DNA of 64,000 bases from Macrostomum lignano. Taxonomy: Eukaryota. Where the stretch lies: contig NIVC01000440.1 of the NCBI GenBank assembly GCA_002269645.1, positions 124,001 to 188,000 on the forward strand. The letters run 5' to 3'. This document shows, piece after piece, positions 1 to 64,000 of this stretch (its first letter is position 1; the number at the start of each line of letters is the position of its first letter). The position numbers were made by a program, and so were the translations under genes. The notes below the pieces were generated by a model. It did not search any database. It was not told the origin of the DNA and was given only the letters and a program-made list of their open reading frames with translations.

Positions 1-204
1 GCATTTAGACTGGCACCTATGGAGACCAAAGATGTCCGTGGAAGTTTAGAGACGCGGACTTCAGAAGATCGGAAGCAGAGCGTGCTTGTTGTAAATTTTG
101 AAAGCAGGTGTCCCAATGAGTGCGTGAATTTCTACCTGAAGAAGATCGAAGAGGCAAAGAGCAAAGGCTTGATCCGCATACCTCTAATAACCCCTCCAAA
201 ATGA
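1..204 (+). CDS. 3' end of an unidentified coding region entering from the left edge (AFRLAPMETK...IPLITPPK*)
   Basis: Frame +1 is open from base 1 to TGA at 202-204; no recognisable motif. Confidence 0.3.
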   Translation, partial: AFRLAPMETKDVRGSLETRTSEDRKQSVLVVNFESRCPNECVNFYLKKIEEAKSKGLIRIPLITPPK

Positions 205-534
205 TACAATCAACAACACGCGTCGAGCTTTTCCTTGCTCTCTGGATTAACCATGGCCACATTTTATTCCACACAAACCACATATGGACAAAATTCATGA
301 ACACATTGGTATATTTATTAAATCAATAGAACAAACTTACTATTTACTACGAGTATTAGAGCTGATAAGTAAGCTAACTACTTCTATTCAAGAAGTTAGC
401 TTAAGAATTCTAGAAGAACAATACATATTTGGGAAGTCAGCAGAAACTTTTTCCATACATATGCACATGCAGTACACTGATAAGCAAATGCTCTGAAGAT
501 CTGGCAAATCCATTAGCGTACTACCATACAAGTA

Positions 535-2890
535 TCAGGTGCAGAACGCCTTGGACACGGTGCAGGCGTCGCAGACAACTCGAAACGGTTGCCGCAGCAG
601 CCGGCAAGTCTTCCTCTTGCACTCCGGATGCGTGCCCGGGTAAGTGACCGAGCGAACGCTGTACGGCCTGCCGCAGCACATCACGCTGCAGAGCACCTCC
701 CTGCGGTACTGGCTGCTGTCTTCACTTGGCAGGCCCTTGAGCAGGCTCTGACCGACAGGCGTGTTATCTGGGAGGCACTCCCTGTGACGGGTTAGGCAGT
801 GTGACAATGTTAGATTGTTGAGCAAGTTCAACTCAGCCTCGTACTAAACAAATGCATTGCATATGAGCCGTATGTATCAAGGACTACTCAAGTAGAAAGT
901 TTTCAAGCCTGGCGCACCTTCCATGCGTGACGGAGCAGTAATCCAGCGAGTGCTCATGAAATAGTAGAAGCGTCTTCTTTGGCAGCCCTTTGACAATCCG
1001 GTGACCAATGCATCGGGGACCAAGCGACAGCGGGTTCGTTGGCTGATGGTTACCGGAAGCGGCGCCCGGACAGAGCTCCTCGTATCCTGCGTAGCCTGAG
1101 CGATCGAATATGGCCCTGCGCATCTGGTGCTAGAAGTGAGGGACGGATTTTCGGAGGTGATCATAGCTGCGATTTCTAATGCAGAGTGACAAGAGCTGGA
1201 TCTCTGCATACAAATCAGTACAGATGCAGAGTGACAAGATCATAGAGCCCCGGATCTCTGCATGCGGATCAGTACAGATGCAGAGTGACAAGATCACAGA
1301 GCCCCGGATCTCTGCATGCCGATCAGTACAGATGCAGAGTGACAAGATCATAGAGCCGCGGATCTCTGCATGCGGATCAGTACAGATGCAGAGTGACAAG
1401 ATCACAGAGCCCCGGATCTCTGCATGCGGATCAGTACAGATGCAGAGTGACAAGATCACAGAGACCCGGATCTCTGCATGCGGATCAGTACAGATGCAGA
1501 GTGACAAGATCACAGAGCCCCGGATCTCTGCATGCGGATCAGTACAGATGCAGAGTGACAAGATCACAGAGCCCCGGATCTCTGCATGCGGATCAGTACA
1601 GATGCAGAGTGACAAGATCATAGAGCCGGATCTCTGCATACGGGTCAAGTCACAACTCCAAAACCGAAAAAAAACTATCACTATCACTCACCGTGTCATA
1701 AATTCGCATCAAAACGTCCAAAGGATTTTTTCCAGTCCTATGAAACAGACTGCCAGCCAGGAGCAGCGGCTTCTCCTGCTGCTGATTCTCCAGCTGCTGC
1801 CACCAGGAGCCTCCGACAGCTCCGTAGTGCAGCACTCGATGGCAGGTGCGCACAGAACAGGCTGCACTAGTGCCGTGGCATTTGCACCTCACTGCCTCGG
1901 CGTGTCGAGTCGCCCTTATCCCAACCTGATAGTTGTGACCGTTCACCAGTTCAGTGAACTGTTCGAAGGCTTCCTCTACTGGCACGTCTGTCGATGTTGA
2001 CGACCAAGAAGTCGTCTTCAAGCTTCGTCGAAGTCGGCCAATCGACAGGAATTTCCTGGCCAGACGGGTTCCAGCTCGAAGGCTCCTGTCGCAACCGTTG
2101 GACTTGAAACTGTCAAGCCGGAAGCCGGCGGGAAGTTTGGCAGCAAGCCAGCCAGGCGGCGCAACTGCAGCGGCCGCTGAACTCTGCTGACGGCCCTGGC
2201 ATGAGCACCGGCGGATGCGTCCTTTGGCGCACTCCCCCGCCATGGTGAGGGTCAGGACGAAGCCGGACAGAGCTCGGACCATGGCGTGCTCCGCTGTCAC
2301 TGGAATTGCATGAGGCTACATTTGCATACAACTGTGCTTTTGACTCAGCAGCTCAGCGGTAAACTAATCTGGCTCTCTCGGGCTGCGACCCCTGGTTCGA
2401 TTCAAGACGAAAATTGACCGATATAGGTTGTCGTTAGATTCACAACCCATGAGAGCCGACCACCAGGACACAGAGAGTGTATTTGCCTGACGATTAGCAA
2501 GTCAGGGCCGCTGTACGCCCTGTGTGAGCGAGTACATGAGTGCGTGCCTGCGTACGGTATTGACGAGTGTGTTGCTCGGGAATCATCGGAATGGGACGAT
2601 GTCGCCGAATACATGAAAATTTCAGCAGAACTTACGCGCTTGCAGCTCCGGCGACAGTCGCGGCAGCTGGTGCAACGAGCTGCAGTTCCAGCGGCAGTGC
2701 CGAAACTGCAGGCCGCACAGAGACACGGCGGCTTTGGCAGCTTCGGTCAGCGCTGTTAGTGCGGCCGGGCTCTGAGCCGATCGCTGGCAGAACCGCGCCT
2801 GAGCCCAGTTGAAGATCCGGTGCCGCCGCATAGCCGAGCAGGTCGGGGCGCTGCTGCTTGATGGCGGCCTGTCCAGCTTGTGCAGGGCTC
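535..2890 (-). CDS. wnt: Divergent Wnt-family ligand; exons ~2890-2636, 2299-1692, 1129-918, 781-535; 5' signal-peptide exon not located
   Basis: Spliced translation gives Wnt hallmarks: TC..Q..FC, CGLQFRHCRWNCS, CAKG..CSC, GC, HN..G, RCKCHGTSAACSVRTC, HSLDYC, THGREC, CSVMCCGRPY. All three introns (2300-2635, 1130-1691, 782-917) are GT-AG and phase-compatible. Confidence 0.9.
1179..1640. repeat. 54-bp tandem repeat (~8.5 copies) inside a Wnt intron
   Basis: Unit ATGCAGAGTGACAAGATCACAGAGCCCCGGATCTCTGCATGCGGATCAGTACAG; period 54; lies within intron 1130-1691. Confidence 0.95.
2342..2610 (+). mobile_element. tRNA-derived SINE, family A, copy 1 (in Wnt intron)
   Basis: A-box-like AGCTCAGCGG, B-box GGTTCGATTC; body (AAGTCAGGGCCGCTGTAC..TGTGTGAGC..TGCGTGCCTGCGT..GACGATGTCGCCGA) shared with 35228-35556 and 40528-40795. 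Confidence 0.75.
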
Positions 2891-3063
2891 TGAGCGCGCG
2901 ATGATGGGTCGAAAAGTTGAAAAATTAACATAAAAAAATTAATTTTACTGGGCTTCAGACAGATAATGATCAATTTATTTGTATCTGGGGGCAGGGGTGT
3001 CAAGGGAATTTCCGCATGCGGTGAGAGTGCTTCCAGGCGTAACCAAGATGTTTAATTGGAGGT

Positions 3064-3477
3064 GGTGCTGGCGCCCCTTGGTGCTAAAGCCCCTTGGTGC
3101 TAAAGCCCCTTGGTGCTAAAGCCCCCTTGGTGCTAAAGCCCCTTGGTGCTTAAGCCCCTTGGTGCTAAAGCCCCTTGGTGCTAAAGCCCCTTGGTGCTAA
3201 AGCCCCTTGGTGCTAAAGCCCCTTGGTGCTAAAGCCCCTTGGTGCTAAAGCCCCTTGGTGCTAAAGCCCCTTGGTGCTAAAGCCCCTTGGTGCTAAAGCC
3301 CCTTGGTGCTAAAGCCCCTTGGTGCTAAAGCCCCTTGGTGCTAAAGCCCCTTGCTGCTAAAGCCCCTTGGTGCTAAAGCCCCTGGTGCTAAAGCCCCTGG
3401 TGCTAAAGCCCCTTGGTGCTAAAGCCCCTTGGTGCTAAAGCCCCTTGGTGCTAAAGCCCCTTGGTGCTAAAGCCCCC
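3064..3477. repeat. 16-bp tandem array (GCCCCTTGGTGCTAAA)n, ~26 copies
   Basis: Direct inspection. Confidence 0.95.
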
Positions 3478-3949
3478 AATCAGAAAATTCTTGCCTCAAG
3501 CTATGAAGTCCCAAAGTAAAAATCCGAAACTTGTAAGTGAATTTTTTTCAATTTTTTGAGCGGAAAAATGCTTGAATAATCAAGCATATACAGTTATACT
3601 TACAGCCATTCGATTCCAAGGCAGTAATGTAGCTGAATTCCAATAGTTAAAAATATTATCAATAATTTTTGAGCAACAGTCATGTTGTTAGGCTTTGTTA
3701 TCTGTGTTATTTCGCAAGAAACACAAAGTTTTTTAAATCTGATTCACTCTCAGTTGCTTTGCGCTGTCTACGCAATGGTCAGCTTGCGAGGTATATATAT
3801 TCTTGGAAAATTATACGACCAATGGTGTCGGCGGCACTGCCTTTTGATCTCGCCGACTTGCTAGAATAGCACCTGAACAGTACGCCAAACTGTATAATTG
3901 CGCCCCCTCTCTTCTTCTTTGTGACGCTGCTTCTAAAAGAAGAAAACCT

Positions 3950-4200
3950 CGGACAAAGAGACAACCGTTTGCATGCGGTCAAAAGTTCCAATTTCGGAAT
4001 GGACACACGATCGCTATAGCCAGCTTCCAACTGGGAATGCTTCATCCAGCACAAGTGGTGTTCGGCCTGCGCCCTATTGGTTTTTGGTTTACGAACGCAA
4101 TAAATCATTTACTCGCTAAGGACGCGGGCCTCCGGGTTTAACGACTGAAGTCGCTGGGCCACGAGAGATGAAAGCTGCAGGAAGGTTAAATTTGCCGACT
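3950..4200 (-). pseudogene. Possible decayed BEL/Pao-type RNase H fragment
   Basis: Minus-strand RVSIPKLELLTAC resembles the BEL/Pao SIPRLEL motif; flanking similarity weak, upstream stop. Confidence 0.3.
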
Positions 4201-4396
4201 TTGAAAAGTAAAGCTTAAGTGGAGCGACGAAGGTCTGATTGCCCGCCTACGCAAAGTCATCTGGGAATCCGTGATTCTTTCTTTCTAATAAAGGCTGAGA
4301 CAGGTGTTAACTATATCTAAACTCAATTTTTTTTGTCTACACAAGAACCGGATCATACTTACGTGTATAACGTCTTATTGAGAGTTGAATGCCCAA

Positions 4397-4858
4397 GGTG
4401 CTGGCGCTGGCGCTCGGTGCTGGCGCCCCTTGGTGCTGGCGCCCCTTGGTGCTGGCGCCCCTTGGTGCTGGCGCCCCTTGGTGCTGGCGCCCCTTGGTGC
4501 TGGCGCCCCTTGGTGCTGGCGCCCCTTGGTGCTGGCGCCCCTTGGTGCTGGCGCCCCTTGGTGCTGGCGCCCCTTGGTGCTGGCGCCCCTTGGTGCTGGC
4601 GCCCCTTGGTGCTGGCGCCCCTTGGTGCTGGCGCCCCTTGGTGCTGGCGCCCCTTGGTGCTGGCGCCCCTTGGTGCTGGCGCCCCTTGGTGCTGGCGCCC
4701 CTTGGTGCTGGCGCCCCTTGGTGCTGGCGCCCCTTGGTGCTGGCGCCCCTTGGTGCTGGCGCCCCTTGGTGCTGGCGCCCCTTGGTGCTGGCGCCCCTTG
4801 GTGCTGGCGCCCCTTGGTGCTGGCGCCCCTTGCTGCTGGCGCCCCTTGGTGCTGGCGC
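4397..4858. repeat. 16-bp tandem array (GCCCCTTGGTGCTGGC)n, ~28 copies
   Basis: Direct inspection; shares 13-bp core with the 3064-3477 array. Confidence 0.95.
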
Positions 4859-6017
4859 TGGACCGCCCGCTGGTATACATGTATTTACATTTACATCAAA
4901 TATGGCACCACTGCAATCACGCATCACTTCATTACCCCAATATCGGGGATATTGGGGACATGTACTGCCCCAATATCGACTAAAATAAATACATGTACCG
5001 TATACATTCATTGAGCAAAATCCACATGCACCTTTTTCGATATAGACTTCACTTCAGCCAGGCCCTCCCATGCAGATCCCTTCTCTCTCCACTCATGCTT
5101 CAGCTCATCAATTTGATCCCCGCGCTGGTCACGACTCTGTCACCACCCCATACAGCAATCCGATGTTGGGGTTCGACGTACGTCAGCAACATGCGTGTAA
5201 ACATCCGCGTCGACGTTTAATTTCGACGTCTACACATGTACATGTAAAAGTAACATCTATTGACGCGGCTGGCAAATGGGTACTTTTGATCATGCAGTTC
5301 AGCGCTGCAGTTTCAGAAGTTTAATTTGTTTAACCATGCAGTCTCAATTACTGCCAAACTATAACCATGCATGTAAACTAACATAAAGTTAAAATTCGTA
5401 CAGTTTTAATTACATTTACACAAAACTATAGTGCTGATCATGGGTGGGAGTTTGCTTATACAATGAAAAACGTACGCTACGTACATGTACATGCATGTAC
5501 GTATGCAGTGTTAATTTCATCATTCACTAAACTGCTTTTGGCCTGATGAGAAAGTCAATTTTGAAAAAAACGAGTATATTTATGCCAGGTGTTGGGTCTA
5601 ACTACATGTTCGACTTACTCGTATCTTAATTACACTTTATATATGTACTCGACAATTGCATGTACATGCAGTGTACATGTACATTGCAATCTGCAGTTGC
5701 ATGAAAGAAAAACACAATCTCAACTTGCAAATTTTACAATTGACAATCTACAGCATCGTCTGTACTATTTCACATGCACATATATTTTAATTGAAAATTT
5801 TTGGGGTTTTTGCTGAACAGTGGCAGAATACTACTATAGTACCAATTGCAATTAGTCCGGGACTTTTGCAGGTTTTAGAAAAGTAACTGTAACGTACATC
5901 TAGAAGGAGCAGAATAGGACCAGAATGATTTGATCAAAACGCAGAGAAAACCGTCTTTATTAAAACAGCTCTTCTGCCGGCTCAGATCCTTTTACGAACT
6001 TCTAGTTTTCTTACTCC

Positions 6018-6881
6018 TGATGTGTTCCTTATTACCCGACTTTCGATAATCAAGGAACAATCAGTTCTAGCTCAACAGCTAGGCAACCCAGTTAGTCAAA
6101 CGAAGGTATTCAATTACCTTTAATCCGGATTTGAATTTCTTGAGTAGTTCTCGCTAGGAACTCGTCAGTAGATCTCGTAGATCAGGCGCCTTGATTCTTC
6201 AGTTGCTCTGGTCCTGGTTCCTCTTGTACTTCCGATAAATTCCTCCGGCCGGTATCTTCCGTCAGGACCAATCAGAGGCCTCGTATCAACAATGGGTACC
6301 CTGCGCCGAACAGCGGTTTGAATTAAGCCTCCTTCTTCTAGTAGTGCCTTTATGCACTCTAGGTATGGCTCCGGAAACCACTGATAGTCCTCTAAGATCT
6401 ATCAGGGGCAGTCCTTCTGGAGACTGCAACCAATGGAGTCTAAACAGACTCAAGAGTCTCAACAGACTCAAATAGACTCAAGTCTCAATAGACTTGAGCG
6501 AGACGTCTCTAACACAACGGGCGCAAATAAGGAAGGCTTACCGCAACAACTCGACCGAGTCTCGATTGACTTGGTAGATCAGGAAGTCCTCCTAAGGCTT
6601 CCTCTTCGGAGCGCTCCTCTTCCGTGGGGAGAATGACTCCGGTACCGCTTCAGATCGCTTGTATTTATAGGCAACTTTTTGCTCCAAAATAGCATCATTA
6701 CAATTCACGTGTTGCGCTAAAAGGGGAAAATGGCTCATGGCGTATTATTCTGGTAACATCTTTTCCTGGTAGCGTGATTCATTCAAAGCTTAGGCGCACA
6801 TGCGTGTACTTACTTACTTATAGTAGTATTATACGATTATCTTCTTTTTTTCTGTTTTTGCGGGAGGCAGAACACTCTACA
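6018..6881 (-). repeat. 3' LTR (864 bp)
   Basis: Matches 15743-16605 at offset 9725; differences seen are one G/C substitution (6064) and a 1-nt poly-T indel. Confidence 0.97.
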
Positions 6882-6884
6882 AAA

Positions 6885-6896
6885 TCTCCCTTTTTT
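6885..6896 (-). other. Polypurine tract AAAAAAGGGAGA
   Basis: Purine run 3 nt upstream of the TG start of the 3' LTR on the element's sense strand. Confidence 0.85.
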
Positions 6897-7009
6897 ACGA
6901 AAAAACTCGTCCCGAGTTTTAACAATAAAATAATAAAATTCTGTGGTGATCAGTTAATATAGGAAATAAACAATTGATTTTTTGCGCGTCTAGAGAAGCG
7001 AGGGTTTGG

Positions 7010-7444
7010 TCAAAACTCTAAAAACTTTTCAGTACATATTGCGGTCAAAACTCGAATATCGAGTAGACATCGAGTGGCATCAGGTTTGATACGACACCAC
7101 TTTCGAAACGTGCAGTCTCGCGGCATACTATTACATAAGGGGCATCCTATAATGCCCCTATTAGCGGTTTGCTTCAAACAGTGCATGCAAATAAAATGTT
7201 GGTGGTTACAATATTGAAACGTGCGCCAAGAATAACAATAGGCGCATTGTCGCAAACTATCTCTACAGAGGGGACAATTCTGCCATGGCTGAATATAGTG
7301 TGAATCACTTAAACATTGTCCGCAAACTTTATGTCCATTGATGCAAATAGTCGGTGGTTTGACAGCCAAGTCATCAGCTAAACATATCGGGCAGTCATAT
7401 AGCTGCTGAGGCTGGGGCGCCTGTTTCGACAGTGCGTTGCCCAT
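7010..7444 (-). CDS. Accessory ORF: 144-aa tandem double RING-finger protein with N-terminal myristoylation motif (MGNALSK)
   Basis: ATG at 7444; RING1 CPIC...CINGHKVCGQC...CPLC; RING2 CAYC...CNHQHFICMHC...CPLC; between pol stop and PPT, same strand as pol. Confidence 0.85.
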   Translation of the reverse strand: MGNALSKQAPQPQQLYDCPICLADDLAVKPPTICINGHKVCGQCLSDSHYIQPWQNCPLCRDSLRQCAYCYSWRTFQYCNHQHFICMHCLKQTANRGIIGCPLCNSMPRDCTFRKWCRIKPDATRCLLDIRVLTAICTEKFLEF

Positions 7445-7564
7445 AATTGTCGTCAATTTGTTGCTGTCTTTGTGTCGCTCGGATTAGTCGCCTTTTACGA
7501 CAAGCTTGCGAAGCTGTAGTGCTATTCTTTATCCCGGTCACTACACGGGGTTGTTCTCGAAACT

Positions 7565-10114
7565 TTAGCGTGGTCGTAGGTTGTAGCCATGTGGCTGGCT
7601 CACATCTGTCGTTTGAGTCTCCTCGTGCTTCGTCGCGATGTGGCGGTTCGTTGAACGCGTGCGATCGGCGTTGTCTAATGTCGGTAGAAACGTCGCCGTG
7701 TCAGTGTTGATCTTCTTCAGTCGATGAATGTGTACGTAGAACTGGTGCTGATGAGGATCTTGCACATTGGCCAGGCGCGCTGTTGTCGGTGACGTTAGTT
7801 GGACCACTCGATAGGGTCCTTTGTACTTCTGTGCATGTTTATGCGTCTGCTGTGGCGGGTAGTGCAGGTAGACGACGTCGCCGGCCGTCAGGGTTGTCGA
7901 TCTCGTGTCGTTGCCAGTGGTCAGAGCCACCTGGTTGTCAATATTGTGCTTGGCGATCTTCCATGCCAGGTGTAGTTGCGTGACGAATTTTTGAATGGAA
8001 GTCGGTACTTCCACGTACTGCGATGGTAGTAATTGCTGTGCGAGCAGATTTGGCGGCTGAAAGTCTCGTCCAAACATCAGGAAGAATGGCGTGTTGTCCG
8101 TTGATCGATGAATAGCACTGTTGTAGGCCATTGTTACAGATTGCAGGTAGATGATCCAGTCTTCCGGCTGTTGGTGCGCGAAATGTGTAATCATCTCGTG
8201 CAGGTTGCGGTGAAACCTTTCAACCATGTTCGCCTTCGGATTGTAGGTTGATGTGTAGATTTGCGTGATGTTGAGAATCTTTACTACTTGCTGAAACAGT
8301 TGCGATGTAAACTGCGATCCGTTGTCCGATGTGAGGTTCTTCGGCGTGCCGTACTTGCAAATGATTTCGTTGAAGAAACCCATTGCAACTGTCTGAGCTG
8401 TGATGTCCGGTATCGGTATGGCGATAGCAAACTTCGAGAAGATATCCAAGGCGGTTAAAATGTAGGTGTAGGCGATGCCCTGGAGGCAGCTCGGTGGCAG
8501 TGGTCCGGTGATGTCGATGCTTAGACAGTCCATTGTAGTGGACTTCGGAATGGACTGTAGCTGCGGTTTCTGTCGTCGTCCTGTCTTTGATGCAGCACAT
8601 GAATGGCAGTTGTTGCAATACTGCTTGATGTCGCCGTACATAGTTGGCCAAAAGTAGTATTGTTCCACTCTTGCAATGGTTTTGGCTGCCGACAGGTGTC
8701 CAGCGAGTGGGTTGTCGTGTAGCTCGTTGAGAATTGCTTGCCGAAACGAATATGGTATGTAGATCTTGGGTTTATTGTCGCTCATCCAGTAGAGCCGTGA
8801 CTTATTGATTGTTAGGTGTTGTCGTTGCTTGCGCAGGAATTTTCGTTCCATGGGACTGAGTTTGATGTTCTTGTCATCGTCTTTAACCGCTAGGTAGAAG
8901 TTGTCGCGCTCGGTTTCATCCACCAACTCTTTGATGTTAGGGATTGGGTGAATGGAGTTGACTTCATAGGCTCTTGACAGGGCGTCCGCGGCTTTGTTGG
9001 TAACTCCTGGTTTGTAGACGAGCTTGTAGTTGTAGTCCTGGATCTTGAGTGTCATCCTGATGAGTCGGTTGTTGGTCTGTCCTTTTGTAGTTACGACGTA
9101 GGTCAATGGTGCATGATCCGTGCGTACTATTGTCTGTATTGGAGAACCATAGATGTAGTAATGGAACTGTCGCAGAGCGAACAAGACTCCTAGTAGCTCT
9201 CGTTCCGTAGCTGACCACTTTGTCTCATTTGGTTTGAGTGCTCGACTGACATACGCAATAGGTCGTTCCTTCTTGTCCTCGGTTTCCTGTAGTAGGACTG
9301 CTCCGAGTCCCGTTCCTGAGGCGTCTGTCTCGATGATAAAGGGCTTGTCGAAGTCCGGATGCTGTAGCAGTGCGTCTGATGTCAGCTGTCGTTTGATTTC
9401 GTCGAAACTTTCTTGTTGTCTCTGTGTCCAGTTGTCTTGCTTCCATTTGTCGAACTTGAGCAGGTCGTACAGTGGCTTTGCTGTCTTTGCGAAGTTAGGT
9501 AAGAACTTCCTGAAGTATTGCGCAAGTCCAAGGAATGATTGGACCTTCGTTATACTGGTTGGCGTAGGAAACTTTTTCACCTTCTCTACGTTGTCTGGGT
9601 CCGGTGAAATTCCTTTGGCTGTCACTTGGTGTCCTAGGCAACGCACGTTGTCTCGGAAGAATTTGCACTTTGTCGGTTGCAGCTTTAGACCTTGGCGTTG
9701 AATGAGCGCTAGGGCCTTCTCCGTAGCTTCGTAGAGTCGCTCGAAATCCTCTCCGTAGGCTAAAATGTCGTCGACATAGTGCAGCAGGTTCGTGCATCCT
9801 GCTAGCATGTATGCTGTTAGTCGACTCATCGTTGCTGGGCTGTTGCTAAGTCCCATCGGCGATCGGTTGTACTCATAGACTTGTCCATTGTAGGTCTTGA
9901 AAGCCGTGTACTGTCGTGATTCTTTCTCGATTTCGATTTGCCAAAATCCATGACGTAGGTCGAACACTGTGAACAATTTTGCCGTGTTGAGCTTTGCTAG
10001 TAGTTCGGAGATCTTCGGTAGGCTTTGCTGATCCGTCGGTATGTACTTGTTCAACAGTCTGAAGTCGCATACGAGTCGTCTTTCGTTAGTCTCCTTCTTT
10101 GTACCAAGAGACAT
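7565..10114 (-). CDS. pol: Pol: RT, RNase H, integrase (joined to the upstream frame across a 1-nt frameshift at ~10098-10100)
   Basis: RRLVCDFRLLN, DLRHGFWQI, YVDD (9767-9778), TDASGTGLGAVL, ERELL, HHCC (H..GH...CHSC), SDNGSQF, ERFHR, KYKGPY. Confidence 0.95.
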   Translation of the reverse strand: MSLGTKKETNERRLVCDFRLLNKYIPTDQQSLPKISELLAKLNTAKLFTVFDLRHGFWQIEIEKESRQYTAFKTYNGQVYEYNRSPMGLSNSPATMSRLTAYMLAGCTNLLHYVDDILAYGEDFERLYEATEKALALIQRQGLKLQPTKCKFFRDNVRCLGHQVTAKGISPDPDNVEKVKKFPTPTSITKVQSFLGLAQYFRKFLPNFAKTAKPLYDLLKFDKWKQDNWTQRQQESFDEIKRQLTSDALLQHPDFDKPFIIETDASGTGLGAVLLQETEDKKERPIAYVSRALKPNETKWSATERELLGVLFALRQFHYYIYGSPIQTIVRTDHAPLTYVVTTKGQTNNRLIRMTLKIQDYNYKLVYKPGVTNKAADALSRAYEVNSIHPIPNIKELVDETERDNFYLAVKDDDKNIKLSPMERKFLRKQRQHLTINKSRLYWMSDNKPKIYIPYSFRQAILNELHDNPLAGHLSAAKTIARVEQYYFWPTMYGDIKQYCNNCHSCAASKTGRRQKPQLQSIPKSTTMDCLSIDITGPLPPSCLQGIAYTYILTALDIFSKFAIAIPIPDITAQTVAMGFFNEIICKYGTPKNLTSDNGSQFTSQLFQQVVKILNITQIYTSTYNPKANMVERFHRNLHEMITHFAHQQPEDWIIYLQSVTMAYNSAIHRSTDNTPFFLMFGRDFQPPNLLAQQLLPSQYVEVPTSIQKFVTQLHLAWKIAKHNIDNQVALTTGNDTRSTTLTAGDVVYLHYPPQQTHKHAQKYKGPYRVVQLTSPTTARLANVQDPHQHQFYVHIHRLKKINTDTATFLPTLDNADRTRSTNRHIATKHEETQTTDVSQPHGYNLRPR

Positions 10115-12399
10115 GGTGATGAGTATGCTGATATGGCTTTGCTAATGATGCCGTGTTTCAGCATTTTGTCGATAATCTCATCGAAGTGCTGTTGCAGATG
10201 CTTGGCGATCGGGTACGGCTTGCACTGAATTGGTTCCGTGTGCGGCAGAAGTTTGATTTCCTGTTTGATGTCCTTGGCTCGTCCGATGTCGTAGTCATGG
10301 TGGCAGAAAGCGTCGTTGTACTTCCACAACAGCTGTCGAACTTTCCTCTTTTGCTGTTCCGTAATCGGGCTGTCATCCAAATTGATCTTCTTTTGAAATT
10401 CTTCCTCTGTTAGTCGTGGAGTCGCTTGTTCAATCAGCATAACCGATGCCTGAGTGTTGAGATGACCGATGCACATTCCTTGCCGTAGATGAACCACTTC
10501 TGCGTTCGGGTTGAAGATTTGCACTGGCAGTTGCTTATCTTTTGCAACCAGCACTAGTGCCGTAGGCATCATGATTTGATGTTTTGCCGTAATTCTCCTG
10601 TGCGGATCAAATATCATTGCTTCATCTGCTGCGCTGGTCGCTTTCGCTCTGACCCAGCATGCGCTTTCAGGCTGGATGATGACATCTTGCTGCAGAGTTA
10701 CTTTCGGTAGTACTCGAATCTGGTTGATCAGTGGTTGCTCCACCGTGTCGATCCTAAATGTTTGCTTGTTGAAGTCGAAGGTCAATGGTAGTCGAAGCTG
10801 TTTGAACGTGTCTATTCCAACGATGACGTCTTGGTTTGGTAGTCTGTCGATGATGTACGTCGGGACCGTCAGCTGTTTATTAGCAATTTTCAAGTCAATA
10901 TCTGCTTTTCCTAGAATGTTGAGCGAATGTCCTCCTGCTCCTGCAACTGCGATTGCTGCTGGTCGTACCGCGAGTCGTAGCTTGTTGCATAATTGTTGCG
11001 AGATGACTGTGATCGAGCTGCCTGAATCCAGTAGTGCTCGACATGGCAAGTTGTTGACAATGACCTGAGCCATTGCTTTGCCAATCTCGGCGTGTAGCGT
11101 GCAGACGTAGTTTTCCGGCCATTTTGGCTCGTGTTGTTCAGGCTGATAAGTAGGTGGCTGCATTCTCGGTGCTGTTGGTGTTGTCGGAATCGATGGGTAC
11201 ATTCGCGTTGATGGTGTCGGCTGTCCTTGAGTTTCTTGTCGTGCATCCTCTGTCAATTCCAAGTTGTTGTCTTCTTCTCTTGGTGTCTTCTGCATGATGG
11301 CGTTCACTGTTCGTTTCGCTGTGGGACAAGTGTTGCTGAAGCATCGTACTATCGACGAGATGATAAAGATCGCCGTGACTATCCAAACAACGCAGGCGCT
11401 GTAGAAGATGAAGCCTTGATATAGGCTGCCTCTTCCGTTAAGCAGCTCCAAGAAGCTGTTTGTCCAAAACGATTGGATGGCGTTGTCCATCGACACAAGG
11501 ACCGGGAAATTGCGTGTTCCCGTTCCTTTATTCTTTCGTGTGAAGAGTTGACGAATCATCTTTCGTTGAGTGATGAACGCTTGCAAGAAGTCGTTGATGG
11601 TCCATCCTGGTGTTATTTCATCGAGTTGGATATCGGCGAATGGTGTGTACTTCGTTCTGTTGAACCGTATCTTCAGATCGTCCATGTCGTACGTTTCGTC
11701 GACTATCACTTCTGGTTCTGTGATGTTTGCTGTCGTTCCTGTTGTTTTAATGACATGTAGTGCATCGTCCAGTTGATAGTAGTTTGCTGCAGTGGTGCAA
11801 GGTCTTGGTATTGCGGTTCCAACGATGATGTTGTGTACCGTGTCCAAGAATCCTTGTATTCTTTTGCCTTCGTAGAATGCTTCAATTCTCGGCTTGTCGT
11901 AGCAAGTTGTTGAAGTGTTCGACGGTAAGATGTTGAAGTGCTGTATCGGCGTGCACTTGTATATCAGGAGATGTCCATATATCGGAATTGCCAGAACCTC
12001 TCTCATTCCAGTGATCTTGCGAAATGTCATCGTAGGGTTGACATAGTAGTTCTGTCTTGCGTAGTTCAAGTTGATTGCGTGCATTTTGCAAGTTAGCTGA
12101 ACCAGTGACCGATATAAGTGGTTTAGCTGGTTATGCAGGTTGTGATCCAGCGCCGTGATCTTTGCTGACAGTAGTAGGTTTGATACCAATCGTGGACGTT
12201 TTATGTCGCGTCGTTGCCTTTCTTGTTGTTGATACGTTCCGTTTATGATCGCCAGGAAGGTTCGTTTATCGTCATCCTTTACATAGACTGGTATTTCTTG
12301 CTCCGAGATGAATAGCGTCTTGTCCGTATTCTTGCATTTGAGTTCCTGTTCAACCGGCTTCTTTTGAAACGTCAAGGCCAAGTCTCCTGCTTTTGCCAA
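10051..12399 (-). CDS. Envelope C-terminal half + TM + cytoplasmic tail + aspartic protease + start of RT (same frame as gag)
   Basis: gB-like motifs, TM 11347-11412, protease ALLDSGS (DSG 11020-11028), RT N-terminus ending SAYSSPCLLV. Confidence 0.9.
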   Translation of the reverse strand: MAKAGDLALTFQKKPVEQELKCKNTDKTLFISEQEIPVYVKDDDKRTFLAIINGTYQQQERQRRDIKRPRLVSNLLLSAKITALDHNLHNQLNHLYRSLVQLTCKMHAINLNYARQNYYVNPTMTFRKITGMREVLAIPIYGHLLIYKCTPIQHFNILPSNTSTTCYDKPRIEAFYEGKRIQGFLDTVHNIIVGTAIPRPCTTAANYYQLDDALHVIKTTGTTANITEPEVIVDETYDMDDLKIRFNRTKYTPFADIQLDEITPGWTINDFLQAFITQRKMIRQLFTRKNKGTGTRNFPVLVSMDNAIQSFWTNSFLELLNGRGSLYQGFIFYSACVVWIVTAIFIISSIVRCFSNTCPTAKRTVNAIMQKTPREEDNNLELTEDARQETQGQPTPSTRMYPSIPTTPTAPRMQPPTYQPEQHEPKWPENYVCTLHAEIGKAMAQVIVNNLPCRALLDSGSSITVISQQLCNKLRLAVRPAAIAVAGAGGHSLNILGKADIDLKIANKQLTVPTYIIDRLPNQDVIVGIDTFKQLRLPLTFDFNKQTFRIDTVEQPLINQIRVLPKVTLQQDVIIQPESACWVRAKATSAADEAMIFDPHRRITAKHQIMMPTALVLVAKDKQLPVQIFNPNAEVVHLRQGMCIGHLNTQASVMLIEQATPRLTEEEFQKKINLDDSPITEQQKRKVRQLLWKYNDAFCHHDYDIGRAKDIKQEIKLLPHTEPIQCKPYPIAKHLQQHFDEIIDKMLKHGIISKAISAYSSPCLLVQRRRLTKDDSYATSDC

Positions 12400-13197
12400 A
12401 AACGTATTCGACAGTAGTCCTCCTTCAACTGTGTGATACTTTTGAAGCTTGCAGTCAATTTCCGGCTCTACTTCCCATGCGAAGAAATATTGTCATGACT
12501 TGTACGGTTCCTCATAGTGTGATTGTGCTCTGTGCTCAATCTGCCATCGATAGTCTTGATGATATGTTGGACTCAGTGGTAGACTGTGTAGTTCTTCCTT
12601 CCGTAGAATTGGTGTTGGACACCATCCTTCACTGTATCGACATTCGCTTAGTTGCAGCTGTAACGATTCCATTTTCTCGTACGGATTGTAGTAGAATGGA
12701 ATATTTCTGATCAAGTAGCTGTTGCGTGCCATATATTCTTTCCATTTTCCGAAGAAGTGAATGTATCGACCGTTGGCTGAATTCTTTGTTCTGAACAGCT
12801 GTGCGTTGCCGACCTTCTCATCTGGTTCCAGTTCACCATCCCTTTAAAATAGTGTTTGATTCCATTGTAGGCATTCCGCGTGCGACACATGTAGCTCATG
12901 TTGTTTGAATCGGATCCGGTTCCATTGTCCGCGCCAAACTTTTTCCACCAGGTGCTTGTCTCTGAAGCATACTATTCCGTGTTGTCGATGCTTCTTGATG
13001 TTAGCCTTGTAGAGATCGAGTGTAATCTTCTTTGGTTTCGTCTGGTTTGTCTTGAAGTAGCTGCATTTGATGTCGGTTGGTATCTTGTAGATCATCGGTT
13101 GGATATGCGCATCCGTTGGACAAATCATTGGTTTTTCCGTTGCCGTTGCTTTGGCGACTACTGCTATCAGTAGTATCACGATGATCCAGTATAGCCA
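11347..13197 (-). pseudogene. env: Envelope glycoprotein (class III fusion protein, herpes gB / chuvirus G-like), two in-frame stops in this copy
   Basis: Signal-like WLYWIIVILLIAVVAKA (13147-13197), cysteine-rich ectodomain, six N-x-S/T sequons, RQRR site (12208-12219), C-terminal TM; stops at 12844-12846 (TAA) and 12493-12495 (TGA) with the frame unchanged. Confidence 0.8.
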
Positions 13198-15030
13198 GTT
13201 TTTCCACTTCTTGGACCTTGCCGTTGTCTTTGCTGGCATTGGCCGCGATCGCCATTCGTTATCTTCCATGTCCGCATCATATCCTTCCGGTTGTTCCATT
13301 GGCTGTTTCAGGCGGAAGACTTCTGATTCGCTTTGCCTTTTGGTTATTTCATTATCTTCGTCTGCGGCTTCTTCCGATGTTTCCGTTGTTTCACTCCATT
13401 GCGTTTGGTATCTTTTCTCTGTCTTGTAGTCGACCGTTTGAATATAGGCTTCACCATTTCGTTTGTATCGGATCTCGTAGCATTCGTCGCTGTCGGAACT
13501 CGGCTTTTCTTTCATCTGTTCTTTTTCCATTTTTTCATCTTTCCATTGTATTTCGTAGCCTTGATCGCTGTCGGAACTTAGATTTTCCGCTCTCAGTTCT
13601 TCCTGCATTCCTCTTTCGGCTCGGTATCCGTTCGTGTCATCACGCACCTCGCAGTCGTGATCGTTGCCGTAACTCCTACATTCTTCTTCTTCTTTCATTT
13701 CCTTGTCTTTCATGCTCGTTTTGTCGTCATCCACTGTTGTCGATTCATAGTTGTTTTCTCTGCCGGTCTCCATCTTTTCTTCGTTACCGATGTCGCTCTC
13801 CGCCTCCTCCCTTTTCTTGTGATTTACTTTCTTCCTGTTTTCTCTGCTGTCTCCGGTGGTCTCTTTTAATTTGATCATTTCGGTTTCATTCGCCTCTTCC
13901 GTGTTGTCAGTGTTGTCCTCGTGCGTCGTCTTCTTTTCGATCAAGCTGATGTCAAGTTCCGGGACTGTGAAGTCCATTTCCAAGTCGTCAATTGTGAACA
14001 CTTGCTGTTCTTGCTGTTCATTTTCCGGTGTGTACGTGATGGCATTCGCGTATCGTGGCATTGCTTGCGTCGGCTGTCTTTGTGTGTATCTGGCGTTGCG
14101 TGGCCTGTAGCCATCATTTCTGAAGCGACCGTCATTTCCGTAGCGGCCATCATTTCCGAAGCGGCCATCCTTTCCGAAGCGTCTCATGTCTTGTTGGCGA
14201 TTTTGATATTGCTGCCATGGTTTCTGCGGCTTTTGATTGTTGAATGTCTGTCGTGGCTTGTCGTATCTTGTCGACCAATGGGGACAATTAATCTGATAAT
14301 GTCCTTCTCGTCCGCAGTAGTAACATCTGGCTGAGGCTCGTTCATTTCGTCTTTTTTGTTCGGCGATAGCAGCTGTCTGGTGCTGCATTAATTTGTTTAA
14401 TTGCTGCGTCAGTTTCTGCACTTCATTGTTGCCTGTCGTCATTAATGGGGCACTGGCTTCCCATTGCATTCCGCAACGCAAAAGGTCTTCTTCGGTTTCG
14501 ATATTTTCACGCAAAAGTCTATCCCGAAGTGACGGCTGTGCGTTGTTTATTACGTGCAGGATTAGGTTTTGTTCGCGATCCATCAATCGCTGTCTTTCTC
14601 TGGCGGCCAATTCTGCTGCTCCCAGTGGCGGTTGGTCCGCAGCTTGCAACGGTGGCTGATGCAGTGCCTTAATTATCTGGCGGATATCGTCCACAAAGGC
14701 GAGGAAGGATTCTGTTGCTTGCATCCTTCTGTTATGTAACTTGTGCAGCAGCACTGATCTGTTTGTGCCGCAACGGTTGAAATGCGCGCGCAGTTGAATG
14801 ATTAGTGCTGGATAATTTTGCTGTGTTGCCGCATCCAGCTTGCCGTAAATTTCTCGCGCAGTACCTTGGAGAAGAGGTGGCAGCAGCTGTGCCTTCTCTG
14901 GATTTTCTAGGTTGTATTCCCTACATACCAGGTCAAAATGGTCGACAAATGTGTTAAAATCTTTCTCCATCGAGAAGGTACCGACCGTTTCTTTGATGTC
15001 TCTGTGTACCGTTGGATTGCGCCGCGCCAT
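12844..15030 (-). CDS. gag: Gag (capsid + CCHC zinc knuckle) fused in frame to an acidic spacer and the envelope N-terminus
   Basis: Ty3-type capsid segment (F..F...C...LL..LL.G.A..Y..L...Y..L...L..HF), CYYCGREGHYQINC at 14284-14325. Confidence 0.92.
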   Translation of the reverse strand: MARRNPTVHRDIKETVGTFSMEKDFNTFVDHFDLVCREYNLENPEKAQLLPPLLQGTAREIYGKLDAATQQNYPALIIQLRAHFNRCGTNRSVLLHKLHNRRMQATESFLAFVDDIRQIIKALHQPPLQAADQPPLGAAELAARERQRLMDREQNLILHVINNAQPSLRDRLLRENIETEEDLLRCGMQWEASAPLMTTGNNEVQKLTQQLNKLMQHQTAAIAEQKRRNERASARCYYCGREGHYQINCPHWSTRYDKPRQTFNNQKPQKPWQQYQNRQQDMRRFGKDGRFGNDGRYGNDGRFRNDGYRPRNARYTQRQPTQAMPRYANAITYTPENEQQEQQVFTIDDLEMDFTVPELDISLIEKKTTHEDNTDNTEEANETEMIKLKETTGDSRENRKKVNHKKREEAESDIGNEEKMETGRENNYESTTVDDDKTSMKDKEMKEEEECRSYGNDHDCEVRDDTNGYRAERGMQEELRAENLSSDSDQGYEIQWKDEKMEKEQMKEKPSSDSDECYEIRYKRNGEAYIQTVDYKTEKRYQTQWSETTETSEEAADEDNEITKRQSESEVFRLKQPMEQPEGYDADMEDNEWRSRPMPAKTTARSKKWKNWLYWIIVILLIAVVAKATATEKPMICPTDAHIQPMIYKIPTDIKCSYFKTNQTKPKKITLDLYKANIKKHRQHGIVCFRDKHLVEKVWRGQWNRIRFKQHELHVSHAECLQWNQTLF

Positions 15031-15729
15031 GTTGTTGATAGGATAGAACGGTAGTTCAAGATCTGGATCGATTTGTAACGGATCGTCCAGTGTGGTGCTT
15101 GCCTCGGAATAAACCTCGACTGTAACGAATTGCCTTGCGGTGTCGATCTGTTATTCGCTGGCCTCGAAGTTGCGGCTTGCTGCCACTGGTTGTCCTCAAA
15201 TGAACTTGTTCTGTTCGCTTGCTGATTTCGCACTTATGCGGCGTCCCGCAAAGTGTATCTTCAAGTTGAAGTGGGCTTTGTCTTCTTGCTTTGCAAAGTC
15301 TTTTTTCTCTTCTTTGACTTTCTCTCTTTGTCAATTAACTCCGCTCTTCACGAAGTTTCAATTAATTTCGGTTTTGTTTTAGTTTTTGTGCCGGCAAAAT
15401 GTTTCAGTTATTTTTTTGTTTGTTTTGCGTCGATGATTCTTTTGTTTTCGGTTTGTTTTCAGTGTACCGACGAAGTTAATTTCGGTTTTGTTTTAAACTC
15501 ACACTTGCTCGAGCTCGTCAAAACAAAATTTTTACACGCGTGCTCAACTGTACTCAAATTTGACAGGTGCTCAAACCTGTACACCAAAATTTACTCGAGT
15601 TTCAAAACGTAACGGACTTAAAAAGTGTTAACTCTAACATGTGCGCGCAAAATTAATGAAGTCGCTCTGTCGTCACTTTACAATAGCTTGGCCAGGCTAT
15701 TGCTCAAATTTTGAGTAGTGCCGAGAGGG

Positions 15730-15740
15730 CGAGATCACCA
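15730..15740 (-). other. Primer-binding site TGGTGATCTCG
   Basis: TGG-initiated, 2 nt downstream of the 5' LTR end; pairs with a tRNA-Trp-type 3' end if two G-U wobbles are allowed. Confidence 0.7.
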
Positions 15741-15742
15741 AT

Positions 15743-16605
15743 TGATGTGTTCCTTATTACCCGACTTTCGATAATCAAGGAACAATCACTTCTAGCTCAA
15801 CAGCTAGGCAACCCAGTTAGTCAAACGAAGGTATTCAATTACCTTTAATCCGGATTTGAATTTCTTGAGTAGTTCTCGCTAGGAACTCGTCAGTAGATCT
15901 CGTAGATCAGGCGCCTTGATTCTTCAGTTGCTCTGGTCCTGGTTCCTCTTGTACTTCCGATAAATTCCTCCGGCCGGTATCTTCCGTCAGGACCAATCAG
16001 AGGCCTCGTATCAACAATGGGTACCCTGCGCCGAACAGCGGTTTGAATTAAGCCTCCTTCTTCTAGTAGTGCCTTTATGCACTCTAGGTATGGCTCCGGA
16101 AACCACTGATAGTCCTCTAAGATCTATCAGGGGCAGTCCTTCTGGAGACTGCAACCAATGGAGTCTAAACAGACTCAAGAGTCTCAACAGACTCAAATAG
16201 ACTCAAGTCTCAATAGACTTGAGCGAGACGTCTCTAACACAACGGGCGCAAATAAGGAAGGCTTACCGCAACAACTCGACCGAGTCTCGATTGACTTGGT
16301 AGATCAGGAAGTCCTCCTAAGGCTTCCTCTTCGGAGCGCTCCTCTTCCGTGGGGAGAATGACTCCGGTACCGCTTCAGATCGCTTGTATTTATAGGCAAC
16401 TTTTTGCTCCAAAATAGCATCATTACAATTCACGTGTTGCGCTAAAAGGGGAAAATGGCTCATGGCGTATTATTCTGGTAACATCTTTTCCTGGTAGCGT
16501 GATTCATTCAAAGCTTAGGCGCACATGCGTGTACTTACTTACTTATAGTAGTATTATACGATTATCTTCTTTTTTCTGTTTTTGCGGGAGGCAGAACACT
16601 CTACA
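15743..16605 (-). repeat. 5' LTR (863 bp)
   Basis: Near-identical to 6018-6881; followed on the sense strand by the PBS. Confidence 0.97.
16387..16394 (-). promoter_or_regulatory. LTR TATA box TATAAATA (copy at 6662-6669)
   Basis: Consensus TATA on the element's sense strand ~210 nt into U3. Confidence 0.65.
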
Positions 16606-17116
16606 CTCCCACATTAATTAACTCTATTTAATTTAGCGTTACTTTAAAATGTAACTGGCCTAAATGAAACAAAAGAATGCCTAAATAAATCCATTTGAAA
16701 CAATTTCATGTTAAAAACTACAAGGGTTTTAAATTTTTTGACATTCATAAAGCGAATTTGTTTAAACCTTTCAACTGCTCGCTCGCAAAGCGGGACGACA
16801 GATTCAATTTCTCATTTTTTGATTAATTATTGGACCCGCATGCACGCACGCACGCACAAACGCACGTTAAGTAATCTTGTTGACCTTAGCCCTCGGTCCC
16901 CGGTAACCAGTCACGACCTCGACAAATCCCAGATCTCTCCGTCCTCGTCTTGGCTTCAGATTACTTCTAACCAGCCCTCCAGAATTAGCATTGAGATAGA
17001 CCTTGACTTGAGGTTTAAACTTGCGTTACTTGCCTTAAGGTTAAGCAGCATAGATTGCCATAGAAATTTTTTATTAATATAGGATCGGATTTTAGGTATT
17101 CTGAGAAAGTCAGAAA

Positions 17117-20100
17117 ATGTCTTTTTTCATTATTTCTTTCCTTGTCTTGGTTGCAGTGTGTGTTGGGTTATATTTTTATTCAAGAAAGAGTGGAACTAAA
17201 ATTGAAGGCAGTAGTGATCCAGGATTTGTATACTTTAGAAATCTCTATTTGGTTGTTTATCTTCTTGGAATGGGTAAGTGTACTTATATTGTATTTGTTA
17301 TTATATAGCTAGGACCTATTTAATGATACACTATTGACTTAAACTAGGCCTATCCCTAAGCCAGTGCCATCCCATATGGTGATCTGATGATTTGATAATA
17401 ATTTGATGATATAAATGTATGTAGGCCTATAAAGATCTTTTAAGCCCCTATATTATATTGGGCCCATGATACCTAAGCCTAAGGCCTAAGGTAGGTTTTT
17501 TATTATTTTTTCTAATAATAATTAGTTTTTTATTAATTGCTTAAATCATATTATATGCCACAACTGCTAGCCCATAGTCCTAATCCCATAGTCAGGAAGG
17601 AGGTGGGTGCATGCTAATTTTTTCCCCAACTTCTATGTGTACACCAAGTGTATGCCAAAATTTAAGCCCATAAGTTTTTATATGCCGAAAAAATAAGTGT
17701 CTTTTTTTCGGCATATAAACAAAGTTCTTTAAGTTAAATGCATATAAACAAAATGAAAAACGAAAATAAAACGAAGACATTTCCACAAGGATTTACCTAC
17801 ACAAGAAATAAAATTGATATCTTTTATTTTTTACTCTCAAAATACATAGATTTTTTTGTGTAGTGTAAATACAATAAAAATTTGATTGAATGCAGATTAA
17901 AAAAATTTAAATTGTACAATAAAAAATCCAGGGCGGGAAAAGTTGTGACATACAAAGGTTTATTACGCCATATTAATTATATTATGTTGAATTCAAATGA
18001 ATTATTTTCTTTATTTGTAAACTCAAGTCGTAAGTTTTAGTGGTCAAGTTAGGATAGTGAGACCTAGTCACATCATTGACGCCAAATGCCAAAATTGTGT
18101 ACAATTAAGGTACACCAAGTTTCTGAATAGTTCAGAATGCATGCCAAAGTGTACACCAATTTTTTTGTGCATACTGAAATATTCTAGCGTGTACCCCTCC
18201 TTCCTGAGTATGGTCCTAATCATGTTAAGTGCACGCTGGAATGCTCTGAACAAATGCATTCCAGTGCCAAGTAGATGCACACCAACACCAAGTAGATGCA
18301 CTACCAGTGCCAAGTAGATGCACGCCAAGCTAATATGTTACAGAAAAAAACATGGGTTAGAAACTTAGTTTCTCCCAATTGCAACTTAGTTCCCTCAATT
18401 GTGACTTAATTTTCATTTTGTATATGACTTTTCTTGCCTTTTTCTCTTCTTTTTCTATTTCTTTATCCTCTTTTCCCTCTTTTTCTTCCTTTCTTTTCTT
18501 TTTCTCTTTTTTTTCCTTTCTTTTTCCCTCCAATTTTTTTGCGTTTTAAATTTTTCAACTTACCTTGGCTGGCGGCCATTTCACCCATCTAGTTTGGACA
18601 GGTTATGGGTATTAGGCATATATATATACTAGGGTAAGTCACAAAATTGAGTAAATCAAAGACAAAAAGCCAAGAAACAAGAAAGAAATAAAGACAAAAG
18701 GAAAGAGAAAGAGAAAAGAGCAGTATAAGGAAGTAAAAATGGTAAAGCGAAAAAAAACAAGTTGCAACAGAAGCAAATTAAGTTGTACAAAAGATTAGAT
18801 AAATTGTAAAAAGGATAAGTCAGTTGCAAAAAGGATTAAGTAAAATTGCAATTGCAAAAAAGATATTAGGTAGGCCTAAGTCACAAAAGGAGCAACTAAG
18901 TCGTAATCAGAGAAGACTAAGTTGCAATTATAGGCAATTAAGAGGTAGTAGATACAAGCGTAATAAGAGAGCAAACCTAGACTAGAAGCCTTTAACCACA
19001 GACAAGCTCTTTAAAATCAGTAGCTTGCACCAACAATTTCCCATTTCCTAAACTCTTGAGCAGGGGTTGGTAAACTCTGGCTTGCAAAGCCTTTCTATCT
19101 GGCTTTCCCCCCTTGGGTTCTTTGAAACTTCCCAATTAGCAAGGTTGGTGTCTCTTCAACTCTCTCTTTCCTTTCTTCTCTACCTTTCTTTCCCTTTTCT
19201 CTTTCTCCCCTTTTCCTTCTCTGTCCTCTCCTTTTTCCTCTCTCTTCTTTTTTTCTTCTCTTCTTCCCTATCTCTTCTCCCTTTTTCTCTCTACCCTTTC
19301 TCCTCATTGCCTTGAGGCAAATGTAGGCAAAGTTTCTTACTTCAATGGAGAGGGAATAGAATATTAGAGATGAGCAAACAGAGGAGAGGCAAATGATAAA
19401 ATGGGAAAAATAGAAGAGAGAAAAGCTGAATGAGAAGAGATGAAAGAGTAAAGGAAATGAGAGGAGAGAGGTGAGATGAGATAATAGATGAGATCAAGAA
19501 AGAGAGGAAAGAGAAGAAAAGAAAAGAAAGGAGAGGAGAGAGTAGATGAAAGAAAAGAAGATAAAGAGGATATGAGAGGAGAGTAAAGAGAGGAGAGATA
19601 ATAATGTAGAGAAGAAAAAGAAGAGATAAGAGAGGAAAGGAAAGAGAGGAAAGAGGAGGGATAAGAGAAAAGAATAAGAGGAGACAGATGAAAAGATTAA
19701 GGAGAAGAAAGAAGTTGCAAAGGCCTCAAATCTTAATTTAACATCTTTAACTCTTGTCTTTGTTTGCCTTTTGCCTAACTATTAACAAGTTTTTGTTTGA
19801 GCATGACTTCAAATTTAAGAGTCTATGCAAAGATAGTTCCAGAAATTGGAATTCAGCAGTTTTAAAATCTGTGGGTTTTAACAGCTTGTATCTCTACTGG
19901 TTTTATATGTTCTGCATCTGATGAACTATCTGAATCAGGGTTTTCATCTTCTATGCCATATCATCTAGCAAATGGAATTATTCTTGAGCCATAAATGAAT
20001 ATATTGTGAATTGTATCCCACTATATTCACTTCACTTTAACTTCTAAACATTCATGAATCATGACTTATAATATAACTAATACTGGAGAACAGGATTAAA

Positions 20101-23100
20101 TGATTGTTAATTCACTCTTGCAATCAATGGATAAAATATTACTTATTTTTTACTAATTTGTAATGTGCAATCTATGAAGTTTTAAAATCATAAAGTAGAA
20201 CTAAAAATGTTACAGGTCTGTAACTAAAAAGGTTCAAAGTTTTTCAATTGATTTGAGCAATTTTGGTATATTGTATCTGAAAATAATATGGGCTTTGCTT
20301 TATTGGGTCAAGTTTTTATACAAGTTAGAACTTTTTGGTATAATTATTCTTTTACATTCACTGGTCAGCTTGACCGACTAGTCGGAAGCTACTATTAGAT
20401 TCTTTACCAATTTATGATAGTTCTCAGCTGTTATGTTGCTTAAGATTTTATTGAAAACTTTGGTAAAAGTATCCCATGTAGCTCTTTTTAGATAGATTAG
20501 TCATCAGTGTCTCTCATTAGTTGCTAGACTTGGGAGCCATTAAATATACTAGCCTTTAGTTTCTTCTCAGTGAGTACAACATTATTGAAGCATTATCCTT
20601 GCTTATTAAGTACATTTGTAAACTGCTTGATAAGGCCCAGTTTTATATGTAGTTGTGGGAACAATATCTTGTTGCAATTGACTAATGGCTCATGGATGAC
20701 ATGTGCAAGGCTTTAGACACTCTTTGGCTGCACTTTTAAAATTTTTTGTCTATTTATTGCTCAACTGCACAAAAAGCAAGGATACTTGCTTTAGTTTGAC
20801 TATAAGCCCAGTAAAAATGAACCATCTTTAAATCTATGCATATGATCCATTCATGATCACAGTATGGCTATTTTTAGCAGAACACACTTGATGTCATTAT
20901 TGTTTCTTCAGTGTTATCCAATCGTCCAGAGGTATTGATGGATAATATTGCTATTATATAGGTATAGCAGTATAAATTTCAGAGTCCTTGCTACAGTCAA
21001 TATAAAGCTGCCAGTCCAATGCTTCTATACCAATCTTTTTAAAGCCCAGGCATATCTATACAAAGCACAAGGTTTTTCTATTGCACAAAAAATTCTAAAA
21101 TTTATCCTGTCTAATTCAAAATGCTATTATCCAAGCAGGCCCTTTACCAAAACGGTGCTTTGACTTCAGCCTAGAAAGCAACAGTGCACTAGCTTATTAG
21201 GATAAATAAAAGTCATGGACCAAGTTGTTCAATTTACCTTGAAAGAAGAGCTGACGTGGGGTACTCTTGTCTGCAGGCAAATAGATGTTATTATCACTAG
21301 CTGCATCATCAACTGAGTTGCTGATTTACTGCAGCCTAGCATAAACTGGCACCAGAATTTCTTCATAGTGAGGGACTGGTCAACACACAATTTCGAGATC
21401 AAGATACATGAGTATATGGTGATTGCAAATTGTTTCAGTTAATGCCAAGTCAACACTAGGCCACAGACTACATAGAAGTGGCAGCAGTTGCAGTAGTGGT
21501 CTAGTGGATCATAAATGGATATTCATACTTTATATGACCCTTAGAAGCAGTGGTGTGATTCAGGCGCGAAAATGGCGCGAATGCGCGAATCCTGGAGGTC
21601 TGGCGCGAAATTTTGTGGAACCATGGGCGCGAAAATTGCATTCTTATTTTCTGCTTTTTACACTTATTCTCTTGTCAGACAGTATGAAATACAAGAATGT
21701 CATAGCTTAGGAGATTAATCCCGAGAATTTCGAGATTCGTGGAGAATTTCGTGGTCGCAAAGAAGCAAAGTGACACTGAAGATGTGGCTGCTACGTCTGC
21801 AAGGGCGGCAGAGATCAGATGTGTTGTCAGGATTGCACTAAGAATCGCAGCTTCGAGTCAGAAGAGGACCTTGCCGAGGATCTGATGGCCATTTGCCCAG
21901 ATTCAAAGATTCCACCCAACATCGCCAACAAGAAGTTCAGGCGGGACACGGCTGGGACTTGAGAGACATGTTAATTGGTAGCCAGACGCATCTTCAAAAG
22001 TGTCATCAATTGACTTATTTGGCTGTCAGTAGAATATCATTGGCATGGCGCGAAAATTTTCAGTCGGCGCAAAATTTGGCAAACTTTCCAATCACACCAC
22101 TGCTTAGAAGGAGCAAACAAACTCTTGGAGCCATTTGTTTATTAGTTGTTAGTTGTTTATTTGTTAGTAGACAAAAAGGCAATTGATAAAATCATGTCAC
22201 ATTTTTTATTCATTTATTATTAAAATATAGTTGGTTATCTAGCCTAATGAAAAAAGAATTTGGCTTATATAATTGTGAATATAATCTTTCTATTTAATCC
22301 CAACTCTAATTTGCCAACATTATATTAGGAAAAATAACTGCTTATTTTAGCCCACAGACATCATGTTATATCAATTTTTTATTATCCTCTCTTATTTAAA
22401 CATTGGAACCATAATGCCATTTGGCATCTTGGGTCCAAATTCAAATGCCAAATAAAAACAGGTTGCTACCATCAGAGCATTACTTAAAGAGTGAAATTCT
22501 AGCATCTTTTCCATACCCTTTTACCTTGCTAGAATAAACTTGTCAGTATAAGCTAATGTAAATTATTATTATATAAAATGCTTCATCTTTGTACTCAATC
22601 ATGTTAGCTGGCGACTGGCTGCAAGGCCCCTACGTGTACGCCCTCTATGAGCACTACAAGCTGTCCAAGCGGGACATTGAGTTCCTATTCGTTGCCGGAT
22701 TCGGAGCCAGCATGCTGTTTGGCACTGTTGTCGGCTCTTTTTCCGATAAATTTGGTCGCCAACGTAACTGCATTCTGTATGGCATTATCTACAGCTTGTC
22801 CTGTCTGACTAAGCACTCCAGCAATTTCTGGGTACTGTTGCTAGGCAGGTTGCTAGGCGGCACAGCTACTAGTATACTGTGGAGTGGCTTTGAAACCTGG
22901 CTGATACACGAGCATCATAGTAGAGGCTACAGCGATAGGCTACTAGAAGAGATTTTTAGTTGGGCCACTATCGGCAATAGCATCGTAGCCATTGTGTGCG
23001 GCGTTGCTGCCCAATACGCTGTAGACCTATTCGGCTTTGTTGCTCCATTCGATATGGCTCTGATCATTCTAGTCATTATGACCGTCATTGTTTGGCTCAA

Positions 23101-23709
23101 ATGGCCGGAAAACTACGGCGATGCCAGTGCAGATTTGAAGAAGAACTTCTCTGACGCTTTGACAACTGTGCGCACTGATAGGAGAGTCTTGTGTCTGGGC
23201 GTTGTACAGTCCCTGTTCGAGGGCAGCATGTACTGCTTTGTACTGGAATGGACTCCGGCATTGACTCCGTCTGCTGCCTGTGAGATATTCTTACTTTTTT
23301 TGAAGGGGGCGGATTTAGTCATTTCTATTAAACATCTGTCTCGTAATATAAATATAACTTCCTCACCATTGCTCTTCTTCATCTTATCATCCGTTTTTTC
23401 ACAATTTGCTTTCCATCATGCGCTCAAACTCAATCAGAGTCTGATCCTTTTAATATCTTAAGTCCCTCAATTAACTTTTCCATGCCCTGTTCTTTCCCAT
23501 TTCTTATTCGTCTCCCTCTCCTGACCTTCCTCTCCCTCTCCCTCTCCCCTGTCCCTTCTCTCTCCATCTCCCTTTCCCTCTCTCCCACTCTCTCACTCTC
23601 CCTCTCTTTCCCTTTCTTCTTCATCTCTCCCTCTCTCTCACTCTACCTCTCCCTCTCTTTCTCTCTTCCTCATCTCTCCCTCTCTCTCACTGTCTTTCTC
23701 TTTCTCTTC

Positions 23710-23777
<68 letters not shown>

Positions 23778-25500
23778 CCTCTCTTTTCCTTTCTCTCTTC
23801 CTCCTCTCTCCTTCTCTATTTTTCTCTCCCTCTCCTTCCCTCCTTTCTTTCTCTCTCTCTCTTCCTCTTACCCTGTCCGTCTCTTCTGCCCCCTTTGCCA
23901 ATGCACAGTTCTCATACTGTGACTATCCCGCCCTACCCAGCCACCATGAGCAGCGGTCACGCGGGGAAAATCCCGCACGGCTACATCTTCGCGGCCTACA
24001 TGGTTAGCCTGATGATTGGCGGCCAGCTGTTCTCGTTCTGCTGCAACCGGTCCAAGCCGGAGTCCTTCATGCGCTGGGTGTTTGGCCTGAGCTCAGTCTG
24101 TCTGGTTCAGCCAGCCCTGATGCGCAGTGATTCGCTGATCCCAATCACCTTTGTTGGCTTCCTTGTGTTCGAGTGCTGCGTTGGACTGTTCTGGCCGGCT
24201 ATTGGCACTATGAGGAGCAAATATGTGCCGGATTCCAGTGAGTTTGGGCTTTGGATAAAGACTTGATTGATTAAAACACATAAATTGTCTAAACTATGTT
24301 GAGATTTCTGGTCAGACAAAGACCTGAAATGTCTGTTGAGTTATCTGAGATCATCTGAATGGATAAAGACTTGGAATGTAAGTTTTGACTATCAGAGATC
24401 ATCTAATGGACAAAGACCTGGAATATCTGTTTTGGTTATCAGAGATCATCTGAATGGACAAAGACCTGGAATGTCTGTTGTGTTATCTGAGATTATCTGA
24501 ATGGACAAAGACCTTGAATGCCTGTTGAGCTGATAATGAGGCAATCGCACCGCACAACCCGCAGTTCGCGCCACCATCATGAACCTGTTCCGTATTCCGC
24601 TCAACCTGGTTGTGGTGATTATTCTAACTCAGAATTTTCCAATCGTGTTCATCTTCAAGTGCTGCGTATTTTTCCTAATCATCTGCTGCGGCATTCAGTT
24701 CTACTTGGAACGGTGAGCTGAGTTCGCGTTTAGTACTGATGCCAATGAGTTCAGTGGGCTATAATCTCTGTTTACATGAGTTCTGCTCAGTAGCTTTGCG
24801 CGTCTAAGCCTTAAGCCTAACAAAATCCATTAGGACAAAAAATATGTTTTTTTTTCTCGTGGGCAAACACAGTCTGCACTATTGAAATGGGTAACAACTG
24901 TGCAAAATGCATTTCCTGCTTTTAGAAAAATTGGCATTTCTTTAATATCATTTAGAATTGACTTAATCTGTCTATTTTATGGCTAGGAAACTTAATAAAC
25001 TTTTCTAATCTCTCTGAATCTCAATCGGTAGTTTCAGAATCTCAATCGGTAGTTTCTGAATCACGATCGGTAGTTTCTGAATCTCAATCGGTAGTTTCTG
25101 AATCATGATCGGTAGTTTCTGAATCACAATCGGCAGTTTCTGAATCTCAATCGGCAGCTTCTGAATCAAAATCGGTAGTTTCTGAATCACGATCGGTAGT
25201 TTCTGAATCACAATCGGCAGTTTCTGAATCACGATCGGTAGTTTCTGAATCACAATCGGCAGTTTCTGAATCACGATCGGTAGTTTCTGAATCACAATCG
25301 GCAGTTTCTGAATCACGATCGGTAGTTTCTGAATCACAATGGGCAGTTTCTGAAATCTTAGCCAGTCTTGAATGCATTTTAAATAATTTTGTTGTTTTTC
25401 CAGCCTTACTCGCGATGAAGCCCCGGTGGAGTCTGCAGACGGTCAGACGGCAGAAAAGTCTACAGAAGATGACCGAAAAGAGTTTCAAGGCATCGCCTGA
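17117..25500 (+). CDS. MFSD5: MFS molybdate-anion transporter (MFSD5 family), 456 aa; exons 17117-17273, 22608-23279, 23941-24237, 24565-24712, 25404-25500
   Basis: YL..YLL.MAGDWLQGPYVYALY, FE.W...EH, FEGSMY.FV..WTP, IPHG.IF..M, G.FWP..G..RS, RATIMN.FR.PLN; all introns GT-AG and phase-compatible; total 1371 nt. Confidence 0.93.
20375..21250 (-). pseudogene. Decayed DNA-transposon transposase (resembles CMC/Chapaev-3 type) in MFSD5 intron 1
   Basis: Interrupted minus-strand motifs: LNNLVHD..LS, LLLSRLK, DWQLYIDCSK, HEWIICIDLK..FLLG, KYPCFLC, EPLV..KI.FP.LHIKLGLIKQF, EKKLKA.IFNG.Q; many stops and frameshifts. Confidence 0.7.
21548..22102. mobile_element. hAT-type MITE (555 bp)
   Basis: Perfect 13-bp TIR CAGTGGTGTGATT/AATCACACCACTG and perfect 8-bp TSD CTTAGAAG (21540-21547, 22103-22110); subterminal GGCGCGAA motifs. 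Confidence 0.92.
23480..23880. repeat. Polypyrimidine/(CT)n tract in MFSD5 intron 2
   Basis: Direct inspection. Confidence 0.9.
24290..24535. repeat. ~47-bp degenerate tandem repeat x5 in MFSD5 intron 3
   Basis: Recurring ATCTGAATGGACAAAGACCTGGAATG at 47-48 bp spacing. Confidence 0.85.
25008..25345. repeat. 21-bp tandem repeat (~16 copies) in MFSD5 intron 4
   Basis: Unit TCTGAATCACGATCGGTAGTT. Confidence 0.95.
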
Positions 25501-26371
25501 ACCTGAACTAAATAGTTTTTTAAGAACGATTTTCATAGGCTTATGGTATAGGATAAGCAGGTCACGTGCCACAGTGCGTGTTTCTTACCTTGTCTTATTT
25601 TATGTGGGCTAGCTATCCTATATGATTTCTAAGATTTTCTTTGTTTTCTAAACATTCTTTTGCTTGAGTTTTTATTGTTAATAAATAAACGTTTGCTTCT
25701 AACTGAAGAATGAGACTTTATTAAGACAGACAGATGGAATGATTGTCTGATAGTTGTAAACTAAATAACCAATATTTAATATTATATGGTATCATCAGTG
25801 CCTGGTATATATTCTACTATAAATATCACAGTGTGATAATTGTGACATTCCATTACGTCTGTTAGTTTTTGTTAAAATAACGTTTTTAATAACCTGCCTA
25901 TCAATATTACGGTAACTTATTATATTTTTTGTTTAAAAAATCATCACGTCCTTAGTTAGCTACTCATGAGTATGCGGAAAGTAGTATAACATGTGAATTG
26001 GCTGAACGGGTAATAGAGAAATTTTTAAATTAGCGCTAATGTAATCGGAATTGGCATACCCTATGCACACCCTATACACGCTGTCATTTTTTCTGTTTAG
26101 CTAGATTTTGTAGTTTCACGTTATTAATAGTATGTTAAAATTCACGTGTGTTGTTTATTGCCGCGTGTGCGCTCTTTATTTGTATATTGTTTCATTTTCT
26201 AACGAACTATCAAAACGTTGGAGTTTTTACGTTTTTTTCTTTAAGTGAGTTTTTGCTGCTCTTAGTAATGCCTTAATAAAATCGTTCTGAAAAATTGACT
26301 TTTGAGATAATTTAACCTTTTAATTTTAAGTCCGGAATCACCTTTCAGCTAGTACTCAGAAGTATAGCCCA

Positions 26372-27893
26372 CCCCATAGAATCGCCCCTGATACCCAACA
26401 GTCTGCCCAATAGAATCGCCCCTGATACCCAACAGTCTGCCCAATAGAATCGCCCCTGATACCCAACAGTCTGCCCAATAGAATCGCCCCTGATACCCAA
26501 CAGTCTCCAATAGAATCGCCCCTGATACCCAACAGCCTGCCTCATAGAATCGCCCCTGATACCCAACAGCCTGCCCCATAGATTCGCCCCTGATACCCAA
26601 CAGCCTGCCCCATAGAATCGCTCCTGATACCCAACAGTCTGCCCTATAAAATCTCCCCTGATACCCAACAGCCTGTCCCATAGAATCGCCTCTGATACCC
26701 AACAGTCTGCCCCATAGATTCGCTCCTGATACCCAACAGCCTGCCCCATAGATTCGCCCCTGATACCCAACAGCCTGCCCAATAGAATCGCCCCTGATAC
26801 CCAACAGCCTGCCCCATAGAATCGCTCCTGATACCCAACAGCCTGCCCCATAGAATCGCCCCTGATACCCAACAGTCTGCCCAATAGAATCGCCCCTGAT
26901 ACCCAACAGTCTGCCCCATAGAATCGCCCCTGATACCCAACAGCCTGCCCCATAGATTCGCCCCTGATACCCAACAGTCTGCCCAATAGAATCGCCCCTG
27001 ATACCCAACAGTCTGCCCAATAGAATCGCCCCTGATACCCAACAGCCTACCCCATAGAATCGCCCCTGATACCCAACAGCCTGCCCCATAGATTCGCCCC
27101 TGATACCCAACAGTCTGCCCAATAGAATCGCCCCTGATACCCAACAGTCTGCCCAATAGAATCGCCCCTGATACCCAACAGTCTGCCCAATAGTATCGCC
27201 CCTGATACCCAACAGCCTACCCCATAGAATCGCCCCTGATACCCAACAGCCTGCCCCATAGATTCGCCCCTGATACCCAACAGCCTGCCCCATAGAATCG
27301 CCCCTGATACCCAACAGTCTGCCCAATAGAATCGCCCCTGATACCAACCAACAGCCTGCCCCATGGAATCGCCCCTGATACCCAACAGCCTGCCCCATAG
27401 ATTCGCCCCTGATACCCAACAGTCTGCCCCATAGAATCGCCCCTGATACCAACCAACAGCCTGCCCCATAGAATCGCCCCTGATACCCAACAGTCTGCCC
27501 CATAGAATCGCCCCTGATACCAACCAACAGTCTGCCCCATAGAATCGCCCCTGATACCAACCAACAGCCTGCCCCATAGAATCGCCCCTGATACCCAACA
27601 GTCTGCCCCATAGAATCGCCCCTGATACCAACCAACAGCCTGCCCCATAGAATCGCCCCTGATACCCAACAGTCTGCCCCATAGAATCGCCCCTGATACC
27701 AACCAACAGCCTGCCCCATAGAATCGCCCCTGATACCCAACAGTCTGCCCCATAGAATCGCCCCTGATACCAACCAACAGCCTGCCCCATAGAATCGCCC
27801 CTGATACCCAACAGCCTGCCCCATAGAATCGCCCCTGATACCCAACAGCCTGCCCCATAGAATCTCCCCTGATACCCAACAGCCTGCCCCAAA
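26372..27893. repeat. 34-bp tandem array (~45 copies) with 37-bp variant units
   Basis: Unit GATACCCAACAGYCTGCCCCATAGAATCGCCCCT; variant GATACCAACCAACAG in the distal third. Confidence 0.95.
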
Positions 27894-28009
27894 TCGATAA
27901 ATCGATAGCAACATCAGTTGAAGCTTTGCCAACCCTCATTGCAGCGCAGTTGCAGACCGCTCACCACGCTACATATGTACTAAAAGCCACTTACCTATCT
28001 AAATACGCA

Positions 28010-29458
28010 ATGCACGTGTCTACAGAGAAAGGCTCTCGCAGACGAATTTTTAACACTGATGAAGATTCACCAGATGCTGCACTGCAATCCTTGCCGGCCA
28101 GCGCAGTTACAATGTGTGTAAAAGAAAACTGCTACTATTATCCGCTTGGTTGCACTCTTAATTGCGTCGAGAATAATCGCTACGAGTTCAAGGGACATTG
28201 CTCGCTTACCTGGGCGAAAATCACCGGCGATGCTTCTGTTGTAAAAACGCCTCACAATGACGACCTGCCAAACACAGTTTTAAATCCCAAGTACACAGGT
28301 AAAAAGCCAATCAGTCGCAGTCTGTGCGCAATGGCAAATTCGCCAGATGGCGGGGTTGTTCTCTGCGGCGTCACCGACAGCGGTCGGGTTGGCGGGTTGC
28401 CTTTCTCCGAACCCGAGAAGGAGCACGTGATGCTGGCGCTTAATAAATTGTTTAGCGATTTCCGACCGCCAGTTGGTCCGGAACGGTATCGGGTGCACTT
28501 TGTGCCCGTTCTGGCCCCGGGCGAGGTCGACGAGTACATTAGTTGTCACGCTCCTCCAGACTTAGAATCTTCAGCGAGTCGTGTTGTTGAAGTTTCTAAA
28601 TCTGACCAAGTTGACCAGTCTAGCTTTTTTGGCTCTTTGTCAAACAATAATGGCGCTAACGATGGTTTAAGCAGCTCATCGCCAGTTAAAACTTGGATGG
28701 ATTCCCCATTTTCAAGCGAGCATCCGGACAGTTTACTGTCAAAGCCTTTGCTAACTCTTGCAAAGAATGCCTCATCAGATTCAATGCTTAATTACAAATC
28801 TGGCAGTCAAAGCGATTTGATGAATCAGCCTCTGATGTCTGATATTGATTCTGAGTTAAAGACTCCGTTGCCAACCAAAGAGAACAAAGACTCCGAGTTG
28901 CCACCGACCAAAGAAGCAGACAAAAATTCCGAGGAGTCGTCTTTGTCGGAAACTCAGTCGGGTAGTAACGAGTCCAGGCCGCACCGGTTGCACGACTTCA
29001 TGCGCTGCTGGTGCTTCTTGCTTCGGGTGGACAGATATACCGACGGCGTGTCCACTAGAAGATACGTATTGCGAATTGAGATGCTGCCCCAGATATTTAC
29101 TACTATTTCTGTTGACCGTTATTTGGCTTTAAACGACAATTATTCAACCGTAGACGACAATAATGACGGCACTGATGAAGCTGATTGCAGCGATGCTGAG
29201 GATTCCATTGACTTTGAAGAAGAAGATGAGTTATTATCTATGGAGCCGTTGTCAATTAAAATACCGGTGTTTGTGTGCAACGAAGAGGGTCTTTGCCAGG
29301 TGCGCTGTCTTGGCGCCAACAGGTGCTTGTCTGCGCTGCAGGTACAGCAGCTGGCCGAGGAGCGGGCACTGTCCGCCCTGCAGGACGAGCTTGTTGAACT
29401 GCGCCGCGATGTCAGACAGTTGCGTCAGTTGCGCGATCAAGTATTCGGGGATACCTGA
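28010..29458 (+). CDS. Schlafen/AlbA_2-domain protein with long Ser-rich insertion and C-terminal coiled coil (first ATG 28010; frame open from 27926)
   Basis: ENNRYEFKG; SLCAMANSPDGGVVLCGVTDSGRVGG; later YVLRIEM and CQVRCLGANRCLS segments; heptad-like C-terminus. Confidence 0.8.
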   Translation: MHVSTEKGSRRRIFNTDEDSPDAALQSLPASAVTMCVKENCYYYPLGCTLNCVENNRYEFKGHCSLTWAKITGDASVVKTPHNDDLPNTVLNPKYTGKKPISRSLCAMANSPDGGVVLCGVTDSGRVGGLPFSEPEKEHVMLALNKLFSDFRPPVGPERYRVHFVPVLAPGEVDEYISCHAPPDLESSASRVVEVSKSDQVDQSSFFGSLSNNNGANDGLSSSSPVKTWMDSPFSSEHPDSLLSKPLLTLAKNASSDSMLNYKSGSQSDLMNQPLMSDIDSELKTPLPTKENKDSELPPTKEADKNSEESSLSETQSGSNESRPHRLHDFMRCWCFLLRVDRYTDGVSTRRYVLRIEMLPQIFTTISVDRYLALNDNYSTVDDNNDGTDEADCSDAEDSIDFEEEDELLSMEPLSIKIPVFVCNEEGLCQVRCLGANRCLSALQVQQLAEERALSALQDELVELRRDVRQLRQLRDQVFGDT

Positions 29459-29669
29459 AAGCAATGCTTTTCCAGAGTTCGTTCTGCCTGAAAAGTGCCA
29501 ATCCTGCGTCGCATTAGACTTTCTCATTATTGGCTTGCATGAAAATATTATATAATAAATCTAGCACTTTGTGGAAATAAGAGTGCTATACTCGTACTCG
29601 TATATTTCGTTGAGGTCAGTTAGACAGTTCTCTAGAGGCAGCTGTTGGGCACCATTGTAAGGTATATTG

Positions 29670-30025
29670 GGGCAGTTCGACATGACTCTTGGAGGCAGTT
29701 AGACATGACTCTAGGAGGCAGGCAGTTAGACATGACTCTAGGAGGCAGTTAGATATGACTCTAGGAGGCAGTTAGATATGACTCTAGGAGGCAGTTAGAC
29801 ATGACTCTAGAAGGTAGTTAGACATGACTTTTGGAGGCAGTTAGACATGACTCTAGGAGGCAGGCAGTTAGACATGACTCTAGGAGGCAGTTAGACATGA
29901 CTCTAGGAGGCAGTTAGATATGACTCTAGGAGGCAGTTAGACATGACTCTAGGAGGCAGTTAGACATGACTCTAGAAGGTAGTTAGACACTACTCTGGGT
30001 GGAGGCAGTCGGACATAACTCTAGG
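29670..30025. repeat. 23-bp tandem repeat (~15 copies)
   Basis: Unit GGCAGTTAGACATGACTCTAGGA. Confidence 0.92.
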
Positions 30026-32199
30026 AGGACCTTAACATTCTTATTGATGCTACACACATTGTTTTGTTTTATTTTTGCACATCTTTGGCTTAGTTTTAGT
30101 CTGTATGTTTTACCCATTGCATGCCAACCTTTTTACAATAGCTTCATTGCTTCATATTGTTACGCTTTTATACGCTTGTTCAGTACTCACAAAAGTACAT
30201 CTACAGCCATTTTTGCATTGCATGTACATTTAACATGTACTGTTATCGCTGTGTTTTGCTTCTTAAACTTCCTAGAATTTCATACGACCGAATGAATGAT
30301 GCCCCCCCCCCTCAATCTTTGTTGTGCATTTTCAAATTTTATTATGTTTGCTTTTGGTAAACCTTTTTTATCCTTCCATATTGCCCGCGTACTAATGCTA
30401 GTGCATTGTTGCAAATATATGAATGTAAAAAAACAATATTGCCATTTTTGGCTTATATCCTGTATGATGCACTCACTGATCTTTAATTGAACAGTTGGTC
30501 AATATTATCTTGGTGAATTCTTTGGTTATCTCGTTCAGTAGTTTTGTGGTTTAGCAATGATAAGTGTTTTGAATGATCTCCGTTCCTGCCGGGATGGTGT
30601 GATTCCTACGAGCGTGACTGAATGTACAGCGGTACAATAGAACAGGCAGAATAGTACTGATTTTTGTTGTGACGATGTGATCAACAATGAATCTCTCGAT
30701 TACCATAGGCAGTAGCTATATGTCTATAGTATGTATGGTTTGCCTGTCTGTGTGTGGTGTACATTATACAGTCTTCAGTTCCTACTCTTGTGACAATATC
30801 AATATCAATAGAATACCAAGAATTCTACATTTATACAGCTATAAGTACATTACTAAATTCCTACATGTACAGTATTTTGAGAATCGGTGTTGTTAGCGCT
30901 CATTAACGCGCCGCAGGCACTATATTTTGACTCCTTGATGCAAATTATTGATTTTCACAACGGATCACAAGGTTGAGGGACATGCCAATTCTAAGTTCTT
31001 TTCTTCTGCGCAAAGTGTGCTTAAAATACGCTCGTACATATTTACCTACTAGCATGATAGCACCGTATATAGTAAACTTAAAAGACTTGTAAAATTTCTT
31101 AGAAAAAACGCGCTCTGTACCTCAGATTACAGACTCAAACAATAATGTACAATTGGAAATTGTGCTTCTCCAGAGGGAAGTCCAAATTGTTAGTAAGTAA
31201 AATGTCGCATGATGAAGTTTTTTCTTATTTCTAGGAAATCGAGTTATTAAGTGCAATAAATAGTCTGCTGTTGACATGCCTGCATTTGTCGTGTAGAAAG
31301 ACTCATCAAAGAACAAATATAGGTTTGTAAGACAGACAAACTTTAATAAGAATTACCTCTTCTAATTGTTGCAATTGCACTGCATAGCTAGACCAGTGGA
31401 CCCTAGGTGAAAAACTACCATAGCAACTGCAACGGAGCAATACAACAGCAAAACAAAGTGCCTCCTTAGATTGTTTCCTGCATTTTCCACCGCTATGGAC
31501 AACGCGCCTTTCTCCCTCCATGAAGTTATAGGCACACTCGACAGCTCCGAGCTACGTGACCTTGAATAATCGACAAATACGATTTGAGATGGTCGGTTTG
31601 CAGAAACAAAGCTTGGTTTTAGTAGAATATTGTGAGAGTGTTTCATTCAGGTCATATTCACTGCATTGTTTGTCTATTGCAGCCATGTGTCACGCCGTTC
31701 ACAAGATTGCTCTGTTGCACTGTTCCTGAGTGGAAGCTCGACAGCCGCAGGTCAGAGCTGTGGTACATGCGCACATCAATGAGCAGACACACGTATGCCG
31801 AAATCGTCAAGAGGCTGGTGAAGGAGTTGGACCCAGATGACGAATCACATTGCTCCAATTCAGAGTCTGCAAGACCTGCGCGCCACTCTCCCTGCAGTGA
31901 CGCGGCTGCAGGTGCAGCATGCCGTATATAAACGATTTTAACATGGACCATAGACTTCTTGGGAGTGGCCAAGTAGGAAGTAAACGACTTATAAGACCTG
32001 GTTCTCGAGCCTTATTAAAAAATTAAATGGTTTGAAACAAAGTTAGATTGTGTATATGGTTTTAGGAGGTAAGTGAAAACCACTTCACTTCATATTTTCT
32101 ATGAATGCATTATTAGTAGCCTTACTAGCAAGCTAGGCCCCTTTTCGGGGCGCCCTATATGTAAGGGACCAAAATTGTTTATATGCACCCTATTTGCCA

Positions 32200-32300
32200 T
32201 GACATCTCAGCAATTCCCCCAGTAAGCCTTGAAATCTCAGCAATTCCCCCAGTAAGCCTTGAAATCTCAGCAATTCCCCCAGTAAGCCTTGAAATCTCAG
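32200..32300. repeat. 30-bp tandem repeat x3
   Basis: GAAATCTCAGCAATTCCCCCAGTAAGCCTT. Confidence 0.85.
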
Positions 32301-34321
32301 TCAAGGCTTACTACTCGTAAAGCTATACAATCGGAAGCTAGCGACCCTATTGCTTCCTACAGCTAAGACCCTTGTAACTCGCGCAAGCAGTTTTTTCATA
32401 CTTCTCCATATTGTATTAGTAGAAGACACAATAGCACTCATATTTCGTCTGCAGATTTCCAGGGGTTTGCAGACAACCTTATTAATATGAGGCGCAAGCA
32501 TAAACATGCTATATATAGCTCGGAGTGCTGCCACTAGTGAACGCTATATTTCACTTATGGCACGCATCCAGGCACTATGCGGCTTTCTTCGTATGCATAC
32601 GGCAAACGGGCACACTCCTCTACTAGCGATTATAAAAAAAATCCTGCATCAAACATCCTTTATTCAGTTCTCGTGCAGTACCCTGTACTGTAGAAATGAA
32701 GAGACCGATGGTCCGCCATCTTGTACTATTTTGGAGCTGAGGCTCAAGCGAGACGCTAACATAACGAAAAAACGTAAACAGTACACAGGGCTCGCAAGCC
32801 CTCTCGATGATATATTTATTTGCAGTCAGCCAGAATATCAGCCAGCGGTGGGGGGTGGGTAAAATGGGCCTGGGCTAGACCAACGTACATAGCGAACTGA
32901 ATAAAGCAGTAAATTAAATCATGCAATGGAAAGAAAATCAAAAAGTTAATAATCTACCTCCCAAACAGTTCCCTGCACTTTAACTTGTCTCTTAAGAATA
33001 GCAAAAGGCCATTTTTTTCTAAACAAAAGTCGCAGATCTAGTCGATTACATAACTTTTAAAGCATCTGATCAATAAAAACAGTGTACGGAGAAGAGATGA
33101 TGGTTTCTTCAATAATGTAACTGCCATGGACAAAACTACAGCAGAGTGATCTGAGAGGACTGCCTCATCATATGGCATAACATACCGGTATAAATGAAAA
33201 ACCTGTTACTAGTGTAGCCCCAAGTGAGTCTTATCTTGATGAATTCACAAAATATTTCCTCCAGTAGTTTTTGGTTAGCTATATTCCAACACGATTGAGC
33301 AGAAAATATTGATAGCTTCGAATGATTGTCAGAATTCCAGAATGTCAGAGAGTGGAGCAACCTATCTCAAGAAAAATAAAGCCATAAATGAAGTCAACCT
33401 TATACAGAGCACGCACACTTAAAAAAACAATCCTTCTAGGAAGCATTATAAAACTTATACAGTAAGTTTTCTTGGAAAAATCTGCGAAAACGTTTCCTGG
33501 AAAAATTACCTGAAAAAACCAGCTTGGGCCATCTCCATCGTTACATTTTCGTATAATGTACTTGAGCAATGCGAGAATTTCTAGGAAATCTGATTAGTGT
33601 AAAGTGATATGCATCTTAAAACCCTTTTTTCTCATTTCCTGGAAAAATACTCCGTACATCAAAATGTAAGTGCATGGGACCAGCTGAAGCTACAGGCTAT
33701 GTGTATGTACAAAGTGGCACTGTGTGTACAATACTGTACGCAACTCATATAGCTACAGCCATTGTAACTCGACTAACAGAGCAACGTATAGCTTGGAGCC
33801 TACTTCACTGTAGCCATATGTACCTTATTGTGGTATACCTTGGCCATAACAGAAAGAAAGAATGCTGTATAGGTTACTCGTAGAATCTAGTAGGACCCTG
33901 GGTTCTAGGGTCCTTTTTTATAAAGCCATTCTAGTTGGTTTTGGCTTAACTTATTTACCGCTTAACTTTGTCTTCGTTGAGATATTTCGGAGCAACCTAT
34001 TGTATGGTAATTTATATAATTAGCAATTTTATGCCATTTTTACGCAATGCAACACTTTTCGACCAAATAATGCTCACCTATCCGTAGTGCTAGCTAATTG
34101 TAAAACTGACGCAATGCTGATGCATATTTATCTGCCCAATCTGTTTTCTCGTGCCTGCGCAACAGTCCTTCAAAATTCACAATGTTTAATTAATGCGTTA
34201 AGGGATTAGCGTTAAAAATAATTTTTATTGCATGCTATTAGCGTAATATTCAGCGCAGCGCAGAAACTGCATGTTGTTTTGTGAAACTAAATATTGGTAC
34301 TAGCAACTGTTGTGAGAGTCA

Positions 34322-34575
34322 GGGGTTGTAGCCCAGTGGTTAAAGCGTCGTCGGGGGTTCGATTCTCGACCCTGCACTCGAAACAATTTGTGTCCTTGAG
34401 CAAGACATTTAACTCTGCATTGCTTCAGTTCACCCAGCAATTTAAGTGGATAACTGAGGGTGTGTGGCGACCCCGCGGTCCTTGGACTGAACAGCCGTAC
34501 GCAGCCTTCAGATGCGCCGCGCAATAGCTGCGGCTGAGCTGTCGGTTGCACATCTGGCCATTAGGGCAGTGGTAA
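34322..34575 (+). mobile_element. tRNA-derived CORE-like SINE, family B, copy 1
   Basis: A box TAGCCCAGTGG, B box GGTTCGATTC, CORE-like TGTGTCCTTGAGCAAGACATTTAAC; second copy inverted at 40081-40354. Confidence 0.8.
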
Positions 34576-35227
34576 TCAAATATAAAAAATGTTAAAGTCA
34601 ATAAGCAAAGGGTCGGCATTACCAGGGGTGTCATTGCTATCCAAGGACTCAAGGTAATATTCAGTTGCTGTGGTTTTTCCAACTTGTGCATTACTAGCTA
34701 TATTTTATACTTTAATTAGCCATAGCACGAATTTCCAAGTCTAATGCAATAGAAGCTGCTTACTCTAAAAAGTGCGTCTGAGAATTGTTCTCTGGCTTCA
34801 GCTTCACAAACAACCTAGTAGTCACAGGTAATAAGATTCATCCCAGCTCGGAGTCTAAGAGTTCTTACTTAGTAGTCTACCGTAATAGAAAAGCAGAAAA
34901 AGTGTGTACTGGTATTTTACACAAACCTACCGGGTGAGAAAGGAGGCAGAGAAGCTCAGCTAAATTTTATTTTATTGACGGTAAAAAAACTGCCGATCAT
35001 CACTGCCGATCAAAACGACTGCGTCATCACTTGGTTGGGAATTTTGGCGTCAGGGGTTGAGTTAGGTGGCTTGACAAACTGATGGGCTCAACTTTATAGA
35101 CACAGTGGCCTCTTGACAGGAGGCCGGAAATGCAAAAAATGCATTATTAGTCGCATTTTAGATTGGCAACACTGGTCTCTCACATTCGCTGGTCTAGCAA
35201 TTCATTCTAATCATTATAAAATCTTAA

Positions 35228-35556
35228 GGGGGGCAGAGCAGCTCAGTGATAAACTCTCACGCCACGAACCCTGATTCGATTCTGAGCGCGGCAACATTCA
35301 TCTGGGGCCTGTGTGCACGAAAATTGGCCGAGGGGGTTCACACTCGCGAGGACCAACCTGCAGGACACAGAGACTGTAAATTCCCGAAGATTAGAAAGTC
35401 GGGGCCGCTGTACACACTGTGTGAGCGTGTGTTTGAATGCGTGCCTGCGTACAGTGTTGGTGGGCTTGCATGTGCTCAGGAGTCAGCGGAATGGGCAGAG
35501 TTGCCTCAGCGATGGTTGCGGGACGATGTCGCCGAGTGCGTTGCTTCTGTGTGCCC
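35228..35556 (+). mobile_element. SINE family A, copy 2
   Basis: AGCTCAGTG A-box-like, degenerate B box TGATTCGATTC, body shared with 2342-2610 and 40528-40795. Confidence 0.75.
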
Positions 35557-36097
35557 CGCACAACCCTCCTGAAATTGATATTTTTTAATATTAGTATTGT
35601 TGCTTTTTTATAATGCACTACAGAGTACAATAATACACAGGCTGGACATATGGTAAAAAGTCTTGAACTTTTTAAATTGAATTTACTTTATCATTTAAAC
35701 AATAGCTATACGAGTACATTATCAGACAGTCCATGCGGGGTTCGAGCTAAAAAAACAAGATGCTACGCTCGTTTAAATATGTTTTTGAACTTCCTTTTTG
35801 TACTGTACAATCACAGGCTTCATCTTCATCGCCGCCACTTTGGTCAGGGTATAGCTGTGCCCAGGGCACAATTATTCTTCAATTTTGCCTATGCACATTT
35901 TATTGTACACTTACACACATTGTACCCATAAACCATTTTTTCTCTTACCCTGGAAGCTTTCGTACCCATAGTTTTATATAAATGTTACACGTAATCTTAT
36001 CCAGGTCTTATCCAGGTCTAGCTCGTGAAATTACTAAAGAAGTTTTAATGTCTTTTTAGTGAAGCAAGCTGACGCAGAACCATATCTAACAATTGAT

Positions 36098-39000
36098 ATG
36101 GATCCGTTCCACATTCTATTTTATCTTCTTTTAAGCATGACGCCTGCGTCGACGTTAATCTGTCAAAACGGAGCCAGTCACGACGTTGTTTACGACCGCT
36201 GCCACTGCTCTCCGCACTATCACGGAGCGGCCTGCCAGTTTAAATTCGACAGTAAAAATGACCCTTGTAAATCAGAGCAGACAGTCCTTACGGACGTCTG
36301 GGCCGCTCATCGTCCCGGCAATCGCGAGCTGTGCTCTTCTAGCACCGGTAACTCATGCTTGGATTTCTCCTCTCTGACTCCTGGCTGGTACAGGCTCCTT
36401 TCTAAAGCTGGCAATCACCTGACGGAGGGCTGCGGCCCGAATCCCCAACTCGACTGCGGAAGCTCTGCGCCGTTCGTTGTCCACGAACTGGTTCGAGAGG
36501 ACACCAACAGCCGGTCGCTGTTCTCCGGCAAGGCCTATCGGCTGCACAATTTCTCGAAAGACACCTGCTATCTGAGCGGCAACAACCAGCAGACTTATTT
36601 TCCGATTCGTAAACTAATTTGCTCACCCGACCTGACGCTGTATTTTCTGTACCCGCTTGCCTCCGGACAGCACTACTGCATTGGTGAGGAGCTGGACGAG
36701 CCGCCTTCGATGCCATTTAAGCCGCGACGAGCATCCTCTCCGTCAGGATTTGCGCCAAACGCTAGAAAACCGACACTTGAACTGGATTATTTTTCTGACG
36801 TACAACGTAAATTTATCTGCACAGTTTTTGGTTTCTCCTTCAAGCAAACTGGAACCGACTACGTAATAAAGTTTCTTCTAACAGACAAGTTCGGCAAAAG
36901 CCGCAACATTGATAAGTGCACGCAGCTCGGTCGATCGTTCCGCGGCAAAGCGAATTACGATTGCCCGTCACATTACATAATGGAGTCGGGCACAAACATC
37001 TATGGATCGACGCTGGTATGTCAGGTCAGCTTGAAGAGCTCCAGTGTAGAGTTTCTGACATCAAATATTCACTCTTTCACCTTCAAGTTCAAATTTTCAT
37101 CAAGCGATAGCTCGAACGTTAAAAATGTCGGACTACTCCGTCCAAATGACACTCTTAGGCTGTGCATCGACCTAAAAAACGTGCCGATTGTAAGAGATCT
37201 GATCAAATTTTACGTGTCAGTTGGAAGGCAGCGGACCATCCCTAGCGATGGAGTCGATGTTAGCGTAGTCCACTGGACCAGAAAGGGGGAAGCAGTAGAC
37301 AGCAAGGCAGCAAACAGGGGCTGCGAGTTTCCCTACTTCAAAAGAGGCAAATCTGGAGAGCTGTGTGTCGATCTGATGCTGCAGAACCGAGATCCGGAGG
37401 GTCGAGTGGTCTTTGGCCTGAGCAGCACCGAGCAACTGAGTCTGGTGAAGATCAATATATCCTATAGCTCCTCGTCTCCGGGCATCAGCACGTACAATAG
37501 ACATAAAAAGAAAGCACAGTTAGAACTCTTGGAGACTCTCGAGCTTAAGATTGACCTGACAACTCTACCAAACAAGTCAAATAACTACTTGCACATTTTC
37601 AGCGATCCATTTGTCAAACCTGCCAATGGAAGCTACAATGAAAGTTCAGTTTACGAACTGACAGTGCTGCCAGGCGAAGCGGCAGTTTTTGACGCCCTGC
37701 TTCACAAGATATTGCCATACCAGGTCCAAATACTGATCCAGCGACCGAATTCAACGCATCGCGTGATTGACTCGACCGTAACAAAGCGAGTTGCGGTTCG
37801 CTATGGAAGCTACATCATCCGAGTGCACAGCAGTGCAGAGACCGACAAACTGCAATACGAAATCAAGAAGAAAATGCCTGGAAGCAACATTGAAACGACC
37901 ATATCGGAGGATGACCTTATCGGAGTGACGATTGAACCAAGGTCCGATGTTGTCCGCATCAAGTTTGACTACTACGGCACAATAATCTACGTGTGGCGAT
38001 TTCGCACCCGGTTCTCGAACTGCACGCACGGATTCGTGATGTCGCAGCGGGAGTTGCAGTCTCTGAACTGCAGCGGGCGCGTGCACAAAGTCGGCGGCGA
38101 GTTCGTGCTGGACCTGATGGTTGTGCCTGGGTTCTTTGACACCGAAGGTAACATTGCTGGCCTCATGTACAGCAGTTCTGCCGGGCAGGCCGGGATCAAT
38201 GCAGGCAGCAGTGGAAGCCTGTTCTCCAGCTCCTACGCAATGCCAGAGATCAAATCGCATGACAGTCTATTCATGCCGACAGAAGTGCTGAAGCTCTGCT
38301 CCTGCAACGCTGAAGCTAACGCAGACGAGAATTGCATAGCAAGTGTTAGAAAAGTAACCCGGAACAAAAGATTCGCGCCCCGGAGTCTGGAGCGCGAGGC
38401 TGAAGTGAATCTATCGAATGAAAAACGAGGTTTAAGTCTATCAACGCAAAGTCCTGCTGCAGAAGAGTTCGATCGGAGCAAAAAATTAATTTCAACAGCT
38501 GAGGCGGAACGATCCTGTCGTGAGTTCGTTAGGATCCGATCCACGGAGAAACGATTCAGCATAGAGTTCTGCTCATCCGCTGTCAACGCTATGGCTCAGT
38601 TTGAGTTTGTTTGCGTTCGATACGCCAAGACCTTGCAAACCTTCTTATTTATGGAAAGTCTTTTTAACTCAATGCTCGGAATGTGCCAAGAAGGTCTCAT
38701 GTACAACGTCACTGAGATTCGAGTTGACAACGGAGCGGCTGCCAGCCGACTGCAAGAGGAGCTCTGTCCCAACAGGTGCTCCGGTCGGGGTGTCTGTCTG
38801 TCCGGCAGCTGCGTCTGCACCAGCGGCTTCTTTGGAGCCGACTGCGCCTACGAGGCCTCGAACCTGTCCGCCATTTCAATTGTGATATCTGCACCGCAGC
38901 AGGGACCACTGTGCTCGTCCAACGACTGTTTAGACGTCCTGATTGAAACAGAACCACTACTAAAATTTTCAAGAGTAGCCCAGTGTCGAATAAGTGAAAT

Positions 39001-39191
39001 TAATCGTAACCGATCTGAGGGTAGCGGGCGAGAGTGGCTGATAGAAGCTGACCACATAACTGGCAACCTGATCAGGTGCAATTTGTCGGTTATACATGCG
39101 TGGTTGGAAAATTCGGGAACAATTTTTATAGAAACTGAGGTGAGACTTTTTGCAATGTAATCTGTCTCTGGTGCGCATGCGTCCGCCCGTA

Positions 39192-39247
<56 letters not shown>

Positions 39248-39248
39248 C

Positions 39249-39280
<32 letters not shown>

Positions 39281-39740
39281 GCCTGTCTGTCTGTCTGTCT
39301 GTCTGTTGTACTAAACTGATTGCAATCTCACTTCCCTATTGCAGATATCTGTACAAGCGGACAGCTGGAACTCTAGCAACAGAGTTCAATGGCTTCTGCA
39401 CCAGAGCAGCTGCTCAGAAAAACCTGTGAAGTGCACGGCTAGCGGTGGAAACTGGAGCTGCATAACCGATGGCGACTGCAGGCAACCAACCACCAAGTGG
39501 TCATCAGGCCTTCTGTTTATCGTTATTGTTTTTCTGCTTCTTCTGGCCGCTGCGGGGGCCGCTGCGCTCTCAGTTAAAAGGATGAAATCTTTAAATCGCT
39601 GCTCGAGTTCATCTCAAACGTATCGCAGCTTCACCAGCCTTCTAAAAGCTCAGCTTGGCCAATTGGTAGCAGCTCGAAAGGCAACTAAACTGAGCAAAAA
39701 AGGAGAACCGCTCATAGGAATGGAGACTCTAAGGGCTTGA
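36098..39740 (+). CDS. VWDE-like type-I membrane glycoprotein, ~1145 aa (signal peptide, EGF, UMOD/GP2 Cys-rich, divergent VWD-like region, EGF, TM); exons 36098-39139, 39345-39740
   Basis: MDPFHILFYLLLSMTPAST; C.C...HG..C; DPC...C....GWYR...G.....C...CG..AP; LCPNRCSGRGVC..G.C.C..GFFGADC; GT-AG phase-0 intron; TM LLFIVIVFLLLLAAAGAAAL. Confidence 0.8.
39192..39306. repeat. (GTCT)n microsatellite in the VWDE-like intron
   Basis: Direct inspection. Confidence 0.95.
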
Positions 39741-40080
39741 CAAAAATCATTCACAGTTTTCAGACACTTTTGAACTCAATACAACTTTTTACCGGTTGAA
39801 TAATGTAAAGAATGTAATTAAGTACATTAGGTAAATTAGTTAACATTCGTGAATGTAGCGTATTGTAGCAGAGGCCCAACATCCCAGATCACTGGAAGTA
39901 GCCTAGAAGTAGAACTATACTAGCTATAGTCGTATAGAAACCCTCGCTTTTCAAATTCGATATGTGCCAAATTCGTTCGCATGTTTTTTTCGCAAAATTC
40001 CTTACAAACGTAGACTTGCTTGTTTTTCACATCATTTTATACATTTTTGTTTAAAATATTAATTCTCATTAGTACGTAAT

Positions 40081-40354
40081 AATTGCCTACACTCGCCCCA
40101 ATTGGGCCAGTAGTGCAACCGATACCTCTTGCGTGCAGCTATTGCGCGGCGCATCTGAAGGCTGCGTACGGCTGTGGGGGTCGCCACACACACCCTCAAT
40201 TACCCCAGCTAATGCTGGCACACATTTTACAGCTGGGTGAACTATGCAGAGATAAGTGTCTTGCTCAAAGGACACAAATTGTTCCAGTGGGATCGGGAAT
40301 CGAACTCCCGACCTTCAATTCGTGAGTCCGACGCTCTAACCACTAGGCTACAAC
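40081..40354 (-). mobile_element. SINE family B, copy 2, with fuller tRNA-like head
   Basis: Reverse complement GTAGCCTAGTGGTTAGAGCGTCGGACTCACGAATTGAAGGTCGGGAGTTCGATTCCCG followed by the CORE-like block and the same 3' body as 34322-34575. Confidence 0.8.
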
Positions 40355-40527
40355 ATCTGTTGTTATTTTTAAAATAGAATCGAAATAAATTTACTTTAAG
40401 TGCCATTTTTTAATGAAACAATTATTTTTTACGCTTTATAGATATTTTTATGCTACATCCTCTTTTTAGTGGATGGATTTTTCTAAAGTTCTTAAAATTT
40501 CTCGCCAACAAATTCATGGCTTTTGAG

Positions 40528-40795
40528 GGGTGGATACGTCCGACTTTCGCTCCCTGACCCCTGGTTCGATTCCGTGCGCGACCACATTCATGTGGGGCTT
40601 GTGTGCACGAAAATTGGAGTGTACATGTCTGACGATTAAAAAGTCAGGGCCGCTGTACACCCTGTGTGAGCTTGTGTATGAGTGCGTGCCTGCGTGCAGT
40701 ATTGGCGAGCTTGCATGTGCTCAGCAGTCAGTGGAATGGACATGAGTTGCTATCAGCGCTGGTTGCGCGACCTGATTGTCGCTGAAGGCGCTGTA
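40528..40795 (+). mobile_element. SINE family A, copy 3
   Basis: CCCCTGGTTCGATTCC B box and shared body. Confidence 0.72.
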
Positions 40796-41185
40796 TCAGG
40801 GTATGGTGCATTTGAAATCCATTAAACTGCCCACCGGAATGAGTGCAACTGAGGGGACTGGGGAGATTCCGTCATCTCTGCAAAAATCTTCCGACACCTC
40901 ATTATACAGAGTGGTAAAAAGCAGACAGACATTTTAAAAGCTGCATTCAGCATGTTTGGGAGCTAATGGTCGAGTCCTTGTTTGCGCAGGGATGCTGCGT
41001 GGAAGGCAGCCTATATAGTGGCTGTCATTAGCTTGACGTTTCACTCGCAAATATTGCCTAAAAGCATTCACTATATTCTCTTTAAACATGCCAATCACCC
41101 CCACCCCCGATTGGAGCCTGCAAGATTGTTGATTTAAACTGCATGTCGAGCAGGCATCAAGAAAACCTGAAATTTCAAACCCGCA

Positions 41186-41947
41186 ATGTATCTTCTTTTT
41201 CTGCTAACTTTCGTCTTTTACAACGCCAGTCTCGCCAGCGCCATCTTTGAGGAGCCGCTTCAGCAATTCACCAAAATTGAAGCCTCGCTCTGCATCAACG
41301 ATGAGTTCTTGGAAAATCGCCCAGAGGCTAATTCGGTTTCCAGGTGCGCCGTAGCCTGCCTGTGGCGCGGCGAACTCTGCAAAGCCTTCACTACAGCTGA
41401 AGAGTCCGATGACGTGTGCCGATTGGCCCTATTTGAAAAGTGCAGCAAGAATGTAAGAAGCAAATGTAACTGCACCACACGCGGACTGGTTTACGTCAGG
41501 CAGAGCTTAAGACTCCCACCAGGATCGTTCTGTCCCGAAGGCTACTCAACCAGCATCTGCGGGGTCAGGTACCGATTCTACAATCAGGATTCGGATTGGA
41601 ATGCCGCCAAAGCGAAGTGCGAATCGGAGCCTGGACTCGTCATCATGGCCGACATCACCAATAGCAGTGAGAAGACTGCTCTTCACGACCTGCACCTGGC
41701 CAATAACAGAGACGGCAACAGTTTCCTATCAGGCAATAGAAGATATTTTAACAGTGCCGATCATTACGCTGGTTGGTTTTGGTCAAACTGTAACGTCAGC
41801 GTTGAAGCTTCTGTGTGGGCCGGTGTTGAACCAAATGGCGAATCAGCCGAACCAATCATGGCGTACGTTGAAAATAAAGGTGTTTGCGACATTTCCTTAG
41901 AACAAAAAGGAAGCGCCGTGTGCGAGTGTCTGTCTCCGTTTGACTAA
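41186..41947 (+). CDS. Secreted PAN/apple + C-type lectin-like domain protein (253 aa, intronless)
   Basis: Signal peptide; C...C.....C.AF...C.L (PAN-like); CP.GY...W..AK..C; WFW; W...EPN; terminal VCEC. Confidence 0.8.
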   Translation: MYLLFLLTFVFYNASLASAIFEEPLQQFTKIEASLCINDEFLENRPEANSVSRCAVACLWRGELCKAFTTAEESDDVCRLALFEKCSKNVRSKCNCTTRGLVYVRQSLRLPPGSFCPEGYSTSICGVRYRFYNQDSDWNAAKAKCESEPGLVIMADITNSSEKTALHDLHLANNRDGNSFLSGNRRYFNSADHYAGWFWSNCNVSVEASVWAGVEPNGESAEPIMAYVENKGVCDISLEQKGSAVCECLSPFD

Positions 41948-42297
41948 CCTGACCAACGAGAGCCGTTACGATTCAGAACTGAACAGAATGAACTGACATT
42001 TATATGAAAAAAACCATACCATACCTCTTGTCTAAGAACAGCGCCTCGAGCAAAGTTGACAAAATAAATTGATTAACAACAATAATATAAGCAACCTTTG
42101 AAGCAACCTTCATGAAGAAGCAAACCAGGCATTCTAAATTTTTGTTGGCGTCAATCGTGTTTTTCATTCTTTTAATATTCGCATGCCCGTGTGAAAACCC
42201 TACTCGCTAGGCTAATCGTCTTAGAATAAATCTGTAGCAACCGTACCAAGGACTGCTCAAGTAGAAGGACGGGAGACTACGTTTCTGGAAAGAAACG

Positions 42298-42631
42298 CAG
42301 GGGCGTAGCTAGAGGGGGGCAAGGGGGGCCGCGGCCCCCCCCCCCCAATCACCAACTCTGGCCTTGGCGCCCCTTTGAAAATGCTGCCGCTTTCCTGGCG
42401 CCCCCATAAATAAACTGCCCCCCCCCTTATAAAGAAACTGGCAGCCTCCCTTGGCGCCCCCCCCCCTAAAAGAAACTGGCACCCCCTAAAAAAAACTGGC
42501 GCCCCCTAAAAGAAACTGGCACCCCTAAAAGAAACTGGCACCCCCTAAAAGAAACTGGCGCCCCCCACTATAAGAAACTGGCGCCCCCTAACTCACGCCC
42601 CCCCCCAATCAATATTCCTGGCTACGCCCCT
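42298..42631. mobile_element. GC-rich MITE, probable hAT type
   Basis: TIR CAGGGGCGTAGCTAG / CTGGCTACGCCCCT; flanks AAGAAACG / AAGAAAGG (7/8 TSD match); internal AAAGAAACTGGCRCCCC repeats. Confidence 0.7.
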
Positions 42632-42996
42632 AAGAAAGGGAGGCCCAGTGTTCATATTTTGATACTTCTTGGCTTTCTTATAGCTATATTTATATTCATA
42701 AAGCTGCAAACTGTCTTCTAAAATTTTCCAATCGTCCTTCTACTTGAGTAGTCTAATTTGATTCTTCGATCTATAAACCTGCATGGCACACCTTTTAGTT
42801 GATAAAGATATGCACAGATCGGATAGTTATGCTTGGGGTCATAGATAGGTATATTCGTATGGTACCGAAACCATGTCAGTGTGAGGTCGCGCAGTTTAAT
42901 TATGACAAGCGGCAAGTGTTAACTAACGGTATTACTGCTGTCTTTTGTCTGTCAATTTGAGTCTGTTATTTTACTGTCTAAGATACAGGTCTGCAA

Positions 42997-55462: not shown

Positions 55463-57374
55463 GAGTTGATTGAATTGAAGTCAGGCTGAGGCTCAAGTGA
55501 AAGGCAGATATTAATATTCGAGTTGAGTTATAGTAATGGAGTCTGATTACTGAGAGATTACCTTTTGCATAGCCCGCCAGTTTAACTGCCTACACAGCTG
55601 ATTAATTAATTGTCTACCCTAAACTCGAACTCTCTCTTGAGCTTGATCTTGACAAGCGTGAAACTGAGCAGTTTTTTTATGTTTTTGTAGTCTCCCAAAT
55701 TATATTATTCTTTAAACATATTATAGTCATGACTAATGTTAAATGCGAACCTGCATGTCAGTTCCTACACCCCCGTCAGTATAAATGATTTAATAAAGCT
55801 TGTAGATGTGGTTTCATTTTCCACAACTTCCTTTGTTTGAACTATAATTTTATGTCTATACACTTTTTTATATAAGCATATATTTCTCGTTGTTATCCTT
55901 TAAGTTGTTGCGTTGCTTCCTTGTGCATCATCACATCTGCGCGACCGTGTTCCTGCTATATATTGTTGAATTTTTCTAGCAAACCTCTTGCAATGCTTGT
56001 TTTATTATTAGTAGTAGTTTTTGTTTTGGCATACCTGCTCTCAGATTGTGTCTGTCTGTGCTTTTTGTTTACTAAATATTCTTATCCATCTGTCTTAGCC
56101 CGAACCCGTTTCAACTGCTCTGTTTAGCATACTCAGGTTTGCCTGTAGGAGGAATCTGTGTGTTTTATTTGTTATAACAATTGCATGCCGCTTGTTTGTT
56201 TGTTTGTTTGTTTGTTTGTCTCTCTGTTCCATTTTGGCAGCTCAGTATGAAACTGTGTTTGTTCACCTATGCGGGAGATATCTCAATTAATTTTTTATCC
56301 TAATTATTCTCTATAATTATTATTGTTATTATTATTAATAGTAGCGCTCGCATTTTTGGTCCAAGTTTTTTAGAAACAAAAAACTATGCTTTTTTGCAAT
56401 TGCAATTAGAGAAGACTTAACTATACAGTCAGTTTATAATAATTATAGGTTTATACTATATTATGTGCAATATGGCTATGCATATGACTGCTACTATATG
56501 TAATGTAATTGATAATAGCATGTGTCCGTAAACTTGTTATTTGTTGTTTATTTTTTGTCTTCTTTACTCGAAAGTTGATTAAAATTGATCACTAAGCTTA
56601 AATAGTGTAGTGTAGTCTACCTCTAGCCCCCCCCCCCCGCAGTGTAATGCTTTACCTATTTCGGGGCAATCTTATTAGTTTTATTTATTTACTGGCAAAT
56701 GTTTTTGTAGAAATATGCAAATATTTTATTAACCGTGTTGCATTGATTGGCTTTGATTTTTTACTTAAAAACAGTCAATAAGTCCCCCGCTAGGTCAGTA
56801 AATTCGATCTGTTAACTGCTTCGACCATACGGCAGTTTATCCTATACTGCTCATGCTCATTAAGCAATGTTGTTATCAGTTACACTGCAGAGTTTCAACA
56901 TATTGATCATTGATGATAAAATTATGGAAAAACATTTTCCTATTATAGTATTTTTTAAAACTCGAAAGTTCTGATCTATCTGTGTGTGTGTGTGTTTTTG
57001 TTGGATAAAATAAACAAATAATGAAATCATTTTTTCTTGAATAAATCACCCAGTAGCATCCGTTAGTATTGATTGATTGATGGAGTTGGCACCTTCATCA
57101 GTTTCAGTTTTTGCACCTAATTAATTACTTTCTCGTTACTATAGCTTTTTACATGTTATGTAAGCATACTATTATATTATAACAAGTGTTAATCTCTCCC
57201 GCAGTTCATTTTAAATGGCATTCATTTTATTTAATATGCATATATATTATCTTTATATACATACTAAAGTTATTAATATTAGACGCGTGTGTATAAAAAT
57301 AGTAATGTACAACATATCTGTTGTATTATAACCAAAAGTTATATTTTGCCTCTTCGTTATTCCTTTATTCATAT

Positions 57375-58565
57375 AGGGCAGATTAGCAATCCATTCTGTA
57401 TCTTCATCAGTGATGTAGGCTAGATTAGCAACCCATTATTTTCTTTTATCAGTGATGTTGGCTAGATTAGCAATCCATTCTATTCCTTCATCAGTCATGT
57501 AGGATAGATTAGCTATCCATTCTATTCCTTTATCAGTGATGTTGGCTAGATTAGCAATCCATTCTATTCCTTCATCAGTCATGTAGGCTAGATTAGCTAT
57601 CCATTCTATTCCTTCATCAGTAATGTTGGCTAGACTAGCAATCCATTCTATTCCTTCATCAGTGATGTAGGCTAGATTAGCAATCCATTCTATTCCTTCA
57701 TCAGTCATGTAGGATAGATTAGCTATCCATTCTATTCCTTTATCAGTGATGTTGGCTAGATTAGCAATCCATTCTATTCCTTCATCAGTCATGTAGGCTA
57801 GATTAGCTATCCATTCTATTCCTTCATCAGTAATGTTGGCTAGACTAGCAATCCATTCTATTCCTTCATCAGTCATGTAGGCCAGATTAGCAATCCATTC
57901 TATTCCTTCAGTCATGTAGGCTAGATTAGCAATCCATTCTATTCCTTCAGTCATGTAGGCTAGATTAGCAATCCATTCTATTCCTTCAGTCATGTAGGCT
58001 AGATTAGCAATCCATTCTATTCCTTCAGTCATGTAGGCTAGATTAGCAATCCATTCTATTCCTTCAGTCATGTAGGCTAGATTAGCAATCCATTCTATTC
58101 CTTCAGTCATGTAGGCTAGATTAGCAATCCATTCTATTCCTTCAGTCATGTTGGCTAGATTAGCTATCCATTCTATTCCTTCAGTCATGTAGGCTAGATT
58201 AGCAATCCATTCTATTCCTTCAGTCATGTAGGCTAGATTAGCAATCCATTCTATTCCTTCAGTCATGTTGGCTAGATTAGCAATCCATTCTATTCCTTCA
58301 GTCATGTAGGCTAGATTAGCTATCCATTCTATTCCTTCAGTCATGTAGGCTAGATTAGCAATCCATTCTATTCCTTCAGTCATGTAGGCTAGATTAGCAA
58401 TCCATTCTATTCCTTCAGTCATGTAGGCTAGATTAGCAATCCATTCTATTCCTTCAGTCATGTAGGCTATATTAGCAATCCACTCTTTCTTCAGTCATGT
58501 AGGCTAGGTTAACAATTCTTTCAATTCTTTCATTGATGTTGGCTAATCTAGCAATCCATTCTCTC
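57375..58565. repeat. 42/39-bp tandem array (~29 units)
   Basis: Unit TTCA(TCA)GTCATGTAGGCTAGATTAGCAATCCATTCTATTCC; 42-bp units left, 39-bp units right. Confidence 0.95.
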
Positions 58566-59146
58566 CATTCTACTAAATGTATTTGGAGTTAAAGCAAATC
58601 AGTATTAAAGCAATGTAAATGATCCTATTTTTTGTTTTTTTAATTCCAGAACAAAAAATGAATTTCTGATTCCGTGGCTTCAAATTCATTAACTTGTACT
58701 CATATTTGTCTCGGGTAAGCTCAACAAAGACATACCTGTATTTTATTTTCGATTGCGCAATTGTCCATTGTATTCAATTTCATATTCAACTGTTACAAAT
58801 GCTTTTAAGCTCAAGCAGTCATACAGTAGCAAATTAGCAGTCTATGAAGTAATGATCATAAATATGTATTGTTGCAGTTAATTAAGAAAGCTCTTCTTAA
58901 AGAAGGTGGAAGTGCGTTATTAAATAATCAAAGATGATTTATTTAGCATAAGCTCTAATAATCCAAGCTAATTAGCATAAATTAATAATATAGCAAATCT
59001 TGAGGCATCGAAGCGGCGGCATAGGATAAAGGTTTCGGTTTGCTTTGAAAACAAACAAAAAACGACAAAAAATTCGATTTCAAGGGCGCGCGTTAATTCT
59101 TAGTTAACAGAAAAGCTCCAGTTTTAAATAAAATACGCAGCCAAGC

Positions 59147-62100
59147 CTACTGCCAAGTGATTGGATTGATGCTCGTCTGGTGCTGATTCTGCGCCCGTTG
59201 CTGCTGCGGCGGCGGCGGGGCGCTTCTGCAGCGCTTTGGCCAGTTGCTAGGCACACTGCGCTGCTGTTGCAGCACGAGCTGCTGTTGCTGCTGGGACCCA
59301 GTCGGCATTACAAATGGCCTCTCATTGATTCTCAGCCGTTCTATGCTGACACTTTCGCTCAGCCACTCCGGATGGATGATGAACTCGCCGCGTCGGCCGT
59401 GTCCCCTAGCCGAAGCGCCGGCCGAGAAGAATGCGCAATCGTAGCTGCGCGACATTGCCGCGGCTTGGGCTTCGCGTTGATCCCGACTAGACGACTGTTC
59501 AGTTGGATAGATTCTCGGATCGGTGATGTCGGAGTCTGCTGACACGGTGGCGTGACGGGTCCGACCGCTGCGGCTGGCTGTGATCGGTATGGAGCTGCTG
59601 AGCGTCGGCGTGTACGGGCTGAACCGTGGCCGGTTGAAAGAATGCGCCGAACTGGTCAGTTTGTTGCCATTGCTTGGCGGATGCGAGTTTAACGACCGGA
59701 GCAGCTTTCTGTCTGAAGCGTGACCATTGTTGGACTGCTGCTGTTGTGTCATTCTTCTTGGATGCTGCGGCGGATGCGAATTTTGCCTGCGATGTGTCCA
59801 GGGATTGTTTTGCATGTATAAGCGGAGCTCTTTAATGAAAAATTATAAACCGACTTTGCAGTGTACTCACCCTGTGCTCACTGCGGCAGTTGCTGGTCTA
59901 GAAGCCATGGTTCTCCTTCTGTAGCTTGTCGTTAAATTCGCTTCTTTATCCGCCTTCTCGTCCTGCTGCTGTCTTTGTTGCTTCTCTGCGTATCCGCGAT
60001 GATTGTGGAAGCTTCCAGCCGTGTCAGCAACGCCAATTTTACTGTCAAACTCCTGTTGCCGGTCTGCACTCGATAGAAATATGAGAATTGAGAAATTCAG
60101 TATCGAATTTTGTGGTTGGGGTTGGACTGGTTGGGAGGGTTGGGGCGGTACGGCGGTGGATGAACAAGAGTTTGAGCTTGCTCTGGACTCTGCTCCCGTC
60201 TAGCTGTCCTGGGAGAGGACCGCTCCGGAGTCTGGGCCGTGAGGTGGTTGAGAAAGGAGATGTTACTCCCGGAGAGAGAGGACGCAGACCGGATGAACGA
60301 GCGGAGAAAAGGGAAAGGGATGAATAGGACGAGACTTGGAGCGGGGAGAAGCGCGGGCAGTTCAGTCCTCTCTTGCTCCCCCTTCCGACCTGTGTACATC
60401 AGACAGTTTCCCGCGTGTACAACATCGCCAGTCCGCGACCTTCCCAATCCCTCACAATGCTATCGTTTTGTTTCCTTTAGCTAGTGCTGCTAGTGCTTCA
60501 GATAGTGCTGCGTACATGCGACTGGGCTATGGCGGCAAATGGGGTAGAGGTTTGTCCTCTATTTCTCTGTCCGTGTTTATCGCGACTCCCCTTCTCTCTC
60601 TCTCTCTCACTTCCCAGCTCCCATTTCTATCCCCGCCCGCCTACTTGGGCTATCACTGTTTGCGTTCCCCTCACTTCGGTCTAAATCGCCTTGGCATTGC
60701 GGCCCTGTCCAGGGATCCAGCCATAGGTCGTAGCTAGCTTCACAGACTTATAGAAGAGGTGAGGAAAATTCCTAGCCCTGATCCGTGTGACCCAGCTAGG
60801 CTCTTAGCTGTTGGGCGCAGAGGGGGCGGTTGGGGCAGACAGGGAAGGCGAACGGTGAGAGGGGTTGGGGGAAGGGGATTTCAAAGCTAGCAGGTCTCCC
60901 CTGTCCCCAGCTCTGCTGTCGTCTGTCGCCCCCTTCTCATTCTGCGACTGAGCGGACCAGACCAGGACTAGCTCCAGCCTCCTTGACGCTGGCCACTAAC
61001 CCCTCATCTCTCTTTCTCTTTCCCCGCCTCTGCACTCGCGGTCTCCGCGTGGTCTCTGCTCAACTCTCTCAACTCTCCTTGAACGGTTTTTTCTTCGTTT
61101 CACTCTTCATCTTTTTTCTCTCTCGCTCGCTCGCTTCGTTGCTGCCGCTAAGCTGGACTTCCCTCCTATCCTCTCCTTCCTCTCCTTTTCCCTCCTTCCG
61201 CTCTGGCTGATCTGTCTTGTCCCCCTCTCTCCCTGCTGCCTTCCTGGTCTGCTGCCGGGGTTTCTCCATCTTCTCCCGGCTTCTTTCCTAGCTGCCAGCT
61301 GATGAGGCTTAGGGGCAGCTTGGGGATGCTGTGAGGGAGAGTTTAGTTAGGATGGGCCGCACGACTTGGCTGAGTTGAATTGAGTCCGAAATTTTCAACT
61401 AAAGTCGGCTGGCTTCTTTTTCTGCTGTCTCTGCTCACTCTGGTGGACTGCTGGCTCGGGTCTTTTAGTTTTGGGGTTTAAGGGTTTTTTGTTGGCTATT
61501 GTTTGCTGGTGAGGAAAGAATATTTTTTTAAAATGACGATGCAAAGATTTTAGGGGAGTTTTGTGGCTGTTGTTTTGTAAAGGGCTGAGGCATTTTTTGC
61601 TACTGTTCTCATGAACTTCTTTTCTGCTCTCCAAATTTCTAAAAAATAGTAAACTTACTACTTTCTGTCTGTCTGTCTTCCTGTCTGTCTGTCCTAGTGT
61701 CTGTCTGTCTTCCTGTCTGTCTGTCCTAGTGTCTGTCTGTCTTTCTGTCTGCCTGTCTTAGTGTCTGTCTGTTTGTCTGTCTGGTCTGTCTGTTTGTCTG
61801 GTCTGTCTGTCTGTCTGTGTGTCTGTCTGTCTGCCTGTCTTAGTGTCTGTCTGTTTGGCTGTCTGTCTGTCTGTTTGTCTGGTCTGTCTGTCTGTGTTTC
61901 TGTCTGTATGTCTGTCTGTATGTCTGTCTACCTGTCTTAGTGTCTGTTTGTCTGTCTGTCTGTCTTGGTGTCTGTCTGTCTGCCTGTTTTTTATAACCAA
62001 AATTCTGTGTTAAAAGCTAGTCTAGAAGTTTTCTCACCACCTCCCTCTTATATTAAAATTCCAGTAGTTGCGGGACTTTTTTGTCTTGTATCATCTTTCC

Positions 62101-63705
62101 TATTTTATTTTCAATTTCTTAATCTACCTGTCATTTCAATTCCCCCAAAGTCTTAGCCAAGCCAGCTATCCTCATGCATCCCAGTCTCAGCTGTCTCACG
62201 CATTCTCGGCTGGAAGCACTCTCCAGTAACTGTCAGCTGCCACAGCTGGTTAGTGCTCTCGTTGGCCTGCTTTGCCAATTCGGCTGCCGATTCGGCCGCC
62301 GTTGCCTGCCGCTGCAGCCACAGCCGGCGCCGCCACTCCAGCAGGCCGCGCTCGCCAAGTCGCGGCGCTAGCAGAAAATATCCGGGCTGGTAGTTTACGG
62401 GGGGAGTTGGTTATTTTCCAATCTTAATATAGGCGGTGGCAGTTGAAAAATTACAATAAATTAAAAAAAAATTTTTTAATAAATAACGAATAATAAACAA
62501 CGAATATTTTGTTGTTTTGTAAATTCTAAAAACAACCTATTTGAACAGGACTAATATTTGAAATATATAGTGTTCCTTCTACAGATTTTATTGTACTTTT
62601 TAGCTAGCTCACTAGGATTAAACGGATTATCAAAAGTTTTATTTTTGGTTGCAATACTCCATCGCTACTACTATTGAAATTATGTATGACGTGTTTGCAC
62701 ACAATTGTATTACTGAAACTTAAGGTTAAAGAGGGTGGGGAGTAGAGAAAGAGGGTGGGGAGGAGAGAAAGAGGGTGGGGAGGAGAGAAAGAGGGTGAGG
62801 AGGAGAGAAAGAGGGTGAGGAGGAGAGAAAGAGGGTGGGGAGGAGAGAAAGAGGGTGGGGAGGAGAGAAAGAGGGTGGGGAGGAGAGAAAGAGGGTGGGG
62901 AGGAGAGAAAGAGGGTGGGGAGGAGAGAAAGAGGGTGGGGAGGAGAGAAAGAGGGTGGGGAGGAGAGAAAGAGGGTGGGGAGGAGAGAAAGAGGGTGGAA
63001 AGGAGAGTAGAGAGCTATGCGATAGAATGATTAAAAACAAAACTAAGCATAGAAACACTACGGCTCGTACCTGTACTCTAGTTATTATTTTAAATTATTT
63101 GAGCAAAGTTACAAAGGATGCTTCTATTCTAGCCCTTTAGTGGAAATATAATATAGTTCATAGGTCTGACTTTCTATCACCTTCAAATGCACAGTCATCC
63201 TTAAGAAACTTACCGCCGGTGCTACTGTATTGAGATCGCAGTTGCTGGGCAATAATCCCGGCTCCAATACCTGTCTCGCTAGACGAGCTGTTGCAACTCT
63301 TGGCTTTCTGGTATCTTCAAATGGCTGCAGCCTTTGTCCGTTTGCAGTAGTATTAGTAGCCGAAATTTGGTCACTTTGCCCATTAGTTGTTGTTGTTCGT
63401 CTTTGTTGACTTTTCCGACGAGAACGTCTGCGTGGTTTTCTTTGTTGCCTTCGACTATCGCCGCTGTCTCTACTGACGCTGCCTTCATTTTTATCGTTAA
63501 ATTCCTCACTGTCACTGCTATTCAGTTGTTCCAAGTAGTGTCTGGTTAATGTCCGTTCAAGAGTACTTTCCTCTGTAGTTAGAGTCTCTGCTGTAGTTTG
63601 GATCTCTGCTGACTCCGATACAGTGGGAATTCGCACTACTAACTGGCTGTTGTCATGGTAACTATCTGTTGATGATGTCATTGCGCGGCTGTAAAGCGTT
63701 GTCAT
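59147..63705 (-). CDS. Orphan low-complexity protein (~503 aa); proposed exons 63705-63214, 62386-62200, 60063-59871, 59786-59147
   Basis: GC-rich open exons joined by phase-compatible GT-AG introns (donors GTAAGT, GTGAGA, GTGAGT); C-terminal GRRGEFIIHPEWLSE motif; no family recognised. Confidence 0.55.
61665..61985. repeat. Degenerate (GTCT)n microsatellite
   Basis: Direct inspection. Confidence 0.9.
62728..63005. repeat. 20-bp purine-rich tandem repeat (~14 copies)
   Basis: Unit GAAAGAGGGTGGGGAGGAGA. Confidence 0.95.
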
Positions 63706-63824
63706 TTAGGAGTGATTTGCCAGCCGAAATGATTTGCTAAAGTTCGCAAACCTACCAAAAGCCAGGGAACCAAAGACCGACAGAAGCACTAATCGACTAT
63801 AAAAACGAGTGAACTGCCAAGAGA

Positions 63825-64000
63825 CGCACTTAACCTACCAAAATAACAACTGACCTACCGAACGAAGCACTTGACCTACCAAAATAACCACTCACCTACT
63901 GAACGAAGCACTTAACCTACCAAAATAACCACTCACCTACCGAACGAAGCACTTAACCTACCTAAATAACCACTCACCTACCGAACGAAGCACTTAACCT
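63825..64000. repeat. 41-bp tandem repeat running off the right edge
   Basis: Unit GAACGAAGCACTTAACCTACCAAAATAACCACTCACCTACC. Confidence 0.9.

Follow-up and report, generated by a model that had tools for sequence, protein, structure and literature searches.

LTR retroelements that carry an envelope gene ahead of pol are already in the literature. Sacco et al. (2022, J Gen Virol 103:001739, PMID 35550022) reported non-canonical endogenous retroviruses of nematodes in which ENV precedes POL in a metavirus and the glycoprotein had been captured from an RNA virus. It was this flipped order that, by the account in their main text, caused Chary and Hayashi (eLife 2026, PMC13524379) to seek GAG-ENV-POL elements elsewhere. 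Their main text records an HSV/gB-type ENV in GAG-ENV-POL order in elements of Nematoda, Bryozoa and Platyhelminthes that are not monophyletic, with gB-type ectodomains that lie between a signal peptide and a transmembrane (TM) domain or, in others, between two TM domains, and its discussion treats the transmission of gB-type errantiviruses outside Drosophila as an open question. Supplementary file 1 of the same article (PMC13524379) lists Platyhelminthes_Rhabditophora_Mlig_errantivirus_2, an element with LTRs at 0-863 and 9727-10591 and 16 copies.

The DNA analysed here, hereafter the window, is a 64,000-nucleotide stretch of the Macrostomum lignano contig NIVC01000440.1 (positions 124,001 to 188,000), and its positions 6018-16605 hold, on the minus strand, a Ty3/gypsy LTR retroelement with the order Gag-Env-Pol. 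All features given below lie on that strand.

The element and its probable published counterpart

The 5' LTR (15743..16605, 863 nt) and the 3' LTR (6018..6881, 864 nt) were delimited by blastn of one against the other and are identical at 862 of 864 columns, the exceptions being one substitution and one gap. Both have TG..CA termini, and the same 4 bases are found on either flank of the element, i.e., a 4-bp target-site duplication; given this duplication and the near-identity of the LTRs, the insertion is a recent one. A 12-mer primer-binding site (PBS) that begins TGG lies 2 nt inside the LTR (15729..15740), and a polypurine tract (PPT) adjoins the 3' LTR (6885..6896). The preliminary description, which was made from the letters of the window, had named a DSG protease followed by reverse transcriptase (RT), RNase H (RH) and integrase (IN), and Pfam matches fell in exactly that order: the aspartyl protease at 10801..11070 (E 4.9e-10), and RT (YVDD at 9778), RNase H and integrase within 7565..10141, a second frame joined to the upstream one via a single frameshift near 10,100. 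The best solved-structure match of the RT was Ty3 (E 5e-60, the next entries being at 3e-41 and 5e-34), with no BEL RT among the 12 matches. By these matches the RT is closer to Ty3/gypsy than to retro- or caulimo-elements. Paired LTRs with TG..CA ends, a target duplication, a PBS, a PPT and the PR-RT-RH-IN order together place the element in Ty3/gypsy (Metaviridae).

The likeness to the listed flatworm element Mlig_errantivirus_2 is close, as far as its entry in PMC13524379 goes: the LTR is of 863 nt, the span is 10,591 against 10,588 nt from LTR to LTR in the window, the PBS 12-mer is the same, the Env is of gB type and the element is multicopy, a match of geometry, PBS and host label rather than of aligned sequence. 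The label Macrostomum lignano is likewise borne by database proteins that match part of env at 94% identity. Compared with the published entry, the window copy differs in having two stops and a frameshift; the words "frameshift" and "fused" do not occur in the main text of PMC13524379. The window element has the gene order, the class III Env between a signal/TM and a TM, and the multiple copies with an intact ORF that mark the gB-type GAG-ENV-POL elements, and its family is very probably that of Mlig_errantivirus_2. The layout had been put forward as a new one, but since it belongs to a group already described, with a listed flatworm element that matches in LTR length, span and primer-binding site, its novelty is not upheld and the finding as originally posed is a rediscovery. 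The element is best explained as a young copy, slightly damaged, from a multicopy Ty3/gypsy family that has the published GAG-ENV-POL order, an "errantivirus" in the operational sense with a gB-type Env. The nematode elements are reported to have gag, env, pro and pol in one continuous ORF, together with further ORFs and an env like that of nyamiviruses; if so, the single polyprotein is also already in print.

A single reading frame shared by the family

The preliminary description of the frame that opens at ATG 15030 proved accurate: it runs through Gag, a signal-like helix, the fusogen, a TM helix and a tail to the protease and into RT. Its length is 1,659 codons. The two stops that break it in the window copy are at codon 729 (12844-12846) and codon 846 (12493-12495), and together with the one slip ahead of RT-RH-IN they account for the interruptions that had been noted. 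Pfam domains in the element are zf-CCHC, Monjiviricetes_fusion, aspartyl protease, RVT_1, RNase H and integrase. Of the proposed Gag, the capsid (14356..15030) was assigned by its position in the frame, and the window copy had no Pfam capsid match; its placement is supported by a pN/pS of 0.028 and by Ty3_capsid or Retrotrans_gag upstream of env in the homologues P0046, P0049 and P0054. A single CCHC zinc knuckle follows as the nucleocapsid (14284..14325; Pfam zf-CCHC at E 0.0013, below the Pfam cut-off), and between the knuckle and the signal helix lies a spacer of about 350 aa, defined by composition as RG-rich and then acidic (13210..14268), with 24% D/E and a pN/pS of 0.35.

Searching the genome with the env segment gave at least 40 matches (40 of 92 candidates were scored, all at 85-100% identity), 19 of which were examined over the whole coding span; having been picked by env, this sample would miss sisters that lack it. 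In all 19 env was at the same place. One sister had a frame open from capsid to integrase, whose 2,498 codons are nature's version of the ORF of about 2490 codons predicted for a repaired window copy. Taken one at a time, the knuckle-env and env-protease junctions were open in 14/19 copies each, protease-RT in 12/19 and RT-integrase in 10/19, and the sites of the two window stops were crossed by an open frame in 17 and 13 of the 19 sisters. The 83 non-triplet indels found over 20 copies were scattered, with no 20-nt bin affected in more than 4 copies and only 1 of the 83 in a homopolymer run of at least 4, so that homopolymer error is not shown to be their origin. Their load was uneven, at 0-22 per copy and mostly single-base losses, a pattern that fits long-read error as well as it fits decay. 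A programmed frameshift or a conserved stop between domains was considered and rejected, as no junction was broken in most copies.

Pooled pN/pS, from pairs that are not independent of each other, was 0.091 for env, against 0.028 for CA, 0.057 for PR, 0.015 for RT and 0.062 for IN, the range over CA, PR, RT, RH and IN being 0.015-0.062. Comparison of the copies has shown that Gag, a class III fusogen and Pol share a single frame throughout the family, that each of the three is under purifying selection, and that the family has multiplied recently. The single Gag-Env-Pol frame is thus a trait of the family, and the copies without env, or with fixed stops between the genes, that could have spoken against it did not appear in this env-selected set. 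The opposite reading, that env entered by a single nested insertion, is carried along as a dead gene or was joined in by faulty assembly, could draw on the fact that both window stops are inside env and that env and the tail diverge more between copies (p-distances of 0.062 and 0.131) than the flanking enzymes do (0.012-0.031). We regard it as extremely improbable: besides the constant position of env in the 19 copies and its low pN/pS, the same order recurs in proteins with 32-40% RT identity, and synonymous changes make up most of the extra divergence of env, as recombination between subfamilies would produce.

A gB-like envelope between two hydrophobic helices

On the Kyte-Doolittle hydropathy scale, used here in place of a trained topology predictor, the first frame had only two strongly hydrophobic stretches. 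The first (codons ~608-634) contains a putative internal signal sequence or signal anchor at 13147..13209, with a basic upstream flank, a hydrophobic core and small residues where cleavage would be likely, and the second (codons ~1203-1235) a TM helix at 11344..11415. Between them lies the ectodomain (11425..13146), which carries both stops of the window copy. It had been described as a Cys-rich domain of about 570 aa; its length of 574 aa bears this out, and "Cys-rich" needs qualifying, at 12 Cys in 574 aa. A furin-type RxRR (12208-12219) falls in a low-confidence loop of the structural model right before its long central helix.

In Pfam, env matched Monjiviricetes_fusion (E 7.9e-6) at 24.5 bits, just below the 27-bit cut-off. 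With both stops read as X, a whole-library search with env returned 55 proteins at E <=0.001, and a profile built from the query and 43 of these 55 homologues matched herpesvirus gB at E 1e-15, while the single sequence searched against solved structures gave nothing below E 0.38. AlphaFold2 produced an env model with a mean pLDDT of 79, a pTM of 0.55 and a central helix of 46 residues, whose best PDB match was HSV gB (E 3e-21, TM-score about 0.47) and whose best matches among viral folds were Beihai rhabdo-like virus 3 (E 2e-25) and Nyavirus midwayense G (E 7e-25). As modelled, env is a class III fusogen, similar to herpes gB and nyamivirus G.

The helix ahead of the ectodomain recurs among the 55 homologues, which are predicted proteins and may in some cases be spliced gene models. 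The env N-terminus was matched in 36 of them, 30 of the 36 had a hydrophobic stretch directly upstream, and in 27 of these 30 that stretch lay more than 100 aa inside the protein. A knuckle was found upstream of the signal in 20 homologues and a protease motif downstream of env in 14. Knuckle, signal, env and protease were all present in one protein in 10 of the 55; among these is P0012, a chimeric gene model from the window element's own family. The homologues with the internal signal and TM layout are at an identity of about 25%, and six long relatives have 32-40% RT identity with the window element; as the same layout is found at that distance, the two-helix layout is, on these predicted proteins, old and conserved.

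The arrangement makes for a plausible membrane topology, the steps of which follow from standard ER translocation. Gag would be made in the cytosol until the internal hydrophobic helix directs the ribosome to the ER, upon which the ectodomain would be threaded into the lumen; the second helix would halt transfer, such that the tail, PR, RT, RH and IN would remain cytosolic. Signal peptidase, for which the small residues within 13147..13209 offer the site from which we infer cleavage, would free the N-terminus of Env and leave Gag on the membrane, held by the signal helix on a long acidic leash.

A variant of this topology, and in our judgment quite an unlikely one, would have the first helix as an uncleaved signal anchor, with Env a two-anchor loop and Gag-Env-Pol uncut until the element's own protease acts on the cytosolic side; internal signals far from an N-terminus can indeed escape cleavage. 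A two-TM class of gB-type ectodomains is also described in the main text of PMC13524379. Against an anchor of this kind, both in the window and in many homologues the hydrophobic core gives way to small residues (A, S, G, T, C) and then to a conserved P-x-x-C start of the ectodomain, as a cleaved signal would lead one to expect. In the class III fusogens of solved structure, moreover, the N-terminus is free, which argues for the cleaved form of the signal.

Tail motifs, a RING gene and a possible route out of the cell

Between the TM helix and the protease is a cytoplasmic tail of about 70 aa (11131..11343) in which three late-domain-like motifs, YPxI (11188-11202), PTAP (11167-11178) and PPxY (11146-11157), all lie within 20 residues. 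We take them to match the ALIX, TSG101 and NEDD4 types of late domain, respectively. Neither PTAP nor PPxY occurs anywhere else in the element's two frames. Among 24 distinct sister copies scanned in three frames (28 loci, with 4 duplicates dropped), YPxI was present in all 24, whereas 23 had PPxY and 22 PTAP, even as four different residues occupied the free position of PPxY; outside the motifs, the tail was the most divergent of nine regions. The pN/pS of the tail as a whole was 0.30. For the homologues, in which a tail could be defined and scored in 33 of 55, a strict late-domain motif was present in 7 tails, where shuffled sequences led one to expect 1.2 and reached at most 5 in 1,000 rounds, numbers to be read with the knowledge that the motif set was picked after the window copy's tail had been seen and that the matches are related to each other. 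Motif density was 2.6 per 1,000 residues in these tails versus 0.21 elsewhere. As 26 of the 33 tails had no strict motif, the tail signal is not universal.

The main text of Chary and Hayashi (PMC13524379) has no mention that we found of late-domain motifs on the Env tail, of ESCRT or of a polyprotein, although its figures may cover them, and a literature search for a late domain on the Env tail of a retrotransposon gave only general retrovirus reviews; Sacco et al. (2022) and subscription papers may treat the subject. The text of PMC13524379 likewise showed no RING ORF at the 3' end with a myristoylation-like start. Late-domain-like motifs on the inner tail of Env may be new to the literature. 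Neither they nor the gene described next had been noticed in the preliminary description.

Downstream of the integrase frame is an accessory ORF of 144 codons (7010..7444) with two RING-like units by Pfam and an N-terminus, MGxxxS, that resembles a myristoylation signal; as a motif, this was retained in sisters that have the ORF, with an MG start in 17/18 and Ser at position 6 in 18/18. When 4 candidates of about its length were compared with it, none was a homologue at E 0.001. Its identification as an arenavirus Z-like matrix protein was entertained and dropped, there being no Pfam zf-P11 match and the solved-structure matches being cellular RING E3s; in Atlas, arenavirus Z ranked 14th at 0.87, which is a weak lead only. 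The tail motifs and the RING ORF together suggest budding driven by the tail of Env.

How such an element might leave the cell can be sketched from the order of its parts. After translocation, a furin-type protease would cut the ectodomain loop, and on the cytosolic side the element's protease would set free the capsid, the nucleocapsid and the enzymes of Pol. Gag is without a myristoylated matrix domain, and the signal helix would supply membrane targeting in its stead, with the YPxI, PTAP and PPxY on the Env tail supplying the scission signals and recruiting ESCRT. What leaves the cell would be an enveloped particle that passes from one cell to another within an animal, for instance from soma to germ line or stem cells. 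This model of processing and budding from a single polyprotein is, as a whole, the one we favour with moderate confidence. Its most specific form is an inverted budding logic, not known to have been described for retroelements, in which Gag would be held by a C-terminal signal helix, the late domains that recruit ESCRT and NEDD4 would be on the Pol-carrying Env tail, and the myristoylated double-RING protein would be a helper, matrix-like or a ubiquitin ligase in the manner of arenavirus Z, for an enveloped element transmitted from cell to cell. That combination we put forward tentatively, as a possibility that falls short of being probable.

The preliminary description had further proposed that the single frame gives Gag, Env and Pol a fixed stoichiometry. 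A fixed 1:1:1 ratio is doubtful. Retroviruses make far more Gag per Pol than a 1:1:1 product would give, and a further source of Gag is likely on that account. One such source would be a family with one frame in its DNA and more than one RNA, spliced or early-polyadenylated, in which soluble Gag or Gag-Pol is in excess, replication is mostly intracellular and the Env polyprotein is a minor product. Single-frame LTR elements often gain their Gag excess via splicing or Pol turnover, and the RING ORF, which would have to be translated from an RNA of its own or by reinitiation, makes a second RNA probable. No GT-AG joint, however, was among the joints listed for the contigs of 4 runs presumed to be of RNA, a weak objection in that contigs drop rare forms, and homologues at about 25% identity have retained the internal signal and the in-frame junctions, so that an element living mainly by its other RNAs seems to us unlikely, if well worth bearing in mind. 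Two joints, 12955->12491 and 12422->7550, were examined as introns and discarded, as their ends are not GT-AG; they were present in runs X5 and X7 and absent from X1 and X16, and we take them to come from a derivative with a deletion or from a more diverged relative.

For the polyprotein model with Env-driven exit, much would follow from its inverted form. Only polyproteins that had delivered both fusogen and enzymes could drive scission, and an enveloped, cell-to-cell retroelement would be observable in a laboratory flatworm. The locus offers a testable model in any case, with its two-helix topology, tail motifs, variable RING gene, near-identical LTRs and a host that is a laboratory animal.

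Set beside known systems, the window element resembles the nematode elements of Sacco et al. in having ENV before POL, and the viral folds closest to the window Env include Nyavirus G; the nematode elements differ in coming from another host phylum. The Cer1/CERV work (PMC10309623) was considered and set aside as not relevant. With the errantiviruses of Drosophila (gypsy, ZAM) and the retroviruses of vertebrates, the window element shares LTRs, a PBS, a PPT, a CCHC Gag, PR-RT-RH-IN and a fusogen. In gypsy, ZAM and vertebrate retroviruses, env is 3' of pol on a spliced RNA, the fusogen is F-type or class I, and the late domains are on Gag. The flavivirus type of polyprotein has a capsid, an internal signal helix, a lumenal glycoprotein, a stop-transfer helix and cytosolic enzymes that include a protease. 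There is no homology between the two, the window element being reverse-transcribing and its fusogen of class III, not class II, but the order resembles the topology proposed here, and if the proposal is right, this is a retroelement that combines polyprotein processing in the style of a positive-strand RNA virus with budding driven by the tail of its glycoprotein.

The RING gene at the 3' end of the element

The 144-codon RING gene that follows pol in the Ty3/gypsy Gag-Env-Pol element (window 7010-7444, minus strand) is a fast-changing accessory cassette. Searches of the genome screened for sister copies (G000) gave 150 scored matches among 217 candidates, with length variants of approximately 90, 124, 144 and 181 codons, and the pN/pS of the gene was 0.36. 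Some copies carried a second, distant RING gene approximately 600-700 nt further along, e.g., the pair at G000:C282:132197 and 132927.

Unusual homologues of the envelope protein

Among the predicted proteins with homology to the Env of the element, P0014 (2,852 aa) has the knuckle, signal, env, TM, PR, RT, RH and IN within a single chain. It represents a second family with the same host label, Macrostomum lignano, being 29% identical to the main element in env and 40% in RT, and its cytoplasmic tail, between the TM and the protease, contains both PSAP and LYPTL. In the predicted protein P0057 (1,438 aa), NADAR and poly(A)-polymerase-like domains lie upstream of the env homologue in the same chain. 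In P0024 (2,266 aa) the env homologue has aspartyl-protease matches both upstream and downstream, and its ectodomain is preceded by two hydrophobic helices.

Other reading frames and repeats in the window

Several frames were tentatively assigned by eye: a host membrane-transporter-like gene, apparently MFS-type, split by a CT-rich intron (22577-24266, plus strand), a 539-codon frame with a putative Schlafen/AlbA-2-like motif (27839-29458, plus), and host frames resembling a secreted EGF-type protein (36038-39160, plus), a C-type lectin (41171-41947, plus), a CAP-domain protein (45892-46494, minus) and a C2H2 zinc-finger protein (53126-55462, plus). Minisatellite arrays, whose repeat units measure 16-54 nt, are numerous in four parts of the window (1198-5000, 24315-30028, 43579-46855 and 57358-64000), and several long "ORFs" inside these regions are artefacts of the repeats.

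A possible deleted derivative and the clustering of copies

Contigs from two sequencing runs of separate studies (X5 and X7) shared the joints 12955-12491 and 12422-7550, which have non-canonical ends and bridge the greater part of env together with the whole of pol, possibly representing a non-autonomous derivative composed of gag plus the RING gene. In G000, several copies of the family were grouped together on shared contigs (C2121, C1130, C87 and C2447), a pattern that tandem arrays or piRNA-cluster-like regions might produce.

Follow-up and report, generated by a model that had tools for sequence, protein, structure and literature searches.

A tandem RING-finger gene cassette at the 3' end of a gB-type GAG-ENV-POL errantivirus family of Macrostomum lignano

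The open reading frame (ORF) at positions 7010..7444 of the minus strand, in the 64,000-nucleotide stretch of Macrostomum lignano DNA analyzed here (hereafter the window), is the truncated first member, named RING-A, of a tandem cassette of two to three paralogues carried by an LTR retrotransposon. The cassette is under purifying selection and is inherited with the element. We think it probable, with considerable reserve, that it is an accessory, E3-ligase-like cassette of a clade of GAG-ENV-POL errantiviruses with a gB-like env, and that it is aimed at host factors. Ty3/gypsy elements are usually depicted as gag-pol(-env), and to our knowledge few accessory proteins are known for them.

Results

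The element belongs to a catalogued errantivirus family

The LTR element spans positions 6018-16605 of the minus strand. Its 5' LTR (15743..16605, with TG...CA ends) and 3' LTR (6018..6881) measure 863 and 864 nt, with 2 differences over 864 places. The element is flanked by a 4-bp target duplication, GGAG, at 16606-16609 and 6014-6017, and the insertion is therefore young. The signs of a Ty3/gypsy element are present on the same strand, namely the LTRs, a primer-binding site (PBS, 15729..15740), a polypurine tract (PPT, 6885..6896) and the order protease, reverse transcriptase (RT), RNase H (RH), integrase (IN). The RT-RH-IN region covers 7565..10114, with the pol stop at 7565, and a TATA-like box lies in the LTR at 16387..16394. 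No tRNA gene was found in the 64-kb window.

Errantiviruses with a GAG-ENV-POL order and a gB-type env were reported from flatworms by Chary and Hayashi (PMC13524379), and the accessible part of their catalogue includes Platyhelminthes_Rhabditophora_Mlig_errantivirus_2, from the identical host species and with an 863-nt LTR. The window element shares with it the host, the gene order, the gB-type env, the 863-nt LTR, a short form of ~10.6 kb and the sequence of the PBS. The two are one element family, already catalogued. The accessible text of that study and its seven supplementary files contain no match for RING, and late domain, PTAP and matrix do not occur in the text; as far as accessible, the description covers neither the cassette nor the long form nor the Env-tail motifs, all of which are seen here.

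Around the element, the window holds many tandem repeats, with minisatellite arrays at 1180-1640, 3060-3480 and 4400-4860 and many more beyond 23000 (units of 16, 21, 29, 34, 39 and 54 nt), as well as a Gln/His-rich coding-like stretch at ~53400-55400. A frame with CRLQFRHCRWNCS-like text at ~2620-2830 (minus strand) may resemble a Wnt exon, and the element may sit in or near a Wnt-like gene. Dense one-orientation nests of many subfamilies, in which fragments of the 3' cassette and of LTRs abound, were seen outside the window, in G000 at C2121:1-70000, C1130:1-50000, C87, C272, C4009 and C1405; these nests look like piRNA-cluster-type traps.

The env gene lies inside the polyprotein

The ORF had been described, in a reading made from the sequence only, as occupying the canonical env slot. 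The real env of the element is a gB-like glycoprotein within the polyprotein, between gag and protease, and since the element has its own env elsewhere, the ORF at 7010-7444 is an extra gene and not a substitute for env. The frame encoding gag, an acidic spacer, env and protease covers 10054..15030 (minus strand) and, with stops read as X, contains in order a capsid, a CCHC knuckle, the acidic spacer, a hydrophobic signal, a Cys-rich ectodomain, a transmembrane helix, a tail and the protease. Gag begins MARRN with the capsid at its start, as that reading had it. The hydrophobic signal or anchor at the gag-env border is internal (13138..13194, minus strand, residues 613-631). It is followed by the gB/chuvirus-like ectodomain (11416..13137), which carries six sequons and a furin-like RQRR motif and matches PF24664 with an E-value of 3.8e-5 and 22.3 bits, below the cut-off of 27 bits. 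The transmembrane helix (11359..11415, residues 1206-1224) and the aspartic protease (10810..11067) lie on the same strand. The accessible supplement of PMC13524379 types the env of the family as ENV_HSV. The acidic spacer, which separates the zinc knuckle of Gag from the signal of Env, is long in the window (~13200-14000, minus strand) and shorter in sister families.

In the window copy, the frame is broken by in-frame stops near 12845 and 12494 and by a frameshift near 10100, after which RT-RH-IN follow. Among 20 short-type sister copies that were fetched, the polyprotein frame is unbroken in two and broken in 18.

Ahead of the protease, the Env tail carries the late-domain-like motifs YPSI, PTAP and PPTY (11146..11199, minus strand). 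In all seven families examined, the variable cytoplasmic tail of Env contains P[TS]AP and/or YPxI (P[TS]AP in five, YPxI in six; loci were the window, L051, L057, L061, L122, L123, L126 and L131). Env is only ~25% identical in distant families, yet the tail motifs are kept. P[TS]AP and YPxI are known as ESCRT-recruiting late-domain motifs, and their presence suggests that the Env tail may recruit ESCRT, hinting at a budding route for GAG-ENV-POL elements without a matrix domain.

The ORF encodes two zinc fingers that differ in their conserved residues

The ORF begins 120 nt beyond the pol stop and lies ahead of the PPT. It encodes 144 aa on the minus strand, and its first ATG gives MGNALSK followed by two C3HC4-like fingers ending in CPLC, all as the sequence-only reading had stated. 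Finger 1 (7262..7393) has C3HC4, Sina-like spacing and ends in CPLCR, with an invariant Pro and Arg; finger 2 (7133..7246) has a RING-like fold and no conserved Arg after its last Cys. Both follow the pattern C-x2-C...C-x3-H-x2-C-x2-C...CPLC. None of the 16 zinc ligands varies among the 18 aligned sequences, which are 21-93% identical to the first row, so the ORF is not a chance one. The likeness of the two fingers holds for the C3HC4 spacing and fails for the conserved Pro and Arg: CPxCR is found in finger 1 of 18/18 rows, and in finger 2 an Arg at that place occurs in 0/18, with the Pro often absent.

A profile search, as had been advised, gave RING matches for the window protein, all with sub-threshold scores (Sina_RING, E 1.7e-4). 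The Pfam RING matches of a long RING-A copy are also all sub-threshold. PF21362 matches finger 1, which is Sina-like, in 16 of the 18 family members.

The window copy has lost part of a tandem cassette

The ORF had also been called intact. In long-type copies, 96% identical upstream, RING-A runs on in frame to 222 aa and is followed by a second paralogue, RING-B (~210 aa), and then by the PPT. A full-copy paralogue consists of finger 1, finger 2 and a helical domain of ~100 aa. The window lineage has ~143 nt of diverged RING-A-like sequence where the long copies have ~1.19 kb, a net shortening of ~1.05 kb, and is without the helical domain and RING-B. The diverged tail and deletion junction (6937..7079, minus strand) is 72-76% like the RING-A of other subfamilies and then jumps to the 3' untranslated region. 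A join compatible with the deletion was found in three of four public runs, which makes an assembly error unlikely. The 144-aa product is probably a remnant that has lost substrate recognition. The sequence-only reading had overlooked that env lies within the polyprotein, that the ORF is truncated and that it has paralogues.

A genome search in which 150 of 217 candidates were scored gave at least 150 matches. Of 40 scored rows, 26 contain the complete short junction, and RING-B is found at 97% or more in 8 of 151 rows; with 26 rows of short copies against 8 of long ones, no copy-number gain from the cassette is obvious. In 23 short copies, the first stop falls at codon 145 in 6, 125 in 15, 114 in one and 82 in one, the 16 ligands are all intact in 19 and Arg61 is present in every copy. 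A third dispersed lineage (at least 20 rows; L070, L081, L135, L136, L088) has a RING-A that ends at codon 70. The last ligand of finger 1 is gone in four of five copies of this lineage, and the fifth is frameshifted early. Lineages that lost the cassette have nonetheless spread, and we propose that it is dispensable for copying.

Families with an integrase 72-77% identical share the layout, with two to three tandem paralogues and more in nested regions. Families with an integrase 40-45% identical have no RING gene, and other ORFs fill the slot. These distant-family 3' ORFs are intact, with lengths of 253-260, ~105-113 and 318 aa (L127:421-1203, L124:368-1129, L134:2187-2504, L132:421-1377). 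Pfam assigned them to no family except for one weak match, and the 260-aa ORF was rejected as a RING relative (hhalign probability 0.1%).

The cassette is under purifying selection and has homologs outside the assembly

The dN/dS of RING-A, calculated by the Nei-Gojobori method, is 0.08-0.31 in the 19 of 45 pairs with unsaturated dS, the remaining 26 being saturated, and pS exceeds pN in 45/45 pairs. Values of 0.18-0.30 were obtained for RING-B (6/6 pairs) and of 0.10-0.23 for residues 109 to the end among long copies; the pairs are not independent. The comparison across copies that had been called for therefore gave, with invariant ligands and low dN/dS, purifying selection at the family level in place of the neutral decay in sister copies that had been considered. 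In a midpoint-rooted FastTree tree of 23 sequences, the first-position genes cluster in a clade of their own (support 0.89), as do the downstream genes (0.97), and the duplication of the paralogues is therefore older than the family split.

A HMMER search of 1.84 billion proteins gave 130 matches, six of them at 1e-10 or better, including one Sina-like repeat. The outside homologs P0003-P0006 and P0016 come from short Logan contigs, and P0003-P0005 align over the full length, helical domain included, showing that the RING family exists outside this assembly. A UniRef record from M. lignano is nearly identical to the second paralogue. Word-index protein searches returned 0 matches for the window ORF (4 candidates), 0 for alignment A1 (1710 candidates) and only its own first row for alignment A2 (2412 candidates). 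None of 10 cassette proteins was retrieved by exact look-up, and the viral contigs searched with P0003 contained no relative. The loci examined, which are part of the at least 150 genome matches, did not include a host donor gene.

Structural models place finger 1 among E3-type RINGs

The AlphaFold model of full-length RING-A is confident and compact (pLDDT 87, pTM 0.77). Residues 63-222 modeled alone gave a pLDDT of 92 and a pTM of 0.84, and both models show a C-terminal part made of helices only. Foldseek aligned finger 1 with E3 RINGs at a probability of up to 1.0 and an rmsd of ~2-2.6 A over ~50 residues, with E-values above 0.001, and finger 2 with a viral RING at a probability of 1.0 and an rmsd of 2.2 A over 59 columns (E 0.014). 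The top PDB sequence matches were SIAH1, TRIM5, TRIM21 and RING2. The TRAF-like substrate-binding domain of Sina/SIAH proteins is absent, the sole Sina match being the RING model. For the helical domain there was no Atlas match and the best Z was 4.9, for a common helical arrangement; in these models the domain is without a clear fold match, which does not imply a new fold. A likeness to ATP-synthase delta was rejected as non-specific. The first Atlas match of the whole protein was to giant-virus RINGs (0.91, 155/256 features) and serves as a lead only.

The linchpin Arg of a RING stands directly after the last Cys. According to the accessible part of PMC12326332, this residue is key for stabilizing E2~ubiquitin. 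It is present in finger 1 in 18/18 sequences and absent from finger 2 (0/18). Some RINGs with good motifs are inactive on their own. From its fold and residues, finger 1 may act as an E3 ligase; the suggestion that the ORF encodes such a ligase gains support from the E3-like fold, CPxCR and purifying selection. Several intron-less E2 genes of the host (L111-L120) are UBE2A- and UBE2D-like.

A myristoylation motif is confined to one subclade

RING-A begins with MGNALSK or MGNAQSR in four subfamilies that have diverged to near saturation at the synonymous sites of this gene. G2, N3, A4 and S6 are kept, position 7 is basic, and the Ser6 codons are TCA, TCG, TCC and TCT. The G2/S6 pair fits the N-myristoyltransferase (NMT) consensus, and this N-terminus would fit selection for that consensus in the four subfamilies. 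For codons 1-16, dN/dS is 0.09 (p 0.007) in one comparison, other pairs being uninformative. Ser2 replaces Gly2 in two of 23 short copies. Orthologues in other families of shared layout start with MANTFE, MAKKFE and MDCP, and neither the orthologues of two other family groups nor any of the five aligned outside homologs have Gly2. Because other families start otherwise, the motif is not required and represents either a gain in the subclade or a loss elsewhere. Targeting of RING-A to membranes is thus plausible for the window subclade only: the proposed membrane-targeted protein finds support in Gly2 and Ser6, kept across four diverged subfamilies, and loses it in the orthologues with other starts.

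Conserved, predicted splice signals precede the cassette genes

The LTR carries TATAAATA and, ~120 nt further on, GCG/GTAAGC (16261..16269, minus strand), a predicted major splice donor ~120 nt past the TATA box. The subfamilies share this donor with one another and with two distant LTRs (C583/C301); a search of the C391 LTR gave no GGTAAG donor motif. A conserved non-coding block (7483..7530, minus strand) contains a predicted splice acceptor, a CAG ending at 7514, 69 nt before the ATG. The conserved CAG block lies 61-98 nt before the RING-A ATG and precedes all eight first genes compared, and neither leader segment of the window (donor side or acceptor side) contains an ATG. Among 10 downstream genes, which are kin and hence not independent counts, eight have a YAG whose last base is 0-2 nt ahead of the ATG, compared with 52 of 594 background positions (9%), and two have no adjacent YAG. 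We infer from these signals that there would be spliced accessory mRNAs in which the LTR donor is joined to an acceptor ahead of each gene.

In one run, X4, whose RNA status is presumed, a contig joins exactly at the predicted donor, with a depth of 7.4, to an AG inside the LTR; a contig of this run is without the GT..AG stretch L032:2652-2937 within the LTR, which starts exactly at the predicted donor. A UniRef gene model, perhaps only a prediction, links the LTR donor straight to a RING-B start. No LTR-to-RING splice join occurs among the contig joins listed, and contig depths are unfit for ranking gene expression. Spliced-leader trans-splicing is estimated for 30% of M. lignano genes in the accessible part of PMC8629364, and it could use the cassette acceptors.

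Discussion

As an accessory cassette aimed at host factors, the RING genes would be expressed from subgenomic RNAs spliced from the LTR donor to the acceptor before each gene, as the conserved signals suggest. Finger 1 would bind ubiquitin-charged E2 and act as an E3 ligase, in keeping with its fold and residues, and finger 2 and the helical domain would choose the substrate. The RING-A of the window subclade may have gained a myristoylation signal directing it to membranes, the paralogues being soluble. Host restriction or silencing proteins are the proposed targets, and the cassette would aid the element in conflict with its host and be unneeded for copying. Purifying selection is seen, and not the rapid change that a simple arms-race model predicts, which counts against a role in host conflict.

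Steady purifying selection would suit a fixed partner. The cassette could accordingly be a self-directed regulator, ubiquitinating the Env tail or Gag for ESCRT budding, or controlling the splicing or export of genomic RNA as CERV does, an explanation that we consider unlikely and yet worth weighing. P[TS]AP and/or YPxI recur in the Env tail of 7/7 families, and a myristoylated RING-A would meet that membrane; a strong 5' donor demands export of unspliced RNA, and Cer1, in the accessible account, uses a spliced accessory protein (PMC10309623). However, lineages without RING-B, one of them also without finger 1, are found at 20 or more places, some with an unbroken polyprotein, help in trans being possible. 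Sister GAG-ENV-POL families share the tail motifs and have no RING gene, and Pfam and fold searches returned nothing CERV-like.

We regard as improbable that the proteins are zinc-binding scaffolds or E2 decoys devoid of ligase activity, sequestering E2 or dimerizing with host RINGs, with the short form perhaps selected as a dominant-negative. The fingers of the short copies survive where the tail decays, most often from a stop at codon 125, but such copies, being young and 93-97% alike, would show little decay anyway. The invariant linchpin Arg favors catalysis, and the third lineage lost finger 1 altogether.

The sequence-only reading had suggested that the ORF supplies a matrix function in trans. 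A myristoylated RING, like arenavirus Z, would then link the capsid to the membrane and drive budding of a Gag without a matrix domain. The opening of Gag with the capsid and the G2/S6/K-or-R7 residues kept in four subfamilies, with the low dN/dS of codons 1-16, would fit, and arenavirus Z gives a faint match to finger 2 (E 0.047), at row 59 of 60 among the matches listed, under dozens of cellular RINGs. Nevertheless, orthologues in other family groups and the outside homologs are without Gly2, and none of the RING proteins of alignments A1 and A2 contains P[TS]AP or PPxY. Gag is co-linear with the hydrophobic anchor that follows it and with Env, and this arrangement can supply membrane targeting and budding in cis. 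Full RING-A, with 222 aa, two fingers and a helical domain, is unlike Z. Because the motif is confined to one subclade, the budding motifs lie in the Env tail, cassette-less lineages spread (as do those with a broken finger 1) and distant families use unrelated genes, we consider a matrix role highly unlikely.

A recently transduced host gene fragment, functionless for the element, is largely refuted and barely credible: finger 1 is Sina-like and the loci C356 and C1391 have no nearby pol, one of them also no recognizable LTR, but the C356 copy is just a broken fragment, the Sina substrate-binding domain is absent, dS is saturated with low dN, the paralogue split is ancient, close outside relatives are scarce and no recent donor was found among the loci examined.

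The accessory cassette aimed at host factors thus stays our preferred reading. Extending it, we tentatively raise the possibility, itself rather doubtful, that a flatworm errantivirus clade independently evolved a complex-retrovirus organization. An LTR donor would feed a compartment-sorted battery of RING E3 ligases (one myristoylated, the rest soluble) that destroys anti-transposon or antiviral factors, the 3' region would be a swappable counter-defense island, and a matrix-less Gag-Env-Pol would bud through the late domains of the Env tail. If true, a self-encoded E3-like set would be a counter-defense route that lentiviruses reach only via host ligases, and flatworm restriction or silencing factors would be revealed by its substrates. 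One genome holds long, short and finger-less natural lineages, a ready comparison set. The host is described as open to transgenesis (PMC8629364, accessible part), and the cassette would allow accessory genes to be tested in a tractable animal, the flagged copy itself being a remnant.

Comparison with known systems

The element was already known; the RING cassette is new as far as the literature searched, in which no description of such a cassette in an LTR element was found (Sacco et al. 2022 and an earlier M. lignano LTR survey lie outside that search). The accessible text of PMC12801592 has no match for RING, and its expression table has 150. Burro/GYPSM1 elements are giant gypsy-like planarian elements whose env lies between gag and pol and is in frame with them (PMC6431247, accessible part). 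Burro resembles the window element as a flatworm LTR element, in the placement of env and in carrying ubiquitination- or apoptosis-related cargo (AIR1, MATH, BIR, BCL2, SUMO-like). In Burro, as far as the accessible account goes, the cargo lies within a polyprotein of ~5,000 aa or in an upstream ORF, whereas here it consists of separate 3' paralogues with one novel architecture. Bdelloid LTR elements carry ORF3 cargo (PMC5408684), an extra 3' ORF like the cassette; the accessible part of that paper has no match for RING or ubiquitin. Like the cassette, the CERV of Cer1 in C. elegans (PMC10309623) is an accessory protein of an LTR retrotransposon made from spliced RNA, predicted here from the splice signals. 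In contrast, CERV has 517 aa, shares exons with gag, has H, M and G domains and exports RNA, and the accessible part of its description mentions no RING finger.

Finger 1 shares the C3HC4 fold and the E2-facing residues with SIAH1, TRIM proteins and RNF4 and with ICP0, PE38 and giant-virus RINGs. The cassette proteins differ from all of these by a tandem second finger and the helical domain, and no whole-protein homolog was found among them. Arenavirus Z is small and essential, with a Gly2 motif, one RING and C-terminal late domains, whereas the RING family described here has two fingers, lacks a late domain, carries Gly2 in one subclade only and has been lost repeatedly. The accessory genes of complex retroviruses, such as Vif, Vpx and Vpu, are likewise additional ORFs at the 3' end; their mRNAs are spliced from a 5' donor, and they are dispensable in some settings. 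Lentiviral accessory proteins are adaptors that borrow host ligases; in contrast, the cassette carries its own RING.

Follow-up and report, generated by a model that had tools for sequence, protein, structure and literature searches.

Candidate ESCRT-recruiting motifs in the Env tail of a gag-env-pol Ty3/gypsy element of Macrostomum lignano

P(T/S)AP binds Tsg101, PPxY binds the WW domains of the Nedd4 family and YPx(n)L binds ALIX. The same three types make up the late domains of retroviral Gag (PTAP and YPXnL in HIV-1 p6, PPXY in oncoretroviruses) and the PTAPPEY of Ebola virus, and the retroviral Gag regions, like the Env tail described here, hold them clustered, redundant and position-independent (PMC7995964, PMC8402826). 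Late motifs are also on record outside Gag and matrix, in bluetongue virus NS3 (PSAP and PPXY; PMC7995964) and in yellow fever virus NS3, whose YPXI is a reported ALIX ligand (PMC10532540); unlike the Env considered below, both are non-structural proteins of unrelated viruses, are not fusion glycoproteins and are not joined to Pol.

Among env-carrying Ty3/gypsy elements, the Drosophila errantiviruses gypsy and ZAM resemble the present element in their non-myristoylated Gag and differ from it in their gag-pol-env order and F-type Env; the sole motif noted for them is a YxxL-like one in gypsy Gag, endosomal and exosomal routes are described for ZAM, and a 2012 review states ESCRT use by errantiviruses as unknown (PMC3383448). 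GAG-ENV-POL errantiviruses with an HSV/gB-type Env have been published from Platyhelminthes, Nematoda and Bryozoa in a 2026 survey, which analyses ectodomains; by term search, its main text makes no mention of ESCRT, late domain, budding, cytoplasmic, RING or myristoyl, and does not address exit (PMC13524379). For the tail of HSV-1 glycoprotein B, whose fold class the present Env is predicted to share, no P(S/T)AP, YPxL or PPxY is named in the passage on it in PMC7995964. Both the class of element and the types of motif were known before; what appears to be new, judged from sequence, is the presence of late-domain motifs on an Env tail. We found no report of late domains in the Env tail of an errantivirus or retrotransposon; the nematode-element work of Sacco et al. 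2022, which is said to hold the first description of the gag-env-pol gene order, may mention some.

The element described here lies in a window of 64,000 nucleotides, the whole stretch of DNA that was analysed. It shares with Mlig_errantivirus_2 of Macrostomum lignano a Ty3/gypsy pol, a gB-type env between gag and pol, a length of ~10.6 kb, LTRs of 863-864 nt and an identical primer-binding site (PMC13524379), and differs from the published GAG-ENV-POL class in its interrupted frames. Unlike those of retroviral Gag or matrix, its motifs stand on the predicted cytosolic tail of a fusion glycoprotein, within one Gag-Env-Pol chain, and its predicted ALIX-type motif ends in Ile, unlike the retroviral YPXnL. 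The locus bears on the question of whether non-insect env-carrying Ty3/gypsy elements form particles that leave cells, and by which route.

Structure of the element and of its Env tail

The element (6018-16605) has TG...CA LTRs, a primer-binding site, a polypurine tract and a 4-bp target duplication, CTCC, on both flanks. It belongs to the Ty3/gypsy elements (Metaviridae) by its Pfam matches (RVP/Asp_protease_2, RVT_1, RT_RNaseH_2, Integrase_H2C2, rve) and its order of protease, RT, RNase H and integrase. Env stands between gag and pol, and the full series runs Gag, signal anchor, Env, second anchor, tail, protease, RT, RNase H, integrase, RING ORF. All of the following features are on the minus strand.

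15743..16605, minus: 5' LTR, 99.77% identical to the 3' LTR over 864 columns
15729..15740, minus: primer-binding site; its reverse complement is the one listed for the published Macrostomum element (PMC13524379)
13198..15030, minus: Gag, with a capsid-like N-terminus without N-terminal Gly, one CCHC knuckle (~14278-14325) and an acidic C-terminal region; no P(S/T)AP, no PPxY
13141..13197 (approximate limits), minus: TM1, putative internal signal anchor joining Gag to Env, from hydropathy
11425..13140, minus: predicted gB-type Env ectodomain, with in-frame stops at 12844-12846 and 12493-12495
11347..11424 (approximate limits), minus: TM2, C-terminal membrane anchor of Env, from a hydropathy scan
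11107..11340, minus: Env tail, or Env-protease linker, 78 aa, with the motif block; cytosolic by the predicted two-anchor topology
11188..11202, minus: MYPSI, ALIX-type motif ([LIM]YPxI), with YPSI at 11188-11199; the YxxPhi sorting pattern also fits
11167..11178, minus: PTAP, TSG101-type late-domain motif, read from the sequence
11146..11157, minus: PPTY, Nedd4/WW-type motif, read from the sequence
10783..11073, minus: aspartic protease (Pfam RVP / Asp_protease_2), catalytic Asp codon at 11026-11028
7565..10141, minus: RT, RNase H and integrase, in a frame different from that of the protease ORF (change near 10051-10141)
7010..7444, minus: small accessory ORF with RING-finger matches and, in family A, a Met-Gly (myristoylation-like) start
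6885..6896, minus: polypurine tract, from the sequence
6018..6881, minus: 3' LTR, from the LTR alignment

The window element is a young Ty3/gypsy copy. Its frame is not intact, env being broken by two in-frame stops and the frame changing ahead of RT; the copy is interrupted upstream of the motifs and as it stands cannot express them from the gag start. Uninterrupted copies elsewhere in the genome have a single Gag-to-integrase frame of ~2,500 aa. An 801-nt piece of the element has 41 matches in the genome, and among named proteins the nearest are those of Macrostomum lignano. In this region the subfamily of the window copy shares ~86% identity with the subfamily that has the most copies. Only two places differ between the LTRs, against two stops and a frame change in the coding region, which could be due to recent damage, to descent from a defective master copy or to an assembly error. 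Element copies 10-15 kb apart were also seen on single contigs (C2121, C1130, C87, C669 and C2447), which suggests tandem arrays or clusters.

Env is predicted to have the gB (class III) fold. It matches PF24664 below the curated cut-off (E 7.9e-6), and in a model of its C-terminal part (pLDDT 76.5) the listed top structure matches are all herpesvirus gB, the best at E 3e-7 with TM-scores of only ~0.33; a PDB sequence search with Env gave no matches. In most lineages two hydrophobic anchors bracket the ectodomain, a topology that would expose the tail to the cytosol.

On the minus strand from 11202, the sequence reads M (11200-11202), YPSI, PTT, PTAP, RMQ and PPTY in turn, a 19-residue cassette including the Met. 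The original prediction had placed YPSI, PTAP and PPTY within 18 codons, between the membrane anchor and the protease, and it was correct in both respects: the motifs share one frame (11146-11199, 54 nt) within ORF 10051-12492, with the hydrophobic stretch (~11347-11424) on one side and the protease, catalytic Asp at 11026-11028, on the other. All three late-domain patterns, P(S/T)AP, YPx(n)L/I and PPxY, are matched by the tail; the last residue of YPSI is Ile, not Leu, a variant with precedent. When the 78-residue tail was shuffled 200,000 times the three motifs never came together, and shuffling the 32 Pro/Thr-rich residues that surround the block brought them together at a frequency of 5.5e-5. 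Individually the motifs are no rarity in shuffled tails (1.6%, 2.1% and 5.2%), so only the cluster and its conservation carry weight. Outside this ORF, the element has three further ORF pieces (729, 116 and 858 aa), in which P(S/T)AP and PPxY are absent and a YPxL-type match occurs once, within the capsid region. The tail has three lysines.

A Trp-Pro pair lies shortly before the protease start (window 11101-11124, minus strand) and recurs in many distant env-protease linkers; perhaps it is part of the protease cleavage context.

Conservation among copies, lineages and distant relatives

Close copies were scored at the 58 of 60 loci that could be anchored (the exceptions being L033 and L060). 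The YPxI-type motif is present at 53/53 loci of family A, PTAP at 52/53 and PPxY at 51/53, the last of these taking N, T, G or I as its free residue; in family B the counts are 5/5 for the YPxI-type motif and 4/5 for PTAP. Many family A copies are near-identical, and loci counts are therefore not independent. Among 29 family A haplotypes the ten core motif positions show one amino-acid change and six synonymous codon variants, and the adjacent 45 residues of tail 35 amino-acid changes and 31 synonymous ones. The pattern indicates that selection keeps the protein motif, not the DNA, and the conservation against a variable background that had been named as a check on the original prediction held.

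This bears on the reading that the block owes its conservation to something else (protease cleavage context or an RNA signal) or that a Pro/Thr-rich linker matches the patterns by chance. The block does lie 10-25 residues ahead of the protease start, where the flanking Trp-Pro and the N-terminal residues of the protease are conserved too; in family A, synonymous changes are missing from four codons in or near the core, and one family gene model in the database is without the 33-residue block. Against these points stand the shuffle results, synonymous changes at 6 of the 10 core codons, the fact that lineages differ in motif order and in the spacing from motif to protease, the motif-free junctions of env-less elements given below, and assembled contigs of three runs that cross the block without a gap. 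Order-swapped conservation already largely refutes the reading, which we regard as very improbable.

The gene model itself was considered as a splice form and rejected, being a chimeric prediction. One assembled contig skips 10953-11580 with non-splice ends; contigs of this kind cannot show transcription or splicing.

Comparison was extended to seven env-carrying lineages of the genome (A, B1, B2, C, D, E and F), one locus with no protease nearby (L061/L127) being left out. Their tails are 22-58% identical. [LIM]YPxI occurs in six of the seven (shuffle mean 0.03) and P(S/T)AP in five (shuffle mean 0.15), counts reached in none of 20,000 shuffles; PPxY, found in the tail of A only (shuffle mean 0.36), is not above chance (6,205 of 20,000 shuffles). 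Shared ancestry, seen in the lineage tree (built with 4 short rows left out, and with long branches), means that the shuffle counts overstate independence. In A, PTAP follows YPxI; in B1, B2, C and E, P(S/T)AP is upstream of it. Family B, with an Env 62-65% identical to that of family A, has a differently worded tail in which PTAP precedes IYP[KR]I. At ~25% Env identity the tails read PSAP..IYPTI in C, PPAP..LYPKI in D and PSAP..LYPTI in E, and the tail of family F (Env 22% identical) has none of the three motifs. In family B, the sister lineage, a Nedd4/WW-type motif stands at the Gag end just before TM1, not in the tail, and family A has none there:

L119, residue 590 of the long ORF, and L120, residue 121 of the long ORF: PPPY / PPAY of family B, Gag end

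By sequence, families A and B thus both hold all three types, in different places. The original prediction of all three ESCRT types clustered in the Env tail stands for the lineage of the window and fails as a general feature, such a tail being found in one of seven lineages; more general and better supported than this headline is a stable core in which an ALIX-type motif is paired with a TSG101-type one where the Env tail ends. The lineages show a conserved core in a variable context, independent of position, with PPxY in the tail only within family A. Late domains work from varied positions and in combination (PMC7995964, PMC8402826), and the order swaps between lineages accordingly favour late domains.

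Distant relatives were sampled as 151 proteins, the best 150 of 217 matches plus one earlier protein: 34 with env, anchor and protease (32 after removal of 2 from the family of the window), 10 with env and no located protease, 16 with env and an anchor or protease not located, 31 with protease only, and the rest unclassified. Among the matches listed, 12 of the 32 tails carry at least one motif against 1.93 expected (0 of 5,000 shuffles), 20 of the 32 have none of the three, and P(S/T)AP occurs in 2 of the 10 env proteins without a located protease. By type, YPx[LI] was found 6 times against 0.97 in shuffles (2 of the 6 are placed directly at the anchor and could be chance matches) and 4 times against 0.15 under the strict pattern, P(S/T)AP 4 times against ~0.28-0.29, and PPxY, likewise enriched alone, 5 times against 0.73. 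Motifs are ~10-fold denser in these tails than elsewhere in the proteins concerned. Ten decoy patterns similar in composition score 0-4, and the top-scoring one overlaps real PTAP sites. Ten motif-bearing distant proteins were looked up; two are from Macrostomum and one from Caenorhabditis tropicalis.

Motifs were absent from all of 9 CCHC-Gag-protease junctions of env-less elements, and from the Gag-protease junction of all of 10 env-less families in the genome (33 loci, by coordinates), three of the control families or loci having only 58-103 in-frame residues before the protease. Among the elements examined, the motifs are confined by sequence to those that carry env. With motifs conserved, shuffled in position and enriched in env-carrying relatives, the sequences argue that the motifs of the window tail are not chance matches in a Pro/Thr-rich linker, the outcome by which the original prediction was to have been refuted.

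The block sits, relative to the protease, where p6 sits in HIV-1. It could on that account be an old p6-like Gag end that kept its place next to the protease when an env insertion separated nucleocapsid from protease, and that is now a relic or re-used. The env-less junctions (0/9 and 0/10 with motifs) speak against such an origin, with the reserve that they may not be the closest env-less sisters, and we give it scarcely any credence.

YxxPhi endocytosis signals are typical of Env tails, and YPSI fits the pattern. Were the tyrosine motif alone to matter, as an AP-2/AP-1 signal, the proline motifs would be by-products of a Pro-rich linker; some YxxPhi is present in 7/7 lineages, the motif-less F included, and PPxY is at chance level across the tails. 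AP-2, though, is not known to need Pro at +1, and Pro at +1 together with L, I or M at -1 is kept in six of seven lineages. YxxPhi without that Pro is not enriched (1/7 lineages against 2.2; 13 distant tails against 13.7), and P(S/T)AP is enriched by itself (5/7 against 0.15; 4 against 0.28). We hold this explanation to be quite improbable.

Candidate host partners and proposed route of exit

Host genes with a TSG101 UEV domain and with an ALIX V domain are present, as are HECT genes; no WW-HECT ligase gene could be located, and the WW pattern was absent from the 12 loci scanned. In the host UEV (L091:1489-1884, minus strand), alignment pairs human Tyr63 with His and Phe142 with Val, two positions that we take to be part of the PTAP groove. 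A model of this UEV with the tail scored 0.38 against 0.00 for the best control and was rated as weak support; at least 87% of contacts are shared between its runs, and partner pLDDT is at least 49. For scores of 0.60 or under, the mark was attained by only 5 of 78 solved complexes, as well as by every one of the 4 mismatches that passed. Since solved TSG101-PTAP complexes exist, the model shows likeness only. We consider it quite likely that the tail motifs bind ESCRT adaptors.

The original prediction had also called the placement of budding signals on Env-Pol rather than Gag unusual. Their position outside Gag is right for the lineage of the window. It is less odd than it seemed, for the uninterrupted copies are one gag-env-pol frame, so that the tail is made 1:1 with Gag and would share the same cytosol.

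We propose that the block is a functional late-domain cassette with a role in particle release, which, on the sequence evidence, we think rather probable. In this scheme one polyprotein is made (Gag-TM1-Env-TM2-tail-PR-RT-RH-IN, the frame being that of the uninterrupted copies). Judged from hydropathy, TM1 would serve as an internal signal anchor that keeps Gag cytosolic and sends the gB-type ectodomain into the lumen, and TM2 would bring the tail and Pol back to the cytosol. Gag has no matrix-type myristoylation start, and TM1 would tether it to the membrane, Env trimers displaying the tail, one per Gag, on its cytosolic face. By established motif biology, [LIM]YPxI would recruit ALIX, P(S/T)AP would recruit TSG101/ESCRT-I and, in the family A lineage, PPxY a Nedd4-type ligase; a particle budding from the plasma membrane or into an endosome would then have its neck cut by ESCRT-III. 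The protease may later cleave itself off downstream of the block, so that the motifs would come to lie at the C-terminal end of Env.

The same motifs might instead bind ESCRT adaptors and Nedd4-type ligases so that Env (or Env-Pol) is sorted, retained or degraded in the endosomal system, or loaded into ordinary exosomes, with no virion scission. They stand on the tail of a membrane protein with three lysines, cellular cargo proteins use them (PMC10532540, PMC7995964), HSV-1 gB is sorted into multivesicular bodies and ubiquitylated (PMC7995964), and every conservation result fits sorting or turnover equally well. Release is favoured by the restriction of the motifs to env-carrying elements, by the crowding of two to three adaptor types, shuffled, within fewer than 20 residues and the move of the family B motif to the Gag end, both as in viral late-domain regions, and by a family A Gag that offers no other P(S/T)AP or PPxY. 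A role in sorting or turnover is the main rival to release; we judge it to be unlikely, if well short of negligible. The claim of strong support for budding is accordingly narrowed: the data support ESCRT engagement, with docking of adaptors likely, and budding as such, weighed against Env sorting or turnover, is somewhat the more probable outcome.

Only tentatively do we extend the proposal to gag-env-pol errantiviruses at large. These have no matrix domain and a single polyprotein, and their exit may be driven by the Env tail, the fusogen tail being at once a Pol tether and an ESCRT-recruiting late domain, with distant lineages, flatworm and nematode ones among them, having repeatedly gained, lost and moved the motifs (in the tail or at the Gag end by the signal anchor). 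Lineage F and the 20 of 32 distant tails without motifs indicate that the cassette is not required by every gag-env-pol element. If exit through the Env tail holds true, the motifs would provide, for the first time, evidence from sequence that envelope-carrying Ty3/gypsy elements use ESCRT and that a class III fusogen can carry late domains. The scheme shows how a Gag-Env-Pol fusion could achieve membrane targeting and scission without a matrix protein, the motifs would offer a simple sequence marker for env-carrying lineages likely to be released, and a 19-residue cassette with named host partners makes the question of exit testable on peptides and host genes.

The RING ORF and the surrounding window

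Homologues of the RING ORF follow integrase in families A and B, with the Met-Gly start in A only, and vary in length and stops; some loci (on C4009, C272 and C1063) have several diverged RING ORFs in tandem. The product is possibly an element-encoded ubiquitin ligase, and may add ubiquitin at the budding site. A family assignment as an arenavirus-Z-like matrix protein was considered and rejected: the product matches cellular RING ligases in the PDB, no late motif is present in it, and family B has no Met-Gly start.

Elsewhere in the window lie host exons and minisatellite arrays:

1650-2315, minus: host exon, Wnt
22577-23461, plus: host exon, MFS_5 transporter
36038-39160, plus: host exon, EGF-domain protein
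45892-46494, minus: host exon, CAP-domain protein
53126-55462, plus: host exon, C2H2 zinc-finger protein
1090-1735: minisatellite array, period 54 bp
3046-5000: minisatellite array, period 16 bp
24950-25432: minisatellite array, period 21 bp
26371-27918: minisatellite array, period 34/37 bp
29648-30000: minisatellite array, period 23 bp

Beside the 34/37-bp tandem repeats, an ORF with a Schlafen AlbA_2 domain lies at 27839-29458 on the plus strand.

Follow-up and report, generated by a model that had tools for sequence, protein, structure and literature searches.

A gB-type envelope gene between gag and protease in a Gypsy retrotransposon of the flatworm Macrostomum lignano

Host element and its surroundings

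The window, a 64,000-nt stretch of contig NIVC01000440.1 of Macrostomum lignano, holds a complete Gypsy LTR retrotransposon of 10,588 nt on the minus strand. The Ty3/Gypsy hallmarks are present, namely TG..CA LTRs, a target-site duplication, a primer-binding site, a polypurine tract and the order protease–RT–RNase H–integrase, and the two LTRs are one substitution and one gap column apart. A single frame runs from 15030 to about 10,100 through Gag, an acidic linker, a glycoprotein, an aspartic protease and the start of RT; a frame break near 10,100 separates RT, RNase H and integrase from this upstream frame in the window copy. The parts of the element are:

16606-16609 and 6014-6017: target-site duplication CTCC, 4 nt, flanking both LTRs
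15743..16605, minus strand: 5′ LTR, 863 nt, TG...CA
15729..15740, minus strand: primer-binding site, 2 nt from the LTR; the plus strand reads GCGAGATCACCA
13213..15030, minus strand: gag, from the first Met, with a CCHC zinc knuckle and a long acidic linker; env is in the same frame
about 14325-14278, minus strand: CCHC zinc knuckle in gag (zf-CCHC E 0.0011, below the cut-off)
10810..11067, minus strand: aspartic protease, in frame with gag and env (Asp_protease_2 E 1.8e-10)
7565..10141, minus strand: RT, RNase H and integrase (RVT_1 5.4e-27, RT_RNaseH_2 2e-37, Integrase_H2C2 7.5e-21, rve 1.3e-14)
6885..6896, minus strand: polypurine tract
6018..6881, minus strand: 3′ LTR, 864 nt

The order of domains along the frame places the envelope gene (env) between gag and protease, a point absent from the preliminary description of this DNA; that description had named a Gypsy element as the carrier, and the domain order agrees. 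Two other carriers were considered and rejected. A BEL/Pao element with a chuvirus-like env would bring BEL-type gag, protease or integrase domains, none of which was found by Pfam at E up to 1; the Gypsy-type RT_RNaseH and Integrase_H2C2 domains were found instead. A plain viral insertion (EVE) was rejected because env sits in frame within an LTR element.

The acidic low-complexity linker (13213-14000) lies between the zinc knuckle and the env signal sequence and carries a 70-nt internal duplication at 13462/13540; the related protein P0003 has a different linker there. Over the LTR bins at 15743-16605, summed contig depth was several-fold above that of the internal region in two of four sequencing runs, a pattern that solo LTRs or relatives sharing the LTR would produce; depth is not a copy number here.

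Elsewhere in the window, all on the plus strand, lie host MFS_5 transporter exons (22577-24266, E 7.9e-103), a 539-aa frame with a Schlafen AlbA_2 domain beside 34/37-nt tandem arrays (27839-29458, E 2.6e-8), an uninterrupted 1,040-aa frame with EGF-like domains (36038-39160) and a 778-aa poly-Q/poly-H C2H2 zinc-finger frame (53126-55462). The EGF-like frame is flanked by inverted repeats at 34375-34531 and 40135-40289, which may be two inverted small repeats or mark a duplicated cassette.

The envelope gene and its predicted fold

The gB-type glycoprotein is coded in one frame at 13197-11347 on the minus strand, with an N-terminal hydrophobic stretch at one end of the interval and a C-terminal one at the other. 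Its features, and the motifs from which the preliminary description argued, are:

13141..13197, minus strand: putative internal signal sequence and first membrane span (span 1), basic residues before it, hydropathy peak 2.19
11488..13143, minus strand: predicted gB-type class III ectodomain, spanning 552 codons, with 12 cysteines and 6 N-glycosylation sequons
residues 79-114 of the env protein (P0002): G..C....V...W.G.....S..EC segment
12922..12942, minus strand: putative fusion loop 1, tip of a long beta hairpin with two Trp, model strands 52-71 and 74-84
12844..12846, minus strand: in-frame stop, private to the window copy
12742..12789, minus strand: putative fusion loop 2, rich in aromatic residues, between model strands 114-118 and 135-152
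12493..12495, minus strand: second in-frame stop, private to the window copy
12208..12219, minus strand: furin-type site RQRR, in a flexible low-pLDDT loop preceding the central helix
12040..12180, minus strand: predicted central helix, 47 residues, equivalent to gB domain III, model helix 322-368
12096-12067, minus strand: LTCKMHAINL
12039-12007, minus strand: NPTMTFRKITG
11982-11944, minus strand: IYGHLLIYKCTPI
11907-11884, minus strand: TCYDKPRI
11877-11797, minus strand: FYEG, QGFL, NII and RPC
11344..11424, minus strand: putative C-terminal membrane anchor (second span, span 2), hydropathy peak 2.39

The motifs all fall in one minus-strand frame, where the preliminary description had placed them. 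The likeness to a gB motif string that it proposed was tested here by searches, with env translated with X at its two stops. Pfam gave a match to PF24664 Monjiviricetes_fusion over residues 349-501 (E 8.7e-6; 24.4 bits, under the 27-bit cut-off). A single-sequence search of PDB sequences returned five matches, all with E >0.4 and none of them gB, and a word-indexed homolog search returned one match only, P0003. A HMMER scan of 1.84 billion representatives yielded 57 matches, 46 of which were combined with the query into a 47-sequence alignment, A1; the profile built from A1 matched herpesvirus gB in 51 of its 51 PDB matches (best E 2.5e-16).

Structure prediction points the same way. In the AlphaFold model (pLDDT 80.9, pTM 0.57) the furin loop is followed by a 47-residue helix, and a long beta hairpin is present as well. 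Among the PDB matches listed by Foldseek all were herpes gB (best E 5.7e-23, TM about 0.47), with TM-scores of only about 0.43-0.50 overall and rmsd of 12-13 Å. VIA-align superposed 424 residues on gB (Z 12.8, rmsd 8.8). In a viral structure library, nyami-, chu- and rhabdo-like and entomopox glycoproteins matched at 9-14% identity with E down to 1e-24, nyamivirus G proteins being among the top fold matches; at such identities no viral glycoprotein stands out as donor. By fold and profile, then, env is a real class III glycoprotein of gB type, as judged from its sequence and predicted structure. The preliminary description's class III, gB- and chuvirus-like assignment is borne out by the PF24664 match, by profile matches confined to gB and by the gB fold: the predicted structure came out as gB-type class III under Foldseek, and the 47-sequence profile found herpesvirus gB. 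Both aromatic loops sit at the expected strand tips of the model, and class III anatomy suggests that they would act as fusion loops.

Env shares with herpesvirus gB the whole-ectodomain fold, the long central helix, the furin loop and a sequence signal in domains III-IV, at 10-14% identity in the Foldseek table; it differs in being shorter, with a single anchor, inside a retroelement polyprotein and without gH/gL partners. With Jingchuvirales and Nyamiviridae glycoproteins it has in common the PF24664 signal and the Foldseek similarity, and it differs from them in its place inside a Gypsy polyprotein as well as by the low identity noted above. The mosquito BEL/Pao elements with a chuvirus-like env (PMC7642597) differ in carrier, which is Gypsy here, and in that env lies here inside the polyprotein.

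Much of this architecture recurs among relatives. All 12 ectodomain cysteines are conserved at 97-100% in A1, and two Arg of RQRR are conserved in 84% and 89% of aligned relatives. A segment like span 1 occurs in 28 of 31 fused relatives and one like span 2 in 29 of 35. Env also carries an insertion of ~38 aa that is absent from most relatives.

Copies, relatives and origin of env

The M. lignano genome (G000) contains at least 41 DNA and at least 83 protein matches. Of the 83 env protein matches, ten belong to frames without a stop that span 2,480-2,538 aa, as long as an entire gag-env-pro-pol; 12 env matches share one score. At the DNA level, env of the window copy and that of the largest young subfamily are ~89% identical. 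The env stops of the window copy are present in none of 19 further copies, most of which are also free of the break near 10,100. The window copy is thus young and broken unless it was mis-assembled at these places, its breaks being either mutations or assembly errors. Programmed read-through of the two env stops was rejected, since none of the 19 other copies carries them, and so was a programmed frameshift before RT, since other copies run as one frame. For 28 pairs of natural copies, dS could be calculated in 21 and was saturated in 7; over those 21 pairs env had a dN/dS of 0.047-0.103, and by comparison the protease/RT-start region gave 0.026-0.122. On these substitution rates, env is kept by strong purifying selection and is not decaying.

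Beyond these copies, many of the 36 matches scanned with Pfam are gag-env-protease(-RT) polyproteins. By motif, 21 of the 56 non-self matches, many of them fragments, have a CCHC upstream, 17 have a protease-like motif downstream and 10 have both. Some carry unusual neighbours: in P0009 and P0030 an env relative shares one frame with a NADAR domain, and in P0030 with a nucleotidyltransferase domain as well, possibly as extra cargo in gag-env elements or as gene-model fusions. P0025 and P0014, both gag-env-pol-like proteins, have two protease-like regions each.

Three deep env-bearing lineages are present in the genome. The first comprises the window family and a subfamily at 61-64% identity (L021-L023). 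The second (L034/L035/L046, on C1189, C368 and C1674) is gag-env-pro-pol with three CCHC knuckles, and its env is ~25% identical to that of the window, one match lying in a 2,458-aa frame. The third (P0005/L039/L048 with L036-L038) has frames of about 2,850 aa, and its env is enlarged near the furin loop by an insert of some 190-290 aa; the RT segment of P0005, labelled Macrostomum lignano at NCBI, has zero branch length to the genomic locus L039. The env tree, for which 39 of 61 sequences were kept and 22 partial ones dropped, groups the sampled in-genome lineages and P0006 in one clade with support 1.0. In the RT tree (24 sequences, 211 columns, rooted at the midpoint; L047 is represented by its second and weaker RT match), env-bearing in-genome loci form one clade (0.88) apart from gag-env-pol proteins of other sources. 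Both trees are small and midpoint-rooted with SH-like support only, and the RT tree has no labelled nematode RT. Env-bearing also tracks RT similarity to L034: env lies upstream of RT in 6 of 6 retrieved loci scoring at least 216 bits and in 0 of 8 scoring 198 bits or less (upstream side only). Three deep env-bearing lineages in one clade point to one old acquisition, and the comparison of sequences fits a single ancient gain of env by this lineage, after which env diverged together with gag and pol.

Elements of this kind are already in print. In the text and tables of Chary and Hayashi (eLife 2026, PMC13524379) from which we draw, gB-type env is as common as F-type in Gypsy elements, the order GAG-ENV-POL is given for Nematoda, Bryozoa and Platyhelminthes, all elements are classed as Gypsy, ectodomains are noted as lying between two transmembrane domains, and the authors favour an ancient origin with rearrangement. 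The view in the preliminary description that gB-like envelopes have been reported mainly in BEL/Pao elements is out of date in the light of that survey, where gB-type env is widespread in Gypsy elements. Supplementary file 1 of PMC13524379 has a single Macrostomum row in its table, Platyhelminthes_Rhabditophora_Mlig_errantivirus_2, with ENV_HSV, 16 copies, LTRs of 863/864, a total of 10,591 and the primer-binding site GCGAGATCACCA at 2 nt from the LTR. This entry and the window element agree in LTR lengths, primer-binding 12-mer and spacing and env type; both are multicopy, and the GAG-ENV-POL order of the flatworm entries is that of the window element. They differ in that the window copy is broken and 3 nt shorter (10,588 against 10,591). 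The element thus matches the catalogued Mlig_errantivirus_2 and is therefore a broken copy of a known kind, not a new capture. Membership of that family, matched by anatomy and not by sequence alignment, is in our judgement probable, jointly with the whole explanation favoured below. The entry is absent from the structure list and the flatworm gB sequence sheet of PMC13524379, and the table there has no separate row for the two further deep Macrostomum lineages. In the text passages of a Macrostomum heat-shock preprint (10.1101/2024.12.18.629116), no envelope gene passage was found.

The nematode endogenous retroviruses (NERVs) reportedly have a continuous gag-env-pro-pol frame and a nyamivirus-like env. 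On that definition the window family shares their continuous frame, and they resemble it in being metavirus-type with env before pol. The env-before-pol order is reported by Sacco et al. (2022, doi 10.1099/jgv.0.001739, as cited in PMC13524379); the host phylum differs, as does the RT clade in the PMC13524379 tables.

The explanation that we favour, and regard as probable, is that the gene is an env of gB type belonging to a GAG-ENV-POL Gypsy element (an 'errantivirus' in the wide sense), made as part of a polyprotein and stemming from one old acquisition. The independent capture by a Gypsy lineage suggested in the preliminary description looks unlikely, as the nearest relatives include many retroelement polyproteins of the same layout and viral glycoproteins are only 9-14% identical. 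The position of the lineage apart from other gag-env-pol groups in the RT and env trees nevertheless makes a separate old acquisition or a module swap possible. Under such a separate acquisition, env would have come from an RNA or DNA virus into the flatworm Gypsy lineage, independently of the nematode and bryozoan gag-env-pol elements, so that insertion between gag and protease would be a repeated solution. Besides the trees, this reading can draw on the ~38-aa insertion missing in most relatives and on the clades of PMC13524379, whose tables put Mlig_2 in RT clade S and IN clade H, away from other flatworm elements (E), with the nematode and bryozoan entries examined falling in B, E and R. 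Yet the relatives nearest in env are carried by retroelements of the same layout, 10 of 56 having both flanking motifs; all 12 cysteines are common to the retroelement-borne relatives; no viral donor stands out; and recombination of an env module between elements accounts for the pattern, with no need for a new capture from a virus. We therefore consider a separate gain unlikely. One old acquisition, for its part, is compatible with a fresh viral capture and with an env module passed between elements, and does not tell the two apart.

Proposed polyprotein topology and expression

How env would be produced from the middle of a frame can be modelled from its two spans. Basic residues are distributed asymmetrically around them in relatives, with mean K+R of 2.7 before and 0.9 after span 1 and of 0.8 before and 2.1 after span 2, and an internal span occurs in only 2 of 44 relatives. 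In the model, the polyprotein would be made with Gag in the cytosol; span 1 would thread the ectodomain into the ER lumen, and span 2 would stop transfer, returning protease-RT-RNaseH-integrase to the cytosol. Signal peptidase would cut after span 1, leaving Gag membrane-anchored, furin would cleave at RQRR, and the protease of the element would detach Gag from the linker and Pol from the tail of env. Trimers of env would then form on particles that bud from this same membrane, and may fuse them into neighbouring cells, probably germline. Processing of this kind recalls flavivirus polyproteins. Retroelements mostly down-regulate Pol, and a 1:1:1 output of Gag, Env and Pol is unusual, so unseen splicing or pausing may exist. 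The main text of PMC13524379, in the portion used here, makes no mention of polyprotein, splicing or frameshift, so the production of env from mid-frame is not addressed there.

Two rivals concern expression and function. Most env-bearing retroelements splice env, and here too env could be made from its own spliced or subgenomic RNA while a spliced gag-pro-pol RNA skips env, the continuous frame being secondary; Met codons 32-52 residues before the ectodomain in the window family would suit this. Those positions, however, are not kept in the 63% subfamily, only 8 of 31 relatives have a Met in the 25 aa preceding span 1, and deep lineages keep the frame open all the way from the linker through env to the tail, which makes separate splicing improbable. 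In contigs from four sequencing runs, three of them guessed to be RNA, 0 of the 15 joints listed (of 28) skip env from gag to protease, a count whose bearing on splicing or expression is nil either way. Env might instead be a non-fusogenic passenger, kept for another role such as receptor interference, membrane tethering or host benefit. Herpes gB needs partner proteins, and the element is without them, as touched on in the discussion of PMC13524379. Both putative loops, the furin site, the central helix and the anchor are nevertheless retained in a family that is multiplying, with dN/dS under about 0.1. The G proteins of related RNA viruses, moreover, fuse without partners. We give the passenger reading the least credence of all.

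The kind of element, and by anatomy the family, is known from print, and as a discovery the locus carries little weight. What is added here is a fold for the Mlig_errantivirus_2 entry, selection figures, two further lineages and the topology model. The literature searched, with most subscription papers outside its reach, held no functional test of a gB-type Gypsy env, and the discussion of PMC13524379 calls the entry mechanism of gB-carrying errantiviruses unknown. If the separate gain judged unlikely above is true, the gag/protease junction would be the one site that lets a two-span glycoprotein ride in a single retroelement polyprotein, with Gag anchored to the budding membrane and Pol tied to the env tail in flavivirus style, and a regenerating, transgenic laboratory flatworm would harbour these elements as infectious, gB-driven particles. 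A young, multicopy and strongly conserved family in so tractable an animal would be a good place to study a stand-alone gB-like protein, and to ask whether such a protein spreads a retroelement between cells.
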